Part shown: one piece after another, positions 1 through 64,000 of the stretch
How the letters are laid out: each line of letters begins with the position of its first letter
How positions within the stretch are numbered: position 1 is the stretch's first letter
Assembly (NCBI GenBank): GCA_021613535.1
Contig: CP075492.1
Span: 2,108,001 to 2,172,000, forward strand
Length of the DNA: 64,000 nucleotides
Direction of reading: 5' to 3'
Source of the DNA: Adineta vaga
Taxonomy: Eukaryota > Animalia > Rotifera
The notes under the pieces: generated by a model
What the model saw: only the letters and a program-made list of their open reading frames with translations
The model's database searches: none
Told to the model about the DNA's origin: nothing
Program-made: the position numbers and the translations under genes

Positions 1-46
1 GCAAAATGTTACAAATCCTTCTAATTTTAAATATTTATTTCATTAG

Positions 47-2274
47 AAGTGCGATCGATTTATCAATCCAAACTGACGGTATTTAGTCCAATGTATATTC
101 ATTCCCAAGACCATTGGTCAACATCGATTTTTTATTATGAGTATATACAAATCGAGGTTAATACAACAGGAACTTACACTATTATGTCCAATAGTACCAT
201 GGATATGCAAGCATTTTTATTTAATCATACTTTTAATTCTTCAATAGTAGATCAAGATTTTATTATATTCGACGATAGTAGCGGTGACAATTACCAATTC
301 ATGTTTAAAACCGTGTTTCAAGCTACAATAAAATATATTTTATTTATAACAACTTCTGTAGGGAACACAGTAGGAAGTTTTTCAATTATTGGTTTGGGTC
401 CAACATCGATCAATATTTTTTCAAGTGAATCAAACTAGGAATAAACTATTTCACATAAAATAGATAGTCTAGAATTGAGAAAATGAAAAATATGGGAGTG
501 AGGATTTGGTTTGTGAAAAAAGCAATCCTTCCGTCCATATCTTCACTCTCATAAATTAGTAAAAATCGATCTTTTCTTCTAGTTACATCTCTGATCAATT
601 CTCAACAAGTGCAATCATATTACTCATCAGCATTAACAACAAACAGTCCATTGTATGTTCATCCTGAATATTCTTCGCCAACTGTAGTTTTTTATTATCA
701 TGCTATTCAATTAAGCGTGATAACAACAGGAGCTTATTCAATATTGTCAAATAGTGTTTTGGATACGCAAGGATATATATATAATGATACTTTTAATTCT
801 ATATTTCCTACTCAAAATTTATTGTTAACCGATGACAATACTGGTGGCAATAAACAGTTCATGTTGACATTAGCTCTTTATTCTGGAAAAAATTATACCT
901 TAGTCGTAACAACATTCTGGCCGGGTTTTAAAGGAACATTTTCATTAACCACACGTGGTCCAGCATCGATTACTTTTTTACGGAGTAAGTCAATCTAATA
1001 AAAATACCATTTATGAGACTAGGCGAATTTTTAAACATATTCACATTTCTATTCTGACTCTTAACACATCCATGATCCTCACATATCTTCAGCCATCCTT
1101 TGTTTAAATGATTTCTTAAATCTGATTTTTTTCTATTATGAACCTTAGTGAATACAACAAGTATACAATCCACTTACTCATTGGCTTTGACGACATCGAA
1201 TCAATTGTATGTCCGTCCTGAAGCATATGCGCCAACTGGTGCTTTTTATTATCAGACTATTCAATTGAAAGTGTCAATAACAGGAGTTTATACTATCGCA
1301 TCTTATGGTACCATGGAGATAAAAGGATATATATATAATCATACTTTCAACTCTACATTTCCAAATCAAAATTTACTTATATCAAATGTTAACACTGGGA
1401 AAGACAAACAGTTCTCGCTTTCAATAAATTTTTATTCAGGGTTAAATTATGTCTTCGTTACAACAACATATTGGCCAAATGCCACAGGAACATATACAAT
1501 AATTGCAAATGGTCCAGCATCAATTAATTTTGTATTGAGTGAGTACATAGGATAAGAATAGTAATCGTTATACGATATGTATTAGGGAACTTACAATAGT
1601 GTTTCTCAATTAATAGTATTCCGTGTAAATCAGGACAAATTTTATACGAAAAATAAATAGTATTTATACATCTTTCTAGATTTCTTCCTTTAAACTATTT
1701 TCAATTCTCATTTCAGCGTAAAAACTTTTTACACTGCTGAGTTATTTGTATTTTCTTCTGGTTACATCTTGAGGGTGTGGGTGGGTGGGTGTGGAAGAGG
1801 AGAAACCTACACCCACACCCACACCCTCAAGATGCTAATTAAATACTGAATATTGACGAATTCTGTTTTTTTCTATTAGTTAACTTAACCAAGATACAAT
1901 CAAATTATTTATCTGCTTTAACAATATCTAGTCCAATGTATAAACGTTCTGGAAGTAGTGAATCATCAGCCACCTTTTACTATCAAGCTATTCAAATTCG
2001 TGTGAACATATCAGGTGTTTACAGTATATCATCGAATAGTACTATAGATACAATAGGATATATGTACAATAATACTTTTAATTCAACATTTCCTGATGAA
2101 AATTTACTCATATATGATGATGAAAGTGGTCACAATCATCAGTTTTTGTTCAACATCATGCTTCAAAGTATTACAAAATATATTCTAATTGTAACAACAT
2201 ATGAAAGAAATGTTATCGGATCATCTGCAATAGTTGTTCTAGGTCCAGGATCTGTTACTTTCATATATCCATAA
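47..2274 (+). CDS. 3' part of a multi-exon gene made of tandem ~125-aa beta-rich domains (PPC/DVUA0089-like), one domain per exon: 47-424, 583-984, 1149-1538, 1880-2274
   Basis: Four homologous ORFs (YYxxIQxxVxxxGxYxIxSxSxxDxxGYxYNxTFNS...DDxxG..QF). Each is bounded by AG/GT splice sites in phase 1 that join in frame, with a terminal TAA at 2272-2274. The domain name rests on motif resemblance only. Confidence 0.75.
1765..1834. repeat. Head-to-head telomere-repeat scar (G-tract, spacer, C-tract)
   Basis: CATCTTGAGGGTGTGGGTGGG...AAGAGGAGAAAC-CTACACCCACACCCACACCCTCAAGATG. Confidence 0.9.
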
Positions 2275-2463
2275 TAGTTCACATACATAATTTAGTATTG
2301 TTAACTTTCTGGATATTGATGTATTCTTTCTTTATCATATAAATTATTTCTGATCATTATTCTTATTTCTGCTTTTGTTTTCGTTGTTATTTGCTCGAAT
2401 ATATGTCGTCTTGGAACTAAAAATTCAACTATGTGCAAATATTATTTCCATATAGGTGAGGAT

Positions 2464-2599
2464 TATGGGGTACACATAGTTCAGTTCACGAACCGGTTCA
2501 AATGAGTTGAAGAACTGACCTTAACGATTCAGTTCGCTGAGCTGAACTTGTGAAAAAAGTGAACTGATATGAACTAGAACTGAACTATGTGTAGTCCTA
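2464..2599. mobile_element. hAT-type MITE
   Basis: TIRs TACACATAGTTCAGTTC / GAACTGAACTATGTGTA; 8-bp TSD GTGAGGAT at 2456-2463 and 2600-2607. Confidence 0.85.
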
Positions 2600-3233
2600 G
2601 TGAGGATGAGCCAGGCACAATTACGATGTATTTCGACTGTATAGTCATTCGGATGATTGCATAAATTATAGATACTCTACATATCTGTGTGCTACAAACC
2701 GCATATAATTTATATATCAAAAGCAGGTCACTTTTAAAAAAATCTGTTAAAAGTGAAAATTTCGAACCAAGCTCGGGTTCTTATTCTGACACAAAACACA
2801 CGTTTATATACTCGTCCAGTAAAGAGACAGAAAGAGAAGATGATACCAAAGTCCATCAAAATGTGCCGAAGTAAAAACATATAGAAAGTAATCCATAAGA
2901 TAAGAAGAATCGAAAGAACATATACCATACGTACAGCACATGTAAGTGAGAGCGTCACAATATATATATATATATGAGGTCATCACAGCACTACTTCATT
3001 ATCGAATCGTGTTCGTCTAGTGTAGAACACAAAAGAGACTAGAGCGAACATTGACAAAAACGAAACGAAGAATAAGAAAATATGTATGTAATATAGATAA
3101 TAAGAGCGTTCATATACAAAGGACATCGCGCAAAAACAATATTATGTCAGATTAGCATGTTGTGCTTGTTGATACATTAACATACTGAATATTGAGTGCA
3201 GTCTAGTTCATGGTTTCTTCATATTGTTCTCCC

Positions 3234-6200
3234 CTAAGGGATATACAATTCACAAGTTTTCGCTGATGGATCACACCAACTAGTTTGGCATCCTCCACAA
3301 GCAAGTACACGACCAGAAGTAGGTATAAATGTAAGCGTGAACATTGCTCGTGGTACCGACATATCGGCTGCAGTTGTAAATGTCAAAGTAATTGGATCAA
3401 AGAGTTCGGTTACTCGTGAGTCACCGATAGAATTCCATCCTCCAGCAAGTAAAACTTTATTCAATGAGGGCAGGTAGACAGCTGAGTGATGATTACGCGC
3501 TACAGTCATAGCTTGTGCCAGAAGACTGAATGTGTTTGTGATTGGATCGAATAACTCGCACGAAATAAGCGGACGTCCGTTTCCATTGTGTCCTCCACAT
3601 ACCAAGACTTGATTAATGGTTGGGATGTACGTTGATGTATGGTATATTCGTTCACTGTTCATTGTCAAATTCAGTGAAATGAAAGAGTTCGTACCATCAT
3701 CGTATATATCAGCCGAGTTTGTCGCAAAGTACATCGTATTGTCAATGCCACCTGTTATCAAAGTACGATTTAGAGCATTCATATGTGTAACGCAATGGTA
3801 TTGCCGTGGTATGCTCATACTCTGATTCAAAAGGATGATATTTAATGAAGTTCGATCGAATAGTTGCACTTGTGCTGTGCTCTTAAAATAGGGGCCAATC
3901 CCTCCTCCTGTAAATAAGACATTACCGGAAGAAAGAAGAGCAGCCTCTAGAGCATTTGACGCTGCAACAGGCATGAATGGAGTAGCTAGAACAGTGCCAG
4001 CAATAGGATCATATAGTTCTGCATAAGCGAGTGCTATATTTTCATTGTCACCACCGATAAATAAGACTTGACTGTTATTGCTATATGCAGTAAAAACAAC
4101 AACGGACGCCATGCAGCTACGTGGGGTAGACAGATTACCACTAAATGATTTAATACAGTTACATGAGGACAAAAACTTGTCCACTGCAGCTAGAGTACTT
4201 CCATCTGACCCATAGCCTCCAGTAATCAGAACGGAGTCGTCTGACGGGATATATGTAGCTCTATGTTGATTTCTCTGACAAGTCATCTTGCCAACATTAA
4301 TCCACATACCTAAGTGAGCGCTTACTGTTGTTGAATAATTTTTAGGAACTAAATCAAAGAATTATGAAAAGATATCGAAAAACAGTGACAGATATAAACA
4401 GGCTTAAGTTTTATTATGAGCAAAGCAGATGTTTGACAAGGTAAGTCATTATGCGTGATATATCGAAATTGACTGAGATTTTAGTTTGATGATTCGAAAA
4501 AGCCAGAAAAATAGAGTGTCTATATATAATAAAAACAATGTTCAATTTAGAAGACTTCGTTATGTACTACGCCTTGACATGTTCTTCCAACCGAATCTGG
4601 ACAAAGAAATAGGTGGATTATGTGATCGAAAAAATTTAAACTGGAAAAAATCAAGAACTATTTTTCTTTTTCTCTGAAAACAGGGCTGCCAAATGTTGAT
4701 CTTCAAATGGGGTGCGATTAAGGTACAATATTTTCTAGAAAGGGGTACATTGTTGGGGTACGCAATTTTTCCTAAATGAAAGGGAGTAGCATGGAAAAAT
4801 TATTTAAAAAAACTTTTCTCTCAAAAAAGAGCATAAATTTTCACTGTTCTCTATTAGATTTCGAGTTTATGGAGTACTTTATACAAGAGAACATACTACC
4901 GCAATTAAGCAATACTTTAATATGCTAGATACGGTGAGATCCATGGGTTAATCTTCGCATGATCTGGCGCAAGTTTCTTTAGAACAGAAAAATATAGAAA
5001 ATTCCGTCAATTTGGCTTCCGACGCTACATCATTTATCGCAGATAAAGAAACCCACATGATTCTTATCTTTAAAAATAATGTTAGCAAAAGCTATTTCAA
5101 AGTATTACAGTTGTCATGTATAAAGAAACTGAACATTTTACAAATTACGAAAAAAAAAACAATAGACTTATCGCCGCGAATGTGATAAGTGAAACAATTG
5201 TAATCTAGAAAACAATACAACGCTTCCAATTAAGACACGCTGAATATTATTGTCAACTGGAACAGGGTTTCTAATATGGCTATACGTTTCTTGTCGTTGA
5301 GCACACATGATTAAGTCATGTTCGTTTCGAAAAACTTTAAAAAGATTATTTCATTTGATCTCACAGTTCAATCTTATTTGTAGGTTAATAGTTATAATTC
5401 CAGTTATTTAACAGTGAACTTTGTCTCGTTTTCATTGAAGGCTTAATATGACTATGAAGAAAAAAACGGATCTGTCGAAATTTATTTTGATTTGAAAGTA
5501 GGAAAAAGTAGGATGCGATAGAATTAGATCAATGAAACCTATATTGCTAATTCTTGATCAATTCTTCACCAGTATTGTTCATTATAAGTGTCACTACAGC
5601 GACGCTATGAACTTCAGCATAAAACACAGCTTATATTTATCGAAAATCAGTTTATCATGTTAGAAGCTCCAAAATCAAATGAGGTATAAAAAGTGTACCT
5701 CAGAGGTACAATTTTTTCCGGTGTACAATACCCCAAGATGAGGTACACTTGGTAGACCTGTCTGAAAACGACGAAAATTATCAAAAACCTGTGCACTTAG
5801 TAAAGTTGTTTTTTATTAGAAGATCTTAATTAGCACATAAAGACTTGAAACTACCAATGGTTTTGCATTTACTAGTATGGAAATGTTCTACTCATGAACA
5901 AAAACCTTTAATATCGTGCAATGAAAAGGAGAGCCTATATTGTCAAAGTGAATAACTCTAATAATTATTCCTTATTTTTATTAGATATATTACACGTTTA
6001 TTCAAGCATTTAATAGTGTCATAATTTTCGAACAAACTTTAGAGACTTGATACTGAGAATAGAAGGTAGTAGGAAATACAGGACAGACCAGGTGTGAAGA
6101 GATAAAAAAAGGTATGTAAGATGAGGAATGAGAGTATGCTAGAAAAGACATAAGGTACGAATATAATAATATTTCCATTAATAGAGATACATTGTTGGTT

Positions 6201-7454
6201 TGATCTAGGATTTTTTACGAATGGTAGAAACAACTTTTCCGAGCTTTTTGAATTTTTCTGTGGAATATTTAATCGTATTTGAAGTGTGCAAGTATGAGAT
6301 GATAGATTCCTCTATCTCTTTCCTCATACTAATCATTGATTTGTAGTACAGGAAAAAAGAGAGTATTGTTCATTTGATTGCTAGAATCGATTATGAATAC
6401 AGGTCTCATATTTGTGGATAAACAGGATCCAAAATTAAAAATTATTATCAGATTAATCCTCAGGTATATAAGTATTTCATAAAAACTGCTCATCAGAGTT
6501 AGTTCTTCAGGATAATTTGTGAATATAAAGTAAAATACAAAATCTATTAACTCTGTAAGAGAAAGAGAAGCAGGATAAAATACACTTATACATAGTTACA
6601 GAACAAATATTGTCCCCGTGGCGGACTCTACCTGTAGCTGCTGCGCAATGAAAAAGCTCCTGTATATCTTTATTGTAGTCCTACTATTGCCTCAGCAGAT
6701 AGACTAATAAAATATTAAACTCGTACAAACATGAAAAAGATTCATCATAACTATCATATTTCTCTGGAAGGCACTGGTTTAGAATGGACCATTAGACCTT
6801 GAATACTCCCTGATGAATTCCTGTCGTGAGAAACACTAAGAACATATGTCGTGTCCTAGGCTTTCCGATACAACCGTATATGTATTCTTCAGAATATGAT
6901 AGGATTTAGAAAAAGATAAACGATTTAGTGGTTCCTACTAAGCTCATATGCAGAATATTGAAATATTAATAGCACTGGAGGGTTGTTGAAAATATTTATG
7001 ATTCTGATTGGATTCGGAATATTCCTCGAATAGTTTTTGAATATTAGATTATGCGAGCAGATTATTGAATAATGCCAGTTTTTATCGAGAAAAATCTAAG
7101 AAAGATAAGAAATGTGATTGAGAAATCTTGAAAATTTCTAAGTTGTATCGGATTGTGTTCTGCTTTCACATGCATAATGCCGTATTGCAAATAACTATTC
7201 TCAATTACACCCTCATAAGTTAATCAAATTTACTTTGTGACGTTGATGTCATTTCATTCATGAAACTGGTTGCAGTAACGTTGCTTGCCATAGTTCCTTC
7301 TACATAAAGAATTTTTGAAAGAAAAATCAGCCGGTAAATTTAACATGCGAAGCTTACTATTAAGTTTAACCAAGAGTACAATAATGAGAATAGTTACTGC
7401 AGCCCCAACAGTTATACCAATTATTAAAAAATTGCGCGTAGACGAATTGGTCAT
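3234..7454 (-). CDS. Kelch-repeat beta-propeller protein, probably with an N-terminal membrane anchor (exons 7454-7358, 7299-7234, 4348-3234; additional exons possible)
   Basis: Seven RxxHxxTxLxxxxVLxxGG...ELFDP repeats in ORF 3234-4307. The upstream hydrophobic exon MTNSSTRNFLIIGITVGAAVTILIIVLLV and a 66-nt exon join in phase 1. Linkage across the 2.9-kb intron is inferred. Confidence 0.75.
4681..5760. mobile_element. Non-autonomous hAT DNA transposon
   Basis: TIRs CAGGGCTGCCAA / TTGGTAGACCTG; 8-bp TSD TCTGAAAA at 4673-4680 and 5761-5768; no long ORF. Confidence 0.85.
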
Positions 7455-8802
7455 TTTATTGCTAGGTAAACAATGTATTATTATCTTGAAGACATTAATA
7501 CAAGATACTACTTTTTATAATGGAAAAAAATATCATAGCAGGCTGAGATATTACTGCAAAATATTGAAAAAAGCATGCTCACACTATTCTGTCTACAAAA
7601 TGGTGACTTGATATTGAGAGAACCAGCTAAGTGTTAATGCAGAATGTTTATGAACAGTTTACAAATGTGCTTTTATTAAGAAAGAGATGATACCATACAT
7701 TCTAAAAAATCAAATCTCAAGGGTTGGGCCGGCTCAGATTTGACCTTTTCTTATGAAGAGCCTGCACTTTACTTTTCTTTCAAGTTCCGCATAATATAAT
7801 TTGAAACAAGTATCATTGTACTGCGAATTACTGACGACATAATATTGCTTAGAAAGTGTTTTCATAGAATTAAATACTTTTATTCTGTATTTGGGATTCA
7901 TTTCCACAGTACTGCCACATCAATAGTTACTTGCAGCAAAATGATGCATTTTCCTTTTGACAATATTATGTGACTCATGGTACGCTCTAAGAAACTTCAG
8001 GACTTAAGAGTAGGAACAAATCTAAATTGCGAGACTCGACACTGAGAGAATACCTCTTACTTTTCGCTGCTGCACGTTTGCAAGTGAATTTCGCTCGCTG
8101 AATCAGTGCCAGTCACTTCTGGCAATCTCTGGCATCGGCACCATCCACACCCTCCCTGAACTCAAGGGTAAGTTGAAAACGGTATAACAGTTCATAAATT
8201 ATCCTAAGGTGTAAAAATTCAAGGGAAAGAGGCTCAGTTCATGAAATCTTCGATTTTTGTAAGGAAGTCAGCCATTTCCTAAAATACCTCTACTATAAAA
8301 AGCTAAGAGCCCGATTTTCGACCGCCAAACGATTATATCCTTGTTATATACGGTATACCAAAATTATAGGCTCCTCTCTTAATCGAATCTAACAAAAATG
8401 CATCAAGTGTGAGGTATTTACAAAATGGACTAATTCATTCTTCTCCTATGGTCCACATTTGAATTCTTATCAGTATATTCAGGGTTTCAAATTCTCCCGT
8501 GCCTTAGAAAAATCTTCAGTATCTAAGAGTTTTTTTCAATTTCTCAAACTCTTTAAAGTTTTGTAGTTGTTACTATCTAAAATTTTCTATGAGTTTGCAA
8601 GAATTTAGAAAAGCTTCTTTTATCAAATGCTCGTTAAATTCGTATCCAATATAGAAAAATGTCTTCAGCAACACATTGAAATCCATTAAACTCAGCAAAA
8701 ATTCTCATAACCTGATCAGTGATGTGTCACGCTAGACCAAGAAAAGGCAAATCTGGAAGCAAAGTGTTGTTCACGAACTCAGTTTTGAGACACTATTTCT
8801 AT

Positions 8803-9895
8803 AGCATTTCAACAAAGCTACTCAACAAGATTCACCAGGAAAAAAACATTTGTTCATATTTCTTGAATTTCACAACCAGAATAACAAATGAACATTTCTT
8901 TCCGATTAAATATTAGAGAAAGTTTTTTTCTTCCTATTTTTTACGCTTGGATAACTCTCGCGTTTTCCTATATCTTCTCTTGAAGAACAAAACCTGTTTT
9001 TTCTGTATTGCTGTTGTTGTGAAGAGTTTCAAAAGATTGAAATGCAAAATAAGGAAGGTTTCTATATATGATGAGAGTTCTAACTGTTGACAGTCTTAAC
9101 TCTACAGTATATACGTGGTTGAAAAGTGACTGATGTAATCGTAGGAAATCTGTCCATTATAATATTGTTTAGCTCATTTGATGTATATTCATAGTTAAAC
9201 TGTTTTGAAAAATCCATCTCTTCTCCAAGGGATCTAAAAACAAGTGATCACATCTCGGCCATACTATTGTTTCCAAAACAGTTTAATTATGAATATATTC
9301 GGTGACTGAATTCATTCATTCAACAATACATAATAACCTATGTGAACGACTTTTTCTTTTAACATACGCTTCAGTACTTTATATTAGAGTTAAAGAAGAG
9401 AAGTCGTTGAGGAACTTCTTCTCTTTAATAAACTCATGAACAAAAGATCACCAGAAACATATGTTCTTGAGGAAGGAAAGAATACAAGCATGGAAGAATA
9501 GATGAGATGAATAAGCAATAATGAAGCAAACAATATTATAATGGACAGATTTCTTACGATTACATCAGTCACTTTTCAACCACGTATATACTGTAGAGTT
9601 AAGACTGTCAACAGTTAGAACTCTCATCATATATAGAAACCTTCCTTATTTTGCATTTCAATCTTTTGAAACTCTTCACAACAACAGCAATACAGAAAAA
9701 ACAGGTTTTGTTCTTCAAGAGAAGATATAGGAAAACGCGAGAGTTATCCAAGCGTAAAAAATAGGAAGAAAAAAACTTTCTCTAATATTTAATCGGAAAG
9801 AAATGTTCATTTGTTATTCTGGTTGTGAAATTCAAGAAATATGAACAAATGTTTTTTTCCTGGTGAATCTTGTTGAGTAGCTATGTTGAAATGCT
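8803..9895. repeat. Near-perfect ~368-bp inverted duplication (8803-9170 / 9528-9895)
   Basis: Arms are reverse complements with very few mismatches; spacer ~357 bp. Confidence 0.9.
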
Positions 9896-10413
9896 TTTCG
9901 CATCGCTTTCCTGAACTTTTAGCAACACAGCTCATTGAAGGAGAGAAATAACGTTTTTTTCCTACCTTGCGCAGTACTTATTAGTTATTGTTTCAAGCAT
10001 AAAAAAGCATTCATCGTTCTTACCCTTATGAAATGTTGTTAGGTGATGCAGCTACAACACGAAGAAATTAAATTTTTTGTATCGCTTAATCTGTGTAAGT
10101 CACTATCTATTGCGCATGATGACAATTTCTACTTTTGCTGATTTTTTTATATATGCTATACAGTTAGAAATTTGTTCTTCATTCACTGTAGTTCTTTGTT
10201 GAATTTCTTGTATTTTCCATCATCACTTTAGATAATCAGAAAACAATACGCAAAATGAAAATTGTAACCATTTATTATCGTAAGAAGGGTGATGACTCAT
10301 CTTGTACTCACTGAGTATTGTGATATCGACCTGTTTTAATCACTTGAGTACGGGAAGCACATAGGTATGGTCTGATTCGGATTTAATTGTATCTGTACGA
10401 AATATGTCTCAAT

Positions 10414-10475
10414 CAGAGAGCGAAACGAGGCAACATTTTGCTGCCTCACCTCGCTTTGCCTCGTTTCGGGCTCTA
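10414..10475. mobile_element. 62-bp palindromic hAT-type mini-element
   Basis: CGAAACGAGGCAA / TTGCCTCGTTTCG inverted repeat; flanks GTCTCAAT / ATCTCAAT (8-bp TSD, 1 mismatch). Confidence 0.6.
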
Positions 10476-11108
10476 ATCTCAATTAACACTTAAATGATAA
10501 AGACTGTAAGGTCAACTATATTTATCATTTCTAGAACATCAAAGTATGACTATTTGTATACTATAAATAACACACCCTCTTATGAATAGACGCAGTTATA
10601 TGATCATATCATAATGAGATTACGTCACATATACGAAAACGTATTACTGTGCCAGAGAACGTAAGAAAATACGGTTCATGTATCACGTACGATCTCGTAT
10701 GAGATAGATTTGCGGTGTAAATATGGATGGCCACTATTGTCAACAAAAGTACCAGTAATTTCTCATCTCTACTTTTGATTGTCATTGATACGATCTAATT
10801 TCTAAACGTTCTTTGCAATGACAGCGTTTCAAAACATTACTTTCTATCTCTATACACAGCTACTAGTCGATTCATCATCAGCCATATCTGATTGTTTCAC
10901 TGTTAGTATGTTTTCACTCTCAAGCTTACTTTCCAAATTCAAACTGCGATAAATACTGTAAGTTTAAGTTTATGAGTATTTTTGCCCTATTTAAGATTAA
11001 ATATAAGCATATTGCGTTGAGAAGAATTTTATCGTGTACCACACATATCGCTCACTCGTTACAGGAAAGACTTGCTGATCCTTAATTCAGCGATTCGAGC
11101 CATATACA

Positions 11109-14100
11109 ATGGAAACAATAAATCATATTCTACAATCTCTTCGACATTTTTTCATTCAAGTCAATGTATTTGAAACGGACGAAACGCATCAAGCAGTTCT
11201 ATATATTCAGCGATGGTCCACTCGAGTTTATATTTGTCTCCTTGTGTTCTTCATGTGCATTCTCATTGGTTACAATATAATAGTTCCGGAAACACAACAG
11301 ATAGAAGTGCAAAATCCGTCTCTCGATACCTATTTGAAATTGCAAAATGTTTATACGGATATTCAATGTATCTCCAAGGAAATATCGCTTCCTTATGGTT
11401 TATTTGTTGAATTGATTCCTTTCTACCATCCTATTTGTTCTAGCGATTTTATCTCACAGAATTGGATTGATATACTTTTTGACAATATGACGACCACACG
11501 CTATGCGGGTGATTTCCGGGCGACGAGTTTTAATCAGTTTCAAGTGTTGCGAGAATTATGTAAACAGTCAAAAACCATATTAAATGATGATTTTCAAACA
11601 TTCTATCAACAAGGTTTTATTTCCTCCCGTTTATTTACAGAGAATCTCATGAAAGCTACAGTTATGACCATGATTGATCAATTTCAATCGCAAAGCAGAG
11701 TGAATTTCGAACAAATCCTTTCCTTTACGCGCTATTTTGTGCTCACTAATGGTTTGATGCCGGGAATCCAAACGGCCCATAGTTTTGGCACTCTTTTCGG
11801 TTTACCAGCAGTTACATCCAATAATTATGTTCCCTTAGTACCTTTTACGTATGGTTGTGATTGCACTTTTTTCTTCAATTGTAGTTTGATAGCGGCATTC
11901 TATGATACAGAAGCACGCCATATAGAAGGAACTATTGGTTGGTGGTGGTTTGAATCAGATACACTAGGTTTCGTGGACAACTGGTATGTCGGATGTTGGG
12001 CCTTAGAATCTCTTTTACTTTCATCAGTCGATGCTAGCTTGTTATACAATCAAACTACACTTAATACTATCGGTACCTACTTTGAATCGTCGTCATCATC
12101 ATTTAAGCCACATGCTCTGAATAAAACGTCTAGAAAGAACAATCTCACTTTCAGCGATCTAGTTCAAAATTTATTTCTTGAAAATATGTCAATAAACATT
12201 AATTATTCCCTTTATTATGAACAATCTCAAGTACAATCTTGTTCTTATACAGTAAAACAACGTTCGAGTGTTCTCTACATAATCACTTCTATTCTTTCAC
12301 TCTATGGTGGTCTAACAGTTATTCTTCGATTACTTGTTCCCAAAATAGTTACTATCGCAATCAAATGGAGCACACGTGCAACGACCATTGCTACTGTCAT
12401 AGGTAAGCATAGATCTGTATATGAGGCGTTGCATAATGACCATCTTCTATATGGTTAGTATTTTTACAGTAGCTAGACTAAGCATGTTAGGAAGAAACTC
12501 GAAATTTTAGCTCAAACGAATAAGTTCCTCCACAAATACAGGCGTTACAAATGTCATGAGTAGGGAACATTTCGAGCACTTTTTTGTGTAATAATTCTCA
12601 CTCAATTTCACTGGTCGCTATGGATGTCTTAGATCAAAGCTAGTAGGAAAAAACCTATAAATTTAAAATTTCAGTTCAGTCGGATTTACTAGAGAGAACT
12701 TATGGAACACTGACTTTTCGTTCGTCTATCGTAGACCTCACAGCATTTTTTTACGTAGCCCTGACTAGGAAACATCACTGGGTTGATCAAGAAGGAGTAT
12801 ATAATGAAAAGATTCAAATTAGACATAAAACTTATGAATACGTACGCATTGATAGGTGCTTTCTATTCATACGCTAATTATAAGAAAATATGTACAGAAA
12901 GATATTGCGGTCCTCCTCAGGAATACGAAAAAAAAAATCAAATTTCGAATTCTGGGCTGATCCTTTGCGTGAGATGAAGGTCTTATCAACGGTAGCTTAT
13001 TGCGGAAACTTTAGCTCTTTTAGTCGCACTAAATCCGCAATTCAGAACAATAAGTTTTCAGTTTACTAAAAATGATTGAAAAAGTTTGAAAAATGAATAC
13101 TTCATAATGGGTCCCCAGCTGCATTTCCTAGTATAGTGAAACAAAACTTTTGAAAACAAAAATCGATACATCTCAATGTGCTCTTTCAAACGAGACTACT
13201 CTCGAAATGATCTAGGATGCCTATTCCAGAGATCCTCTTTTATCGTTCGTGAGATATTCATTCAAAATTGAGTGAGAATTATTATACAAAAAAGTGCTCA
13301 AAATATTCATTACTCATGAAGCTTGTAACGCTTATATCTGTGGAAGGACTTATTCGTTTAGGCCATACCAATCATATCGTAGATGGTCATTGAGCAACAT
13401 CAGGCGTAGCGTGCCTTGGTGTCAAGAGGATATCAAGTGAATCGCTCAAAGACTTCTTTTCTGCGTATTTTTTAGATGTACCTGAAACAACCATGAAAAC
13501 AACATTGGGTGAACGAAGCCGAGCGTTGCGAGGTCTTATTTGGGATTCACTCATTGAGTTAAATATGTTTAAATCACCATTTCAACAGCAGCCATCAGAT
13601 ATCAGAAAGCAACGGTTGACAACACGACTCTATATATGTGTACTGATTCTTGCATTTTTCATTCTGACATTGTTTACAAGCATGAATATTCAAGAAAAAG
13701 TGATTAATGTCAATGAACCGTCTTTCAGTGATGTCCTCTACTTACAGTCACAGAATGAATTCAATTCTTCTCTACATTGTCCGTGCACGCAGCTTACCAC
13801 TTCTTACAGACAAATTGTACGGCTTGAACCATTCTATCATCAAGTATGCATATGGGATACTTCAGCATGGGACTGGGGAGTTTATTTGAATAGTGGCTAT
13901 TTAATTGTGGGGCTAGGAACTGATGCACTCACCTTTAGTTCAAATGTCTTTAAAATCTTGTCAACAGTGTGCATGCTATCAAACAAGACTATTTTTAATT
14001 CATTAAAAACATTTGAACAAACACAACTGGTTACTGGTCAATTACTCACAGCCAAAACTTTTGAATACCAAATGACTTCGGTTATAGAACAGTTCAAATT

Positions 14101-16152
14101 AGAAACACTCATTACATTCCTTCGTTTTCTTCAATTGTTCCGAAATATTACATTTATTAATCAATATCTCAATGGTCGATTATCGAATTTTAAATATGAT
14201 ATATCGCCTGTCCTGTCGTTGTCAATCACTGGTTTTACCAATGGCAATTTATCATGTTCATGTGCACAAGATATAAATTGTAGAACACAATATGGCCTAT
14301 ATAGTCCTACAACCGGACAACGCGAGTCGTTCGCAGATGACTTTTATCAAGCTTGCTGGCCAGTTGAGTCACTTCTTCAATCGTCCCTTCAGTGTTTCTT
14401 TGATGATCAAGACTGCTTTGCTAGAGTGAAGAATACTTATGGAGTTAGTTTACCTAATATCAAGCCACTCAATTCTTCGCTAAAGAGCCGGTATTCAACC
14501 AACACTTCCATTAGTATTCTACTCACAGAATTATTTGTTGAATATTGGAATCAGTCTTTAAATTATTCCTCCTATTTCGATCAATGCCATCCAGTATTAT
14601 GTACTTACAAAATTTCTCGACGTAATAATCTTCTCGAAACTATAATAATTATAATTGGTCTAGTCGGTGGGTTGTTCGCAATTCTGCGTATCCTGGTTTC
14701 TTTATTTGTGACGATATGTTTCTATTTTATTGGGCGACAACAACAATCATCTCCATCATCACTATTTATAACAACTGCACAACAGGGTAAGATATTGAGG
14801 ATGACGGTGTAAATGAGAGCTTATTGTCGGAAGAAGCATGATATCAATGAATCACGAGAAACTTTATTTTAGGTGTTTGTTCATCGCGACTTATGACGAT
14901 CTTGATCTTTGCTCGAAATCGGTTAACAACACTGAATGCATTCAGTAATACCAGTAACTCGGTCAACGTTGAACGACAACAACAGCGAATAACCCTTTTC
15001 TACTTGCCTATTCTCTTAATAATATTATGTGCTCTTACAATCTACAATTCGTTGCTCTATTCAACGAGTACATTTGCAATAACTAGTCCATCATTCCTAG
15101 AATATCAACAATTGCAAGAGCGTTATGGATCACATGCTCTCAATTGCCCATGTTCGCAGCTATCAATGACGTATGGCTCGTTAATTGAGCTTGAGTGTCA
15201 CTTTCATCAGGTGATCGATAGTCAATTTATTTCAGAGTCTTATCTACAAGAACTATTTCAAGTTTATAACGGCTTAGACACCGTTAATGCGCCACATAAT
15301 GCTTATACACTTGAAGGCACTATTTTTTCTCATTTTCAAGCTCTTCGTGTATTGTTAAGTCTAATTAAAGATGCTGCCGAGGACGGCATTGAACGGTATC
15401 TTACTTCATCTGTTATTTTTATCTCGATGCTCGACTCCAATACATTGTCGTTAGAATTGAATGCATCACTAGCTAATTTCAAATTAACATTGCCTAACGC
15501 GTTTCTCAATTCTTTCGACTTAATTCGTAGCATAGGACAAGCCAATGGTTTCGTATCTGGCTATGCTACAAACTGGTATCTTTTCGCTCCCGATGAGACC
15601 GGTACAAATGGCGAGAAGCTTTATTTTCACCCACAAACCTATGGCAGCAACTGTACTTGTGCGACATCAGCCTCATGTACTCAACCATCAATTCCTTTCA
15701 TAACAGGCTATGTTGTTGGTTGTACACCACTTGAAGCACTTCTTCGCAGTTCAATCGAGTGTCTATATACACAAACGTGTATCAATCAGCTTGCTGTTTT
15801 CTTGAATATATCATCTCAACCTAAATCATTAAATAGCAGTCAAACTCGATTTTTCATCACGGATACTATTGAATCAATTGTGCAAGAAATGTTCATTGAA
15901 ACATGTTCCTCCAATGTTCTCTACGATAAATTCTTTGCACAATGTCATCCTCTTACTTGTACCATTACACTCGTCAAACGAAATAGTCCGACTAATGTGC
16001 TTGTCACAATGATTGCTTTGTACGGTGGACTCACGAAGTTTCTTAAACTTCTTATTCCTATTTTCTTCTCAATTATCTATAACGTAGTCTTAAAATACAA
16101 ACAACAAGCACAAATGCGAGTGAGTTCAATATCTCCGGTAGAAAATACATGA
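11109..16152 (+). CDS. Uncharacterised membrane protein with three tandem TM-Cys-rich loop-TM units (exons 11109-12402, 13476-14786, 14873-16152)
   Basis: Three homologous ~430-aa ORFs (TRxYI TM1; CPC; CxC; GC..ESLLxS; LFxE; C.P..C.Y; LYGGL TM2) joined by phase-1 GT-AG introns; only the last ends at a natural stop. Confidence 0.85.
12510..13363. mobile_element. Non-autonomous DNA transposon with ~100-bp imperfect TIRs, in intron 1 of the membrane-protein gene
   Basis: AAACGAATAAGTTCCTCCACA...ATAATTCTCACTCAATTT mirrored by AAATTGAGTGAGAATTAT...TGTGGAAGGACTTATTCGTTT; superfamily not assigned. Confidence 0.7.
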
Positions 16153-16476
16153 ACAGCTTTATATACTGAACAATTACTTAACCTCATCTGGTCACTGAAA
16201 TTTCTTCACTATTAACATATTGCTTCGTTTGTATAATTTTTATCTTATCAAATATCATCATGTCTTTTATTGTCTGCATTGTATGTCATCGGCTTAAAAT
16301 ATATTTTAAATAAATTTCCCCTTACACCCAAGATCTGTTTATTTAAATTGGAAATTTTAATATGTTAGGATGTATGATTATTGTTCTTTCTTTCCTTCTG
16401 TATTATATGGACTTTACCTATAGTTTTGATGGATCTTTCCATTTTTTTAAATATATATATAAGATGCACATAAAGC

Positions 16477-17147
16477 ACGGTTAAAGTGAAAAAGAAAAAT
16501 TGCCGTTTGTTTTAGCCTATCCGATAGAGAATTTGACGCTGATCACGAATATGTGTCTTTTACGTTTTTTGAAAGCTTTTTTTCGATCGGAAAAATTCAA
16601 AAACTTCGGACTACTCTAAAAAGTGAAAAAATCAAGTTTTCAAACAAATGGCGCTAGTCTGTTTCCTTTTGAGTTTCGCATCTCGAAACTAAGTTTTTCA
16701 GATTCAGAATTGAAAACTGAATCTGAAACTCTAAGTTTGAAAGTGCCAGAGCAAGAAATGGATTTTTCAAAGGGCCCAAAACAGGCACGACTAAAAACCC
16801 GAACCGATCTGGCAAAGCTAACACCACTTTTTCCTGAGCACCTAAAAGCAATATTTTGACGTGGTTCGATTCGCCGGATGCTCCTCTTCAAAAGTATACG
16901 TCCACATTTTTGAAATTTTTTTTCTTCGCTGAGAAAATCGACTTTTACTGAGCACACCTCTTAAACAGCCAAGTCCTTTTCCGATATCTTTTGCGAATCT
17001 TGCTCTGAATGTGTTGAAAACAGGCGTAAGGAGGTTGAAACTGATGCTGCTGCTGCCGAACCTTTCGGGGAGGTGGGAAACGGGGGGTGGGGGAGGGTGT
17101 TAATGGGTTTTCAGAGGGTTTTGCCAAGATTTCAAGACGGAACCGTG
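16477..17147. mobile_element. Possible Transib-like non-autonomous element
   Basis: Short TIR CACGGTT / AACCGTG; internal GACGCTGATCACGAATATG motif typical of non-autonomous DNA elements; TSD not convincing. Confidence 0.3.
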
Positions 17148-17180
17148 TTAGGTGGTGTTATGATTCTCAACTTTAGTTAA

Positions 17181-19620
17181 CCCTCGAACGGTATCCCCAT
17201 TTTATCACACGAATGGTCTTTGTGGGTCCAGAGAGACCCACATAAAAATAAGTTAGATAAACTTGATTTTTCATCAATTCTGTAGTAGATGCGGTTTATT
17301 ACACCTTATACCCTACGTTTTATCAAAGTGTGAATATATTAGTATGTCTGTAATGTATAAAAGCGACGGGTTTTTTTCATGAAAGTTTTTGAAAAAAGGT
17401 TATGATAGGATTTTAATTTTAAAATGATACTGAATGAATAATAGATATGATTGCAATATGAATAGTGAATATCTTTGTATATATATATATATAATTTATT
17501 TATGATCTCGTGTATAAAAACTAAAAACGCTTTCTTTTATTCTTAATAATCGATAAAAAAACATCAACATCAATATCATGCTAAAAAAATTAAGTTCTGC
17601 TTGTATAGTGATGTTAGTCAAGTTTCATGTTGTTGAATCATTTTTCTGCACATGAACGACAAATGACACTGGTGAAACTGGATGAATGAGATCTGCAGAC
17701 ATTATGTTTACATATGTCACAAACTTGTTGTACTTTACGGCCAGGATGCGATGGACACATATAACACCGTCGTTTTCGTTTAACAGATTTTTCCATATGT
17801 ACTTGATTTATCGATAATTTCGGCTTTAACACAAAACCAAGAGATTGTAATGCAAGTTTTACTTCTAATGTATGACCAGATTGTTCACTACGACGTATAT
17901 TCTGAGGAATTGTTAATGATCTTCCGAGCTCTTCTAAGAAAAGACGTCGAACATGTTTTCGTTGATTATGCCAATTTGGATTTTTACATAACCTTAAAGT
18001 CATTGCATTGATCGCTGCAATATCGATTAAATTAAAAAACACAATCATAGGCCATCTTTTACTTATTCTACGAACTGTGTAACCGTTGATACATTGATCC
18101 ATCACATCCACTCCGAATTTTGTTTGATTATAATCATGTATCATAACAGGCAGTTTCGTTTCATCGTCGAACACCTCAGGAATGTTGTGCAGAGTTGATA
18201 ATAAAATAATTGGTGGTTTCTTCTCTTTTGCTTGATAAGACAATAGTGTACGTGCATCAGAAAAGAAAAACCAAGAAGAGTAAAGATTATTTCGAACAAT
18301 TTTTAATTCACCAGGAACAAATGAACGTTTGTGATTAACAACACCTAATGAAGTCATTTTTCTTTCAAGTAAACCATTAGCTAAGTCGAAACTAGTAAAA
18401 TATCGATCGTAAGTTACGTTACGACCTTGCTTCACTTGATCAGATAATTTATCAATCAAACGTAAAACAACATCTGTAGAAAGGTTTCGTTGAATCACAT
18501 TATTTATTTTACCAGCATATATTTCTAATGCTAGAGTGTATCTAACATCAACATCACATAGAAGCCAAAACTTAATTCCGTATTTACTTGGTTTATTGGG
18601 CATATATTGAACAAAGGAACATCGACCACGGAATGGTACCAGTTGTTCATCAACTGTTACATTATCACCTGGAATAAAATGTCGAGGTAATTGGTTTGCA
18701 AAAGATTCAACAATATATCGAATTGGAGCCAGCCGATCAGATTTATTACGTTTTAGACGATCATCAAATCGTATAAATCGTAAAAGATTTTGGAACCGTT
18801 TCAATGTCATTGTAGCATGATATAAAGGACAATTTTTGCTAATATCCCATAATTCATCAATAGATCGATGACTCATATGTGCAGTACCAGCTTGAATTAA
18901 TAAACCGAGAAGAGCTTCTAATTCAATACGATCGAGTTCCTTCCATTGAATTAATTTTAATTTATAAATACCAGCATTTCGTTTTTGATTTAATTGATTA
19001 TAATATCTTCGTGCATAATTATTTGTGTGTAATACTATTGCATCTAATATTTCATCGATCAAGAAGAGCTTGAAAGCATCAACTATTGTATTAACAGAAG
19101 TAACAGCACCTGATTTCTTCTTGATAATGTTAGTAGCCCGAAGACGACCATGATTTGTGCTACATTCTTTTGTCCATCGAATACCATTTTTTTCTAATGA
19201 ATCAGGTTGAGTATTGTTATTGATATCATTATCGGTAGCATAAGAATCAGATGAGTCATCATCTTTCGAAATATATTCATCAATGGATGTGTCATTGGAT
19301 TCTGTTTCAGATCCACAATAATCTGAATCTGAATCAGAACCCGATTTATCATCCTCAGAAACAGTGTTATCAAGATCATCATTATCATTTCTAAGATAGA
19401 TCTCTCGGATCCTTTTTAGATTCGTTTTACTAGTCATTTTTTATCTGAAAAACTAAGAAATTATTGAATTGTGTATATAAACAATCACTGAAGTTTTCAG
19501 ACTAATTATTTTCAGCGTGAAAATTTAGGATACGATTATTGTGATGATCACGAACCATGAAGAGAGAAATATTTTGAAGAAGTATAACAAAATCGTCAGA
19601 AAAATATTTAAGAATGTAAA
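17181..19620 (-). mobile_element. piggyBac transposon with only one terminus retained
   Basis: TTAA (17177-17180) followed by CCCTCGAACGG and a GGGTCC..GACCC subterminal palindrome downstream of the transposase; no matching GGG-TTAA end seen upstream. Confidence 0.8.
17638..19437 (-). CDS. piggyBac transposase, apparently intact (599 aa)
   Basis: Acidic N-terminus; DDD triad VTVDEQL / VTYDRYFTS / GVDVMDQ; YMPNKPSKYGIK; C-terminal Cys-rich domain RCYMC...CDICKHNVCRSH...CRSC. Confidence 0.95.
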   Translation of the reverse strand: MTSKTNLKRIREIYLRNDNDDLDNTVSEDDKSGSDSDSDYCGSETESNDTSIDEYISKDDDSSDSYATDNDINNNTQPDSLEKNGIRWTKECSTNHGRLRATNIIKKKSGAVTSVNTIVDAFKLFLIDEILDAIVLHTNNYARRYYNQLNQKRNAGIYKLKLIQWKELDRIELEALLGLLIQAGTAHMSHRSIDELWDISKNCPLYHATMTLKRFQNLLRFIRFDDRLKRNKSDRLAPIRYIVESFANQLPRHFIPGDNVTVDEQLVPFRGRCSFVQYMPNKPSKYGIKFWLLCDVDVRYTLALEIYAGKINNVIQRNLSTDVVLRLIDKLSDQVKQGRNVTYDRYFTSFDLANGLLERKMTSLGVVNHKRSFVPGELKIVRNNLYSSWFFFSDARTLLSYQAKEKKPPIILLSTLHNIPEVFDDETKLPVMIHDYNQTKFGVDVMDQCINGYTVRRISKRWPMIVFFNLIDIAAINAMTLRLCKNPNWHNQRKHVRRLFLEELGRSLTIPQNIRRSEQSGHTLEVKLALQSLGFVLKPKLSINQVHMEKSVKRKRRCYMCPSHPGRKVQQVCDICKHNVCRSHSSSFTSVICRSCAEK

Positions 19621-19649
19621 TAATTTACTATTGGTAGTGTTGTACTAAC

Positions 19650-21833
19650 GAATCTGGATTCAATGACTCTTTATCAGCTTGGATTACTCCTGAGTCATTA
19701 TCATCACCGGCCGGTGATTCCGGTTTACTTGTACTTCAAGACATGCCACCAATTCGAGCGGGAGAGGATGCATTACATTTGGAAGTAACTAATGATAATC
19801 AACAACACAATTATTTAACTACGGAAGATATAGGCGAAATAAAAGGTGCTTCATTAACTGCTGGTGTTGTAATTCAACCTGTTTCTTCTTGAAGTTCAGA
19901 ATCGGGTATGTTTTCTATTGTTTGAAAGAAGATCTAATAAATAGTTTACAGGTGTTCATACATTTGATCTTGGTCAGAATATTGCTGGATGGTGTCGTTT
20001 ACGATTTCTTGGTCCACCAGGTTATGGTACATATATACGTCACGGAGAATCATTAGTTCAAGGAACTGTTGGAAATAAGTAATCAATGATTTATTTTTCG
20101 ATCTTGTATGATCATAATTTAATTTTAGTCAACCTACTAAAAATATTTACACAGAAAATCTTCGTGAAGCTGTTGCATCGGACACTTACATTCTTCATGG
20201 TGATCCAGTTTTTGAAATTTATGAGCCAACGTATGACATTTCTTTAGTATTTGTTTTCATTTCAGTTGGTATTTTCTTTAGTTTTACTTATCATGGTTTT
20301 CGTTATATATCTGTATATGGTTCACCCAATCCATTGGCTCTCGATGATGTTGAATGTCCTTTCGTACATAGTGAAACAACATTAAAAGGTAATTTCACTT
20401 CGAGCAATCCCATTATTAATCAAATTCAACATAATGTTCAATGGGGTCAATTAAGTAACTCAATGTCTTTACCTACTGATTGGTAAGTTTGATTGATAGA
20501 ATATTTTTCTTCTGAATTCTATTGTTTTAGTCCACAACGTAATGAACGTCGAGGATGGATGGGAGATGCAGCACTAACAGTCAATGAAGCCTTATATAAT
20601 TTTGATTTAGTCAAATTTTATCTAAATTTTCTTAATTTAATCTGTGATGTTCAATTACCCGATGGACAAGTTCCAGATTTCGTACCTGGATCCAGTTATA
20701 ATCCCGATCCAAATTGGGGAACTGCATTACCAACAATAGCTTGGCAAGTTTATCGACATACGAATGACTCATCACTTCTCGAACCTTATTATGACAATGT
20801 TCGTGCTTACGTAGAATATATTCGTAAGGGATATAATCAAACTGGTCTTGTTAATTTATTCTGCAAATATGGTGATTGGGTTCCACCACCACCATTTGGT
20901 CAAACTAATAGAGCTCTTATATCATCATTTGCTTTTCTTCATGATGTTAATATTCTATTAAATATGTCTCAAGTGTTGAGAAAAACGAGTGATACTGCCA
21001 TATATTCAGCATTTTATGAACAACTTACCCAAGAATTTCATCGTGTCTTTTTTAATAATGCAACAAACACTTATGCTGATGGAATGCAAGCAGCTCAAGT
21101 CTTAGCTTTGGCATTACCTGGTGTTGTACCACCTAATGTACGTGGTGTTGTTGTCGATAATCTCGTCACAGATATTAGCAAACAAGGAAATCATGTAACA
21201 ACAGGCATTGTCTCTAATGCTCAAATCTATCCTGTTTTATCTGATAATGGACATCATGATTTAGCACTTGAAGTAGTTACATCAATAACATATCCATCTT
21301 ACGGTTATATGTTTAACAATCCTTATGAAAATGCCACCACTATTTGGGAATTATGGAATGCTCCACTTACAGGACCAGGCATGAATTCACGTAATCATCA
21401 TATGTATTCTACTGTTGGTACATGGTTTTATACTCATTTAGCTGGTATTGATTTTACATCAGATGCAATCATTATTCGACCACGAATGGCTTCTGAAGCT
21501 AAAAAACATTTGATGAAAAAATTAGATTGTCAATTAAGTACATTATATGGTCTTGTACATGTTTCATATACTCGTGATGAACGTGATACAATTGCTAATT
21601 CCATTTTACTTCGTGTTACAATACCACCAAATGCACAAGCTCGTATTATGTTTGAACCATTATTTCCTGGTGCACAATGCAAAACATTGATTGAAGGTAA
21701 CAAAATAATATGGTCATCAGGTGTTACTATTGCAAATAATCAAGAATTTCAAATTGAAAAAGATTTAACAACAAATTTATTGAGTGTACATGTTGGTTCA
21801 GGTCAATATGAATTTCATGCAGTGTGGAATTAA
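19650..21833 (+). pseudogene. Alpha-L-rhamnosidase (GH78, bacterial type) with spliceosomal introns; 5'-truncated, nonsense TGA at 19890-19892
   Basis: Motifs FDLGQNIAGW, TFTYHGFRY, PTDCPQRNERRGWMGD, YGDW, ATTIWELWN, MNSRNHHM; several ~50-nt GT-AG introns; 5' end abuts the piggyBac. Confidence 0.9.
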
Positions 21834-21955
21834 ATAGACTAAATTTTCAAAGAAATTTAACAATAGATGTATTCTTTGTATTTCTAATAATTTAACAAAA
21901 TGATTTATATCAATCGATAAACAAAACCTCATAAATGATAGAGAAAAAGAGATTT

Positions 21956-22118
21956 TCATAAAGATTTATTTATCGATATTTTTTTTGAAAGTGAGGATAT
22001 CTTCTTCAATTTGATAAATACTTTCCTATAAATATCAAGTGCTTGATTGAATTTTGCTTGCTTATGAAACAACTTGCCAATATTGTAATATGTTGCAACA
22101 ATACTTTTATCAATGGAA
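21956..22118 (-). pseudogene. 3' fragment of a TPR-repeat gene
   Basis: SIVATYYNIGKLFHKQAKFNQALDIYRK is a TPR motif; cut on its 5' side by a telomere scar. Confidence 0.6.
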
Positions 22119-22170
22119 AGTGGTGGATGTGGGTGTCTCCTCATCACTTTAACCCACACCCACCCTCAAT
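22119..22170. repeat. Head-to-head telomere-repeat scar joining the TPR fragment to the MULE
   Basis: GTGGTGGATGTGGGTGT-CTCCTCATCACTTTAA-CCCACACCCACCCTCAAT. Confidence 0.75.
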
Positions 22171-24227
22171 AAACCAATGTACTTGAAGTAGTTCTATTTC
22201 CCCCACCTAAATGGGTGATTCTGTGTGATGCTAAACTTTCTTCATCCTTTAACAAGTGCAAAAAGCCCCAAATCGATGGATGTAATCCAAATCGTGTTAA
22301 TAGCCGAAAATTGTATCCTAAAGAAATTAGAGAAATACAAATGAAGGTATAAAGGTATATGAAACGATTACCCTCAAGGGAGTTGTTGGTTTTCATGTCA
22401 TTGTTGCCATGATGCCATAAATCCATCGAAGTACGTTCCATGTATTTCTTTTGAAAAAATTTTCAAGAATTTATTATATCTTTGATCAGTTGAAGGAATT
22501 GTTTGAACCATGAATTAATCAATGGATCAGTCTCATACGGAATTGTGAGTTCAATACTTTGGATCTTTCTCCATAGAGCTTGAACGAAACGATACCAACA
22601 ATATTTAACATCAACATTTGGAAACTTGAAATAAAAATAAAATAAACTTAACGAAAAACATTCGACTTATATATGATTACTGCTTCATGAGATGAATTAA
22701 TCATCGCTCGTTCGAAATCCATCACATATTGTTCTAGTTTCCATTCGATCTGCATGTTTTTAGCAATCTCTATTAGCTTTTTGCAAATAGCATCATATAC
22801 GGGCTGAGCTTTTGATGACGTTAAGCACTATACAAGAGGAATTATTAATAAAAGAGAGAAACCGACAAAGATCGAATAATCATTTAAGAACCTTGAAATG
22901 GCAAAAGTCCGTCATATGACTCGTACTTACCTTCGCCATAGAATTTGCCCATTAGAATATAAACCTGTTGAAAGAGCAATGGACGAGTTTTGAACGTTCC
23001 GTCACAAAGAACGATAGTGGAATTGAATAAAGCAGATAATAATTTTGGTGTACTGTACATCAATAATCGTCCATCAAATTTTTCTTTTGTTCCATCATAA
23101 ATTACGAAATTTTCTGCACGATTGTTTATACTGTAATAATGTGGAATATCAAAATCTTGTGTTTTTTGAAGCGCAGGATAACGACGTGACCGTTTCCTAT
23201 AAAAAGCACTAGCTAGAATCTAATTTAAAAAGCATAGCTAGTCATAAGTAAATGTAACTGTTGAAAATTTACCTGCTGTTCTAGGAAGATGTATGTTTGA
23301 TTGTTCTTCATCAGTCAAATTTGCTTCTGCATATATACGTTCAATTACTCGCAGAACAGCAGTTGGTTCAGCAGCAAGTCTATGATCAATTATTTGATTC
23401 AATATCTTTTGTTTCATATTAAATTTATCTGGAGGATGGTTGTGGTTAACATCATTAGTATCAGTGAATGAATGTGTATCTAAAGTTAAATGTACAATTG
23501 CACCACACTTTGTATCACGTCGTTGACATCTAAGGTTCAATATATTTTCCCCCTCTGATTTGGACATATAAATATAACTGAAATTGCCCATAACTAAACA
23601 GTACTGTTTTTTTCTTGTCGTTATCCATTGTAATTTATCCTTTTCTATTGGCCATGAATTCGATGTTTGTGTTAATATCGATGGTAACACAACTGCATCA
23701 GGATATGTGTCATCTGGCTGTACTACTTGCTCATTTTCTTCAAGATTTAAAGTATTGATTAAAATTTGTTGCTGTAAATGAAGATTATGATCGAAATTAT
23801 CACCTTCAGAATCACTTGGATTATTTATTAAATATGATGTTCCAAGATATTTATTATTATCATCATCAACTACTTCTAATGAAAGAACTCCTGAAAGACT
23901 AAGTAGTGGAGATGATAGGGATTGTACACCTTCATTGTTACATTGATCGTCTTCTATTTCTATTGTATGAACATGTGATGTTGTTGATGTATATGAAACA
24001 GGCACTGATTCAACAACAACAGGATCGATTTTTAGCAATGTAAAAGAAGAAGTAGCCGTTGTGCTAGAATTTGCTAATGTATGTTCATTGTTATCATTAA
24101 TTTCATCATTTCTTTTTCGTTTTCGTTTACTACTTTTTTCTGTTGAAGAAGATGATTTCACTATTTGTCCAGATTTAGCTGCTGTTTCATTTCGAAGTAA
24201 ACGACATTTTGACTCGGTATTCACCAT
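22166..24227 (-). mobile_element. MULE (Mutator-like) transposase pseudogene with introns and a FLYWCH-like domain; 3'-truncated
   Basis: LRCQRRDTKC...HNHPP; VLCDGTFKTRPLLFQQVYI; MDFERAMIN; TNNSLEG; in-frame TAG near 22829. Confidence 0.85.
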
Positions 24228-24849
24228 ACTGATAATTTAAATTTAAATATCAGAATTTTTATGCACGACGTGTATATATATAGTCATATATTCTATTTTC
24301 CTTGCGCTTTCTCTTTCTTTATTCCTTTTTCTGTATATATCTCACTCTCTGTCTTCATACATACATAAATAGTTTATTGATAAAGAAATAGAAGGAAAGA
24401 AAGAGAATATATTCATAATCATATGTATAGATGGATCACGACAAGAAATTTAGACAATAATCAGATAAATGAATGCAAAAGAAGATAAGAAGAATCACAT
24501 TTATCTTTAACCGTGTATAGTCATCAGTCATATTCTTTTAGATGTTAGATAATTCTTAAGTAAACAATAAATATACACAGAGGACAGTCTGTTATAGTCC
24601 AAAAACATGTATTCTCAATAGCATAAGGTAATACATCGAACTTTCTCAAAGACTAAGAAATTTATGTTAATGTTTAATTACATGTTGACACACATGAAAT
24701 AATTATTGTTACCCGATCTAAATACTGGCAACATTATTCTCCATGTATATCATTTTCAATAAATTTGGTTTAGTACTCTGATCTGACATTCACCAATAAA
24801 CAAAATAATTTCTTATTATTATATTTGCCAATTGGCGTAATGCTGAATT

Positions 24850-25697
24850 GGCGATCAGATATTACCCCTATTCTAGCACCAAAAAATATTAGTGTAAATG
24901 CCACTAATTTACAGATTCAACAAGAACTTCCTGGAGAAATAACATCGTACAAATCAATTGATACTGTAACCGATGTCGATGACGCAGTTCAGTATCCAAT
25001 AGAATTTCTCAATTCCCTTGAACCTTCTGGAATGCCGCTACATAATTTGGTGCTAAAAGTCGGTTCTCCAATTATAAGTTCTGAGAAATCTGGATGCGCC
25101 AAAGTTGTGCAATGGCACAAGACTGGCCATAAAAAGTCTAATGCCCCACGTTATCGAAGCAACTATCTTGAGTGGATGTGCAAGGGGTGAGGATGTATTC
25201 ATACCACGAATACCCTCAGCTCCTACGGATACGACGATTCCGTTTAAGCGACTTCAATTTCCTATTCGTCTTGCTTTCGCGATGTCTATTAACAAAGCAC
25301 AAGGACAAACACTTAAAGTCGCTGGTATTAATCTAGAAAGTCTTTGCTTTTCTCATGGCCAACTTTACGTTGCTTGCTCAAGAATGGGGACTGGAAGGAA
25401 TTTGTATGTTTTTGCACTAGATAGGAAAACTAAAAATATTGTGCATCCAACAGCTTTACAATAAAAACTCTATTTTAGTATTGTTTTACTACAAAAGTTC
25501 ATAAATAAAAGTTACATAGAAAATATTTTTGAAATATGTTTAAAATATTAATTACTGATATCTGGAAACGGTAAAATCTAAGGGTATGTTACAGTATTGT
25601 AGATTAATAACGTTCAAAGACCGAGAAAGTGCCGTTTTCTAACACGCAAATCATATCAAGTCCCATTATCTTAATCACCACTGGGTACCTCTGCTAG
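24850..25697 (+). mobile_element. Helitron 3' fragment (PIF1-like helicase C-terminus, frameshifted) ending in CTAG
   Basis: ILAPKN, EFLNSLEPSGMPLHNLVLKVG, CNGTRL, RLQFPIRLAFAMSINKAQGQTL, FSHGQLYVACSR; CTAG-T at 25694-25698. Confidence 0.9.
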
Positions 25698-25760
25698 TGT
25701 AAAATAATTTTAATTAAAAAAAGAATAACATCATTGCATAGATATACTAAAAGATTTTAA

Positions 25761-25990
25761 CCCTGAAACGCCCACCTGGGGTCCACGCGGACCCCAGCTA
25801 GTTTCATTCTAATGTTTTATATATACGATGACACATCATATCAAGCCACTCCAGATATGCTCTAGTGAAGAGTAGTAGAGTATACTATAGAAAGCATTCG
25901 CTTATCTCTTTAAGTCATCTATGAGATAAATTACCTCAAAGTGCATATATATTCGTATATTGCGCACCTGGAGTCCAACTGGACCCCATA
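25761..25990. mobile_element. Orphan piggyBac-like terminus
   Basis: TTAA-CCCTG followed by the palindrome CTGGGGTCCACGCGGACCCCAG, repeated at ~25968-25988. Confidence 0.55.
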
Positions 25991-26422
25991 TTATAACATT
26001 AGTTTTCTCCTAATATTTGATTATAAATTTTTCATTCTCATATTTTATACATCTGTCCACTCATATGGGAGTATTCTATAGCTATCTAATAAACTGTGAA
26101 GCATATCAATCGCATTACAACGGTATATTCTGCATATCTGACTATTCTTACAACTCTTCTGTTATTTTTTAAATAATTATGTCTCCAATGTAAAAGTTGA
26201 ATATTTTCATGAATAATACTTTTGTGCAGTACCACTCTACATGCATAGGTTTTTCTTTCTGCTATTGATATGACGTCACTATATATACATATTATATGTA
26301 TATCTTATTTCGTTCTACTATCATACGTGCATACGTACATCATTTTTCTGGTATGTTCAAGTACCCATGTTTTTGTTCTCGTTCTTTCTATACAGATGAC
26401 ATATGCTCTCTCTTGTACCTTC

Positions 26423-26499
26423 TAGGGGTGTGTGTGGGTGTGGGTGTGGGTGTGGGTGGGCGGATCTGGGTGTATGGAAGAGAAAGTTACACACACACT
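26423..26499. repeat. Degenerate head-to-head telomere-repeat scar
   Basis: (TGTGGG)n..GGGTGTA-TGGAAGAGAAAGT-TACACACACAC. Confidence 0.75.
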
Positions 26500-28174
26500 T
26501 CATAACATTCTTATGAATATTGCTTTTCTTGATTATACATCATTCAAGAATAATTGAGTCTGACATAATAAAACAATAAAAGTTGTAAATAGTCATAAAA
26601 TAGAAATAATAATAATAATAATAATAAATAATATCGATAATAATTACACCAATAATGAGAAAACCTCCACAACATAAAAAAAATCAACATCCACAAAATT
26701 AACATCAAACATCAGCAGCAACCATCTTTAAACCTTTTCCTTACATTTACTTAGTTTTTGTAAAAAATGTTTCATTTAACCTAATAAATATTTCACAGGT
26801 CATTCCTGATGATGATGTGTTCAGTTCGAACACGAAAGCTCGAATCTATCGTCTTTTATTTCTGAATGAAATAAATCTTTCTTTCAATATGATTTTTGCA
26901 GCAGTCCTCTCTTTCTTTTCTAATTTCTTTTCTACTGCTCTTTTTCCTTCATTTATTCTTTACTATTTTTTAAGAAAGAAATTCTCTGAATTCTTCATAC
27001 TTTTTTTAAAAATAAACATTCGTTATACATATATTCCTATATGCCATAGTTGAGTTGCCGATTACTTTCGATGTTTTAGTGTTGCTTACATGTTCATGTG
27101 GTTGAAACAGAAGAACAAACGAAAAAGAAAAAAATGAATTGTAAACGTAAAACAAAATAAAATGGCACAATCGAAAAAAATACCCATTCCGTCTCACATA
27201 CAAAGACACAAAGATTCGTAACAAACTTTTCATCTTTATGATTGAAAATTTTTAGATTTTTTCACTTCTTTTTACTTATGTTTGATTGAAAATATTTTTA
27301 GAATTCTTTCAATGAAAACTCATTGTATACAGTTACAAGTAGAGTCTAACGGGATCGGATATTTTCGTCCGAATTCCGATCATATACACCTTGAATAAAA
27401 CGTATTTCCATCCCTGTAAAATACTCTTTCAGTATTCCACTCCCAGTCCTGATTTCGATCAGAAAAAATTGTCACGGCCCTGTTTGTTTCCGATTTTTTG
27501 AATCAGTTGAAAATAATTGAGGCTGAGGGTGCAGTGCTCAAATTTTACCCAAACAGCGATACACCCTTACTCATACCTACACCCTCCTTTAGTGAAAAAT
27601 TAAAAAATATCACTGATAAATTTTTTTCAAAATTTTCTTTCATGCAGTCCTCTTCTATAGTTTATGCAAATGTAATAAATTTTTTTCGTTAATAGTTCAG
27701 GTCTTACTCTTTAAAAAGATATATATTCAATATTTTTCCTCAGTTGAAAATCGTAACGACAGAAAAAAATTAAAACAGGGTCGAAACTGATTAAATACTC
27801 TTTATTCGCTTATGTGACACAGCATGTCATTTGAGGCAGACTAAATATTTCAATATTTCAAAATTAAAACGCGAGAAAAGATCGAAGACAATAAAGTTAA
27901 TAATGGCAAATCAATAGAGATTATAATATCGACGGCAATATATCTGATATTGTGCAATTATATCGCCTCGATATCTATCCGTATAGTTTATATAAAAAAT
28001 CATTTTCTTCTTCAGCATTATATTTCTTTTTCTAGTTTTAATTTTACGAAAGATTATGCCGAATTCTGAACAAATAGATTAAGCCGTATTTTTCGGTGAG
28101 ATAGTTGTTGCGTCTCAAAAATTTTCATCAAGTGCCAATCCTGGTCTCGACAACAACGGGGTTGGCGCAACACC

Positions 28175-28322
28175 TAGTGGCGGCGCCAAGGGGGGAGCTG
28201 GAGGGGACTGAGCCCCCCAGAATTTTTTTTAAAGTTCTTGTAGAAAACTCATGATTTTCTTAAAAAAATATAACATTTTGGGGGCTAAGCCCTCTTAAAC
28301 AAAAATCCTGGCGCCGCCTCTA
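28175..28322. mobile_element. hAT-type MITE
   Basis: TIRs TAGTGGCGGCGCCA / TGGCGCCGCCTCTA; 8-bp TSD GCAACACC at 28167-28174 and 28323-28330. Confidence 0.9.
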
Positions 28323-29952
28323 GCAACACCGCTAGATCCTAGTGACAAGTAACATGCTAAAATGAAGAAAATCGTATTTTTAGACTATTCCTTAGGAAAA
28401 TATGGCTTCTGTTACAATACCATTGGATATTCAATCTCTTACAACATCAGAAAATATGGAACTAGAAATCTTTTGTCTTGTTTGGCTTGATGCTAACTCA
28501 GTTGGTAAAGATGCGCGTAATACTGAACAACAACTGCGTTCAATTATTAATTACTTCAAAAAATTTCAAGATATTCCGTCCTGTGAAAGTTTCATTCGTA
28601 CACGAACATCAAATGAACGAGTTGTTATGATTGTTAGTGGTCGATTAGGACGTGAAATTGTTCCACATATTCATCATCTTCGCCAAGTTATATCTATTTA
28701 TGTTTATTGTATGGATAAAGAAAGCAATAAAAAATGGTCTCGAGATTATCGAAAAGTAAATACTAATTAGAAAAAGAATCTAAATTAAAATAGAATTTTT
28801 CTATCGATAGACAAAAGCAGTTGTTGTTCAACTGGATGAACTTGTTTCCCGAATTCAATCTGATCATAAAATTCAAAAGAAAATTGAAGAACCTTTATCA
28901 ATTAATATATTTACTACAGGTACATCAACAACTGGTTTAAATAGTGAATTTCTTTTTTCACAAGTTCTTCTTGATTGTCTTATTCGATTAAAATTTACTG
29001 AAACTGATCAAAGAGAATTAATTGAACTTTGTAAACAACAATATAAAGATAATCGTGCTGAATTAAGTAATATTCATGAATTTGAAGAAAAATAATTATC
29101 TAAAAATGCTTTATGGTGGTATACAAGAGAATCATTTTTTTATAAAACACTTAATGCTGCACTTCGTGGATCATCTATTCATATAATATTTCTTTATCGT
29201 AAATATATAAATGATATTCAATATCAATTAAAACAAAATCAAGTTAAAAATTCAATTCAAGTTTATCGTTGTCAGATGATGTCAAATGAAGAATTAGATA
29301 CTTTAAAAAACTATTCTCATCAATTTATTTCAATTAATTCGTTTTTTTCAACCAGTTTAAATAAAGAACAAGCTCTTGAATTTCTTCAAGTTCCTGATGA
29401 TACAGAAAAGTTAGTTGGTGTTTTATTTCAAATTAATGCTGATCCTAAAATGGCTGTAACAAAACCATTTGCTAATCTTAAAAAATTTAGTGAATTTCAA
29501 GATGAAGATGAAATTTTATTTATGATTGGATCGATTTTTCGATTGGACAACATCACGATTAACGAAAATGACCGAGTTTGGATTATACAAATGACATTAT
29601 GTAACGATGAAGAACATGATTTACGAGATGTTCTCACACATACGAAAGAACAATATGTGAGTAAAGAAACGAATTTTCACACATTAGGAAAACTATTATT
29701 GGATATGTTGAAATTTGAACTGGCTCAAAAATATTTAATACGTATGTTAGAACAACTTCCACTCGATAATTCATCAAGAATTGATATATATTTGGATCTT
29801 GCCAAAGTCGAAAAACATTTACGCAACGAAGACAAAAGTTTAGAATGGCGTCAAAAAGCAGCCGAGTTAGATAAACAAATTGGACCGAGTTCTCAATCCA
29901 ATATAGATAAATCAAATAAATTCATAGGTATGCTTATTGAAATAAATGACTA

Positions 29953-30019
29953 CAGTAAAACCTCTCTATAGTGGATACTCTCGGGACCATTCAGAAGTGT
30001 CCACTGTAGAGAGGTGTCC
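29953..30019. mobile_element. Truncated Tc1/pogo-like MITE end
   Basis: TA-CAGTAAAACCTCTCTATAGTGGA..TCCACTGTAGAGAGG; cut by a telomere scar. Confidence 0.55.
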
Positions 30020-30068
30020 ATCTTGAGGGTGTGGGTACTCTGTGAAGGGACACCCACACTCACACTCG
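30019..30068. repeat. Head-to-head telomere-repeat scar
   Basis: CATCTTGAGGGTGTGGGT-ACTCTGTGAAGGG-ACACCCACACTCACACTC. Confidence 0.8.
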
Positions 30069-30404
30069 CGTGTAAATATTGTGCCACGCGGTAAACCGTT
30101 TCACGCTTTTCATTGTACTTTATATGGTTTTGTTTTTAGGCAAACCACAACGTGTTAAATCAACATCTTCAACCGAAGAACTTGATTATGAAAAACGTGA
30201 TTGGCATCGGCGTCCTGGTCGCCATGAAAAATGTTATAGAAAGCGTCACGATGCCACTTGCACTTCGTCTGATGATGATAGTTATAAGGGTGAGTATCAA
30301 GAAAAATTGGCTGAAACCGCGGTGAACAAAACCATTGCCAGCAGCGTGTTTATTCTCCGCGGATTTGATTATAGAAGGTGACAAAAGTTTAGGGCACTTT
30401 TATT

Positions 30405-30595
30405 TTGGGTGTGGGTGTGGATGAGTGTGGGTGTGGGTGTGGATGAGTGTGGGTGTGGGTGTGGGTGTGGGTGTGGGTGTGGGTGTGGGTGTGGGTGTGG
30501 GTGTGGGTGTGGGTGGGGGTGTGGGTGTGGGTGTGGGTGTGGGTAAAAAAACGTTCTACACCCACACCCACACCCTCACGCCTGCACCCTCAAGA
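30405..30595. repeat. Head-to-head telomere-repeat scar with a long (TGTGGG)n arm
   Basis: ~140 bp of TGTGGG repeats, AAAAAAACGTT spacer, then CTACACCCACACCC...CACCCTCAAGA. Confidence 0.95.
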
Positions 30596-31657
30596 AGGGA
30601 TGACAATCAGTGAAATAGGGTAGGAGCATGCTATTGTAGGTTGTAGTTAGATTTACTAATTTCCTGCTAGTAGCTTTACTCCAAAGATCTAACCGATTTG
30701 ATTTCTATGTGGGTTGATAGAGCCGATCAAGAGCTATCAGAATACTATGGTGTTGTACTTTGCACGGTAAATGATGGAGAAAATGCTCGTGGGTTATCTG
30801 TGACACGGCCCGATATTCACATGTTTCGTATATTGCGTGCTAAGTTGAGTCTGTGAAAAAATGACTAAGATAAGAAGAAACCTAGCATCAGTTGCCACCA
30901 AAATGATCAGCTCGATGAGCTCTTCAAGCTGTAGAAGTATGAGCCATTTCTGAGGGGGTCGATCTATATAGTGGGAGGTTTCCCATGGATTCACTCCATG
31001 TATGCATTCACTGTAACAAATTCTAATCTTCCATGTAATGACCGTACAGGATTCATTTTTTAACCGAAATATGAGTCCGAATTAGACCAGATAAATTTAG
31101 TCTGACCAAACTTCGATCAACTCGAATTTTTTAGTTCGAGATCAGTATTAGTGCATAGATTATAGAGAAATGATAGATTTATTGATTTTCTGTTTTGTAT
31201 TTGATTTTGGGCTTATTTTTCCTGTACTTCATTTTTGTTACCTTCCGTCACTAAATATAAAAATAACACAGGTTAACCTTTCCGGCCGTTTTTATATTCT
31301 ATTTTGTGTTTAGAAAAACCACGGGATGCTCCATTATATAACAAATCACTGTATTCTGATTACAAATGTCATTGCGGAGGACGTGCTTGTAGTGAATGTC
31401 AAAACTGCCGTGATTGGTATTGGCGTTCTGATGGCCAGGAAAAGTGCTACGTAAAGCGTCATGATGCGACCTGTACTTATGGTGGTCGTCTTGATCGTTT
31501 TTTTGGTCGTAATAGTGGTCGTGATTATTATTCTCGTAGTTTTGATGGCTATCACTATCAATATTATCATGGTGATGGTGGAAGTCTATGTCAATGCGAG
31601 ACCAACTGTGATTAGTATAATAAGCATTTTGACTTGATGTTGTGTTTGAATGAAGAA

Positions 31658-31711
31658 CTACCACAATCTAGATTTCGACTTTTATTGAAAGAATCAATCT
31701 TCAGGCGGTAG
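31658..31711 (-). ncRNA. Type I hammerhead ribozyme (Penelope/Athena pLTR type)
   Basis: Minus strand: CTACCGC-CTGAAGA-tt-stem II-GAAA-TCTAGA-TT-GTGGTAG, followed by ...TTCAAACACA. Confidence 0.8.
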
Positions 31712-31796
31712 AAAGATCTGCATGAATGAATCACAAATCTTCCAAAACGAATTCGAAAGATCTATACTTCAAAAGTAGCAGACAGTCATCATTAAA

Positions 31797-31840
31797 GGGT
31801 GGGTGTGGATAAAGGTGGGTGAGTGTGGGTGTGGGTGAGT
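31797..31840 (+). repeat. G-strand telomere tract at the 3' end of a minus-strand HHR module
   Basis: GGGTGGGTGTGG...GAGTGTGGGTGTGGGTGAGT. Confidence 0.85.
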
Positions 31841-31847
31841 AAAGCAT

Positions 31848-31892
31848 ACCGTGATCGCGATTTCGTCTTTGCTAGTAGACTCTTCAGGCGGC
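31848..31892 (-). ncRNA. Type I hammerhead ribozyme
   Basis: Minus strand: GCCGC-CTGAAGA-GTCT(actagcaa)AGAC-GAAA-TCGCGA-TC-ACGGT, then ATGCTTTACTCACCC plus telomere repeats. Confidence 0.85.
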
Positions 31893-32121
31893 TGTGTTTT
31901 TTTAGTTGGTTATATTCCAACATATCGTATTTTAGTTGTGGTGTCCTTATATAGTGAATCGGATGGCTGAGAAGCAAGTCGGTGATTGGGTTGTAACACT
32001 GTAGTATGGCGACATCTTTATGAATTAAAGAACTGAGTGTGGAATGCGAATTGAAATGGACGGTTGCACATTGTTGACGAAGACATGATGATAAAGATGG
32101 ATGGAATTTGATGGATATGGC

Positions 32122-32310
32122 GGGTGTGTTTGAAAATAGATATAGAAAGAATCAAATATTAGAAATCTTTTCATTTTGTCCACAAGATTAAAGATTCGAA
32201 TTTATTTAAAGTGTCCACATAGATATGCTTGAATAAGTACGAGAAACTTATTCGAAAAGTTCATTAAATCAGAGCAGGACTCGAACCCACATCTTCCGAT
32301 AACCGGTCTG
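32122..32310 (-). mobile_element. tRNA-headed telomere-joined element, copy B (5'-truncated in the anticodon arm)
   Basis: Reverse complement aligns along its length to 41675-41860; B-box GGTTCGAGTCC; ends CTATTTTCAAACACACCC. Confidence 0.85.
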
Positions 32311-32567
32311 AGGATATTGGCTGAATACCGTTCTGGTTTTCACGATCACATCATATCAGAATGGCTGATGCTTCGCTGAGACTCTGCTCTTCGCAATATT
32401 GGTTCCCCTGGCGTTGTTGTTCTAAAGTCATCGTTGTACTATTCATTTCTTTTGATTCGTAGTTATTAATAGAGATCAGGTTGTCGGAAATGCAGTTATC
32501 TGTTGTTTGGGCCCCTCTGAATCTTACTATCGTTTTCTCTTTTGCAATTTCGATTTTAAAGTATTCT

Positions 32568-32714
32568 ACCGGTTTCGACCTTGTCCAAGGGTCTCATCAG
32601 ATGGATTATGTCTGCATATCCTCACATCATGACTTCAAATGCTGAATGGCTATTTATAACAAAAGCATTGGAGAGAAATTATGTGATATGCAGACATGAA
32701 CTACCATGACCGGT
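32568..32714 (-). ncRNA. Type III hammerhead ribozyme with extended stem I (minus strand)
   Basis: ACCGG-TC-ATGG..long hairpin..CCAT-CTGATGA-GACC(cttggacaa)GGTC-GAAA-CCGGT. Confidence 0.85.
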
Positions 32715-32852
32715 GTGTGTCTGTCTTCTGACTCTTCGCAGGGCTCAACTACTCAAATACTAATGATTTTGTTGTCATACTGTAGTATGAAAAATAATCT
32801 TTATTATTTGAGTAGTTGAGCACTGAGAACAGTCAGAAGACAGACACACACG

Positions 32853-32997
32853 CCGGTCATGGTAGTTCATGTCTGCATGTTACATCATTTCTCTCGAAGT
32901 CTTTTCTTATGAATAGACATTCAGCATTTGAGGTCGTGATGTGAAGATATGCAGACATAATCCATCTGATGAGACCCTTGAACAAGGTCGAAACCGG
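32853..32997 (+). ncRNA. Type III hammerhead ribozyme with extended stem I (plus strand); predicted cleavage after C32858
   Basis: CCGG-TC-ATGG-tagttc-ATGTCTGCAT...ATGCAGACAT-aat-CCAT-CTGATGA-GACC(cttgaacaa)GGTC-GAAA-CCGG. Confidence 0.85.
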
Positions 32998-33589
32998 TAG
33001 AAACTATGCAAGGAACACGATTATAGAGACTTAAGTTAGTAATGTATATCTTTGCCGAAAACGAAGACCGACAGCGTTGTGCGAATTACCGTCTCACTCA
33101 GTCGTCATAGTTGTTGTTTCTTGTATCTATACAGGATCATTCTAAAACTAACAATATTCATATATAGTATGATCAATCGGTTTCATGTGAATATTACATC
33201 CTGTTGAACACAGAGAGCTACTTGAAGAGTTCCCTGAGCGAATTCGAAATCTAACTAATACGGATGATTATAAACTTCATATTCCCAATATAAAAATATC
33301 GGACATGATTCAGACTCTACCGATCTATATCGGTGTCATCAAAGGTCTTTCAGCAAAAAAAGTCAGGTAAAACAGATAAAATGCAGCAGAAGCATACAGT
33401 CTACATTGACCAAAATGCTTCTGCTGCTTTTTTTTATCGGAGTCAGAAATATGTATCCTTGCCTAAAATTCTCTGTAACGTTTACAGTAGACTATCTGTC
33501 ATCGAAACACTATGACGAGAAACATAAACATACATTTCACTTCCATACGATTACCGAAAATCAACTCAGCAATTAAAGCCAAACATAAA

Positions 33590-33814
33590 CCCACCGAATA
33601 TCGGGAGATGTAGGTTCGATTCCTGCTTTGATTTTATGATCTTTCTTTACAAGTTATTCGTACTTGTTTAGACATATCCTTGTGGTTGCATTTTCTTTAA
33701 TTTCGAAGATATTTCCGTGGACAAAAGAAATGATTATTTTGCTTTATAACTCGTTCATTTTCTTATTTTCAAACTCACCCTCACCCTCGCCCTCACACCC
33801 ACCCTCACCCTCAA
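33590..33814 (+). mobile_element. tRNA-headed telomere-joined element, copy C (diverged, 5'-truncated), followed by (CACCCT)n
   Basis: ATCGGGAGATGTAGGTTCGATTCCTGCTTTGATT head; same body hairpin; ends TTATTTTCAAACTCACCC-TCACCC...CCCTCAAT. Confidence 0.8.
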
Positions 33815-34524
33815 TCTTAATTTCTTTTTAGCTGCATATAATAATAATCTCCATTCGTTATTAAAATTTAATAAGATATCTGATGATCTTCTTAGCAGAA
33901 GTGAAATCTAGATTATGGCAGCTAGTGTCACCCTCACCCCTCACTCCCTTGGTTAATCCGACGCCACGTCCCTCAATGCTCACACGTATACCCGTATTCA
34001 ATGCAGCATCCTATTCGAGAACCAGCACAATCAACTCTATTTGTAGCACAGATTCATTGACGAATATCCGCAGAAAATACTCGTAAAAGTGCTCCAAAAA
34101 CCCAGCTTTTGGGTCCTAACCCCCCTTATAGGACCTACGACCCCCCCTCTCAAATGGTCTCATTCGATGCAGAATTTAATTCTGCATCCAGCACAACCCT
34201 TTCCAGAGCCAGCACAGATTCATAGCCGAATATCCACAGGAAATACTCGAATCCGCTGCTAACTTTACTCACGTATAGAAGACCCATAGAAGAAAGAGAG
34301 AACGAGAAAGACGAAAGATCGTCCATCTATTATAATAGATGGCGATCCTGACAACTATACTATAGCGAAATTTGAAGACGAATCGTTAATGGCATGATAT
34401 TTTTTTGAACGATTAGTTGAAAACAACAATAAAAAGTACATGTTTCGTGTCATATCATCGATACAATCCGCAAGTACAATAATGCTATGATCGTGTCAAG
34501 TGTTCTGTCTCCATATACTATCCA

Positions 34525-35273
34525 TTAGTTGCCGGCGAATATATAACTACCCAGAGGATCCCGATTAAAAAGCCAAATACTAAGTGACAGGAAGAAAACT
34601 CCCATAAAAACCGATACGCCACCACAGATCAAGAAAATACGACCAAGGCGAGAAGTAGGCTGCTTCCAGCGAGCCTCCGTTGGTTGTCGTCCATCGTACC
34701 AACATGTTTCTTCGTTGTTGATCTAGGAAGTAAACAAATTGATGATATACTGATGATTACACTTACTGAAAAATCTTTCTTCATCCTTTTGTAGTATATA
34801 CTGCTGATGAGCAATATTCACGGTTCACAAACATAATTATTTCTGATGACATGAGTATACGAAAGTTAGAAATGACTTACACATTTCACTGGCCTTTTAT
34901 ATGTCTTATTTTAATCTCTGTTCTTAATGCTAATATTTACCTTATGTGTAGCTGTTTGATTCAGCGCATCCGTTGGAGATTGATATCTTTTTTCACTTTC
35001 TACAGTAGTATTCACTCGCGGTTTTATATCGAGTTGAGCTTTCCATGCGGCACTATAGCAGTTAAATGTGGTATAACGTGTTCGACATGTACGATTTCGA
35101 TAACCAACATTGAATACAAAACAAGTGCTCTGCTTGTAATTTTTTTCTTTCGAATAAGCATCTCTATAGACAAATACACCAGCAATCAGCAGACCCAGAG
35201 CTATCCCTAGGAATGTACAACCGATATAAAGTGACATGTGCGCCCTGAACTTTTTGCTGCTTTTCTGATCCAT
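34525..35273 (-). CDS. Two-TM protein with a Cys-containing loop, BK-channel beta-subunit-like topology (exons 35273-34941, 34722-34525)
   Basis: TM1, loop with TC..C..C..CWYD, TM2; phase-0 GT-AG intron joins in frame to TAA. Confidence 0.7.
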
Positions 35274-35989
35274 ATCGAGTAAGATGTGTAAAAAGGAAAA
35301 AGAATATCAAACTTCGTTGTTTTGTGTTACAGAACTTTGTTTTATATACGTGTTTTATTCAAACAGCCACGTGTAAAATAAAACGGTGAAATAATTGCAA
35401 CACTATTGCATGAAACGATGGAAAGCAAATAAAGAAAAAGTTTCGTCAGAAGAGAATCAGCATTATTTTTCGTTATAGAACGATCGTTCTTGATGTCAAG
35501 CAAATATTTTGTCCTTATCAAACATTTTTCGGAGTAATGCACGTCAATCGTTCGTCATGAATCACATACATATATTACTTTTGATCATACAAGAATACAA
35601 AAACACATGATGCAACAACGATATTTCATTGCTTAGAAAAAAGAAGTAGCTGTTCGACAATGAACAATTTCAAATCGATTAGTAATTTTTTCATCCTGTA
35701 GTAAACGTACTGGATGATTTTTGAGTTTAAACAAGGATTGAAATGGATTTATATATGAAAAATGAATCTTTTTTTAGGCTCTGATCATTAAGATAGGTGA
35801 ATGTAAATATAAAGATGAACACATGTGAACAAGAAATGAGAATTTCATATACTCACTCACATTCGACAAGATTGCCACCGTTCGTCTCGTTCTTTTATCT
35901 GTATTCCATTGACGATATTATGAAACAAACAAAATTTTGCTTTTATCTTTTTCTGTAAGTTATTATTGTTTGTATTATGAATATCTGTG

Positions 35990-37817
35990 AAGATGTTATT
36001 TATCATAATACTCTTGCTAAGCTATCCATTGCTCAATCGTGCAACTATAGTTCATTGTGATTTTGATGTCACCTTTAGTTTAACAAATGGTGAACATTCT
36101 CAAGAGATCGATTATGATTACACACTAATGGCAAAGAGTGGTCATTATCGTTATTTTAATCGACAATTTAGTACACTCAATCGAAGGACACAAATAACAA
36201 CAATCAGTCGTTTATAACCATTGATTGATCGTGCTATATATTTTAGTGTATGGTACTATATGCCTCATGCAAATTTGCCATTCGATATTGAAGTTGGACA
36301 AGATGATGATGGAGAACTCGTACGTGCGATATTTTCTACTGCCAGTAGAAATATATCGACAAATGATTGGAGATTCATCAATGTTACATTATGAAATGAA
36401 GAATTAAAAATATATATTCGATTGTATGTTACAACTCAATCTTTAACATTCGATGATTTTTCAGTGGATTATTTTTATGCATCACATACACCACCACCAA
36501 AAACGCTAAATTCTTGTGATTTCAAATTATCATCATCATCGTGTACAAATGATTTGGTTTCTTTATCTGAATATCTCTATCAATGGTTAATTCTGAACAC
36601 TACGGATGGCGTCAAAGTTCAAACAGGTGCTCCATCTATGGATTATACATTTCGAAATGCCTCAGGTCATTATGCATTATTACCCGGTCCTAAAAATGGT
36701 TATGTTGGTTATCTTCATCTACCAAAAACAACTTCAAATTACATCGAAAGAATCATATTGCTTAAATTTTCAGTATTATGAAACGGAACGAGTGAATCGA
36801 ATGTCGTTCGTGGTTGTCAGATGATCGAACTCTCTCCCAAGATCGAATCCTAACACTCGCACTATTTTACTTGAATTGTAGATATACAACGAATGACTGG
36901 TAAGTATCTGAAATAAGTTTGAATGACGCTATTGTACGACTATGACGTCGTAGTTGATTACAAAAAAAGGAATGTTTTCACATCTTTGAACCGATCTAAT
37001 TCTTTTCTACATTAGGACTTGGGATGTCATCAATCTCCCCACGGGTAATTGTACACCATTGTTTCGTGTATTTAATGGAGATCAATATATAAGTACATTT
37101 GCCATTGATAATATTGCTATTATGTCATGTGATTATCCTTCTTTTCAACCTACATCATACAAGACTCTACTTATGTTTTCATGCGATTTCGATCAGTCCG
37201 ATATGTGTAGTATGACGAACACTGGTCCAATGTTGAAGCCTACTTTTAATTTCATGCTTTCAACCGGTGAGACCATACCAAATAAAGATCTTGGATCAGT
37301 ATAAGATCAAACACATAATTCAACATTGGGTGGTTTTCTCTATTGGAATCGACAATTACCACTTACTTTACAAGATTCTGGTAGAATAATGATATCGAAA
37401 ACTCTTGTAGGTGATTCGGGTCTGTGTCTTCATTATGCATTTTATGTAAAATCAAAGTCGATTAACAAAAATACACCGACGATCATCGTATCCTATTGAC
37501 CCTATTCGAATAATTTATGGACAAAATCCTTAGACGATAGTCAAGGATGGCAGTTGGTCTTGGTTAATTTCTACTATAGTCTTGATGAGAAAATATTCTA
37601 TCTTTATGTCAATCAATCGACATCAATTCCAGTATCGATCGTTTTTGATGATATTAAAATTGATTTGTGTAACCGTTTATCACCTACAACAATATCAACA
37701 TCTAGTAGCAGTAGCGCATCCTCAAGTACAAAAAAATTACCTAGCACTTCAACGAATTTTGTTACAACGGCTCCTAGTCACATGTGGCTGATTTATATCA
37801 TATCATGGATACAGTGA
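35990..37817 (+). pseudogene. MAM-domain secreted protein pseudogene (multiple frameshifts and stops)
   Basis: Signal peptide; repeated CDF, DYT..SGHY, CLNFQY, FAIDNI, IVFDDI motifs spread over different frames. Confidence 0.75.
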
Positions 37818-38741
37818 AATAATAACGTATTTGTTCTTTATCATTTTTTACAAGCGTTTGTATTAACGTATATAATCGTTTGTAACGTGCTAGTTTCATC
37901 TGTTGGGATTGAATATGAGAATGAATGATGTCATAAAAAAAGAGTCAGTCTGAGCATATCAATCGATTGTTCAACCATATCGTACTCACCAGCAGAACAG
38001 TACAAGAATATCATAAAAGAAATAAAAGGTCATACAGTAGGAAACCAGCTTGACCATGACTTTAAGACAATTAATATTCGGCAGAGTTACCGAAGATTAA
38101 GAGTTATGAATTTTGTACAAATTCGTTTTGCATCAATAGTAGGAGGAAAACTCGCTTCCTTTGAATGCATTCATTGTAATGGCTCAATATCCAATATGCG
38201 TTAAATTTCAATATTTAGGATCGTTTTTACACTGCTGCTCTGGCTTGAGCTAGCATTCATCTCATGGTAGTTACTTCACATTGGATTAACACTTTCGATA
38301 GGAAGCCGAAAATCAAGTATCGTACCTATAACAATACTAGTACTACAGTTATACAACTTTAGTGGGCTATTTCTTCAAACAATGTGAACATCTATAAAGA
38401 TATTCTCATCATGGATATGTAAACCATTGAAAAAACGTTTTCTACTAGAACGTCCATATGGCTTGATCCATTCCTTCTCATCTGCCAGTGAAACCTGTTT
38501 TTGAAGACTTGTCGCACCCGCACACACCTTACTCTTTGGAAGCTCCATGGTGGAGGTCAGTTGATGATACAGCTTGTTTATTATATATATAGGATGAAAA
38601 ATCTTTATGACTAGCGCGATCCAATGCTAACAGCATCTGTGATAAACAAGTCTTTCATAGAGATCAATATTCTTGTTTCTTGATTAAGAAATCTTTATGG
38701 ATTGATCAACGTCATGGGACATTTTATATAAATAGGCTTAA

Positions 38742-38810
38742 CCCTTTGAGTCCTGGTGGTACATATATGTACCACCTAGCGAAAGTTTTTAATTTCCAAA
38801 TATGTTTGTG
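38742..38810. mobile_element. Orphan piggyBac-like terminus
   Basis: TTAA-CCCTTTGAGTCC plus the palindrome GGTGGTACATATATGTACCACC; abuts the truncated 5' end of Athena-1. Confidence 0.5.
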
Positions 38811-38857
38811 GTTTTTAAGATCTAGTAGGAATATTATCGAATGATGTACGAGTAAAG

Positions 38858-40671
38858 ATGGCGCTTCCTGAATTACGACAAATTGTCAACGAATTTAAAT
38901 CCCAAAAAATATCAAAACAATTAAAAAGACGTGCTCAACGAGAATATAAAATTATTCAAAGTCTACGTCGATTATTACGTGAACGACCTGATATTATGAT
39001 TTGTCGAACAGAAAAGACCAAAACATTATATATTGGTAATCGAATGACAATGACTCGTAAAGCATACGAATATATGACTAAAACATCAGCTTATGAAGAA
39101 ATTACTGATAATGGTTCACCTTTAACTTTTATATTACAAGGTCTACATACATTACTTGATTCTATTGTGCGCACACATGGTCTAACTGATAAACAACGTA
39201 AAAAATTACTTCCAAATTTAAATCGTGTAGAATTAGCACATTATCATGGTTTACCAAAGACACATAAGATAGGAAACAAAACGCATTATTTTATTTATTT
39301 TTTAATAATTCTACTTTTAAAATTTAATATAGGATGGAATACCATTATGACCTATTATTGCATCTATTCATTCACCGAAAACATTGCTGTCGAAATTTCT
39401 AAATGATCTTCTTGCACCTATCTATCTACAAGTGGCACGTGACACAACATTTATTAATGATATCGATTTAATACGAAAATTAGAAACTCATGTTAACCAA
39501 GGTTTTTTTAATTCAACCACAAAATTTGTTATAGCTGACGTGAAAAATCTTTATACGATGGTACCAAGAGATGGTGCAATACTAGTATTGGCTAAATTTT
39601 TAGAAAAATATGCAAAAAATAGAAAAATCGGTACATTGACAATTGATCATATACTACGTATGGCTCGTTTCATATTGGATACAAATTATTTTGTTTATAA
39701 TGATAAATACTACAAACAAATACGTGGTGGAGCCATGGGTTCCGCTTTCACACAAGTTCTAGCCAATATTTATATGTTTGAATGGGAACAAGACTTAATT
39801 GCATATATACACCAACATAATGGAATCTATGGCAGGTATGTAATGTATTCACCAACGAAATAGATTTATTCTATTATTTTTCTTCCTTAGATATATTGAT
39901 GATATCTTCATCGTTACGAATCAACCAATTGCCGAGGTACAAGTGGAATTACAAAAAGCTCAAATCAAAGATATTAATATTGAGATAACACCAGAAATTA
40001 GTTTGTCAGTCAATTTTCTCGATGTATCAATTACTAATGAAAATGGTCAATTAAGAACATCGATCTATCATAAACCAACTGCCGAACCATACATATTACC
40101 TTATACATCAGATCATCCACGTCATATTCATCGTAATATACCATATACAGCTTTATTACGTGCAGCTCGTCTTTGTTCACATGTCGAAGACTTTAATACA
40201 GAACGTATTCGTATTGACATGTCTCTCTTATTAAATAATTATCCACCAAGATTTATCACTTACCAATTTAAAAACTTTTTTCACAACTACAATGCACTTC
40301 CTGTCTTAGAACAATTAGATACAGATATCTATCAACGATTACATCATGAAGTACTACATAAACCTTCACGACGTGAAAAACAATTGAATACCTCGATAAA
40401 AGATCCAGTTCAATATCCTGCTGTCTTACAAAAAAAACCATGGAATAAATCAATTATGTATGTAAAATATAAATATGATAGTGCTCTAACAACACACTTT
40501 CCAAAACAATTCAATCAATGGTGGAATAAACATTTTAAATATGGCCCCAATGATCTGAATAATGCACGCATTCTTCTGATAGGAAACACCAATCGAACAC
40601 TTGAACAATACTTAATCCATAAAAAACCATCAAAAGAAATACTAACCAAAATACAATCAACAGAAAACTAA
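38858..40671 (+). pseudogene. Athena reverse transcriptase with introns at ~39269-39332 and 39836-39890; TGA at 39348-39350; first donor mutated
   Basis: YHGLPKTHK, ADVKNLYT, GGAMGS, R|YIDD split by an intron, NFLDV, YHKPT, SDHP; no GIY-YIG domain. Confidence 0.9.
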
Positions 40672-41201
40672 TATCATTTGTGCATTTAAATTTCAACAAA
40701 AAACACTTTTCCTCTCTCATTCAATACTAATGTACAATTCCTCCTATTTTCCTTCACTAACAAAAAGACTATTTCTTTTTTTCTTCAAATAAAACCCATT
40801 CATTATTCCTCTGTTACTCACCTATCATTCTCGCTTCCATCTCTTCATAAACACATCTATGTAATCCTTTTTAGATTATACACATTTACATATGCAAACC
40901 TCCAAACCAAGACTAATTATCTATTACATATTGATGACAAGTAATGTATCATTCATATATCATAAACTTCTTTCTTCTATCTTCAGACTCAGCAGACTAG
41001 CCGAACAAGTGACCAAATCGCGATCGTACGATTGCTTTGAATTATTTTGTTATCTGTAAACTCACCATTTACGTAAGAAATCATTATATTCTATACATTT
41101 CATGTAATTACTATTATATATATATGTTAGATGTTTCCTTCTTTAAGTTAACTTCTATAATTTACATGACTAATTATTATATAGTTTCATATAGTTCTTA
41201 A

Positions 41202-41245
41202 CATACCCGTTGAGTTCCTTAAGCAAGAACGAAACATGTCGTATG
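41202..41245 (+). ncRNA. Type I hammerhead ribozyme with a degenerate core (probably inactive)
   Basis: CATAC-CCGTTGA-GTTC(cttaagcaa)GAAC-GAAA-CATG-TC-GTATG; a more decayed copy lies at ~40985-41070. Confidence 0.7.
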
Positions 41246-41645
41246 ACTGCTTTGAACTATATTCTTATTTGTAAACTCACCCTCACCCTCACCCTCACCC
41301 TCAAACTCACCTTAGTTGTTACGACCTTGTTACGAATAAAGATCTTAGTTTCGTAATAGAGTTATGGAAAATGTAGTAACTCTAATGTCCTGATATGTAC
41401 ATTGATATCTTTTGATTATCTTTTGATTATCTTTTGATTTTCTTAAGATATCATTTATGTATCGTGGATTAAGAGTTCTGTTTTGCTACATTCGAAGTTT
41501 CTTTTGTTGCTTAACTAGGTTCTTATAGTCCTCGTGCAACAATAAGAATCCTTATTAGTTAATCATTTGATCATTAATGTCCTGAACTATCGATTTTTGA
41601 TTTATTCAGAGTTTTGATATGTTGTTATTAACTAACAGAAGAAAA

Positions 41646-41716
41646 AGTCAGATAGTTTAATTGGTAAAATAGCCGACCAGTTATCGGAAGATGTGGGTTC
41701 GAGTCCTGCTCTGATT
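41646..41716 (+). tRNA. tRNA-like cloverleaf (Thr-like AGT, non-canonical loop) forming the head of a repeated element; probably not a decoding tRNA
   Basis: Acceptor AGTCAGA/TCTGATT; D-arm GTTT-AATTGGTA-AAAT (A-box); CCGA-CCAGTTA-TCGG; T-arm GTGGG-TTCGAGT-CCTGC (B-box). Confidence 0.7.
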
Positions 41717-41895
41717 TAATGATCTTTTTGAATAAGTTTCTCGTACTTATTCAAGCATATCTCTGTGGATACTTTGAATAAATTCGACTCTTTAGTCTTG
41801 CGGACAAATGAGAAGATTTCTAATGAATGATTCTTTCATCATCTATTTTCAAACTCACCCCTCACCCTCACCCTCACCCTCACCCCTCACCCTCA
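41646..41895 (+). mobile_element. tRNA-headed telomere-joined element, copy A (complete head), followed by (CACCCT)n
   Basis: tRNA head, ~145-nt body with the hairpin TTGAATAAGT-ttctcgt-ACTTATTCAA, then CTATTTTCAAACTCACCC and telomere repeats to 41895. Confidence 0.85.
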
Positions 41896-42082
41896 GCACG
41901 AAGAGAAGACACGTCTCATGTTAATCCATAGTGAAATGCGTGTATAATGTGAGCACTCACGAGTGTCTCATGAATAAACGTAGAAGCAAGAAGAAGCGAG
42001 TATGTTAGATGCTATGAAAGTCGAATGGTTGTAGTGGCCGGCGCCATGGACATCAGCAGCATGGGTGACTTGTTCGTGGCGA

Positions 42083-43400
42083 TCACTTTGCTCTAATGAA
42101 GGCGGCGAACAGTGATGTGCGTGCGATTCTTGTTCGCCAGCGCTGAATGGCCTCGATGAAATCTTTCATGTACGATTGTGAAGGAACGATGAAGACAACG
42201 AAAATCAACATGGGCGGCGCAAAGGAGATGAAGTAGCCAATTACATAGAGACGCGCATTGCGTGGCGATTTCATGCATCCGGATAGGAATGAGATGATCA
42301 GACGAGGCACGGCTAAGATCGCCAACATGGTTGGTGAAATGAGCAGATGCTTGTGTTGTTTGATCTGTTCGCGTAGAATCTCCTTGTATGATTGCTTTTT
42401 ATCGACTTTTGCTCGACGACGAGCGGCAGCGATGATGATGATCAACGCACAAAAGCAATTGGCCGCGAGTGGCACGAAGAAATGCAAGGCATTGACCACT
42501 CGATCGAACACTTCGATGGATGGTGTGTACTGAGCGATGCAGAACGTGCGCGACTCTTCTTCATCGTCGACGAGACCGCGATGCAAAGGATCATGGATGT
42601 GTGTACCGACGGTGAAGAGCATGACGAATAGAATGACCCATTTCACGGTACGTTTACTCTTGACTTTGTCGAATGTCACTCCTTGAACAATCGTCACTGC
42701 TCGTTCGATCGCCACACAAGCACTGAGCCAATCGCTACAGCTGAGCAGAACGCGAACAAGAAAGTCCAGACAGCGACACTGACCACCGAGACTAGTACGG
42801 GTACGAAGAGTGCCGATCTGTGAGGCGATCAGTATGGCGAACTTGACGATTAGGACGTTGATCATGATGAGTGAAATCACTGATGAAGCAAAAATATACA
42901 GACCACAGCTAGTGCTGGACGCGGTCTTCGCGCGGACGGTGATCATCGATAACACACTGCTGAGGAATCCCACGGCGAACATCAACGTAGTCAGGGTGAT
43001 GGTCATTTTGACAATGTACTTTTGATTGTCGAGTTTGACGTGCGGTCGAATTTGATAGCCAAAGATGAGGTCCAAGGAAAGCGAAGATCCGTGAGTGGAA
43101 AGGTGACATCGCGAACCGACGTAACAATCTTGGCAGACACAGAACGACGATATTTGACAGAGTTGATCATCTTGTAGGCATTGCCCGGCATTTTCACACG
43201 GTGAATGTCCACGGCAATCGTACGTCATGTTGTAATTGAACTTGAAGCAATTGGCTTGTCGCGAAGGCTCACAGATGCAGAAATGGTCGAAGTCATGAAA
43301 ACACTGCAACGCGGACTGTTGCAGACAGGGCAGATGATAGAGTTTGATGCGCTTGATGATGTGTTGATTGACAATGGTCGTGTTGAACAACTCGTCGATC
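42083..43400 (-). pseudogene. 5'-truncated EGF plus rhodopsin-type 7TM GPCR gene fragment, GC-rich
   Basis: CENAGQC...CVCQDCYVGSRC EGF; seven hydrophobic segments with WLSACVAIER; the frame runs into a telomere tract with no true start codon. Confidence 0.85.
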
Positions 43401-43436
43401 GGTGGGTGGATGTGGGTGTGTTTAAAGAAATCAAAC

Positions 43437-43489
43437 TACCACAATCTAGATTTCGATTCCTATTTAACAGAATCGTTCATCAGGTGGTA
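43437..43489 (-). ncRNA. Type I hammerhead ribozyme
   Basis: TACCAC-CTGATGA-ac-GATTC..GAATC-GAAA-TCTAGA-TT-GTGGTA; the surrounding ~108-bp module differs by one base from 52142-52250. Confidence 0.85.
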
Positions 43490-43722
43490 AAGAAATTCTG
43501 CAATATCAGTAAACTAAAGAAAATCTTTTGAAATTTCGTAGATTTTTAGAAAGTTTTCAAGAAATGACTGCATAGAATGTTACATGGGCGAAAAAAGTAA
43601 ATTCTATTAAAAGGCAAAGACATATAAACAGGGCGTATGAATTGATATGCAATTGTTTAAACGGTCATTTAATTAAAGAGAGGGCTTAATATTGGTCTTT
43701 GTGATGGCGGCTTTTATTTCTA

Positions 43723-44320
43723 TTATGGGATGGAATTGTGATAGCCGTAGTAGAAAAGAATTTGTTGAATTGTTTGGAAGGGAAGTATGAGATGTTTTGG
43801 TTTTTCTGTTGCTTTCTTCGATGGATATTGTTTATAACCATGTAATTTTGATAGGAATCGGCCGAATTCTAGACAGTTAAAGTCTCCTCTAATATAGTCA
43901 TTCCATGGCAAAATATTTTGGGTAACTTTGTAATTACAACATGTACCAGTAATTGTGTCGAGAAATCGAGTTCTTTTATTGATTTTGTTCTTAAAAATAA
44001 TTTGTATATATAATTCTTTTAGAGGGTATAATGGATTTATTTCTTGGCCGACACAAAGATATTGTATTTCTTCATCATAAAGTTCTTGTCGAATATAATT
44101 CATAATAGTGTGTTTTGAAGTAGTAGTCCATGATATAATAGCTGATGATTCTGAATTATGTTGAATTGGCTCTCGAAGAGAAGATGGTGGTGGCTCTTGT
44201 AGATTAAATTGACATAGGTTAGCAATAGTTGGTCGATCAAGATCAGCATATTTACTGTACCAAGATTGACAATTAGGCTTTTTATCTGTTTGATCGACTG
44301 TAAGTTGAAAAGATGTTTAC
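43723..44320 (-). pseudogene. Degenerate Rep-like (HUH rolling-circle initiator) ORF
   Basis: Frame open upstream of Met44103: IISWT (motif I-like)...YLCVGQE..ELYIQIIF (motif II position, His lost)...WNDYI (motif III Tyr). Rep-like ORFs are known terminon cargo. Confidence 0.45.
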
Positions 44321-44857
44321 ATTGTAAATTCTGATGATTTTTTGATGAATAGGGTCAAGTAGTTAGATCTTAGATGATAAGATGTAGGTTAATTGTGTTT
44401 TCGAAGCTTAATTTTTGATGGAAGTTGTTGTAATATACATATATATCTAGAGAGGGAACGATGGCAAAAGATCAATTCATGTCTACAAGATTTAAGGAAT
44501 GTTATATTGATTAATACATTTCTAGTCTAATGAAAATAGTCTATAGGACGTATGTTTTCGTAAAATAAAGATGGTATGCATGATCTATAGAAGTGGGTAT
44601 TATTATGAGGTAAATTGTTGGTTTTCGGAATATAAAGAATCGTAAGTACCATTATTTACGCCATAAGTACTCTGTAAGTGTTTGGAATCATCCATGCTGT
44701 GTTGTTTGTTTGTTAGATCTTGAGTAATTTTATCGATTCGAACATTAATTGAATCTATATGTGAACGATTGCATTTTTTTCGAGTGTTTACCGTACCACT
44801 ATACTCTATAATAAATTATACATCAAAGTGAAAGGGTGAAGAAAATGACTGAGAAAT

Positions 44858-45265
44858 CTAGTCACCTGTATCTAATGTTAAGTTTCGTCGCGTTTTTTTA
44901 TGAACCAAAGAACGATAGAAATATGAAAGTATAATTGCAAAGAATATTACTAGCAGAATACAGGCAATAATAGTTTGGTGATGTTGAGTTTTTAGAGTGT
45001 GTAGGAATCGGTCAATGCTCGTTGATGATTCTGATATATCCGTTATTGAAGATATTTCTGAATTAGTTGGTGTGCCCATTATCCATGATGTCGTTGTAGA
45101 AATTTGTGTATCTGATTTTGGTTCAACCACTTGAACATTGTAGTGTTCTAAGTTCTGTAGAAAATCGGCGGTTGAAGAAAAGTTAGTCTTTAACATGTTC
45201 GCTCGTGGTCTATATTCAAATTGAAGTTGACCATTCATCATAACAAGATTCTTCAATGAACTCAT
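44858..45265 (-). CDS. Small single-TM protein, probable terminon ORF
   Basis: 135-aa ORF with a Ser/Thr-rich stalk, TM IIACILLVIFFAIILSYFY and a basic tail. Confidence 0.55.
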   Translation of the reverse strand: MSSLKNLVMMNGQLQFEYRPRANMLKTNFSSTADFLQNLEHYNVQVVEPKSDTQISTTTSWIMGTPTNSEISSITDISESSTSIDRFLHTLKTQHHQTIIACILLVIFFAIILSYFYRSLVHKKTRRNLTLDTGD

Positions 45266-45768
45266 ATTTGTAATTGTTTAATATCAATGAAGTGAAAAGG
45301 AAAAGGAAAAATCTAAAATAGAAAGAAATATCCTTAAATCGGAAGAAAAAAAATCTGAACAAAGACTAAGCGATAGAAAAGAAGAGTGTCTACTATATGT
45401 AAAAGTTCTATTTTCAACAAAAAAAACAAAGATATTTGTGATAGGATTGTATTTTACGATTATTTATTATGTCTACATTTCATACTACAATGTTAGTAAG
45501 ATAAATAATAACGTTTTGTTATTCTAAGAATATAATGTATATAGTTTGATGTATGTTGTTATTATAGATTCAATCTATATTATTTCATAAACATCGCTGA
45601 TTCTCGTCTTTTTGTGACGTTTTGTCAGATGGTTCTGGTATTGTAATCTAATTATGAATAAAAAGATTCATTTCTCTTAGAAGGCTAGATTCAATATGTT
45701 TGAACTTATGAATACGTACCTTCACGTCTGTTTCGACTTTTTTCTCTGATTCTTTTGTTTTTACAGGA

Positions 45769-46006
45769 GCTTCGCTGAGACTCTGCTCTTCGCAATATTG
45801 GTTCCCCTGGCGTTGTTGTTCTAAAGTCATCGTTGTACTATTCATTTCTTTTGATTCGTAGTTATTAATAGAGATCAGGTTGTCGGAAATGCAGTTATCT
45901 GTTGTTTGGGCCCCTCTGAATCTTACTATCGTTTTCTCTTTTGCAATTTCGATTTTAAAGTATTCTACCGGTTTCGACCTTGTCCAAGGGTCTCATCAGA
46001 TGGATT
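45769..46006. repeat. 238-bp direct duplicate of 32370-32607
   Basis: Apparently identical sequence containing the start of ORF MNSTTMTLEQQ and the HHR core. Confidence 0.9.
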
Positions 46007-47405
46007 GTGTCTGTCTCCTGACTTTTCGCAGTGCTCAACTACTTAAATAGTAACGATCGTTTTTGATACTGATAAGATATTCAAAAATAACGTTCTCATG
46101 TTTAACACAAAATAAGAGAAGAATATTCAAAGGATCAATAGACAAGTACATGGAAAAGCAAAATAGTAACTTCTCATCGAAACCGGTCGGCTACGTATAG
46201 CCATGGAAAGTCTCGTCTTCACCTTTGATATAAGATAATGAAAAATAGTCATCGACTTTATTCTTAGCTTCCTTTTTATTAAATGAAATAAAACTGATCG
46301 ATAACAGAAAAAGTTACTTTTTCGACGAATTATCATTTGTCTGTGGTGTTAAATCGACATAATACTATTTGTTTGTCGATGTCGATGTCGATGTAGTAAC
46401 ACCGAGCCTTTTCGATTCTTCTTTTGCTTCATCTTCATCTCGTTGTCTACGTTCTGCTGGATTACCAACATCGATCTAATTAATACAGAAATAGTTCAAT
46501 ACTTCATATTTCTCATAAAAATTCTTTTCTACACATCTTACCCATTGTCATGGAAGTTCTTCTTCCATGTACACATTGAGATACCAATTAATGTAATCCT
46601 CCAATATCCGAGGATTATTTAATCTCGGATTTGAAGGTGTTAATCCATAGTATCGCCGATACATTGGTGAATAAAAGAATTGACTATTAGCCGACACCAA
46701 TGGAGTTCCCTACAGGATAGAAGTAGTATGAAACAAGTTCGATTCCAAAATTCATGTTTATTCAAAGTTGTCCTTACCACTGTTCCTTCTCGTTTTTCAC
46801 CATCAGGTCTGCTGCTTGATGGCCTGTGACCTGAAACAAGGCTTGGTTCAGGTGATGTTGATATCTTTTGTGGTACTTCTTCATGGCATTTTAAACCAGA
46901 AGAAGACCGAGTGACGGCTTCATCAGATAGTCTTCTGATTATAGGCCGTCTTCTTGCTGCTCTTGATGGCATAAGACCATCGAGAAGCCGTTTGGCCAAT
47001 GGTTTGTGGTCGACTGACTTCTCGCGGCTAGGCATATCTGACGAGTAAATATTTATACTTAAATCTAAAGTATAAAGCAAAAATATAATATATCTCTATG
47101 CTCTACATCGATACAAGAGTACGTCATGCAACTTTATTTCAGTCTGACAACTAACAAATGATCATGCAAAAACGAACACATACAATAATAAAAAGAAAAG
47201 AAAACACTACTTCAGATCGACTGTTCAACGTCTGTTGCTTCCATTCTGGTCAATAATGATGCCGAAGGTTTCTTTCGAACAAACAGATCATTCAAAGATG
47301 GATTCGTCAATGCTGTTATCATGACACGTACATCTTTGACAGCTGATCCTTTGTAACCATAATATTTCGTCCATAATTTCCGAAATTGTCGATTGAAATC
47401 CTTCG

Positions 47406-47428
47406 ATGAGGGTGTGGGTGTGGGTGTG
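47406..47428 (+). repeat. G-strand telomere tract
   Basis: GATGAGGGTGTGGGTGTGGGTGTGT. Confidence 0.8.
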
Positions 47429-47697
47429 TCACGTCGTTAGATTCCGTAGAATGAACGAATATATTTAAGTAAATATATGAAGAGTTCTTTATTAGGAATG
47501 AACCGAAATAGATGAAGATAGAGAATGAGAAAGAGAGAACCAAAGGTATAGATGTGTAGATACATACATGTATAGATAAACGTAACTATATATATATGTA
47601 TGTATGTATAGGAAAAATCCAAGAACGAAAGGAAAACACATATATCATATATAGAAAAGTCCTTCTGTATGTAAAGGAATATACCATATACATCACA

Positions 47698-47772
47698 GGG
47701 TGGGTAGTGGTGTGGGTGCGGGTGTGGGTCACACTATACTTTTAACCCACAAACACACCACACCCACACTCT
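47698..47772. repeat. Head-to-head telomere-repeat scar; polarity switch point of the 43.4-56.7 kb block
   Basis: GGGTGGGTAGTGGTGTGGGTGCGGGTGTGGGT-CACACTATACTTTTAA-CCCACAAACACACCACACCCACAC. Confidence 0.8.
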
Positions 47773-48708
47773 GAGTACCTAGACGAAATAGAACGTAGGT
47801 ATAGAAACGAAAGAAAATGATGATCGAGATAGTTATATGTTCAAAACAACACATTTTCAACGACAATATATATTGGTATGAAAGAAATGAAGATTTACTC
47901 TTTTCTTTGACAATTGAATGGAGCAAAGCCAGCAATTATTACTCAAAAATGTCTGACCAATATTGTCCATCGAGTAGAAACAATATTAAATGATTTATAT
48001 TACTTGAAATGCATCAGTCATGTTCAACATACAATGACCGATGTCAATCATGCACAAGTTTAACTGAATTATTTATATTTTATACCTAAACTGATCTAGT
48101 AGGCCTCTTCTTCTAAACTATTTTTTTATTCTTCTCTATTCTTTTGATAATTAGAAACTAGTTATGGCAGCCTACTCACAACTCTGCCAAATGAATTTAC
48201 TCTTACATTTGATTTGAATAAATCAGTGTAACAATGTAAATTCGTCTTTGTTTTGGATTTTTAATTCAAAATATATAAGTCATTCGTCAATCGCCTTAGC
48301 CAGCGTGAAACTAGTTATGGCAGCCTACTCACATCTTCAAGATAGCTGGTGGAAACACTCTGAAGTTTATCAGAAAGTAACTGTGAGCAACACTATAGCA
48401 TCTCGGTATACCAAATACTCGCCAGAACGGGCTCCGTCTTAATTTTTCTCAGCTGTATTACTATCTTAGCATCGGGACGTAGACTCTTTAAGAATGAAAG
48501 AGGCCAACTTTTCTTTCAAGTTCCAGGTTTATTGCTGTTGAAGTCAATAAAGGAAAAAAGACACTACACATAAACATATCTTGGTTAAAATAAAACGCGA
48601 CAATGAACAGCGAGGGAAAAAAATCGTTTTAATTGGTTTTTTGATTTGTGGATGACGGATTATGATACAGAGCAAGTGGAGCAAGCACTTAGAACTAGTA
48701 ATTTTATT

Positions 48709-49401
48709 TCAATTAACATCCTCATCCCATACAGTAGCAATGGCTCCTTCGTAATCTGTGCAATCTATAGAACCATATCCGCCATTCCTCAACGATTCCA
48801 CCAACTCCTTCTCGCATCTATCGCCATCTTCTTTACATTGTTCGCATTCATCGTCGCGATTGTGCTCATTTTGAAAATAATCGACCGCTGCATCTATTTC
48901 AGAGTCCAGAGATTCACTCACATTGATATAAAACACTCTATGATACCTCCCAGCTTCTCCAACCTCTTCTATCTTGGAAAAAAACAGTGTTTTAGTTCCA
49001 GGTTTGACCAAAATCCGTAAGCAATATGCTTGATCGTCTCTACCAATAGTATCATAGCAGAAAGCTAAAGTTCCATCTTTGCAAATAAGTGCTTTTTCGA
49101 TCTGCGAATCTTCTTTCCTCATTTTCTTCTTGATATGAGACGTATTCCATCCATTATGTTCATCGCTTTTTTGGATCGCCAGATCCTTATTCTTGTAAAT
49201 TCCTAAAACGTGACCTCCATGATACCCGTCAGATCTCCATGCAACAAAAAGAGCCATCGATGAATAAATGTTAGAGATGATTGTGTTGAGACGGTGGCTG
49301 AGACCGAAGAAGGTATAGTAAAGATCGGCTGAAGCGAGGTAGCTAAAAAGAATTTGTAGGAGCTCAACTGATAGAGCTTGTTCGAAAGTTGTAGGTGGCA
49401 T
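48709..49401 (-). CDS. F-box-like domain protein (230 aa, intronless)
   Basis: N-terminal FEQALSVELLQILFSYLASADLYYTFFGLSHRLN resembles an F-box; C-terminal part not recognised. Confidence 0.65.
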   Translation of the reverse strand: MPPTTFEQALSVELLQILFSYLASADLYYTFFGLSHRLNTIISNIYSSMALFVAWRSDGYHGGHVLGIYKNKDLAIQKSDEHNGWNTSHIKKKMRKEDSQIEKALICKDGTLAFCYDTIGRDDQAYCLRILVKPGTKTLFFSKIEEVGEAGRYHRVFYINVSESLDSEIDAAVDYFQNEHNRDDECEQCKEDGDRCEKELVESLRNGGYGSIDCTDYEGAIATVWDEDVN

Positions 49402-50507
49402 TTTCTTTTTTTGACCTAAAAGGAAAGTGAAAAGAGTCTAATGACGCGTAGACGAATATTTTCTGAATAAAGCTGATAAGCGTAAGAAGGGGAAATGAAG
49501 ATTTCATCAAGTAGATTATTCTGTTTCATGAACCGCACGTCCGAGTTTCGAGAGAACTGAAGTTTAGAGCTCCAAATTTGAAGTCTTCTTGTATCTAAGT
49601 GAGTTTTTTGTGTAGAGAAAAAAAGAGGATGACACGAACGAGCGGCTATCTTTCATGTTCAGGAAGGAAAATCGTACGTACCGTAGTTCCTGGGATTACC
49701 GCGCCTGTTTGAGTTCATCTATCTACTATAAAGCGTCGCTTTAATAAATAGGCGCGCTAGCAGAAAGAATGAATGCGAGAAACACACTGATAGATATAGA
49801 TACAGTTGATAGGAAAGAATGAATAGTCGTTGTGCAAGAAGTAGAGAGAAAAGATAACACGTAGGGAGAAAGAAAGGAGGTAATGAAGGTTGAATAAGGG
49901 TTTTCCAAGAAAAAGAGCGATGGAGACGAAAGCGAAAGGAAGGACATAGAAGGCCGAATTGAATCATTACAGTATGAGATCTAACTTCACGAGTAACTCG
50001 AGTTTGATGTAAGCTCGTGACTACCCATTTTGCACCTAAAAGTCAGTTCTCAAGCTGAAGTGCTTGCGGAACTTATGAAAATGAGAGTCTAGAATGCATT
50101 AGTGAAGGATGTTTTGCAGAAAACCTCGCAGTCAATGACATTCATTAATACACCTGAATGAATATCACGGTGAATTTAAGAAAGGTTCTGTAAAAAAAAA
50201 CCTACTATAAACAAAGGTAAAAGTTGCATCGGATGATAATACGTTCTCCATACTTTCACGCAACGGCTCAAATGATAGCGCGCTGAAACGGAAAGAACAA
50301 AATCCTTCCTTTCAAGCCTTGAAAGTACGATAAGACGGGCACTTACTTCGTTAGTTGGCATAGAAGGTGACAGACAGTTGTATTCAAACATAACTAAATA
50401 ATTTTGATATCAAGAAAATATAATGTTCAACCATATAAAATGTTTTTAATCTATCAAGAGTTTCTTGATACTTTTGCAAATCAGCATGATTGGAATGAAT
50501 GTCAATA

Positions 50508-50535
50508 TCCACACCCACACCCACACCCTCAAGAT
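50508..50535 (-). repeat. C-strand telomere tract cutting into the Tc1 transposase
   Basis: CCACACCCACACCCACACCCTCAAGAT. Confidence 0.85.
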
Positions 50536-51234
50536 AGTTCATTTCATATGAAGCAGGCGATAAAACGTGTATGGATAAAGCGTGGTGAAAAATATTATGT
50601 GTCAACAGTGAAGCATCCTGTCAAAATTCACGTTTGGGGCTGTTTTAGTAAATATGGATTTGGGAAATTGATTTTATTCAAACAAACGTTGAATTCAGAA
50701 TTTATGTGCAAAATTTACAAGAATGGACTATTGCCATCGGTAAATAAATGGTTTGGTGATAATAGTTGTGACTGGAAATTATTAGAAGGTAATGATCCGA
50801 AGCACACTTCAAAATTTAGTAAACGATTCAAGAGTAACAATTCTATAGAATCATCACCATGGCCCTCGCAATCTCCCGACTGTAATCCAGTAGAAAATGT
50901 TTGGTCACTAATGAAGCTCAAAATAAACAATCGGCCACTTACATCAGTCAACAACTTCTGCAGAAGAATAAAAAAAGAGTGGAAAAACTTATCTATTGAA
51001 TTTTCTGAAAAATTGGTACTTTCTATGGAAAATAGAATAACGTTATTAATTCAAAGAGAAGGCGACTATATTAATTATTGAGATGATGTACATACAATGT
51101 AGTTTCTATAAATAAAATATTAAAAAATAACTCCTTTGTCTTGTCGATTTTTTTCGTCGGGTCCACTTATGGCGGCGGGTGCAAGTCTATTAAGAATTTG
51201 TTTTAAAACGACCGACTTATGACAGAATACTGTA
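50536..51234 (+). mobile_element. Tc1/mariner 3' half (DDE domain fragment and right TIR)
   Basis: TVKHPVKIHVWGCFS, EGNDPKHTS (catalytic D mutated), WPSQSPDCNPVENVW; ends ...GAATACTG-TA. Confidence 0.85.
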
Positions 51235-51586
51235 GTTGTCAGGAAAGTATAAAACAAAACTATTTGCACAATTATAAATACAACAACAGAATTCTGTCAA
51301 ATTTCTATATTGGTAGTCACAGACACAATATTCATTTTTATGTGCGTTGTCCCAAATAGAATTCTGTTGGTGTTTTTTCATTTTAAAAAAGAATTCTGCA
51401 ACTGCTGCTAAATGAAAGATTTTTTTTGGAACAATAATGCTCTTTAAAAAGTCATAATTAATGATATTATAAAGTTTTATTCTTTTTAAAAATTATTAAA
51501 TTCAATGTTCTTGAAGATCTTCTTTGAATTCTGAATTCTTGCTGAATTACGTAGATTTTGCTTAAATAATAATAATATCATGTGAA

Positions 51587-52140
51587 TTAAACTGGTGAAT
51601 TGGTTTGTTCAACCATTGCTATTACAGGTGGCTGTGTCGTTAATGTATATAAGGGTGGGAGATTAACTGTAGAAGCTTCATATGATGGTGGTACTGTCGA
51701 TTCATATTTGGATGGAAGTTCAGCAGATGCAATTCCATATGAGGGTGGTGATGCTTCGTATATACTAGTGATTAGTGATGCAGGACTGATATTATAAAGA
51801 GATGGTATATAAACATTTCCTGTTGGTTTTCGTACAGGCTGTTGTTGATTTGGATGTCTTACTCTTTGATTGTTACTGGTAACCATAGAAGAATGTGAAC
51901 GTTGTTGTTTATGTCTGAAATGCGTGGCCAAGCACACACATACACAAATGAGAAACATAAAACCTGCCACACTGCTGGACGTAATTGCTATATTCTTTGA
52001 TGATAGTGAAGTTTTTGCTGGTAATGTTGAAAATCTTGGAAAAGGCTTTACTGCTTGAATAATACTGTAAATAGATCTACATGAACGGGAATGTGTTTCA
52101 CAAACTTCAGTGACTATCAGAAACGAGTATAGAAATAAAA
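51587..52140 (-). pseudogene. 3' part of a single-TM protein with PPxY motifs; 5' end replaced by an HHR module
   Basis: TM VAGFMFLICVCVCLA followed by PPSY, PPSYE and PPLY; the ORF N-terminus is the antisense of the HHR/telomere repeat. Confidence 0.6.
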
Positions 52141-52171
52141 GCTTTAGTTTACTGATATTGCAGAATTTCTT

Positions 52172-52224
52172 TACCACCTGATGAACGATTCTGTTAAATA
52201 GGAATCGAAATCTAGATTGTGGTA
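52172..52224 (+). ncRNA. Type I hammerhead ribozyme followed by a C-strand telomere tract (52240-52275)
   Basis: TACCAC-CTGATGA-ac-GATTC..GAATC-GAAA-TCTAGA-TT-GTGGTA..TTTAAACACACCCACACCCTCACCC. Confidence 0.85.
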
Positions 52225-52279
52225 GTTTAATTTCTTTAAACACACCCACACCCTCACCCACCCACACCCTCACCCTTGT

Positions 52280-54444
52280 GTTCAAACCCTATCTCGATTT
52301 AATGTCGAATCCATTTACAACACGTGAATGGAATTATCTAAAACTAGGTAAGATTTGTTGCATTCATGAGATTTGATATTGACTAGAATTAATCAAATTG
52401 TTATAGGTCCATCATTTATTCGACTAAATCAAAGTGCACTTTGTTCTCGAAAACAACAAGAAACTATAATTAAAAATGAACATAACGATATTTTTACTAA
52501 AGTTCAAGATTATCTAGTCAAACTTTGTCGTATACCAAGAACAGTGTCTATTTTTCAAGAATATTCTGATCAACTTCTTGATTATCTTCAACAATGTTAT
52601 TTTTCATCTATACCATATAAAGATCGTATCGAAGCACATAAACAAGCACAAACTGTTGCATCTATCCGAAAGAAGATTCAACAAAATCATCTTATTATAC
52701 GTCTTACTGATAAAGGTCATAATTTCTATATTGGTTTAGCAAGTGAATTTGAAAAGAAAGGTCAAAAGTTCTTTTCTGATACAAATGCCTTCATAGAATT
52801 AACAGAGAATCCATTCAATGAAATTTTAAATAAAGTTATTCAATTACTTAACACTTTTTATTCAAAAAAACTCGTTTTAAAATGGCAATATGAACAAATG
52901 ATGCCTAATCGCACCAAATGTGAATTAGCTCATTTATATTTCAATCCTAAAACACATAAGGTGTAGTAATAGCTATCTCGGAATAATTATATCTTTTGTA
53001 TTTAGAATAATATACCAGTTCGACCGATTGAAAATACAATTCGTGCTCCAACAACAAAAATATCAAATTTTCTCGATAAGATTATTCGTCCAATATTTGA
53101 TAAACATTGTTATACAACTACTATTATTGATGGTGCCCATTTAATCAAATGAATCAATAGATATATTAGAACCAGCATGTTTAAACCATCAACTTTATTC
53201 TGTACATTTGATATTCATAATTTATATACTATGTTACCACAGGAAGAAGCATTGAATACTCTGGTAGAATTTCTTTATGTCCATGGTTATCGAAAAGTGA
53301 AAGGAATTGCACTTGATACCATTCGAAAGTTGGCCTCAATAGTAATTAAAGAAAATGCTTTTATCTATGGCCATAAAATCTATAAACAAACTACAGGTGG
53401 TGCAATGGGTTCCTCATTTACTTTAACATTAGCTAATATATTTATGTGGAAATGGCAGAAGGAATTGGTTCGTTATCAAGATATTACTAGTGAATTTTGG
53501 CAGGTACATATATCTATCATAGAATATAGAAACATTAATTATAATTCTTATAGATATATTGATGATGTTTTCATGACATGGAATAAATCTGAACAACAGT
53601 TAAGAAAACTATTAGATGAAGCAAATCAATGGCATCCAAATATTAAATTAGATTATAAAATTAGTCAAAGTCTTCCATTTCTAGATATAGTTCTAACAAA
53701 TAGTGATGGTGTTCTTTTAACATCAGTTTATCATAAACCAAGTGCAGAACCATATGTGGTACCATTTACATCCGATCATCATCCATATGTATACCAAAAC
53801 GTTATCCAAACTGCCTTGGCACGAGCTATTCGATATTCATCAACATTGGAGGCATTTCATTGTGAACAAAAAGAAATAAAACTCATGATATTGTATAATG
53901 GGTAAGCATTTTGTTCCTTATTAGAACAAAATCAATGAAATTATATCAGAAAAATCTATTTTAGTTATTCTTCATCATTTATTAGTGATAAATTCTATAA
54001 ATATATGCTCGAATATATCAATATCAACTCTTTTTCGTCACTTATCACAGATACGACACAACTTTGCCTATTACGTCAGAAAATGTTGGCTCAACCCACG
54101 ATTCGTCAAACACAATTGACCAAAAGTATGCTTCAGCTGATGCAAATGATGAACAACCAGATGATTCAACAGTTACAAAGCGTGAAAATGTAATGCATTT
54201 GCAAGATCGCTTCTTTATTCATTATACACATGAAAAACGATTTCCTTCGTTCAAAAGAGATATGCATCAATTATACCGAAACGTATTCCAGAATACACCG
54301 GCAATGGCAGTTAGAATGGTTGTTGGCAATCGAAATCGTCGAGATGGTAAGCAAGAGTTGATTCATAAACGTCCAAAACAATATATGCTATTGAACAAAC
54401 AGATGAAAATCAAACGTTTGAAATTTTCATCAACTAAACATTGA
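52280..54444 (+). pseudogene. Athena reverse transcriptase with introns 52348-52406, 52961-53005, 53504-53553 and ~53902-53964; TGA at 53150-53152 and frameshifts
   Basis: LTDKGH, LYFNPKTHK, FDIHNLYT, GGAMGS, R|YIDD, PFLD, YHKP, SDH; no endonuclease. Confidence 0.9.
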
Positions 54445-56599
54445 TAGAACAAATTACTAATGCTTTTCTCATTTAATTCTATTTATTCATGCAATGGAAA
54501 TAGTATTTCTATGTTTCTCTTACTAATAGATCATTTCTTATGGCGTTTTTTATTTCGAAAATGTAATCTAGTATATATTTCTTTATTCTATTCTAGATCA
54601 ACAATACAAACTACTTCAATATACTATATATTATGCAGCAAAATATCATCTAAATTCGATTAAAACATAATTAAATTCAATTTTTCAATGAATTTAATCA
54701 TTTTTTATGGAATTTGTCTTAAAAATAGATTATGTTACAGTGTCATTTTCATTTTAACTTAGTTTTAATTCATTCGAAATCCATTTTTACGATTCTGAAC
54801 CATCTTTCAAAGAATATTCCAATCAAAAAGTAATGTTCAAAATTATTGAGTAAATAGTTTCTATTATGGCAAATTGTTATTCTCATTGTTTTATTCTTTA
54901 ATAGTAGTTCGAACACAATATAAGCAAATCTAAAAAGTCGACAATCAATTTGATTCATTATAATTGAGGCCCACAATCAATTATCAAGAGTAATACATTT
55001 AGTATTGTAAAGAAAATGAAATATTTTCTCCTTTCTTTTAGATGAGAATCATATTGTCTATATCCAAAAACAATATGTATCTTATTCTTTCATTATAATA
55101 ATCGAAATACAATCTCAATTATTATTATCAAGTCTGCCAAAAAGGTATGATTAACATCTATTCATTTATATGATTCAACGATATTGAAAATAATAAGAAT
55201 TTATATTGAAGAAAGAAAGATATTTATTGCTGGATTAAAATAAATCAAACAAGAAAAAAACAAAACAAAATTAGAATGTCTTCATTCTTCAATGAAGACA
55301 AACCACATGGACGTGCTGCAAAAAGAACTATCTAATACAAAAATGATAAGCGGCACTACCACGCGCACAAGCATAACGAGCAAAGAACAGAAAAAAAACA
55401 AAAAAATTAACTACCACCATTCGTGATAGTGATGTCCAACGATTTATGTTCGTTTTTTCTCGGCGAAACATCGAGTGTTATACTACCATGATCATTGTTA
55501 ATGACCACGGTTGTTGCCTGATGTCCATTCTGTTGTTGATTATTTCCAGTAGTTGTTACTGGTGCTCATGGTGGTCGCGTTGGTGGTGGACCAAGTGCTC
55601 CTCGTCTACTAATGTGTAGACGAGTAAAGCTTGCATGACCATCATCGTCTTTACGATGTTCGTACAAGATCACCAACTTGTTATGCTCAATACGAACCTT
55701 CTTATATTGAGCATTGATCGGTGCTTCAGCACGAGCATCATCACTACTGCTTCCGTTTGAAGCAGCACCATTAAATCCACATCGCTGAGAACGTCGACTT
55801 ACTTTTGGCATTTTCTTAATATGAATGAAGAAAAAAAAAAAGATTCTCTGCTTCTTCGACTTTATATTCCTTCTCTCTCTTTTATTTCTTTCCTTTGGTA
55901 TTTTTTCCAGAACAAATGTTCTGTTTCTTCTTTCTATACATTGATCAAAAATCTTCTTCGCTTTGTACGTGACCAATATGTATAGAATGCATGAAAAAAA
56001 ACTATGAAGAAAATATTCACATGTTTTTGAATTCTCGATATACCAATATCAAAACTCATCATACATCTATGGATTATGAGAATATATCTTTTTCTAGTGT
56101 ATCCAGACACTCACAAGCCAACGGAATCTACAATAAAAAACAGTATATAACGGTTCATTCTATATTTTGAATATAACAAACATTCATAGGATGCTAGTCT
56201 TTGATCAAGAATCAATTGAGATCAACGATAAAGAACTGCAAGTTACAAAAAAAAAAATAAACTAGTCTCGCAAAGAACATAAAAGTACCATAAAATAAAT
56301 CCTTTACAATCATCCATCATCAAACTACATCAAATACTCCAAGCAAACTGAATAACGCCATCCAAACCAACAGCCAGAGTTCAAATGACAGAATCCATCC
56401 AAATTCTCAGCAACAAACCGACTACACCATACAACAGCATCAATCAATCCAAAACTAAGGTCTGATTTAATCAAACCAACATACTTCGTCTTAATTCACA
56501 GCAGTGATAACAGTGTATTTCGTTCGAAAATGATTGAATTGAGTTGTTTTTGACTTTCTAAGTTGAAAATAATCTAGTTTTGATCGTTTTTGACTGAGA

Positions 56600-56644
56600 A
56601 GCCATCTGATGAGATCCGTAGCGGGATCGAAACGCGTCATGGCT
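56600..56644 (+). ncRNA. Canonical type I hammerhead ribozyme
   Basis: AGCCAT-CTGATGA-GATCC(gtagcg)GGATC-GAAA-CGCG-TC-ATGGCT; GUC cleavage after 56638. Confidence 0.95.
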
Positions 56645-57267
56645 GCTAGACCACACCCACACCCACCCCACACCCACCCTTCGTGTCGACTAAATTTTTT
56701 TCCATTTAACATTTTCGTTAAGATCTAGTAGTTGTGCATAATTAGATGTGGAATAGCTTTCAAAACTTTTCACTATGGTTCGATAAAGCATGTCAAGCTA
56801 TGCAAGAATTTAAATATCAGCATTTTTCCTGATCATGTTTCTTCTGTAAAAGTTAGAGATAAGTAAAACGAGTCGTAAAAGTTTTATATATTGTGTACTA
56901 AAGAAAAGAATGCTTAATTTTTCATACGTTTAATCAATCGACAGGTGACCATGTTTGTGCACCTTAAAAAAAACCTTTTCATTTATAATATGTAATAAAG
57001 CATCTTAAAACATAAAATAATAGACAGAACAATCGATGTATCAAATTTATTGAGAATTATGTATGCTCTGCCATGCATGATGTGTTAGATTTTTGTTAGT
57101 CTGTCTTCTTTCTTTCGGCATTTGTATTCAGAAAGAACTTATTGATTAATCAGGATTTGTTAATTTCTATTATTCATCTGGTTGAGAGTAAAACTGCATT
57201 ATAATAAGATATCGAATCTCATTTTTATTCAAAAGACAATAAAATAAAAATACAATTATTGATCGAA

Positions 57268-57825
57268 TATACGCTCAATTTGAAATCTAATACTATACGT
57301 CGATGTAGTTTTTCCTGCTCTATAAAATAACATAAGATCATAGCTATCATTATTATCTCTCTTAGAATTGCTATGGACATAAAAGTATGAATAATTCGTA
57401 CTAGAATGAAACTTTAGTTTAGATTGTCATGATGCTGACTGTGACTATAAAATGATCCATACCGCTCTGATCCTCTATCGATAATCTATCGTTACCTATT
57501 ACTATATCCATACTTATGTAGAACGAATAGGCAAGAGATAAATAAAGATATCATATTAGTGGAATGGCTTTTTGGCAGTGCATTTGCGCAATCAAACCGC
57601 CGAATGTTGTACTGTCCGCATAAAAAATCAAATATTTTCTGCTTTTCGAAGCAGTTTCAAATGAAAACTTAGAAGAATATTATGACAAGCCCTGTCAAAT
57701 ATTCATACTTTTATGTCCATAGCAATTCTAAGAGAGATAATAATGATAGCTATGATCTTATGTTATTTTATAGAGCAGGAAAAACTACATCGACGTATAG
57801 TATTAGATTTCAAATTGAGCGTATA
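57268..57825. repeat. 126-bp inverted duplication (57268-57393 / 57700-57825)
   Basis: Arms appear to be exact reverse complements; spacer ~306 bp. Confidence 0.9.
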
Positions 57826-58372
57826 ATAGAAAAAATCACACGTACCCTACTTTTTTATTCGAATACCCAAAAGTGATAGACTTCCTAAAACTGTTTAGTT
57901 CCTAAAAAATTGTTTTTGCTTCATTTTAGAAAAAAACTAAATATACCAAAATGTGCAGAATTTTATGCTCTATCATTCTATCCGAGAGAAAATAAGATCT
58001 AGGGGGTGGCAGATTTACGGTCTTATTCCGCGGTGTCCTTTTTTGTGAATTGGATATTTTGGTTGAGCTTGTCGACCTCTATTTAACCATATAAAAACAT
58101 GTATTAAAAATCCATAGCTGAGACGGCTTTGACTATCCAAACATGCACGATAAAAAAAGCTTACTCGATGTATAATGATACATCCTTTAATGTTATGAAT
58201 CTCACTAAAATATTCAAATTTTAACATAACTAAATCAATTATCATACTTTTTCTATCAATATCTTTTGTATTTTTTACTCTAAATTGATACTTTCTTGAG
58301 GGCGGGTGTCATTAATATTCATTTATTATAAATAAAGACAAAATCATTGATTAATCTCTATTCGATATGATT

Positions 58373-59614
58373 TTAACATAGAATTGGATAACTTGGTTGT
58401 GTAGCAACAGCACATTGATTATTTTTATTCCGTACCATTTTAACATAACCTTTTTCACCCCAATCCGTAGTCCAACTAAAATAAAAATACAAATTATTTC
58501 AAATCAATAATATTATAATTACCTATTTTTCAAAAGCCAATAATCTTTCCCAGATTCATTTCCATAACCAATAACAAAAATACCATGATCAGGAAAGTCT
58601 GGTCTACATTGTGGCTCATCATAAACTATAAAAATAACAAAATTGTACAAAAGAATTCTTTAATCAAAATGATATTTACCACCACTTTTATACAATTGAA
58701 ATGAAGTATGACCTGCATCAACAGAAGTTGCTATTGGTCCAATGAAAGCTGTAGCTTGTTGAAGAGCAGTTTCATTACCCGATGGAAGTTCAACATATCC
58801 ACAGACTTTAACAATAACATTTGATGTATTAAATGTACATGTATTTTCTTTCGCATTATATGGATAAGTTTTATCAGATTGAATACCACCAGCGTCTTTC
58901 AGATATTGAAAAGATTGATTCATTAAACCACCTTGACAACCCATATTACCGTATTTAGTTGAACAATCAACTAATTGTTGTTCTGAAAATGAAATACGTT
59001 CTCCTGTTTTAATTGCATAAAGACCTTCAATTGAACCAACTGCTGAAAATGCCCATGATGAACCACATTGACCTTGATTTTTAACAGGAACTACAGCACC
59101 TCTATCACGCCAATCTATTAATAAATAGAAATAAACAATAAGAAGTCATCAACATTAAATTCTTCATACCAACAGTATCGGGAATTTCAATATTAGAATT
59201 TATTATAAATTTTTGACCTTGTTTTTGATTATTTTCATTATGAAAATTCTTTAATAAATTAACAAATTCTTTATTTGTCTATAATAGAAAAATTATAAAA
59301 TGAATATCTAAATAATAAAAATCATTACTAAATCAGCAAATTGATTCATTCCAAGTCGATATGAATGAAGACCAAGATCAGCTTGATGATTATGTTCTTC
59401 TACTAATTCCAAATTTTTCCTCCAAATCATTCGACTAAACCACATATCAACATATAAAATTTTCATACAATAAAATTTCTTACCGAAGATGTTCTTCACT
59501 ACTTGTATAACTTTTATTAAATTGATTTTTCCATAATTTCCATTGTCGTTTATTATGAGCCCATGTGTTGCTCAAAGCAAAAACAATAAGTAAAACAATT
59601 ATTATTGATCGCAT
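58373..59614 (-). CDS. Cathepsin L-like C1A protein, multi-exon, with catalytic Cys replaced by Ser
   Basis: Signal peptide; ERFNIN-like and MNQFAD prodomain; DWR; GQCGSSWAFS; SEQQLVDC; GCQGG; DHG; KNSW; short GT-AG introns. Confidence 0.92.
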
Positions 59615-60453
59615 CTAAATATTTCATTACAATGAAGAAAAATTTTATTTGTGCGTGTACGCACCTTTTGTTAATAATAAAAATGATCTTATCATTAATA
59701 AGCATTTTTTTATCTCAATGCAGTGTCATTTTTTCGTTGATATGATGTTGTTAGTTTTTTTCTTCAATTTTTGTCTCATCATCAATATAAGTTATTGAAA
59801 TATTTTTACTATTATAAACGACTACAGTTCCCGCTGCAAATTATAAAATAGCTACAAAGAAAATATCGCAAATTGAAAAAACGACAGGAGATGTATTTGT
59901 GTATATCATAAACACTGAAATACTACTTGATTCATTTTTTTTCTATTTTAGTTTCTCAGAACTATTAATTAAAATTATTCTTTAATCGTAGTTTATCCTC
60001 AACTTTTCGTCATCATTCCCACTTTTATTCTTTAACTTTAATCTGATCGTCACCCAAAGGATTATCCTACATTCTCACTCATACTACTGCGTTGTAGAAA
60101 TTTATTATTGTCACACAATTTTTATTAATTGAGTTACATAAATTTCATTCATCAAATTACACATTGGATTGAGTATGCAGTTACCTATTCAACGAATGAA
60201 TTAAGTTCAATTACAAACATCAGTAATTCAATCATGAAAAGAACAAGATATAGAAAACACTCATCAAATTTCCACGTGACGAATAAGAAGTTTAAAGTTG
60301 CTTTTCGATTTTCTCTTTTTCCGTCATCATTTCTATATATTTTTGTGAATTGTTTTCTTGTCTCTTTCTCTACAATTATAGTCAGAGTAATAATTATAAA
60401 CGCTCAGGAGCGCGTCTAATCTGAGTGAGGAGGTGTGTCAACATCCTTAGAAA

Positions 60454-60749
60454 TATTCCCTCTACTGAAAGGAGGGTATGTACGAAAAGTAGTTAAAGTT
60501 CGTTCGTTTGTCCGTTCGTCCGTCACAACATTGTTACATATTGTATATAGTAAAACTATTCCTGAATATTTTCATAAAAGGGTTGACCGAAGGGTACTCG
60601 AGGTTGAGGATCACGAATATGATGTTAGTTTTAACTCATTATTAACTAATTATTTAACTGATCATTAATTATTAATATTTTGTATAAAACTTGACCAAAG
60701 GGTAATCGGGGTCGAGGAACACGAATATGATGTTAGTTTTAACTAATTA
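60454..60749 (+). mobile_element. DINE-1/HINE-like (Helentron-associated) non-autonomous element, truncated by a telomere scar
   Basis: ATTCCCTC..GAGGGTAT short IR; GTCC/GTTC microsatellite; ~120-bp tandem duplication containing CACGAATATGA. Confidence 0.6.
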
Positions 60750-60963
60750 TTGAGGGTGAGGGTGTGGGTGTGGGTGGGTGTGTGTGGGTGTGGGTGGGTG
60801 GGTGAGGGTGGGTGGGTGTGTGTGTGGGTGTGGGTGTAGACGAATGACAGATCTACACCTCTACCCTCACCCACACCCACACCCACACCCCACCCACACC
60901 CACACCCCACCCACACCCACACCCCACCCACACCCACACCCCACCCACACCCACACCCTCAAT
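60749..60963. repeat. Head-to-head telomere-repeat scar
   Basis: ATTGAGGGTGAGGGTGTGGG...GGGTGTAGA-CGAATGACAGA-TCTACAC...CACACCCTCAAT. Confidence 0.95.
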
Positions 60964-61461
60964 GAGAATCCCAGAAGCATGATGAAAACCTCAGAAACAC
61001 TCACTATAGTCTCAGGATTTCTGTCGTAATTCCCAGATTCTTATGATACTCCGAGGATTTTTAGAATTCTCATTATACTCGTAGAGATCTCGGATCCCAG
61101 GAATCCGCCGTTTCTCTCTTGAACATATCTTTTTTAAATAGGAAGAAAACTGTTTCTTTTGCCATCATCAGGTCTTCATTTCGCGGATTCTTTTTTCATG
61201 CACTACTGTCTACATACCCTAACTTACCTTCTTGTTTCACAAGATTTGTCCCAAAATCTATATCAATTGCAGCTGAAAACACAGCAAAAAATAAAAGAGC
61301 TAACAACGTTTTCATTATCTTTTACGCCTCCGAATGCTTGTTGGTAATAAAACAAACTGCTCGTATTATATTACTTTGAAGCAAGTCGACATATGCTTTT
61401 TTTCTCTGCAATTTTTCGTAGAATCGCACGATGCATGTGCTCTTATCTATGATAAATATGT

Positions 61462-61930
61462 ACACTGTAAAAAAAAAGTCGAGAATAATCAACAATAAAA
61501 TCGTTTTTGATGTCCAAATAAGCGAAAAAAGAGTTTATGAATTTGCAACGTCAAAATAATATATATGGCATGAGATTTTAAACAAAAATGAAATGAAATA
61601 AAGTAGATATTTTAACGTTTTATTTAAATACAAGAATATTTGATCTTATACGATCATTTTCAACAAAAACACAATCTTTACAACGACAATATAATCTTTC
61701 GACAATAAGTTGTAATTTTGTCAATACATAAATAGATTCACTTGATCTAAATAGTGGATTTATAAAACGAGCAAATATATTTATTGTCAAAAGATTATGT
61801 TGTCATCAAGTATTGTTGTTATGTTTGTGTTGTATGTGAAGATCTTAAAATAAAACGTCAAAATACCTACTTTATTTCATTTCATTAAAATTAAATTTTT
61901 TTATTTATCGATTTTCATTTCGACGAAATA
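61462..61930. mobile_element. Degenerate fold-back/MITE-like element
   Basis: Starts CACTGTAAAAAA; internal inverted repeat AAATGAAATAAAGTAG..ACGTTTTATTT (~61590) / AAATAAAACGT..CTACTTTATTTCATTT (~61850). Confidence 0.45.
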
Positions 61931-62055
61931 TATTTGAATATTCTTCGAAATGATAAAATAACAAACATGTGACATATTTTCCCATAAGTATATTCGTCAA
62001 TTTAAATCGAAATCTATATAAACTTCAATTTTTTATTCAGAATAATAATAATAGA

Positions 62056-62367
62056 ATGCATTCAAGTATACTGATTAGTATTCTCCTAGTTATGACGATT
62101 ACTGTTGTACTAGGTATTAATATTCAACATGCATATTTATCATCTAATCAACAATCGATTTTCAATGAAAATAGCGTTGGTATTGATAATTTTCAAGTAG
62201 TAAAAGGTTAGTTATTCTATTAATAAAATAATTAAATTTCTATATAAATGAATATATATTTTCAAGATCAACAAGATGGATCTCGTAATTTTCGAGGTTG
62301 GGGTGGAGGTGGGAGTTGGAGTAGTGGCGGAGGTTTTGGTGGAGGTGGCGCTAGTGGTGGATGGTAA
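62056..62367 (+). CDS. Small secreted peptide precursor with a Gly/Trp-rich C-terminus (exons 62056-62206, 62267-62367)
   Basis: Signal peptide MHSSILISILLVMTITVVLG; phase-1 intron; ends RGWGGGGSWSSGGGFGGGGASGGW*; AATAAA downstream. Confidence 0.8.
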
Positions 62368-63022
62368 TTATTATCAATCCAAAATATTTTAATAAAATGA
62401 CTTAAAAATCTATTTATAAAATATGCATCTTTTTTTTTGATTAAATAATAAATAAATATTGTTCAAGATGATTCGTTTGACCTTCAACTAATTGTTTGTT
62501 AATTGAAGATAAAATAGTCTTAAAGAATGTTTCTCATGGAAATGCGTGCTTTAATCCTTAGTCATTGTCGGGGGACCCATTTCACAGATTTTTCTTTCAA
62601 AGTGCATCAAGAGTTTCTGTGTTGGACTAATCTATTTATCTAATCTTTAGACTTATGTCGGTCTATATCATCCTTATATGAAATCATAGATAAGTCTTAT
62701 AGATGAAAAACACAGCTGTGGGTTTGAGTGGACCCTATGTCAATTTGGTAGGGCAGAAATCGATAGGATCAATGAATTTTCGATCATTTCATGGAACGGG
62801 ATTCCAACTTCGTATCCAGGCATTAGTTTCCAGTGTAGTTCCAATTGAATCTCTGATACGGATATATGAATCGAGATTTTTAGATTTGAAATCTTTGCTT
62901 TAGATTTTCTTTATTAATCTACATTTTAAGTAAACAAATATTTTAGAGTATTCTCATATACAATCAATGAAAAGGATATGGAAGTCTAACACTGATTCCG
63001 ATGACGACAATCATGAAAAGGA

Positions 63023-63087
63023 TATCTTGAGGGTGAGGATGTGGATGTTGTCTCGTTACCTACATCTTCATCTATATTCACACCCTA
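63023..63087. repeat. Old, degenerate head-to-head telomere-repeat scar
   Basis: TATCTTGAGGGTGAGGATGTGGATGT..CCTACATCTTCATCTATATTCACACCCT. Confidence 0.65.
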
Positions 63088-64000
63088 ATTTTATTTTTAA
63101 TGCGTATTATTTCTCGATTATATTCTCTTTATCATTCTTCAAATCCAATATTTAATCGAAACTTTTGTAAAGCTTAAGGTTATTTAATAGAAATCAGTGC
63201 AATGTTATATCGATAGTTATTAACAATTGCTTGTTAACTTCATCAAAATTCTCGCCTTCGTCTTTTTTCAACTGCATCAATTGCACGAAAAATAGTTGCC
63301 TTATTTTATATTCGTTCGAAGAATAGATTATATAACTTGTATGATATCAACAGATTAACTAGCAAGTGACTCATTTATGCAATTATTTACAAAAGTAACA
63401 AGTCTTATGATTTATAATCATGGAGAACGATTTCGTAATAAACAAAGAATTGCTCTCAATGATTTAACTATGGAACAGTAACATGAAAAACAAAATGATT
63501 TACTAATGATTGTATTTTATTGAAATTAGTTTTTGTGCAGAATTCGTACTATGATATAATATCTTCTGTTTTAATTGTCATTTGATGTTAATATATATAC
63601 AATGGGAGAAGATGTTTCAGGTATCACAATTCAATAATTGTAATCTATAAATCTTATTTTCTTTTACTTTACTATTTTAGTTGAATAACTTATTGATCGA
63701 CAGCAATATAATAGACTTAATTTTTTTCCTTATTTCTTTTCTTTTATTATAAAAATTTTCAATATATTCATTTCTAAAGTATTTGTACTCTTTTATTTTA
63801 AAAATTTTCTCTAAAATCACTATAATATGGTACTAATAAAAACAGTGATCGATACAAAATTATATACACATCCTTAAAACGGGCCGACTTACTTATTCAA
63901 TTCGATCGAACAACACCACAATCAACGCTCTACCAGAACAAGTAGGTGTCCGATGCTATTGGACTTCGTTGACGACCGCCTGCACTATTCCACATCCTAA

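What the first reader, a model, noticed from the sequence alone, without database searches (positions are those of the whole stretch)
31640..33814. Mirror-symmetric retro-chain: the same scar architecture filled with RNA-derived modules
Seen: the left half is all minus-strand, with 3' ends facing left (HHR module 31640-31750, G-tract plus HHR module from 31797, G-tract plus tRNA element from 32122, terminon piece from 32370). Polarity flips at the 32782 hairpin. The right half is plus-strand and ends in the tRNA element plus C-tract at 33814. Inference: the two break ends were each extended by alternating rounds of telomere addition and telomere-primed reverse transcription, then joined. This would be an expanded version of the short G-spacer-C scars, located inside a chromosome rather than at a terminus.
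Basis: partly seen in the sequence, partly recalled or inferred. Interest (0 to 1): 0.8.

Follow-up and report, generated by a model that had tools for sequence, protein, structure and literature searches.

The report
Convergent telomere-tailed retroelement chains, rotifer
Inside an Adineta vaga chromosome, two short chains of truncated telomere-tailed retroelement pieces face each other around a 220-bp inverted repeat; this looks like two once-exposed DNA ends that were patched and then joined, but that history is inferred, not shown.

Summary
The window is Adineta vaga chromosome CP075492.1, and the block lies about 2.14 Mb from the record start. On the left are minus-strand modules with G-rich telomeric tracts on their left: a hammerhead (HHR) module, a second HHR module and a tRNA-Thr-derived element. 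An inverted repeat (arms 32564-32781 and 32784-33002, 89.5% complementary) marks the flip. On the right are plus-strand modules with C-rich tracts on their right.

Four corrections apply. The structure runs to 33949, where a further HHR module and C-tract sit. The 596 nt at 33003-33598 match nothing. The "terminon piece" ends on its left inside an ORF (codon 26) with no tract. Only five of eight junctions carry telomeric repeats.

Each half is the published Athena/Terminon pattern: 5'-truncated copies ending in an HHR plus reverse-complement telomeric repeats. The head-to-head arrangement is the unusual part. Short G-spacer-C scars do recur: 13 G-then-C cases against 1 C-then-G in 97 kb of Adineta DNA.

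Extension of two ends followed by joining is the best reading (about 0.5). I could not test whether both ends came from one break. The central palindrome also resembles the inverted terminal repeat typical of Penelope-like elements.

The parts
31630..31640 (+). Vestigial G-rich tract (GATGTTGTG), the eroded tail of module M1, directly after the stop codon of the left-flank ORF (31304-31615).
   Evidence: Aligned with the GGTGGGTGGATGTGGGTGTG tail of the 43.4-kb copy.
31641..31796 (-). M1: decayed HHR-A module. The CUGAAGA...GAAA core, the AUCUAGAU stem III palindrome and a 7-bp stem I are kept; stem II is eroded. The 5' part (31723-31796) is unassigned.
   Evidence: 78% identical to 43417-43502 and 52159-52244; alignment; fold.
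31797..31840 (+). G-rich telomeric tract, interrupted by ATAAAG.
31841..32118 (-). M2: module with a canonical HHR core (31861-31887) 20 nt from its tail. Its 3' end is weakly related to the 3' end of the RT-like element at 40930-41065.
   Evidence: strict motif; score 38 against shuffles 22 +/- 3.7.
32119..32130 (+). Very short G-rich tract (GGCGGGTGTG), the tail of M3.
32131..32308 (-). M3: tRNA-Thr-derived element, 5'-truncated near the anticodon stem. It holds the 3' 44 nt of the tRNA plus the trailer.
   Evidence: 90% identical to 41675-41860. Not itself called a tRNA.
32309..32369 (.). 61-nt filler of unknown origin, with no telomeric tract.
   Evidence: No match in the window.
32370..32781 (-). 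M4: HHR-bearing unit. In minus-strand order it holds the unit 5' end at the axis, the HHR (32573-32600), a 5' leader, an ATG at 32446 and 26 codons. It then breaks off at 32370.
   Evidence: 99.6% identical to 45769-46013 and 84% to 46006-46071; translations.
32776..32789 (.). Junction palindrome CATACT-GT-AGTATG, the symmetry axis. Homology of the 46-kb copy also stops here (46071).
32784..33002 (+). M5: right arm, the same unit on the plus strand from its 5' end to 3 nt past the predicted HHR cleavage site (HHR 32966-32993, cleavage after 32999).
33003..33598 (.). M6: unassigned 596 nt with no repeat, ORF or HHR. It contains an 18-bp hairpin followed by a T-run (33378-33441).
33599..33813 (+). 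M7: diverged tRNA-Thr-derived element (about 33599-33773) plus its C-rich tail (33774-33813).
   Evidence: 74% identical to 41682-41895 and 72% to M3.
33814..33949 (+). M8: HHR-like module (CUGAUGA...GAAAUCUAGAU, about 33880-33925) plus a C-rich tail (33926-33949).
   Evidence: (I24).

Best explanation
The block is the joint between two DNA ends that were each lengthened outward and later joined head to head.

Step 1, established for these elements in the literature: an exposed 3' end receives (TGTGGG)n repeats from telomerase. The 3' tail of an Athena/Terminon-type RNA is a hammerhead fold followed by (ACACCC/TCACCC)n. It pairs with that G-rich strand, and the element's reverse transcriptase copies the RNA, usually incompletely.

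Step 2, read from the sequence: this happened at least three times on the left end (M1, M2, M3). The same thing happened at least twice on the right end (M8, M7). That leaves G-tract plus minus-strand module on the left and plus-strand module plus C-tract on the right.

Step 3, inferred: the last additions (M4 on the left, M5 and perhaps M6 on the right) were primed without telomeric repeats. Both copies of the HHR-bearing unit run to the same RNA 5' end. Joining the two cDNA ends therefore gave a palindrome with a 2-nt filler.

Step 4, inferred: the layers were probably laid down at different times. Repeated breakage at an existing interstitial telomeric scar is one way this could happen. A single episode is less likely.

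It is not established whether the two ends belonged to one break in this chromosome or to different broken ends.
For: - Module polarity against tract polarity is as predicted at all five tailed modules.
- Tracts and HHR motifs are far above chance: 73 against 0.32 and 5 against 0.003.
[quoted passage not shown] The 3' HHR plus (ACACCC)n or (TCACCC)n is described in PMC6431247 and PMC8557442.
- Three independent copies of the central unit end at the same 5' nucleotide: the left arm, the right arm and the 46-kb copy at 46071. Two full-length cDNAs joined end to end would therefore look like a palindrome without any coincidence.
- The right arm stops 3 nt past the predicted HHR cleavage site. That fits a copy of a ribozyme-processed RNA. 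It is not what snap-back copying of the left arm would give, because the left arm continues 194 nt further.
- Short head-to-head scars are common and polarised: 7 in the window, 5 in another A. vaga chromosome (L026) and 1 in A. steineri (L027), with one C-then-G case.
- Three scars or blocks lie within 1.6 kb (30024-30067, 30404-30592, 31630-33949). They are separated by fragments of 336 and 1037 nt, too small to have existed as free chromosomes. This favours repeated in-place breakage.
- A roughly 555-nt tandem array continues on both sides of the scar at 1770-1829.
- Identity to other copies rises from the outside to the centre in both halves: 78%, 90%, 99.6% on the left; 74%, then 86-96% on the right. 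Outward growth predicts this order.
- Neotelomeres and Athena fragments have been reported at induced breakpoints in A. vaga, together with broken ends that persist over generations (PMC13564844).
Against: - No comparison with an allele, ohnologue or other species was possible, so contiguity of the flanks is untested.
- Three of eight junctions (32308/32370, 33002/33003, about 33598) have no telomeric repeats.
- 596 nt (M6) are unexplained.
- M4 begins inside an ORF rather than at an element 3' end.
- Mirror partners are much less alike than each is to a copy elsewhere in the window (72% against 90%; 89.5% against 99.6%). The two sides were therefore not filled from one RNA pool at one time, or gene conversion has overwritten the left half.
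- The same order of module types on both sides (HHR-A, tRNA element, central unit) would also follow from an old inverted duplication.
- Head-to-head inverted terminal repeats with a junction palindrome arise within single insertions of Penelope-like elements (PMC3846280).
- HHR self-cleavage is unproven, and stem I is not evident in the central copies.
Confidence: 0.5

Rival explanations
1. The flip is a built-in structure of one Penelope-like insertion. M5 plus M4 would be an 'inverted pLTR plus pLTR' pair (pLTR = the pseudo-long terminal repeat of these elements), made in a single retrotransposition event by self-priming or two-strand priming. This pair would then sit by chance or by later rearrangement between two ordinary Athena-type chains.
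For: - PMC3846280 describes A. vaga Penelope copies with an inverted pLTR of 181-218 bp abutting a direct pLTR. The direct pLTR includes the first 12-22 codons of the ORF, there are palindromes of 18-38 bp at the junction, and the HHR lies inside the pLTR (PMC8557442).
- Here the inverted arm is 219 nt. The direct unit carries an HHR and the first 26 codons. The junction is a 14-nt palindrome.
- Neither arm has a telomeric tail.
Against: - The only other copy (45769-46071) has no inverted partner.
- That element shows no second direct copy of the unit at its 3' end, which is HHR-A plus tail at 43401-43519.
- No target-site duplication flanks 32370-33002.
- No RT/GIY-YIG ORF is attached.
- This reading does not explain why the surrounding chains converge on the pair.
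Confidence: 0.22
2. The block is an old inverted duplication (palindrome) of a single minus-strand chain. It would have formed by fold-back priming at the small palindrome or by sister-end fusion, and then been degraded by indels and by gene conversion with nearby copies.
For: - Module types occur in the same order on both sides: HHR-A, tRNA element, central unit | central unit, tRNA element, HHR-A.
- Arm identity is highest at the centre (89.5%), as in palindromes kept alike by arm-to-arm conversion.
- A natural 6+6 palindrome lies at the axis.
Against: - Arm pairs differ widely in identity: 89.5% at the centre against 72% (M3/M7) and 74% over only 39 nt (M1/M8).
- M3 is far closer to the 41.7-kb copy than to M7.
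- M2 plus its tract (322 nt) and M6 (596 nt) have no counterparts.
- The flanks are not inverted copies of each other.
- The right arm stops at the HHR site while the left continues.
Confidence: 0.1
3. The arrangement is a product of DNA-level shuffling of a repeat-rich subtelomere-like region: inversion, deletion between arrays, template-switching repair or gene conversion from copies 9-14 kb away. No end extension would have happened at this site.
For: - Source-like copies of M1, M3 and M4 all lie 9-14 kb to the right in the same window (43.4, 41.7 and 45.8 kb).
- The 99.6% identity over exactly 245 nt has sharp edges, one at a 101-nt microhomology (TGTCTG) deletion boundary. That looks like a conversion or templated patch.
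- A. vaga subtelomeric regions are reported as rearrangement-prone (PMC8494291).
Against: - M1 and M7 are only 74-78% identical to those copies, so most pieces are not recent patches.
- The polarity rule is obeyed throughout the block.
- The strong G-then-C excess among short scars is not expected from random shuffling.
Confidence: 0.13
4. The block is an assembly artefact, for example a chimeric or fold-back long read built into the consensus.
For: Palindromes and telomeric repeats are classic trouble spots. The window is 100% identical to the single public assembly, so there is no independent confirmation.
Against: The arms are only 89.5% identical and carry indels. The flanks are unique. 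The same kinds of scar occur on another chromosome and in another species' assembly.
Confidence: 0.03

Closest known systems
Athena / Terminon arrays at bdelloid telomeres (EN-deficient Penelope-like elements; Gladyshev & Arkhipova 2007 and Arkhipova et al. 2017, as summarised in PMC6431247, PMC8557442 and PMC3846280)
   Same: - The 3' end is a hammerhead motif followed by a short (ACACCC)n or (TCACCC)n stretch.
- Copies are 5'-truncated and capped by telomeric repeats.
- Chains run head to tail.
- Host genes are interspersed.
- The species is A. vaga.
   Different: - Two chains of opposite polarity meet head to head, about 2.14 Mb from the end of the chromosome record.
- The modules are tiny (80-410 nt).
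- One module type derives from a tRNA gene and has no HHR.
- The central units carry no telomeric tails.
Inverted pLTR plus pLTR structure of canonical Penelope-like elements (PMC3846280; PMC8557442, Fig. 2)
   Same: - A head-to-head inverted repeat of about 200 bp with a palindrome at the junction.
- The HHR lies inside the repeat.
- The direct copy runs into the first codons of an ORF.
   Different: - There is no RT/endonuclease ORF, no second direct repeat and no target-site duplication.
- The pair is embedded between telomere-tailed chains.
Interstitial telomeric sequences inserted at double-strand breaks by telomerase, including those flanked by retro-transcribed telomerase RNA (PMC2246262, PMC8537989); head-to-head telomere fusions (PMC2847243)
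   Same: Telomeric repeats at internal sites are read as footprints of break repair or end fusion. Head-to-head polarity is the signature of two ends joined.
   Different: The mammalian break-site insertions are single-orientation tracts. Here both ends carry tracts, and retroelement cDNAs are interleaved with them.
Neotelomeres at induced breakpoints in A. vaga (PMC13564844)
   Same: Telomeric repeats and Athena fragments were detected at deletion breakpoints. Broken ends persist for generations, and the authors speak of 'scars'.
   Different: That work does not describe a fixed, layered, two-sided architecture such as this one, as far as the text I could read shows.
SINE-LINE partnerships (a tRNA-derived head with a 3' end shared with the autonomous partner)
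   Same: The tRNA-Thr-derived unit shares its last 45 nt or so plus tail with the 3' end of the RT-like element at 38.8-41.3 kb. It occurs as 5'-truncated copies.
   Different: - A T5 run 9 nt after the tRNA should stop RNA polymerase III.
- The tail is a telomere complement, not poly(A).
- The partner would be a Penelope-like element, not a LINE.

Membership tests
Athena/Terminon-type 3'-end module | Hammerhead ribozyme motif at the 3' end | tested here: met
   M2 has a strict core. M1 and M8 keep CUGANGA...GAAA and the stem III palindrome but have eroded stems. M3 and M7 (tRNA elements) have no HHR.
Athena/Terminon-type 3'-end module | [quoted passage not shown] | tested here: met
   Met for M2 (31797-31840) and M8 (33926-33949), and as a vestige for M1. 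Met without an HHR for M3 and M7. NOT met for the central units M4 and M5.
Athena/Terminon-type 3'-end module | 5' truncation followed by added telomeric repeats; head-to-tail chains | tested here: met
   M1, tract, M2, tract, M3 on the left; M7, tract, M8, tract on the right. The two chains face each other head to head, which the family description does not include.
Athena/Terminon-type 3'-end module | Reverse transcriptase of the Athena clade in the parent element | tested here: inconclusive
   The RT-like ORFs at 38858-40671 get no Pfam or PDB support. Their PLE-like motifs (GLPKTHK, GGAMGS...LANIYM) are recognised from memory only. No phylogeny was made.
Hammerhead ribozyme (Rfam Hammerhead_1, Hammerhead_3, HH9, HH10, Hammerhead_II) | Match to a curated covariance model | tested here: not met
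   No hammerhead family is listed in 30000-36000 at E up to 10, nor at gathering score in the window.
Hammerhead ribozyme (type I, minimal PLE form) | Conserved core CUGANGA...GAAA with stem II and a short palindromic stem III | tested here: met
   5 hits against 0.003 expected. The stem III palindromes are ACCGGT, ATCGCGAT and ACGCGT.
Hammerhead ribozyme (type I, minimal PLE form) | Stem I and self-cleavage | tested here: inconclusive
   Stem I is clear in HHR-A and in the 56.6-kb copy. It is absent in M4, M5 and the 46-kb copy. Cleavage cannot be tested here.
tRNA-derived SINE | tRNA-related head with an internal promoter, transcribed through the body | tested here: inconclusive
   The full copy starts with an intact tRNA-Thr (47 bits). 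A T5 run 9 nt downstream (41727-41731) should terminate RNA polymerase III.
tRNA-derived SINE | 3' end shared with an autonomous partner; several copies in different contexts | tested here: met
   The 3' end scores 82 against module 41170-41315, where shuffles give 25 +/- 4; part of this comes from the tail. BLAST gives 85% over 53 nt. There are three copies plus one tail-only copy in the window.
Canonical PLE inverted pLTR structure | Inverted and direct terminal repeat with a junction palindrome; the direct repeat includes the ORF start | tested here: met
   Arms of 218 and 219 nt, the palindrome CATACT-GT-AGTATG, and 26 codons.
Canonical PLE inverted pLTR structure | Second direct pLTR downstream of an RT/GIY-YIG ORF; target-site duplication | tested here: not met
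   No second copy, no RT/EN ORF and no duplication at 32370 or 33002.
Break-site scar (two ends of one break) | Flanks contiguous in an allele, ohnologue or outgroup that lacks the block | not testable with these tools
   The right-flank protein has no relatives. The best hit of the left-flank exon is 60% identical, in a very large family. Exact-ORF look-ups failed.

The most novel reading that the evidence does not exclude
Bdelloid chromosomes would keep a layered, readable record of repeated breakage. At a break, both ends are capped by telomerase and lengthened by Athena-type reverse transcription before being rejoined. The resulting interstitial scar breaks again later, so new layers are added symmetrically from the inside. 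Outer layers would be oldest and inner layers youngest, with the same element family on both sides of each layer. In addition, a tRNA-Thr-derived unit with a telomere-complement tail would be a previously unreported SINE-like passenger of the telomere-priming machinery.
Probability: 0.25. Interest if true: 0.8.

Novelty: new variant of a known kind. Interest (0 to 1): 0.55.

Why it matters
Bdelloid rotifers survive massive chromosome breakage, and how broken ends are protected and rejoined is an open question. Recent work proposes transient neotelomeres that leave 'scars' (PMC13564844). If convergent, layered chains like this one are the fixed footprints of such events, three things follow. 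Any assembly could be mined for the number, age and position of past breaks. It would also show which RNAs were used as patches, and whether old scars are fragile. It would also extend the known role of Athena/Terminon elements from chromosome ends to internal repair. If instead the centre is an ordinary Penelope-type inverted repeat, the locus is a decayed piece of subtelomere-like DNA of a kind already described.

Tried and rejected
- Rfam found no hammerhead hit. The palindromes only drew spurious sub-threshold microRNA matches.
- Allele or synteny test: exact look-ups of flanking ORFs failed. The right-flank protein P0001 only led back to the window's own record.
- The largest exon of the left-flank gene belongs to a huge ADP-ribosyltransferase/TPR family, with a best hit of 60%. 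That gene is a spliced model. I searched it by its largest exon only and did not join exons.
- A search with the ORF next to the 46-kb unit, meant to fetch other copies and see whether the inverted partner recurs, found nothing.
- Viral-contig scans for the central HHR and for the tRNA element found nothing.
- The one metagenome scan looked for C-spacer-G as a control. It was badly designed.
- The apparent similarity of the axis region to module M2 (repeat finder D5) is not above shuffles, so I dropped it.
- A foldback or MITE-type transposon reading of the inverted repeat was rejected. The left arm runs without a break into the 46-kb homology, and there is no clean target duplication.
- Pfam and PDB searches gave no support for the RT-like ORFs.
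- The large representative protein search was not used, because of the cost note and low expected yield.
Full report
ORIGIN AND SETTING

The right-flank ORF matches an Adineta vaga protein (I4U23_011281). The DNA fetched around that gene is 100% identical to window 24525-45273 in reverse. The window is therefore part of GCA_021613535.1, chromosome record CP075492.1 (20.35 Mb). The block corresponds to about 2,143,849-2,146,168, roughly 2.14 Mb from the record start.

The window has the make-up described for bdelloid subtelomere-like DNA. It holds host genes (a GPCR), a bacterial-type rhamnosidase, piggyBac and DDE_3 transposases, RT-like ORFs and many telomeric tracts. The (TGTGGG)n-type 12-mer occurs 73 times against 0.32 expected.

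WHAT IS IN THE BLOCK

From left to right:
- A 9-nt vestige of a G-tract (31630-31640).
- M1 (31641-31796, minus): a decayed copy (78%) of an HHR module. That module occurs with clean telomeric tails at 43401-43519 (minus) and 52142-52277 (plus).
- A 44-nt G-tract (31797-31840).
- M2 (31841-32118, minus): carries a canonical hammerhead core 20 nt from its tail.
- A 10-12-nt G-tract.
- M3 (32131-32308, minus): 90% identical to the 3' 44 nt of a genuine tRNA-Thr(AGT) gene at 41645-41718 plus its 140-nt trailer. In the parent copy this trailer ends in (TCACCC)n.
- 61 nt of filler.
- M4 (32370-32781, minus).
- A 14-nt palindrome at the axis.
- M5 (32784-33002, plus).
- M6 (33003-33598): 596 nt that match nothing.
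- M7 (33599-33813, plus): a 74% copy of the tRNA element with a 40-nt C-tail.
- M8 (33814-33949, plus): an HHR-like module with a 24-nt C-tail.

The strict hammerhead motif is found 5 times in the window against 0.003 in shuffles. Rfam's hammerhead models nevertheless do not match. The stem III sequences are 6-8-nt palindromes with no loop. From my own knowledge, this is the 'minimal' Penelope-type hammerhead thought to act as a dimer.

THE CENTRAL PIECES

M4 is 99.6% identical to 45769-46013. It contains, on the minus strand, an HHR, a leader, an ATG and 26 codons of an ORF. That ORF continues in the 46-kb copy but is cut off at 32370.

Both arms carry a 101-nt segment that the 46-kb copy has lost between two TGTCTG repeats.

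Homology of the 46-kb copy stops at 46071, exactly at the position of the palindrome axis. Three copies thus share one 5' terminus. The right arm ends 3 nt past the predicted cleavage site of its HHR, whereas the left arm runs on.

Taken together, M5 looks like a complete copy of a roughly 219-nt RNA bounded by its 5' end and the ribozyme site. M4 looks like a copy of a longer, unprocessed RNA of the same kind.

HOW EACH HALF RELATES TO WHAT IS KNOWN

Endonuclease-deficient Penelope-like elements (Athena, and the giant Terminons that contain them) end in a hammerhead fold followed by (ACACCC)n or (TCACCC)n. This tail pairs with G-rich overhangs. [quoted passage not shown] They are mostly 5'-truncated, receive telomeric repeats on the truncated end, and form head-to-tail arrays with host genes between them (PMC3846280, PMC6431247, PMC8557442).

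Each half of the block is such an array in miniature. An uninterrupted plus-strand example lies at 38.8-41.9 kb. It consists of RT-like ORFs, a 3' end with a 5-nt tail, a 5'-truncated repeat of that 3' end with (TCACCC)5, and then the tRNA element with its tail.

The tRNA element shares its last 45 nt or so and its tail with that 3' end. The score is 82 against 25 +/- 4 for shuffles, though part of it comes from the tail. This is the relation a SINE has to its LINE. I found no description of such an element in the papers I could search. The two primary Athena/Terminon papers were not available to me.

THE HEAD-TO-HEAD ARRANGEMENT

A chain grows away from its proximal DNA. G-chain-then-C-chain therefore means that two growing ends were brought together.

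The small version, G-tract then a 10-35-nt spacer then C-tract, is frequent:
- Seven in the window: 1770-1829, 22127-22168, 26424-26499, 30024-30067, 30404-30592, 47711-47768 and 60751-60961.
- Five in 21 kb of another A. vaga chromosome (L026).
- One in A. steineri (L027).
- A single C-then-G case, where two scars abut.

Two observations favour repeated in-place breakage over fusion of unrelated chromosome ends for the small scars. First, three scars or blocks lie within 1.6 kb, separated by fragments of only 336 and 1037 nt. Second, a roughly 555-nt tandem array continues on both sides of the first scar.

A second, larger convergent region lies at 43.4-56.7 kb. Its outer HHR-A modules are 97% identical mirror images, and an inner G...C pair sits at 47407 and 50531.

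BEST READING AND ITS WEAK POINTS

Several details do not fit a single episode at a single break:
- Only five of eight junctions have tracts.
- M6 is unexplained.
- Mirror partners are poor matches to each other. M3/M7 are 72% identical and M4/M5 89.5%, while M3 is 90% and M4 99.6% identical to copies 9-13 kb away.
- At each layer the right half is more diverged than the left.

The same order of module types on both sides, together with identity rising toward the centre, suggests layers added at different times. Re-breakage of an existing scar could do this. Gene conversion may have blurred the left half.

RIVALS
- The flip is the inverted pLTR plus pLTR structure typical of Penelope-like elements. 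That structure shows the same arm size, an HHR inside the repeat, the ORF start inside the direct copy and a junction palindrome (PMC3846280). Against it: the 46-kb copy has no inverted partner, and there is no second direct repeat and no target duplication.
- An old inverted duplication. Against it: unequal arm identities, unmatched M2 and M6, and non-palindromic flanks.
- DNA-level shuffling or templated patches from nearby copies.
- Misassembly, which is unlikely because the arms differ by 10% and carry indels.

WHAT COULD NOT BE DONE

No allele, ohnologue or orthologous locus could be reached. The left-flank gene is a spliced model. It was searched by its largest exon only, and the exons were not joined. 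A genome-wide census was not possible with these tools.

VERDICT

The mechanism is plausible and consistent with published biology, but it is unproven for this locus. The pieces are known kinds. The convergent layered arrangement and the tRNA-derived passenger are, as far as I could check, new variants.

Noticed in passing
window 41645-41895; copies 32122-32308 (minus) and 33599-33813 (plus); tail-only relative at 41259-41311: A complete tRNA-Thr(AGT) gene is followed by a 137-nt trailer and (TCACCC)n. The unit recurs as 5'-truncated copies that begin near the anticodon stem. Its last 45 nt or so match the 3' end of the RT-like element at 38.8-41.07 kb. It is a candidate SINE-like passenger of telomere-primed retrotransposition, yet a T5 run 9 nt after the tRNA should stop RNA polymerase III.
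   Followed up: partly
window 1770, 1829, 30024, 50531; L026 6270; L027 998 (outer edges of tracts): The outermost repeat is usually the TGAGGG variant. In at least six independent junctions the host DNA ends in (C)ATCT directly before it (CATCT|TGAGGGTGTGGG). This looks like a primer or alignment preference of telomerase for de novo addition. The inner ends of the G strands often read GGGTGTA(G).
   Followed up: partly
window 1794-1808, 26477-26487; L026 6219-6233 and 20156-20169: The spacers of several short scars are alike and purine-rich (AAGAGGAGAAACC, AAGAGAAAGT, AGAAGAGAGACATCC, AAGAAGGTTTAAA). They may be ultra-short 5'-truncated element 3' ends, or read-through past a template boundary. 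This is unresolved.
   Followed up: no
window 43401-52277, with an inner pair at 47407-47428 and 50508-50531 and a further tailed HHR at 56606-56682: A second, larger convergent (G...C) region. Its outer HHR-A modules are 97% identical mirror images over 121 nt, and it encloses a nested G...C pair. The point where polarity flips was not located.
   Followed up: partly
window 46013 compared with 32614-32716 and 32848-32952: The 46-kb copy lacks a 101-nt segment that both arms carry. The deletion lies between two TGTCTG repeats (microhomology). Identity to the left arm is 99.6% on one side of it and 84% on the other, which suggests a conversion or recombination boundary.
   Followed up: partly
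window 28402-31615 (gene model in L001 13659-16872): The public annotation joins a 564-residue gene across two telomeric scars (30024-30067 and 30404-30592). The small ORFs after each scar (30079-30381 and 31304-31615) share a motif (RDW..EKCY.KRHDATCT). Each ends about 25 nt before a G-tract. The model is probably a merge of fragments.
   Followed up: no
window 80-2198: A tandem array of units of about 555 nt (66-70% identity) continues on both sides of the scar at 1770-1829, with a phase shift of about 175 nt.
   Followed up: partly
window 38858-40671: Three consecutive plus-strand ORFs carry reverse-transcriptase-like motifs (GLPKTHK; ADVKNLYTMVP; GGAMGS..LANIYM) and are broken by frameshifts. 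There is no endonuclease domain and no Pfam or PDB hit. They are followed by a degenerate HHR-type 3' end and a 5-nt tail, and are probably a decayed Athena-type element.
   Followed up: partly
window 33378-33441: An 18-bp hairpin followed by T8 lies inside the unassigned 596-nt segment M6. It resembles a bacterial intrinsic terminator. The origin of M6 is unknown.
   Followed up: no
L008 1189-1365, L011 936-1112, L019 163-339 (metagenome contigs): Long near-perfect palindromes with (CCCACA)n, a spacer and (TGTGGG)n in the C-then-G order, in contigs of unknown organism (GC 0.39-0.47). They are unrelated to the window apart from the repeat.
   Followed up: no

What the first reader, a model, noticed from the sequence alone, without database searches (positions are those of the whole stretch)
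32564..33002. ~440-nt rod-like hairpin with a complete type III hammerhead on each strand
Seen: 32564-32780 and 32785-33002 are imperfect reverse complements closed by TCATAC-tgta-GTATGA. Each arm encodes an intact type III HHR (CCGG-UC, CUGAUGA, GACC/GGUC, GAAA-CCGG) whose stem I is stretched into a ~105-nt hairpin. The cores and pairing stems are identical between arms while loops and the distal stem diverge, which suggests selection. Known: Penelope/Athena HHRs are typically minimal type I motifs, whereas both-polarity HHRs in rod-like RNA characterise viroid-like replicons. Inference: this is either a bidirectional terminon head whose divergent transcripts self-trim their 5' ends (an ORF starts ~120 nt downstream on the minus side) or an integrated viroid-like/retrozyme RNA.
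Basis: partly seen in the sequence, partly recalled or inferred. Interest (0 to 1): 0.85.

Follow-up and report, generated by a model that had tools for sequence, protein, structure and literature searches.

The report
Rearranged hammerhead ribozyme of rotifer retroelement
A rotifer genome carries two head-to-head copies of a repeated retroelement end, each holding a hammerhead RNA motif rearranged so that it is predicted to cut itself as a single molecule, and the mirror arrangement is likely an ordinary by-product of insertion rather than a viroid.

Summary
In detail: 32564-33002 is a 217-bp-arm inverted repeat (196 of 219 columns identical) with a complete type III-topology hammerhead on each strand. 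It is unlikely to be viroid-like. The window is a bdelloid-rotifer Athena/terminon region. The core is the Penelope-like-element (PLE) hammerhead: 79 of 82 database matches are ordinary type I ends followed by their own cleavage site. Here that site is lost. The core instead pairs with an upstream site strand across a 99-nt hairpin: one active centre of the known dimeric PLE hammerhead fixed in one strand, with a covarying loop II pseudoknot. The unit is multi-copy, lies ahead of a mini-ORF, tRNA-like segment and telomere-repeat tail, and has a homolog in a metagenome contig. Other copies shown are not palindromic; head-to-head inversion is a published PLE feature, and the rod fold abolishes the hammerhead fold. 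Differences avoid the core and proximal stem, which points to selection. Cleavage and expression are untested, and the axis junction was not confirmed in public runs. New variant of a known kind.

The parts
32785..33002 (+). Right arm: leader plus type III-topology hammerhead unit; ends 4 nt after the core, followed by single-copy DNA
32564..32780 (-). Left arm: leader plus type III-topology hammerhead unit; continues into the rest of the repeated element
32775..32790 (.). Palindrome axis (between 32782 and 32783); other copies continue here with non-mirror sequence
32853..32862 (+). Helix III 5' strand, predicted cleavage site after C32858, helix I strand
32865..32869 (+). Helix I internal-loop strand GUUCA, complementary to loop II (predicted pseudoknot)
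32863..32961 (+). 99-nt hairpin extension of helix I; proximal stem invariant between arms, distal part variable
32962..32998 (+). PLE-type catalytic core, helix II with loop II (32979-32983 pairs with 32865-32869), helix III 3' strand; own downstream site lost
32568..32713 (-). Mirror hammerhead unit; predicted cut after position 32708; loop II change keeps the pseudoknot as a G-U pair
32351..32446 (-). 31-codon mini-ORF (MNSTT...), no homolog found; coding status unproven
32122..32339 (-). tRNA-like segment with altered 5' half, 3' tail and C-rich telomere-type end of the left element
33560..33813 (+). Older tRNA-like segment, tail and (TCACCC)n on the right side; the linker 33003-33590 is unrelated to the left linker
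31640..31900 (-). Two flanking type I hammerhead-like ends pointing away from the axis; the one at 31887 is followed by telomere repeats
33870..33945 (+). Degenerate type I hammerhead end with TCACCC repeats pointing away from the axis
45769..46071 (-). Second copy: 99.6% identical to 32370-32614, leader joined directly to the core (site strand and hairpin missing)
38819..40671 (+). Endonuclease-less PLE (Athena-type) reverse transcriptase gene in pieces, context for the element class
56598..56680 (+). Ordinary type I terminon end (hammerhead plus ACACCC repeats) for comparison

Best explanation
Each arm is the head of a multi-copy, likely non-autonomous Penelope-like (Athena/terminon-associated) retroelement of a bdelloid rotifer, carrying the element's hammerhead in rearranged order so that it is predicted to self-cleave as one molecule, and the palindrome is likely the head-to-head 5' inversion typical of these elements. 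Shown: the core is the PLE core. Its own downstream site is gone. An upstream copy of the site strand supplies helix III, helix I and a strand complementary to loop II, and a 99-nt hairpin joins the two. This is one active centre of the known dimeric PLE hammerhead fixed in a single strand. Inferred: it arose from a tandem pair of pLTR repeats that lost the upstream core and the downstream site. A transcript starting near the axis, or reading in from upstream in non-palindromic copies, would be cut about 70 nt into the head. That would free a roughly 590-nt element RNA with a 5'-OH end from upstream RNA, and Athena reverse transcriptase would mobilise the element through its C-rich 3' end. A transcript that crosses about 80 nt or more of the opposite arm would form double-stranded RNA and would not cleave.
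For: Core identity: 79 of 82 matches to the core pattern in 76 metagenome loci are followed by their own site strand, and 65 of 82 have a C-rich telomere word within 45 nt. In public runs of the same organism the core 32962-32998 is followed by CATGG in other copies. Intermediates: 8 of 43 distinct cores have an upstream CCGGUC site 117-143 nt away, most with an altered upstream core. In 7 of 7 such tandem relatives folded, the upstream-site fold is favoured over the own-site monomer. The window units reach the active fold within 1.1-1.2 kcal/mol of the ensemble, against 3.6-15.1 for 14 relatives. Pseudoknot: 15 of 15 cells paired in three units, with one two-sided change and one wobble; complementarity across 35 distinct loop/strand pairs exceeds 2000 of 2000 partner shuffles. 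Constraint: 15 of 15 segregating sites among three haplotypes lie in the distal 70 nt and none in the other 55 nt. Multi-copy: a contig spanning site strand to core has depth 98 against 9-12 for single-copy contigs. The same architecture occurs in L059. Palindrome: displayed copies continue past 32767 without a mirror arm. L028 holds a head-to-head pLTR pair with a hammerhead on each strand. Head-to-head inversion is described for PLEs (PMC3846280, PMC8557442). Context: bdelloid RT, telomere repeats and further type I ends.
Against: No cleavage or transcript data. The longer copies shown keep the leader upstream of the cut, which a cleaved template would lose, so the role of cleavage in the life cycle is unsettled. 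The arms are about 10% apart, each looks single-copy, and their differences avoid the core. That needs either two different source templates or selection at this locus, and a fresh inversion from one template explains neither. The pair count on three sequences is not significant against its shuffle (146 of 500), and the rows are related. L059 is degenerate in helices I and II (13.9 kcal/mol). Among the 6 site-only relatives folded there is no preference for the upstream site (2 favour it, 4 do not). Many distal-stem changes break pairs. No target-site duplication was found. Helix II is closest to solo pLTRs without telomere repeats (L020, L026, L028, L072), so Athena versus Penelope origin is not settled.
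Confidence: 0.7

Rival explanations
1. The palindrome is a selected bidirectional head: transcription starts near the axis in both directions and each nascent RNA trims its own 5' end.
For: Differences between two apparently single-copy arms avoid both hammerheads. Up to 70 nt of the opposite arm does not disturb the fold. Both sides lead to tRNA-like tails and telomere-type ends pointing outward. Bidirectional pLTR promoters were proposed in PMC3846280.
Against: Displayed copies elsewhere lack the mirror arm. The right arm is followed by single-copy DNA unrelated to the left linker. Constraint inherited from two source lineages explains the pattern without selection at this locus.
Confidence: 0.15
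2. The junction at the axis is not a simple contiguous palindrome: a spacer-bearing allele exists, or the assembly joined two family copies.
For: Arm-specific contigs end at 32782 and begin at 32783 with no overlap in the runs shown, which in such assemblies implies a fork or gap at the axis (inference).
Against: The window has no N. Both arms exist at single-copy depth with matching flanks. A short bridging contig could be among the pieces not displayed.
Confidence: 0.1
3. An integrated viroid-like or retrozyme circular RNA with hammerheads in both polarities.
For: Rod fold with opposed cleavage sites. The unit is bracketed by a 6-nt direct repeat ACCGGT, as a monomer copied from a circle would be. 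Metazoan retrozymes are reported to derive from pLTRs (10.64898/2026.07.22.740005).
Against: One cleavable site per strand, so no monomer can be released. No tandem-monomer or empty-site joint was listed. The arms are 89% identical DNA inverted repeats, and the rod makes the active fold 139 kcal/mol unfavourable. The core is homologous to host PLE ends. No match in viral contigs.
Confidence: 0.05

Closest known systems
Minimal type I hammerheads of PLE pseudo-LTRs and Athena/Terminon 3' ends (PMC4209133, PMC6431247)
   Same: Same core sequence, loop II and palindromic helix III word; found among telomere-repeat-tagged ends near an Athena-type RT; upstream-site/downstream-core pairing equals one centre of the dimeric fold.
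   Different: Own downstream site lost, no upstream core, strands joined by a long hairpin, 5-bp helix III in one strand, located at the head of the unit ahead of an ORF start, no telomere repeat right after it.
Head-to-head inverted pLTRs of Penelope-like elements (PMC3846280, PMC8557442)
   Same: About 200-bp arms, head-to-head, palindromic junction, inverted copy ending at the end of the repeat; L028 shows the same with type I motifs.
   Different: Arms here differ by about 10%, no target-site duplication was found, and the element ends in telomere-type repeats.
Atypical type III hammerheads of toad and termite HDV-like RNAs and dipteran genomes (PMC7936874)
   Same: Short first helix I stem, internal loop pairing with loop II, extra capping hairpin.
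   Different: Different pairing words, much longer cap, no delta antigen or circle, and direct sequence homology to PLE type I motifs.
Metazoan non-LTR retrozymes (PMC7229834; 10.64898/2026.07.22.740005)
   Same: Non-autonomous, pLTR-derived, hammerhead-bearing, self-paired unit.
   Different: Retrozymes are tandem repeats with a complete type I motif per unit and make circles; here there is one site per strand and no tandem array.

Membership tests
Hammerhead ribozyme, type III topology | Conserved core CUGANGA, GAAA and NUH site | tested here: met
   Both strands
Hammerhead ribozyme, type III topology | Helices I and II closed, helix III open, in one strand | tested here: met
   4, 4 and 5 bp; active fold 1.1-1.2 kcal/mol above the ensemble. 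Rfam models did not score it; the long insert is the likely reason.
Hammerhead ribozyme, type III topology | Loop I-loop II tertiary contact | tested here: inconclusive
   5-bp complementarity kept in three units with one two-sided change (not significant alone); wider covariation on related rows
Hammerhead ribozyme, type III topology | Self-cleavage | not testable with these tools
   Needs an in vitro assay
PLE (Athena/Terminon) pLTR hammerhead | Core and palindromic helix III homologous to PLE motifs | tested here: met
PLE (Athena/Terminon) pLTR hammerhead | Type I order with the site directly after the core | tested here: not met
   Core is followed by sequence that cannot form helix I; hence a variant, not a standard member
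PLE (Athena/Terminon) pLTR hammerhead | C-rich telomere repeats immediately 3' of the hammerhead | tested here: not met
   Repeats lie about 440 nt downstream, after the tRNA-like tail
PLE (Athena/Terminon) pLTR hammerhead | Own reverse transcriptase ORF in the unit | tested here: not met
   Only a 31-codon ORF; an Athena-type RT lies 6 kb away; non-autonomous by inference
PLE head-to-head 5' inversion | Inverted partial copy of the terminal repeat adjacent to the 5' end | tested here: met
PLE head-to-head 5' inversion | Target-site duplication | tested here: not met
   None found around 32122-33002; PMC3846280 also reports inverted pLTR copies without one
Non-LTR retrozyme | At least two tandem units, each with a complete hammerhead | tested here: not met
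   No tandem in the window; no such joint listed
Viroid-like circular RNA | Circular monomer released by cleavage at repeated sites in both polarities | tested here: not met
   One site per strand; rod ends open into unrelated flanks
Viroid-like circular RNA | Circular RNA detected | not testable with these tools
   Only contigs available

The most novel reading that the evidence does not exclude
PLE hammerheads work in vivo as upstream-site/downstream-core ribozymes stabilised by a loop II pseudoknot, and this family has fixed that arrangement into a monomeric type III ribozyme that cuts the element's 5' end: a natural type I to type III permutation caught in an animal genome. It would explain why isolated minimal PLE motifs cleaved poorly in vitro, and it offers a route from PLE repeats to the long-helix type III hammerheads of animal genomes and HDV-like RNAs.
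Probability: 0.4. Interest if true: 0.7.

Novelty: new variant of a known kind. Interest (0 to 1): 0.45.

Why it matters
The function of hammerheads in Penelope-like elements is described as unknown in the reviews read (PMC7761336, PMC8557442), and a single minimal motif showed no detectable cleavage in vitro (PMC4209133). This unit is a natural, single-strand version that is predicted to fold well and to carry a tertiary contact, so it gives a direct assay for the question. Relatives show possible intermediates, and two units begin at the cleavage site. The palindrome itself matters little.

Tried and rejected
No whole genome is held for this window, so copies were studied through public-run contigs and metagenome loci. 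Rfam gave no hammerhead hit at the gathering score in the window or by E-value in 31500-34200, only generic hairpin matches to miRNA models below their thresholds. The core pattern found 0 loci in viral contigs. No RNA holder was listed among sequencing runs. Of two guessed-RNA runs laid, one had a single contig matching only the core and the other had none; this is no evidence on expression. The mini-ORF had no homolog among 20 candidates. The protein atlas did not answer. The left and right linkers are not homologous. A first pair count used a misregistered pseudoknot and was replaced. The 'all copies' test was dropped, because variants in the deeply covered core fall under the 8% listing threshold; one search replaces it. 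The class label 'unit starts at cleavage site' was too wide: of its 16 rows, 13 are upstream site words without a core, 1 is a degenerate tandem (L055), and only 2 (L016, L052) start at the site. L060 (56% GC) was left out as probably unrelated. The bacterial promoter scan is not informative for a eukaryote. The Terminon paper (Arkhipova 2017) and Gladyshev and Arkhipova 2007 are not held and were not seen; they or their supplements may already show this arrangement.

Full report
1. Observation. The inverted repeat is real. The arms share 196 of 219 alignment columns, and the 439-nt strand folds into a rod with z -36. Each strand carries, in order, CCGGUC, AUGG, a 99-nt insert, CCAU, CUGAUGA, a GACC/GGUC helix II and GAAA-CCGGU. 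This is a complete hammerhead with helix III open. Predicted cuts fall after C32858 (+) and at 32708 (-). Rfam models do not score it.

2. Setting. The window has TGTGGG/TGAGGG-type repeats and a PLE-type RT gene at 38819-40671. Of its 92 homologs, 75 carry a name, and 74 of those are from bdelloid rotifers; the strong hits lack a GIY-YIG domain. Several ordinary type I hammerhead ends, most followed by C-rich repeats, lie at 31704, 31887, 33880, 43483, 52178 and 56606. This matches the Athena/Terminon 3' end as described in PMC6431247 (passages). No whole genome was available.

3. What the core is. A scan of metagenome contigs with the core pattern returned 76 loci and 82 matches. In 79 of 82 the core is followed directly by its own cleavage-site strand, and in 65 of 82 a C-rich telomere word follows within 45 nt. 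The loci come from few samples and give 50 distinct contexts. In public runs of the same organism, other copies of the core 32962-32998 are also followed by CATGG. The core is therefore the standard PLE type I hammerhead with a palindromic helix III. PMC4209133 (parts 1-2 of 4 read) describes these motifs as working through a dimeric fold and finds little activity in vitro. In a dimer each core cuts the other copy's site (established knowledge, recalled). The window unit keeps exactly one such centre: an upstream site strand and a downstream core, with the outer halves gone.

4. Intermediates. Of 43 distinct cores with enough upstream sequence, 8 have an upstream CCGGUC site 117-143 nt away, mostly with an altered upstream core. 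Another 13 have an upstream site word with no core, 1 is a degenerate tandem, 2 begin at the cleavage site and 19 have none of these. In 7 of 7 full-helix tandem relatives the upstream-site fold costs less than the own-site monomer; in the 6 site-only cases there is no preference. The window units reach the active fold within 1.1-1.2 kcal/mol, against 3.6-15.1 for the 14 relatives folded. L059 has the same architecture as the window unit: a shared leader word, a 105-nt insert and no downstream site, though with weakened helices. Its insert is only weakly similar once the first 10 nt are removed.

5. Signs of constraint. Between the arms, 1 of 50 core positions, 0 of 26 proximal-stem positions and 12 of 70 distal positions differ. 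Adding the commonest haplotype seen in run X4, 15 of 15 segregating sites lie in the distal 70 nt and none in the other 55 nt, P 1e-4 (overlaps the first test). Loop II is complementary to the helix I internal loop: UGAAC/GUUCA in the right arm, a G-U version in the left arm (the only core difference) and a two-sided change in L059 (146 of 500 shuffles reach this, so not significant alone). Across 35 distinct loop/strand pairs the mean complementarity was 3.54 against 3.11 for shuffled partners, with 0 of 2000 shuffles as high (rows are related). A similar pseudoknot is described for long-helix type III hammerheads of HDV-like RNAs and insect genomes (PMC7936874, passages). Distal changes are mixed: several keep pairs as wobbles, one pair is compensatory, and many break pairs.

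6. The element. In run X4 one contig spanning site strand to core has depth 98 against 9-12 for single-copy contigs, suggesting roughly ten or more copies; the tool warns that depth is not a copy number. Depth stays high from 32122 to the axis and falls to background after 33015. On the minus strand the left copy reads: leader, hammerhead unit, 31-codon ORF, tRNA-like segment, tail, C-rich end. Deletion variants join these parts in other copies. A second copy at 45769-46071 lacks the site strand and hairpin and lies upstream of a transmembrane and Rep-like ORF.

7. The palindrome. Displayed copies continue past 32767 with non-mirror sequence, and the axis-proximal contigs are at single-copy depth, so the mirror looks local. 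Inverted head-to-head pLTRs with palindromic junctions and arms of about 200 bp are described for bdelloid Penelope elements (PMC3846280, passages) and for PLEs generally (PMC8557442, passages). L028 shows such a pair with a hammerhead on each strand, 1 of 76 loci. In the rod the active fold is 139 kcal/mol uphill. It survives up to 70 nt of the opposite arm and is lost at 80 nt. The rod and the ribozymes are thus mutually exclusive. Two points stay open. The arms differ by about 10% with differences sparing both cores, which needs two source templates or selection at this locus. Arm-specific contigs stop exactly at the axis with no bridging piece displayed.

8. Mechanism. Shown: anatomy, homology to PLE hammerheads, repetition, constraint and local inversion. 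Predicted: monomeric cleavage and the pseudoknot. Inferred: origin from a tandem pLTR pair; cleavage separating the element RNA from upstream RNA; mobilisation by Athena RT; inversion formed during reverse transcription. Against a simple 5'-processing role, the longer copies shown retain the leader upstream of the cut.

9. Novelty. Searches for hammerhead with bdelloid, rotifer with type III, terminon, Athena with SINE, Penelope-like with type III, Athena with hammerhead, and type III with pseudoknot and retrotransposon listed no description of a type III-order hammerhead in a PLE. The passages read call PLE and Terminon motifs minimal type I with unknown role (PMC7761336, PMC7229834, PMC6155905). 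A preprint (10.64898/2026.07.22.740005, parts 1-2 of 5) derives retrozymes from pLTRs. The primary Terminon paper was not available and may cover this arrangement. One earlier scan note filed type I rotifer motifs as known, which agrees with the class assignment but is not independent support. Verdict: real feature, new variant of a known kind, interest 0.45.

Noticed in passing
window 41646-41895 (+), 32122-32339 (-), 33560-33813 (+): A tRNA-derived, SINE-like family whose 3' tail resembles Athena ends and finishes in TCACCC repeats; the tRNA-like part of the left copy is the deepest-covered bin. It may be a SINE mobilised by Athena RT. One paper search on this returned nothing.
   Followed up: partly
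L016 and L052, about 120 nt upstream of the core: Repeat units whose 5' junction falls within 1-2 nt of the hammerhead cleavage site, a possible genomic footprint of in vivo cleavage.
   Followed up: partly
L001, L004, L012, L013, L021, L027, L037, L038, L054, L061, L062, L063, L065: Athena ends with a second cleavage-site word and no core 134-150 nt upstream of the core; folding shows no preference for it. They look like one family.
   Followed up: partly
window 43723-45277 (-): Transmembrane ORF and a decayed Rep-like ORF (homologs hit Gemini_AL1 weakly, below cut-off) ending near a type I hammerhead at 43483; a terminon-type unit downstream of the second head copy.
   Followed up: partly
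window 32370-32614 and 45769-46013: 99.6% identical 245-nt duplication sharing alleles that differ from most other copies; recent conversion, duplication or assembly effect.
   Followed up: no
window 40995-41300 (+): Two degenerate hammerhead ends with altered cores behind the RT gene, followed by TCACCC repeats.
   Followed up: no
window 8803-9895, 12514-13359, 57263-57830, 61587-61886: Other long inverted repeats, probably small DNA transposons or foldbacks.
   Followed up: no
window 20118-21833 (+), 29096-29971 (+): Bacterial-type alpha-L-rhamnosidase and an ADP-ribosyltransferase-domain ORF, of the kind common in bdelloid subtelomeric regions (recalled).
   Followed up: no
L028 408-665: Head-to-head pLTR pair with a type I hammerhead on each strand, the only one of 76 loci with both strands.
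   Followed up: yes

Follow-up and report, generated by a model that had tools for sequence, protein, structure and literature searches.

The DNA analysed here is a 64-kb stretch of the genome of the rotifer Adineta vaga (contig CP075492.1, positions 2,108,001 to 2,172,000 of the forward strand), which we refer to as the window. A reading made from the sequence only had reported three copies of a short unit composed of a tRNA-like cloverleaf and a structured body. A covariance model of the copies' common core (model R1, from alignment A4) matches exactly these three copies and nothing more in the window: the core of copy A lies at 41671-41757(+) (111 bits), that of copy B at 32226-32312(-) (107 bits) and that of copy C at 33588-33674(+) (93 bits). 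The unit is a tail in which a tRNA-derived domain is followed by a trailer, a hairpin that we call H1, a body of ~90 nt, the terminal box TATTTTCAAAC and one hexamer complementary to the telomere repeat. This tail is common to two types of element, namely long elements of ~7 kb that encode a reverse transcriptase (RT), termed L type, and short non-coding elements, termed S type. Copy A is the tail of an S-type element, and copies B and C belong to the L type. The features of the three copies and of their surroundings are listed in Table 1.

Table 1. Features of the three copies and of the adjoining DNA, in window positions
Feature	Positions	Strand	Remarks
L-type tail, copy B	32122..32312	-	From the anticodon arm onward, with H1, body, terminal box and one ACACCC
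L-type 3′ UTR upstream of copy B	32313..32782	-	Degenerate 5′ part of the tRNA; hammerhead core at 32572-32600(-)
Hammerhead core upstream of copy C, mirror arm	32966..32994	+	Regular expression; direct reading
Diverged L-type tail, copy C	33588..33774	+	72% identity to copy A
Telomere-type tract after copy C	33775..33812	+	Direct reading
Athena-type element U	38858..41276	+	ORFs of the RT C-terminus and 3′ UTR, end TTATTTGTAAAC; context, outside the unit
TCACCC tract (four repeats) separating element U from the short element	41277..41300	+	Direct reading
11-nt remnant TCAAACTCACC of the preceding unit's 3′ terminus	41301..41311	+	Tandem junction as in L003
S-type leader, copy A	41312..41645	+	334 nt, non-coding, without a hammerhead core (Rfam, regular expression)
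tRNA-like domain, copy A	41646..41717	+	Anticodon AGT, C33, U37; A- and B-box-like sequences
Trailer, copy A	41718..41729	+	Conserved, majority fraction 0.84; ends with the T5 run 41725-41729
Hairpin H1, copy A	41730..41752	+	8-bp stem, 7-nt loop; compensatory changes in 5/8 pairs
Variable body, copy A	41753..41842	+	Two conserved GTGGA(T/C) motifs; majority fraction 0.70-0.72 (alignments)
Terminal box CTATTTTCAAAC, copy A	41843..41854	+	In nearly all copies; majority fraction 0.88
Telomere-type C-strand tract, copy A	41855..41896	+	Direct reading

The window has a palindrome centred near 32782; copy B is the tail of one of its mirror-image arms and copy C that of the other, and each arm carries a hammerhead. 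The 3′ UTR upstream of copy B, which stops at the palindrome centre, is 93% identical to L004 across 660 nt (genomic loci are given as L numbers). Both copies had been taken for 5′-truncated ones, but upstream of tRNA position ~28-36 they run on into sequence common to other copies. A second suggestion, that the unit is a Terminon or Athena 3′ end with a tRNA mimic, found support in these two copies, which are the 3′ ends of long Athena-like elements. Fusion to telomere repeats had been described for every copy; it holds for copies A and C, in which TTTTCAAACTCACCC is followed by ~6 hexamers, but not for copy B, which ends in TTTTCAAACACACCC, with a single ACACCC, and then continues into unrelated DNA. 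In the tract that follows copy A, the first hexamer is probably part of the element and the remaining hexamers old telomere. A single hexamer is retained at the tandem junction of L003/L016.

Element U, which lies upstream of copy A on the same strand, has no tRNA domain. Its ORF at 39943-40671 is 43% identical to the C-terminus of the L-type RT (E = 2e-69) and 49% identical to the Athena element in L051, and at its 3′ end it shows homology to an Athena end with a hammerhead. The region as a whole is a chain of telomere-type retroelement ends.

Copies across the genome and their conserved structure

The genome assembly that we searched comprises 100.8 Mb in six contigs. BLAST-type searches with four subfamily queries returned largely one set of ~37 copies, at 72-100% identity, and the covariance model, with 150 of its candidates scored, gave at least 35 genomic matches, a count that is a lower bound and in which five matches are new and more diverged. 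In all, there are ~40 genomic copies, nearly all near chromosome ends; for almost all, an end of chromosome 1, 3, 5 or 6 is no more than a few Mb away. The full module is also present on two contigs of an environmental metagenome. In every copy whose 3′ end was read (30/30), a terminal box like TATTTTCAAAC precedes one or more telomere-type hexamers, mostly 2-9. There is no poly-A tail, as had been stated. Copies that are 5′-truncated with telomere caps, and head-to-tail chains, are found at L002, L006, L008, L009, L017, L041, L043 and L048. At ~30 loci, which are distributed over five of the six chromosomes, the flanks beyond the telomere tract are unrelated, and local duplicates are few (L003/L016, L011/L023/L024, and B/C around the palindrome). 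Neither BLAST-type nor covariance-model searches of the genome found a stand-alone copy of the tRNA without the H1/body tail. The sequence-only reading was to be abandoned if most copies lacked a telomere junction or if the unit was an ordinary tRNA gene in a segmental duplication; neither is the case, given the telomere junctions of the copies and the different flanks at each locus.

The tRNA-like domain of copy A is identified by ARAGORN as Thr-AGT and scores 47 bits against an Rfam gathering score of 29. The cloverleaf that had been attributed to the unit is thus real in this copy, but copy B is recognised by neither ARAGORN nor Rfam, and copy C yields a weak match at 33571-33634 (15.5 bits, E = 8). 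ARAGORN recognises nine genomic and two environmental copies, and no L-type copy lacking a demonstrable 5′ acceptor strand. In the Rfam alignment, the anticodon loop of copy A has C33 and U37 and is therefore not a working loop. A functional tRNA gene was considered and rejected, as U33 and a purine at position 37 would be expected in it, and as the domain always occurs with the H1/body tail.

Among the 16 full copies the cloverleaf is retained, with 89.9% of cells paired as opposed to 35-45% in slid controls. Covariation within the domain is confined to one acceptor pair, which changes from G-C to A-U in five sequences. Single-sequence folding does not recover the cloverleaf (z-scores -0.5 to -1.9), and RNAalifold, applied to the whole module, finds H1 only and proposes a non-cloverleaf pairing for the tRNA region. 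As folding does not favour the cloverleaf, the case for the tRNA domain rests on conservation and not on energy. The majority fraction is 0.95 in the variable region and T arm, 0.90 in the anticodon arm and 0.89 in the 3′ acceptor strand, and is also high in the terminus (0.88), H1 (0.86) and the trailer (0.84); it is 0.67 in the 5′ half of the tRNA and 0.70-0.72 in the body. The sequence GGTTCGAnTCC is nearly invariant among the copies.

For H1, a compensatory change had been noticed in the window, and it proved to be one real case of a general pattern: across 29 copies, pair-keeping changes on both sides occur at five of the eight pairs. The covariation score of the hairpin was reached by 0 of 500 shuffles, its pairing is 88% versus 33-45% in slid controls, and it is present in every single-sequence fold prediction. 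A second hairpin before the terminal box, which had been seen by eye, is not supported (z ~0, with inconsistent registers), and neither is any other structure in the variable body.

Runs of T4-T6 occur in nearly all copies, and in most copies they are found at positions ~79 (after the tRNA), ~91 (H1 loop) and ~200 (terminal box). Nine copies are truncated within the module, and six of these start at 81-100, in or just before H1. This cluster lies 9-28 nt 3′ of the tRNA domain, on the side from which an RT approaches, and the corresponding probability from a simulated scan statistic is ~0.005 for the nine truncated copies.

Short and long elements with a common tail

S-type elements, of which copy A is an example, are 400-560 nt long and consist of a leader of 240-335 nt, a full tRNA-like cloverleaf and the tail. 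They contain no ORF. We found no hammerhead within 41301-41896 (Rfam at E up to 10; regular expression) or inside the module (Rfam, regular expression), and a hammerhead as the fold of the body was rejected, CUGAnGA/GAAA cores being absent from 41301-41896 by the same searches. The leader of the copy A subfamily occurs at only ~6 genomic loci, and S leaders occur only with full-tRNA copies; conserved blocks of the leader are common to copy A, its diverged relative L051 and L021. The leader belongs to the copied unit, so that the description of the unit as tRNA-headed had to be given up: the 5′ ends lie at -334, -313, -277, -123, -77, -40, -36 and -23, or inside the module, and none lies at tRNA +1. 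In several cases the end is joined immediately to telomere repeats, as a cap, or borders on the end of another Athena element. A head-to-tail junction with a single hexamer before the leader is seen twice, once in the window, with 11 nt of the preceding unit left, and once in L003, with 129 nt left. Where an S element has an intact left neighbour, it lies directly behind an Athena element of one 3′-end type (2/2).

L051, on chromosome 5, is a single-copy and much more diverged relative with the same build. It has the leader blocks, a GC-rich and near-canonical tRNA, H1, the GTGGAT motifs and the end ..CTATTAC-TCACCC. Its tRNA is identified as Thr-TGT (ARAGORN), scores 49 bits (Rfam) and has a standard D arm, and a BLAST-type genome search found no similar host tRNA gene, L051 itself being the only match. 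L051 and the environmental contigs indicate that the S element with a complete tRNA is old and that its tRNA was once an ordinary one.

Copies B and C are of the L type, in which the tail terminates an Athena-like element of ~7 kb that encodes a Penelope-type RT. This type retains only the 3′ two-thirds of the tRNA, that is, the anticodon arm, the T arm and the 3′ acceptor strand. In the members of copy B's class (L004, L010, L012, L014 and L015), the match to copy A starts only at tRNA position ~30, and the upstream sequence that they have in common extends for 3.1-7 kb at 92-97% identity. Here, consecutive ORF pieces on the + strand contain the motifs LPKPHK, RPIISS, FDVTDLYTMIP, GGAMGS..ANVYM and YIDD, a series that we take to be the pattern of a Penelope-like RT. 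The nearest protein-atlas cluster of these pieces is a 'Reverse transcriptase domain-containing protein' from Rotifera (score 0.96), and the pieces also adjoin RVT_1-carrying clusters; the C-terminus of the RT is 41% identical to another Athena-type ORF on chromosome 5. Pfam gave no match on the L-type RT pieces and no RT match on ten ORFs of the window, and a PDB sequence search with one RT exon was negative, the exons having been searched singly and unjoined. The identity of the RT rests on the motifs, the protein atlas and pairwise similarity. For a GIY-YIG endonuclease, Pfam found no match on the ORFs that follow the RT, and it was equally blank on the RT pieces themselves. One L-type element begins ~7.07 kb from its own end, beside inverted telomere repeats, and one L copy is a recombinant of two tail subtypes.

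The L-type elements have not exchanged the hammerhead for the tRNA-like domain, as had been suggested; they retain it 235-263 nt upstream. With the Rfam hammerhead models, not even the CUGAUGAG..CGAAAC motifs of the window at 32572-32600 and 32966-32994 were detected, and we therefore used regular expressions. By this search, all five L copies and L026 have a core CTGATGAG..CGAAAC on the same strand at -263..-235 from the tRNA domain, which places the hammerhead ~450 nt from the 3′ end in L-type elements. A shuffle test did not raise a 5′ acceptor strand above chance in most L-type copies, since 6/7 matches often arise by chance in DNA as AT-rich as this, and what is conserved of the tRNA in these copies may be sequence rather than the tRNA fold. 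All lineages retain two adjacent hairpins, the 3′ strand and the trailer.

Whether the 5′ ends stop at tRNA +1 or extend into common upstream sequence had been named as the decisive comparison. The copies extend upstream, and do so in two different ways, with a leader in the S type and an Athena-like 3′ UTR in the L type, between which we found no credible homology. The tails, by contrast, are up to 97% identical between the types (L004 versus L002/L003, over 217-220 nt), and the last ~190 nt of the copy A family are 97% identical to the tails of RT-encoding Athena-like elements. For several L-type lineages, independent of one another, the point at which homology between the types sets in lies within the tRNA, at ~28-37. 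We infer that autonomous elements with the S tail arose when an RT at work on an S-type RNA jumped, within the tRNA domain, to an Athena 3′ UTR as its template. The opposite course, from L to S, is less likely, as the complete tRNA came first.

In four sequencing runs that we guessed to be RNA, module copies lie in contigs of 1.3-2.7 kb at a depth of 58-80, and the RT region lies in short contigs at a depth of 2-5. These are contigs without strand or ends, and their breaks coincide with points at which the subfamilies diverge. Copy A was found in none of the runs that are on record as RNA.

Proposed mobility and alternative explanations

Our proposal is that the unit forms the conserved 3′ tail in a single lineage of Penelope-like elements that attach to telomeres, lack an endonuclease and are of the Athena/Terminon type; we assign this explanation a probability of roughly 0.7. 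Following the published Athena model, the C-rich terminal hexamer of the RNA would pair with the G-rich telomeric overhang, and the 3′-OH of the overhang would prime reverse transcription. As S elements lack an RT and have the common tail, they are expected to be copied in trans, and they could borrow the RT of the L type or of Athena by way of this tail. The tRNA-derived core, i.e. the two hairpins and the 3′ acceptor strand, would be a structured handle for the RT or for a host tRNA-binding factor, and would also act as a roadblock and a site of template switching, rather than as the Pol III promoter of a mobile RNA. This role as handle or roadblock, suggested by the nine truncated copies and by analogy, is proposed less firmly. 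The truncation cluster and the template switches within the domain fit a stable or protein-bound structure that is hard for the RT to pass, possibly the binding site of the RT. A more far-reaching version, in which the core would anchor a TERT-related Athena RT, S units would stand midway between a retroelement template and a telomerase RNA, and the pile-up of truncations would be a footprint resembling a template boundary, seems to us distinctly unlikely.

The element had previously been regarded as a possible tRNA-headed SINE; in a SINE of this kind, transcribed by Pol III, internal A and B boxes would drive a ~215-nt RNA that the Athena RT copies onto telomeres. The good cloverleaf of the full copies, with its A-box-like and perfect B-box-like sequence, and the tail in common with an autonomous element would suit such a SINE, but no copy starts at or near tRNA +1, a leader of 240-335 nt is copied as well, and the A box is missing from L-type copies. 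The sequence-only reading had itself cautioned that T4-T5 runs could stop Pol III, and the runs at ~79, ~91 and ~200 in most copies mean that a Pol III transcript would end long before the telomere-complement end. Given the absence of +1 starts, the copied leader and the T runs, a Pol III SINE is unsupported, and we consider it very improbable. The other half of that proposal holds up: a non-autonomous partner of Athena is supported by the ~190 nt of copy A's tail that are 97% identical to the tail of RT-encoding elements. If the core acted instead as DNA, either as a B-box/TFIIIC chromatin boundary or as a small Pol III gene ending at the T5 trailer, the near invariance of GGTTCGAnTCC and the T4-T5 run after the domain in ~20/30 copies would be accounted for. 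This has only a slim chance of being correct, since the anticodon arm, the 3′ acceptor strand and the trailer are conserved as strongly as the B box and L-type copies have lost the A box. The retention of two hairpins, 3′ strand and trailer in all lineages argues against a role of the B box only, and equally against an obligatory substrate of RNase P or RNase Z.

Such processing is nevertheless one way to account for the domain: RNase P and/or RNase Z would set the ends of the mobile RNA, as in MALAT1/mascRNA. The full copies retain the acceptor stem, the T arm, G18G19 and the T-loop, and the start of truncated copies 9-28 nt 3′ of the discriminator could reflect an RNase Z cut with trimming to H1. 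However, no copy starts at +1 or at 73-74, cleavage would leave the priming end on a different fragment from the RT message or the leader, and most L-type copies have spread without a demonstrable 5′ acceptor strand. The lack of a convincing strand in them also speaks against the RNase P cut that had been suggested for the unit, and we regard processing as unlikely. There is likewise a small chance that the S unit is the terminal segment of a composite, Terminon-like unit running from an Athena RT through a hammerhead, a short C-rich tract and the leader to the tRNA and the tail, as both copy A and its relative L051 directly follow an Athena element with the same 3′-end type. Yet the tracts and the leader starts differ between these two loci, L003 is preceded by a partial S unit and not by Athena, and other S copies are telomere-capped or lie behind other Athena end types; Athena ends are, moreover, the commonest neighbours in such chains anyway. 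An ordinary tRNA gene carried along with its flanks by segmental duplication would explain the few local duplicates, but the unrelated flanks of the other loci, the variable and telomere-capped 5′ ends, the C33 and U37 that would disable decoding and the failure to find any copy without the tail leave it next to no probability.

Relation to known systems

Athena/Terminon elements are endonuclease-deficient Penelope-like elements of bdelloid rotifers. In published summaries of the work of Gladyshev & Arkhipova (2007) and Arkhipova et al. (2017), their 3′ ends carry (ACACCC)n or (TCACCC)n reverse-complement telomeric repeats, with a hammerhead directly before the C-rich repeats (PMC6431247; PMC8557442). 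The elements described here are like these in having reverse-complement telomeric repeats at the 3′ end that are joined to telomere tracts, in their telomere-capped 5′ truncations, head-to-tail chains and subtelomeric location and, for the L type only, in the Penelope-type RT upstream. They are unlike them in that the ~215-nt tRNA/H1 module replaces the hammerhead adjoining the C-rich repeats. Among retroelements, the Athena/Terminon group is the one most closely related to telomerase, and the hammerhead is, to our knowledge, the only cis element that has so far been discussed for RNA recognition or priming in it. The tRNA-based module, as another 3′ part under strong conservation, offers a defined RNA with which RT binding, stalling and template switching can be tested.

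In being short and non-coding, in having a tRNA-derived domain and in possessing a tail nearly identical to that of an autonomous element, S elements resemble tRNA-derived SINEs with their LINEs, and the near-identical tail implies trans-mobilisation via tail recognition. In contrast to SINEs, their tRNA is internal, behind a leader, there are internal T runs, and poly-A and target-site duplications are absent. Furthermore, the partner is Penelope-like and not a LINE and itself carries two-thirds of the tRNA, and priming would be on chromosome ends. Riders of this general kind were previously known as SINEs, for LINEs, and as retrozymes, for endonuclease-bearing Penelope-like elements; the present elements indicate that Penelope-like elements apparently lacking an endonuclease can also have small non-coding riders that share their tail.

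Animal non-LTR retrozymes, hammerhead-bearing and non-autonomous derivatives of Penelope-like elements, are defined by hammerheads of type I and by circular RNAs and are associated with elements that contain an endonuclease (PMC7229834; bioRxiv 10.64898/2026.07.22.740005). S units resemble them as small non-coding partners of Penelope-like elements with tandem junctions, but lack a hammerhead and would belong to the endonuclease-lacking, telomere-attaching group. The accessible literature, whose coverage does not extend to the 2017 Terminon paper, describes no tRNA-like part in Penelope-like elements and has non-autonomous partners for endonuclease-bearing ones only (the retrozymes). For genome annotation, the domain has the consequence that standard tools will label these loci, wrongly, as tRNA-Thr genes.

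tRNA-like structures near RNA 3′ ends are known from plant viral TLSs, the Neurospora Mauriceville retroplasmid and the MALAT1 mascRNA. As in these cases, the tRNA mimic here is part of a longer RNA, and an RT or tRNA-processing enzymes may recognise it; in contrast to them, ~140 nt separate it from the 3′ end, a CCA is missing, and it can dispense with its 5′ third in the L type. An analogy may also be drawn with telomerase, in that a TERT-related RT is combined with an RNA that has a conserved structured domain close to an end which would pair with the G strand of the telomere, although the whole RNA would be copied once here, whereas telomerase copies a short template repeatedly. The route of mobility is the known one of Athena, and what appears to be new is the module forming the tail, together with the short rider in which it occurs.

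Reading frames in the window and beside an environmental module copy

A GC-rich ORF lies directly 3′ of the telomere tract of copy A, the short non-coding (S-type) element, and matches the rhodopsin family of seven-transmembrane (7TM) receptors (PF00001, E = 3.7e-11); it looks like a captured piece of a host gene. Elsewhere in the window, an ORF scores 18 bits against the ADP-ribosyltransferase exoenzyme family (PF03496), a weak hit that falls short of the cut-off of 23. The environmental module copy L037 (metagenome contig Ga0116226_10170033) is adjoined by a 346-aa ORF which, judged by eye, looks like a putative methyltransferase.

Features of the window and of other module-bearing loci
Feature	Location	Strand	Family
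ORF with rhodopsin-family 7TM match	window 42083-43390	(-)	PF00001
ORF with sub-threshold match	window 29276-29971	(+)	PF03496
346-aa ORF	L037 594-1634	(+)	
..CCC + TCAA(G/T/A) border	window 33813; L004, L007, L013, L021, L023, L024, L026, L028; L051 ~1455		
L011/L023/L024 cluster	G000:C3:20,297,000-20,298,200		
Palindrome between copies B and C	window 32564-33002		
(T/C)GTGGA(T/C) motif	window 41474-41482, ~41763-41771, ~41797-41805; also L051		
Tail copies in contigs of runs X5-X8	L031 9271-9918		
Element U, hammerhead core change and internal terminus copy	window 41200-41276 and 41030-41068		

Arrangement of copies and tract borders

Copies B and C, the 3′ tails of RT-encoding (L-type) elements, are joined head to head through a palindrome of ~440 nt, each strand of which bears one hammerhead core, and the same arrangement recurs at a second locus, L013. 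Three further module copies lie within 1.2 kb of one another (L011/L023/L024); two of them form an identical inverted pair, which ARAGORN calls tRNA-Asn(GTT) because of a single anticodon-loop change. Many telomere-type tracts share a border at which ..CCC is followed by non-telomeric TCAAG, TCAAT or TCAAA, regardless of the DNA beyond the tract. In contigs from runs X5-X8, whose RNA status is guessed, tail copies are 10-40x deeper in coverage than the RT region; the contigs that carry them extend >1 kb beyond the telomere tract.

Repeated and altered motifs

S-type elements contain three occurrences of the motif (T/C)GTGGA(T/C), one of them in the leader and the other two in the body; the motif is conserved in L051, the diverged single-copy relative on chromosome 5. 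In the neighbouring Athena-type element U, the terminal ~40 nt are duplicated internally, ~210 nt upstream of the true end, and the hammerhead core is altered, reading CCGTTGAG as against CTGATGAG in the chromosome-5 homologue.

Follow-up and report, generated by a model that had tools for sequence, protein, structure and literature searches.

Introduction

DNA exchange among bdelloid rotifers is an old and disputed question, and cross-contamination could explain earlier claims of it. Transfer of DNA from one bdelloid to another was reportedly claimed by Debortoli et al. in 2016, a claim that Wilson, Nowell and Barraclough are said to have contested in 2018. In this work, we analyzed a stretch of 64,000 nucleotides of the Adineta vaga genome (referred to as the window), in which a GC-rich piece of a receptor gene lies between two outward-facing telomeric tracts. 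This locus raises two questions, namely how the ends of such a piece were sealed and whether the piece descends from the A. vaga lineage itself or entered from another bdelloid.

The Gene Fragment and Its Receptor Family

The captured gene fragment occupies positions 41896 to 43400 of the minus strand and is delimited by the GC profile, the open reading frame, Pfam matches and alignment with Adineta ricciae. Its GC content is 0.49 and its GC3 is 0.58, while the surrounding DNA is 30% GC. In 300-nt windows, GC content is 0.47-0.51 over positions 41850-43350 versus 0.29-0.34 in either flank, and at the 1-kb scale the island is the highest-GC kilobase of the window (0.497); the GC-rich island described in the initial annotation is thus confirmed. 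Its description as CpG-rich holds only as GC richness. The CpG observed/expected ratio of 1.34 does not stand out from the AT-rich paralogues, whose values run from 0.88 to 1.45, so that the CpG richness follows from high GC content and nothing beyond it, and CpG enrichment was rejected as a separate signal.

On the minus strand, the reading frame is uninterrupted from position 43399 to a stop codon at 42083-42085, leaving a coding remnant of 438 codons (42086-43399) and a 3'UTR remnant of 188 nt (41896-42082). Pfam identifies 7tm_1 in this frame (E 3.9e-11). The initial annotation had proposed an uninterrupted, 5'-truncated EGF-7TM frame, of which the open codons, the 7tm_1 domain and the truncation were borne out, whereas the EGF-like, Cys-rich stretch stays below Pfam significance; full-length relatives give weak EGF and faint LDLa matches. 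The fragment aligns with residues 1078-1515 of an A. ricciae protein, and its relatives are 1515-1600 aa long, which places the truncation at the 5' side. Since the start codon, the promoter and the 1077 N-terminal codons are missing, the fragment is a pseudogene piece: it belongs to the EGF/LDLa-7TM receptor family by descent and is no functional gene. None of the RNA runs contains the fragment, which gives no sign of expression but is no evidence of silence.

The family in question is a very large, intronless bdelloid family, of one of whose members the fragment is the dead 3' end. A rhodopsin-type member would be expected to carry a C-terminal 7tm_1 domain on an intronless reading frame of about 1500-1600 aa, and a quick tree places the fragment among the family members. 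The fragment is present once in the 6-contig, 100.8-Mb genome, as found by genome-wide search. No A. vaga source gene was found: the best paralogue among at least 96 scored is 54% identical at the amino acid level, and neither the remainder of the gene nor a syntenic site is present in A. vaga. A near-identical, syntenic source gene, which would have contradicted the initial annotation, is therefore not what the genome contains. Comparison of GC3 with 19 A. vaga paralogues likewise sets the fragment apart, as these range from 0.08 to 0.26, with one at 0.41.

Telomeric Caps and Breakpoints

The left cap (41855..41895, minus strand) consists of six TCACCC-type units in which the C strand is on top and the minus strand bears the TGAGGG-type G strand. 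Through this cap, the left retroelement is attached by its 3' end to the broken 3'UTR. The right cap (43401..43420, plus strand), located by sequence and tract search, is the G-strand telomeric tract GGTGGGTGGATGTGGGTGTG. Both caps point outward from the fragment, as first proposed, and telomeric tracts in the window lie far above chance, with 25 and 95 matches versus 0.03 and 1.35 expected.

Both ends of the fragment are breakpoints within one continuous A. ricciae gene. That gene runs on past both of them, and homology ends exactly at the tracts; in an A. ricciae-like sequencing run (organism B), contigs extend 454 nt and 3728 nt past the breakpoints. On the left, homology stops at 41895/41896, with 1 nt ambiguous. 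On the right, the first five nucleotides of the cap, GGTGG (43401-43405), are common to gene and tract, so that the right healing junction lies within microhomology; the overlap is thus 5 nt on the right and only 1 nt on the left. An outward G tract on unique sequence, with the distal part gone, is the pattern of de novo telomere addition, and it is found at both ends. Poly(A) and target-site duplication are absent at 41896 and 43400. The left cap is composed solely of the TCACCC variant and may be a copy of the RNA tail of the retroelement itself, for which telomerase would not be required.

Support from Independent Sequencing Runs

Read depth and read continuity across both junctions support the assembled structure. 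A 1730-nt contig from runs of two separate studies, of 2013 and 2022, spans positions 41733-43462 with 0 differences, and the junctions are unbranched. The depth of the junction contig (41.8 and 10.4) resembles that of the neighbouring unique contig (49.1 and 12.8), and runs from four studies contain at least 95% of the sampled words. Because contigs of the 2013 and 2022 runs cross both junctions identically, the locus is no assembly chimera. The suspicion of a chimera or of A. ricciae read contamination would draw on the fact that the fragment is a compositional outlier resembling another laboratory species. Against it stand, besides the contig, its depth and the sampled words, the 5% difference from A. 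ricciae and the close copies of the right element in the A. vaga genome (95-99% identical), organism B having no contigs on 43506-44173. This explanation is effectively refuted by the junction-spanning contig, and we assign it almost no weight.

Flanking Retro-Modules and the Surrounding Chain

As the initial annotation had it, each cap is extended by a retro-module. The left one (41304..41854, plus strand), defined by its repeat copies, is short and non-autonomous, contains a tRNA-Thr(AGT) gene-like part (41645-41718, tRNA detection) and adjoins the left cap with its 3' end '...ctattttcaaac'. The genome holds at least 28 copies, 81-91% identical, and every other copy leads into (A/T)CACCC repeats and then unrelated DNA. 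The right retroelement (43421..47406, minus strand), also delimited by repeat copies, is a composite of about 4 kb, a mosaic of repeated modules. One run guessed as RNA covers this element only and not the fragment. For both elements, the 3' end bears reverse-complement telomeric repeats that join G-rich repeats on unrelated DNA at all loci, 12 for the left element and 8 for the right. With copies seated on tracts beside unrelated DNA, these are telomere-seeking retroelements, and the view that both fragment ends are healed DNA ends, each extended by such an element, stands.

At its 3' end, the right element carries a hammerhead-like core, CUGAUGA...GAAA, adjoining the C-rich tail. The corresponding fold (43437-43489) has an energy of -20.1 kcal/mol (z -2.3) and gives no Rfam hammerhead match at E<=1. 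The tRNA is the sole Rfam match, and no hammerhead was found either in the whole window at gathering scores or in the 40.5-45 kb region at E<=1; the core was not seen in the left element. No open reading frame of at least 150 aa is present in 43421-47406, and Pfam found no reverse transcriptase domain in 20 reading frames of the flanking chain, and thus no trace there of the Penelope-like, endonuclease-less enzyme typical of Athena. The units are therefore non-autonomous Terminon/Athena relatives at best. Other domains detected by Pfam in the window are Kelch, a piggyBac-like transposase, a bacterial-type rhamnosidase, FLYWCH and DDE_3.

The two modules belong to longer chains. Tract search places a telomeric tract on the 5' end of the left module (41278..41303, minus strand), beyond which the leftward chain continues with its next unit (33814..41277, plus strand), a low-copy unit of 7.5 kb bounded by a C tract at 33790-33813. 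Pieces of this unit occur elsewhere at 96-98% identity, and it has relatives at the extreme end of contig 3. A hairpin of about 440 nt (32564..33002), with arms of 157 nt that are 91% complementary, is situated between the last plus-strand tract (31835) and the first minus-strand tract (33790) and is likely the left meeting point of the chains. On the other side, a G-strand tract sits on the 5' end of the right element (47407..47424, plus strand), and at 47700..47768 the rightward chain from the fragment meets a leftward chain in a head-to-head telomere junction, composed of a G tract, a 16-nt spacer and a C tract. The polarity of telomeric tracts alternates across the window, with head-to-head joints.

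Proposed Healing of Both Ends

At each breakpoint, an outward G-strand tract leads from the 3' end of the DNA duplex to a retroelement of Terminon/Athena type, repeated and non-autonomous, and meets it at its 3' terminus. As regards structure, and leaving origin aside, the locus is probably a doubly healed piece of DNA in a Terminon-type chain. Both 3' ends of the fragment would once have been free. Their healing would be the work of telomerase, of reverse transcription from a retroelement RNA that paired with the end through its C-rich tail, or of both. The product would be a linear molecule with two neotelomeres, either on its own or as a broken-off chromosome tip together with its chain. 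This molecule would later have become part of chromosome 3 by way of telomere-to-telomere joints, represented by the 47.7 kb junction and the 32.8 kb hairpin. The free linear intermediate is proposed from sequence layout. The 'tiny linear chromosome' of the initial annotation is retained only in part: two-ended healing is upheld, whereas a free molecule of 1.5 kb is unneeded, and a broken-off tip with its chain fits equally well.

Two other routes could place a gene piece between such elements. It might be a processed retrocopy, in which a 5'-truncated receptor cDNA was made at a chromosome end, as a link in a rightward chain, by an Athena/Terminon reverse transcriptase and then capped by telomerase at 43401. 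The order on the plus strand (reverse-complement mRNA, G tract, reverse-complemented element) suits a rightward chain, and homology stops 26 nt past AATTAA in the A. ricciae 3'UTR. Yet no poly(A) intervenes between the UTR end and the cap, and the left tract has its C strand on top and is part of the 3' end of a plus-strand element, which makes it unusable as a G-rich primer for cDNA. The family being intronless, loss of introns is useless as a test here; we consider a retrocopy very improbable. A 3' transduction, with transcription of the left element reading through into healed DNA and the element-plus-flank RNA being copied elsewhere, receives even less credence. The plus strand does resemble such a read-through transcript, as it presents a sense element, a C-rich tail and 1.5 kb of flank. 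However, the fragment is single-copy, no other copy of the element carries the same flank, and the right junction is a G tract with an inverted element instead of the joint between C-rich tail and chromosome that reinsertion would produce.

Relatives in Other Bdelloids

The closest relative of the fragment belongs to another species. The A. ricciae protein P0001 is 91% identical at the amino acid and 94.8% at the nucleotide level, and its gene (L047:3803-5313) aligns with the fragment without gaps, with 78 mismatches in 1511 nt. By comparison, nucleotide identity to A. vaga is only 69-86% for nine flanking genes, which are spread over four A. ricciae contigs. Synonymous divergence (dS) between the fragment and A. 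ricciae is 0.094 versus 0.37-0.70 for three genes of the same A. ricciae contig, and the difference at 4-fold sites is 0.081 versus 0.20-0.34 in the same three genes (p<=0.004). This baseline is small, as identity was compared for nine genes and dS for three, and yields no firm tail probability; no interspecific Ks value is given in PMC5916493. A second family pair, A. ricciae P0012 and the A. vaga gene at C1:15.15 Mb, is 89% identical at the nucleotide level (dS 0.20-0.25), with neighbours at 76-78%; its 4-fold difference of 0.147 also exceeds that of the fragment (p=0.03). The 3'UTR of the fragment is 94% identical to A. ricciae, whereas the intergenic stretches of that A. ricciae contig give no alignment to A. 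vaga.

Changes since the common ancestor are evenly divided, 30 on the A. vaga and 31 on the A. ricciae branch. Of the changes on the A. vaga branch, which amount to 2.3%, 10 are synonymous and 20 nonsynonymous, and GC>AT changes outnumber AT>GC by more than 2:1 on both Adineta branches. Relatives from A. ricciae, ENA (ERZ26165376, contig ctg347812) and Logan (run SRR23617210) have GC3 values of 0.56-0.61, so the high GC of the fragment was inherited from its gene lineage. A third, full-length relative sits on a bdelloid contig of 43% GC. The clade of the A. vaga fragment and A. ricciae with the Logan sequence (L059) is strongly supported in a quick tree, and the ENA sequence (L080) pairs with the Logan sequence by pairwise identity (89% nt). 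Adineta steineri has no member of this clade, its best match being 53%, and JGI metagenome contigs yielded nothing with peptide patterns or with a 29-nt word that three lineages have in common.

Transfer or Vertical Descent

Signs of import are present on the recipient side: there is no source copy, the position is non-syntenic, the composition is mismatched and contamination is excluded. Entry into A. vaga after the species split, from a bdelloid lineage that resembles A. ricciae or is richer in GC, has in our estimate close to an even chance. An origin in a bdelloid of higher GC, which the initial annotation had suggested, gains from the nearest relative in A. ricciae (94.8% versus 69-86% in flanking genes), the relative on the 43% GC contig and the GC>AT drift. 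It is tempered by the A. ricciae gene being a GC outlier in its own genome, so that GC is a property of the gene lineage and not a signature of the A. ricciae genome. Judged by sequence comparison, lineage-to-lineage transfer is plausible, and any transfer may have run in either direction.

The rival to this origin, though not to the two-ended healing, is a vertical remnant. An ancestral GC-rich subtelomeric gene may have been broken twice in A. vaga, for example by desiccation-induced fragmentation, with one healed piece surviving and the 95% identity reflecting a locally low substitution rate. We regard this as a serious possibility, somewhat less likely than transfer. The second family pair is also unusually similar, which makes the interspecies baseline uncertain, and the receptor family, or subtelomeric DNA generally, may diverge more slowly or be often exchanged. 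The equal branch lengths fit vertical descent as well, and so does the subtelomeric position of the A. ricciae gene, where an old G tract and an inverted Athena-like 3' end lie 107 nt past the A. vaga breakpoint. On the other hand, the 4-fold difference lies below those of both the family pair and the neighbours, the 3'UTR is conserved beside unalignable intergenic DNA, and A. vaga lacks both the remainder of the gene and a syntenic site for it. The A. vaga copy has evolved nearly neutrally and has nevertheless changed by just 2.3%; as selection cannot slow a pseudogene, this counts against a vertical remnant. Moreover, the excess of GC>AT changes indicates that neither copy is at compositional equilibrium.

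If transfer is preferred, capped linear pieces of DNA might be the vehicle of gene transfer between bdelloids, a view that we advance only tentatively as a whole. A receptor-gene piece from an A. ricciae-like or GC-richer bdelloid would enter an A. vaga germ cell, the host machinery would add a neotelomere or a Terminon-type extension at both ends, and telomere-to-telomere joining would attach the product to a chromosome. The alternating capped segments and head-to-head joints of the window would then record repeated events of this kind. As in the transfer claimed by Debortoli et al. 2016, one locus is nearer to another Adineta lineage than is the rest of the genome. Unlike there, cross-contamination cannot account for the fragment, because it is joined to resident repeats in independent runs and differs by 5% from A. 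ricciae. The fragment is a testable candidate for rotifer-to-rotifer DNA transfer, one that carries the molecular scars of its stabilisation at a locus immune to the contamination objection.

Relation to Known Systems

Capture of host genes between Terminon/Athena units at bdelloid telomeres was reported by Arkhipova, Yushenova and Rodriguez in 2017, as summarised in a review (PMC6431247). According to this review, Terminon 3' ends bear (ACACCC)n or (TCACCC)n beside a hammerhead, and host genes are often captured between units. The present locus shares the C-rich 3' tail, the G-rich ends, the capping of unit 5' ends by short telomeric tracts and the host gene piece between units, and the hammerhead-like fold of the right element is a putative counterpart of the hammerhead. 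It differs in the order of the units, which is not head-to-tail but tail-to-tail, each unit turning its 3' end towards the fragment. Further, neither unit encodes a reverse transcriptase, and the left one has a tRNA-like part and no visible hammerhead. Gene capture and A. vaga neotelomeres are already published, and the tail-to-tail geometry is a variant. It turns 'host genes between Terminon units' into a concrete model of two-ended healing that is testable genome-wide.

Persisting A. vaga chromosome fragments have telomeric repeats and Athena pieces at their breakpoints (PMC13564844). In those irradiated or mutation-accumulation lines, as at this locus, telomeric repeats and Athena pieces were added at breaks, and fragments were stabilised and later rejoined with scars. 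Here, in contrast, the reference genome carries the scar in fixed form, capped on both sides, and the DNA enclosed by it lacks a source gene there. Should the origin be vertical, the locus would still preserve, as a clean fossil, a chromosome fragment healed at both ends, of the kind lately inferred from irradiated A. vaga lines. The healing of single breaks is similar in that telomeric sequence or a telomere-specific retroelement is placed directly on unique sequence with short microhomology, here GGTGG. It differs in that both ends of a short internal piece were healed in the present case, and this piece now lies within a chromosome arm, where 2.15 Mb separate it from the end of the contig.

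Receptor Fragment and Its Family

The genome comprises 100.8 Mb in six contigs, the window lies on contig 3 (2,108,001-2,172,000), and Adineta vaga is the label carried by annotated proteins from the same chromosomes. The GC profile of the window confirms the GC-rich island described in the initial annotation (0.47-0.51 within 41896-43400 vs. about 0.30 around it); CpG richness did not hold as a distinguishing signal, the observed/expected ratio being ordinary in comparison with paralogues. The minus-strand frame runs from 43399 to a stop codon at 42083 (438 codons) and contains a 7tm_1 domain. The receptor family is very large in A. vaga: a first look gave 546 candidates, and 96 matches were scored at E<=8e-100, mostly within intronless open frames of approximately 1500-1600 aa. 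The fragment is the counterpart of only their C-terminal quarter, in agreement with the proposed open but 5'-truncated frame. It is present in one copy, its closest A. vaga paralogue shows 54% protein identity, and its GC3 is 0.58, compared with 0.08-0.26 in 19 paralogues (one at 0.41).

Breakpoints and Reality of the Junctions

A profile-free search of 1.84 billion representatives revealed a single close relative, the 1515-aa Adineta ricciae protein P0001, which is 91% identical to the fragment across residues 1078-1515. The DNA alignment is gapless, pairing window 41895-43405 with L047:3803-5313 (the A. ricciae contig) with 78 mismatches in 1511 nt (67 of 1323 coding and 11 of 188 3'UTR positions), and the homology ends precisely at both telomeric tracts. 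In a run of a second organism, which carries the same differences as A. ricciae, contigs extend 454 nt and 3728 nt past the two breakpoints. As the gene is continuous past both points in relatives, both ends are breaks within a once-continuous gene. The duplex was extended outward from its 3' end at both. At the right junction, the last 5 nt (GGTGG) are common to the gene and the telomeric repeat, a typical healing microhomology, while at the left junction the overlap amounts to one T. Nothing in the A. vaga genome closely matches the N-terminal 3.2 kb of the P0001 gene.

At least 95% of sampled words are present in runs of four studies. A single 1730-nt contig over 41733-43462, recovered in both a 2013 run and a 2022 run, shows zero differences and is unbranched at both junctions; its depth is 41.8 and 10.4, respectively, and that of a neighbouring unique contig 49.1 and 12.8. 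The identity and lack of branching of this contig, together with its comparable depth, exclude the assembly chimera considered in the initial annotation, as well as a second full-length allele in these reads.

Telomeric Caps and Flanking Elements

Caps at both ends, each continued by a retro-module, were correctly predicted from the sequence. The left cap (41855-41895) consists of six TCACCC-type units and links the fragment to the 3' end of the left element (41304-41854, plus strand), a 550-nt unit with a tRNA-Thr-like part and at least 28 copies. At all 12 loci inspected, this element terminates in '...ctattttcaaac', followed by (A/T)CACCC repeats of variable length, past which the DNA is unlike between copies. 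The left tract contains the TCACCC variant only, and the tail of the element itself may have served as its template, with telomerase uninvolved. The tRNA-bearing modules of A. ricciae and A. vaga share 92-93% identity (L079:1317-1530 vs. C3:20297545-20297758; contigs of the A. ricciae-like run on window 41599-41808), whereas flanking protein-coding genes reach only 69-86%.

The right cap (43401-43420, GGTGGGTGGATGTGGGTGTG) leads into the reverse complement of the right element, a mosaic of repeated non-coding modules which reaches 47406 and is itself capped by a G tract (47407-47424). TGTGGG/TGAGGG tracts and unrelated DNA precede all copies of this element. Its RNA-sense 3' end has a CUGAUGA...GAAA core with a fitting fold, directly adjoining the C-rich tail; Rfam gave no score for this hammerhead-like core. 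No reverse transcriptase is encoded by either flanking unit. The right element's 1.4-kb and 245-nt modules (45769-47406) recur five times beside the 3' half of the tRNA-bearing module (C3:2272513-2274522, C1:16142464-16144469, C6:195110-197114, C1:16358398-16360376, and C3:17643683-17645669), so that the two elements are members of a single modular family whose 3' ends can be exchanged. In a presumed RNA run (X16), 151-nt contigs with 0-1 differences fall on the right element (43453-44127) and none on the receptor fragment, which hints that the former is transcribed and the latter is not.

In Terminons, C-rich (ACACCC)n or (TCACCC)n stretches lie beside a hammerhead and pair with G-rich ends, telomeric repeats cap the 5' ends of units, and host genes frequently become trapped between units (PMC6431247). 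The elements flanking the fragment attach in this mode. In A. vaga lines, telomeric repeats and Athena pieces occur at breakpoints of persisting chromosome fragments (PMC13564844), and the locus looks like a fixed fossil of such neotelomere formation. Precedents exist for the capture of genes between Terminon units, for telomere healing, and for neotelomeres on fragments in A. vaga; what differs here is the tail-to-tail, doubly healed geometry (which may already figure in the original Terminon paper), combined with the absence of any source gene and the cross-species similarity. This combination carries a testable implication for DNA transfer between bdelloids.

Origin of the Fragment

The A. 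ricciae gene is also GC-rich (GC 0.47; GC3 0.49 overall and 0.57 in the aligned part) within flanks of 0.30-0.39 GC, and a different A. ricciae family member has a GC3 of 0.31; the composition is therefore a property of this gene lineage. A full-length 1551-aa gene, 85% identical to the fragment in nucleotides, is found on an ENA contig (ERZ26165376, L080) with 43% GC over the 19.6 kb examined, with a scar of head-to-head telomeres 520 nt upstream of the gene (L080:6930-6986). A Logan contig (SRR23617210, L059; 43% GC) bears a piece of this same GC-rich gene, with its truncation at another codon and unrelated DNA attached (L059:2395). Downstream of the intact A. ricciae gene, a degenerate telomeric tract (G strand) and an inverted 3' end of Athena-like type, which includes a CUGAUGA box, lie 107 nt past the A. 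vaga breakpoint (L047:5421-5478 and on), indicating that the gene was once at a healed chromosome end there too.

As the phylogeny suggested in the initial annotation would have it for a transfer, the nearest relative belongs to another species: in a quick tree, a long stem (SH-aLRT 100) carries the fragment together with the A. ricciae and Logan sequences, and the terminal branches measure 0.05 and 0.035 vs. a family median of 0.47. Fragment and P0001 gene share 94.8% of nucleotides (dS 0.094, dN 0.040; 15 of 186 four-fold sites differing, 0.081); no other stretch seen in the two species is as similar. For three genes beside it on the P0001 contig, of which two are syntenic with A. vaga contig 5:4.425-4.436 Mb, identity is 77-86%, dS 0.37, 0.41, and 0.70, and the four-fold difference 0.20-0.34 (p<=0.004 vs. 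the fragment); flanking genes on three further A. ricciae contigs show 69-79%. With the ENA gene as the outgroup for polarity, 10 synonymous and 20 nonsynonymous changes (19 GC>AT, 7 AT>GC) are assigned to the A. vaga branch, and 15 and 16 (15 GC>AT, 7 AT>GC) to that of A. ricciae. Decay from a GC-richer state is under way in both copies, and the evolution of the A. vaga copy is roughly neutral, yet only 2.3% change has accumulated there. The comparison favours coalescence of the two copies well after the genomes split, which would imply that lineages exchanged the DNA or that each took it up independently from a donor of higher GC.

Import into A. vaga is given a chance approaching even. Vertical descent of a remnant that changed at a locally low rate is a serious contender, although of less than even probability: the divergence baseline is small, and the fragment is not the sole family member above it, as P0012 also exceeds its neighbours (89% vs. 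76-78%; dS 0.20-0.25; four-fold 0.147, p=0.03 vs. the fragment). Minor explanations together take up the rest. Among other members, P0007 reaches at most 65%, P0028 (78%) resembles its neighbours, and P0014 has no A. vaga match at E<=1e-80. Retroelement modules, too, are up to 93% identical between the two species. The EGF/LDLa-7TM genes are non-syntenic between the species (L077, L078, L069, and L079 vs. the A. vaga genome), their nearest cross-species partners range from <70% to 89%, and the P0012/C1:15.15 Mb pair is clearly more alike than the genes beside it. In its behaviour the family resembles DNA that is mobile or exchanged.

Mechanism and Window Architecture

At the locus, outward G-strand tracts are present at two breakpoints, with retroelement 3' termini on both. 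Both 3' ends of the fragment were presumably free at some time, in which case the DNA would once have been a linear molecule bearing a neotelomere at each end. The tiny linear chromosome originally envisaged is retained as a probable doubly capped piece; its 1.5-kb size is not required. In a simpler route, a chromosome tip whose break in the 3'UTR had been healed earlier, and onto which the leftward chain (41304-41854, 33814-41277) had been added, would have been detached by one more break at 43405, itself then healed. By either route, the capped piece would later have been joined to other ends.

Across the window, outward-capped segments alternate with head-to-head joints (G tract, 12-25 nt spacer, C tract), six in number: 1770-1829, 22122-22164, 30024-30064, 30406-30578, 47700-47768, and 60751-60961. 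One of them includes 138 nt of almost perfect TGTGGG repeats. Throughout its length, the window can be read as a series of doubly capped segments linked by their telomeres; rightward from the fragment, the chain runs into the joint at 47700-47768, and the leftward chain ends near a 440-nt hairpin (32564-33002). At healed ends, TGAGGG (CCCTCA when read on the opposite strand) is in almost every case the unit adjoining unique DNA, with TGTGGG units after it, as seen on the G strand at 1770, 30024, 47407, and 60751, on the C strand at 1829, 22168, 30578, 33813, 33943, 41303, 41895, 50531, and 60961, and at loci L040-L045. This order may reflect the initial alignment of telomerase or a retroelement tail on the break. 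Another outward-capped segment (1829 to 22122) holds two ORFs, a bacterial-type alpha-L-rhamnosidase (20493-21833; Bac_rhamnosid6H, E 1.5e-73) and a piggyBac-like transposase (17638-19437; DDE_Tnp_1_7, E 1.1e-66).
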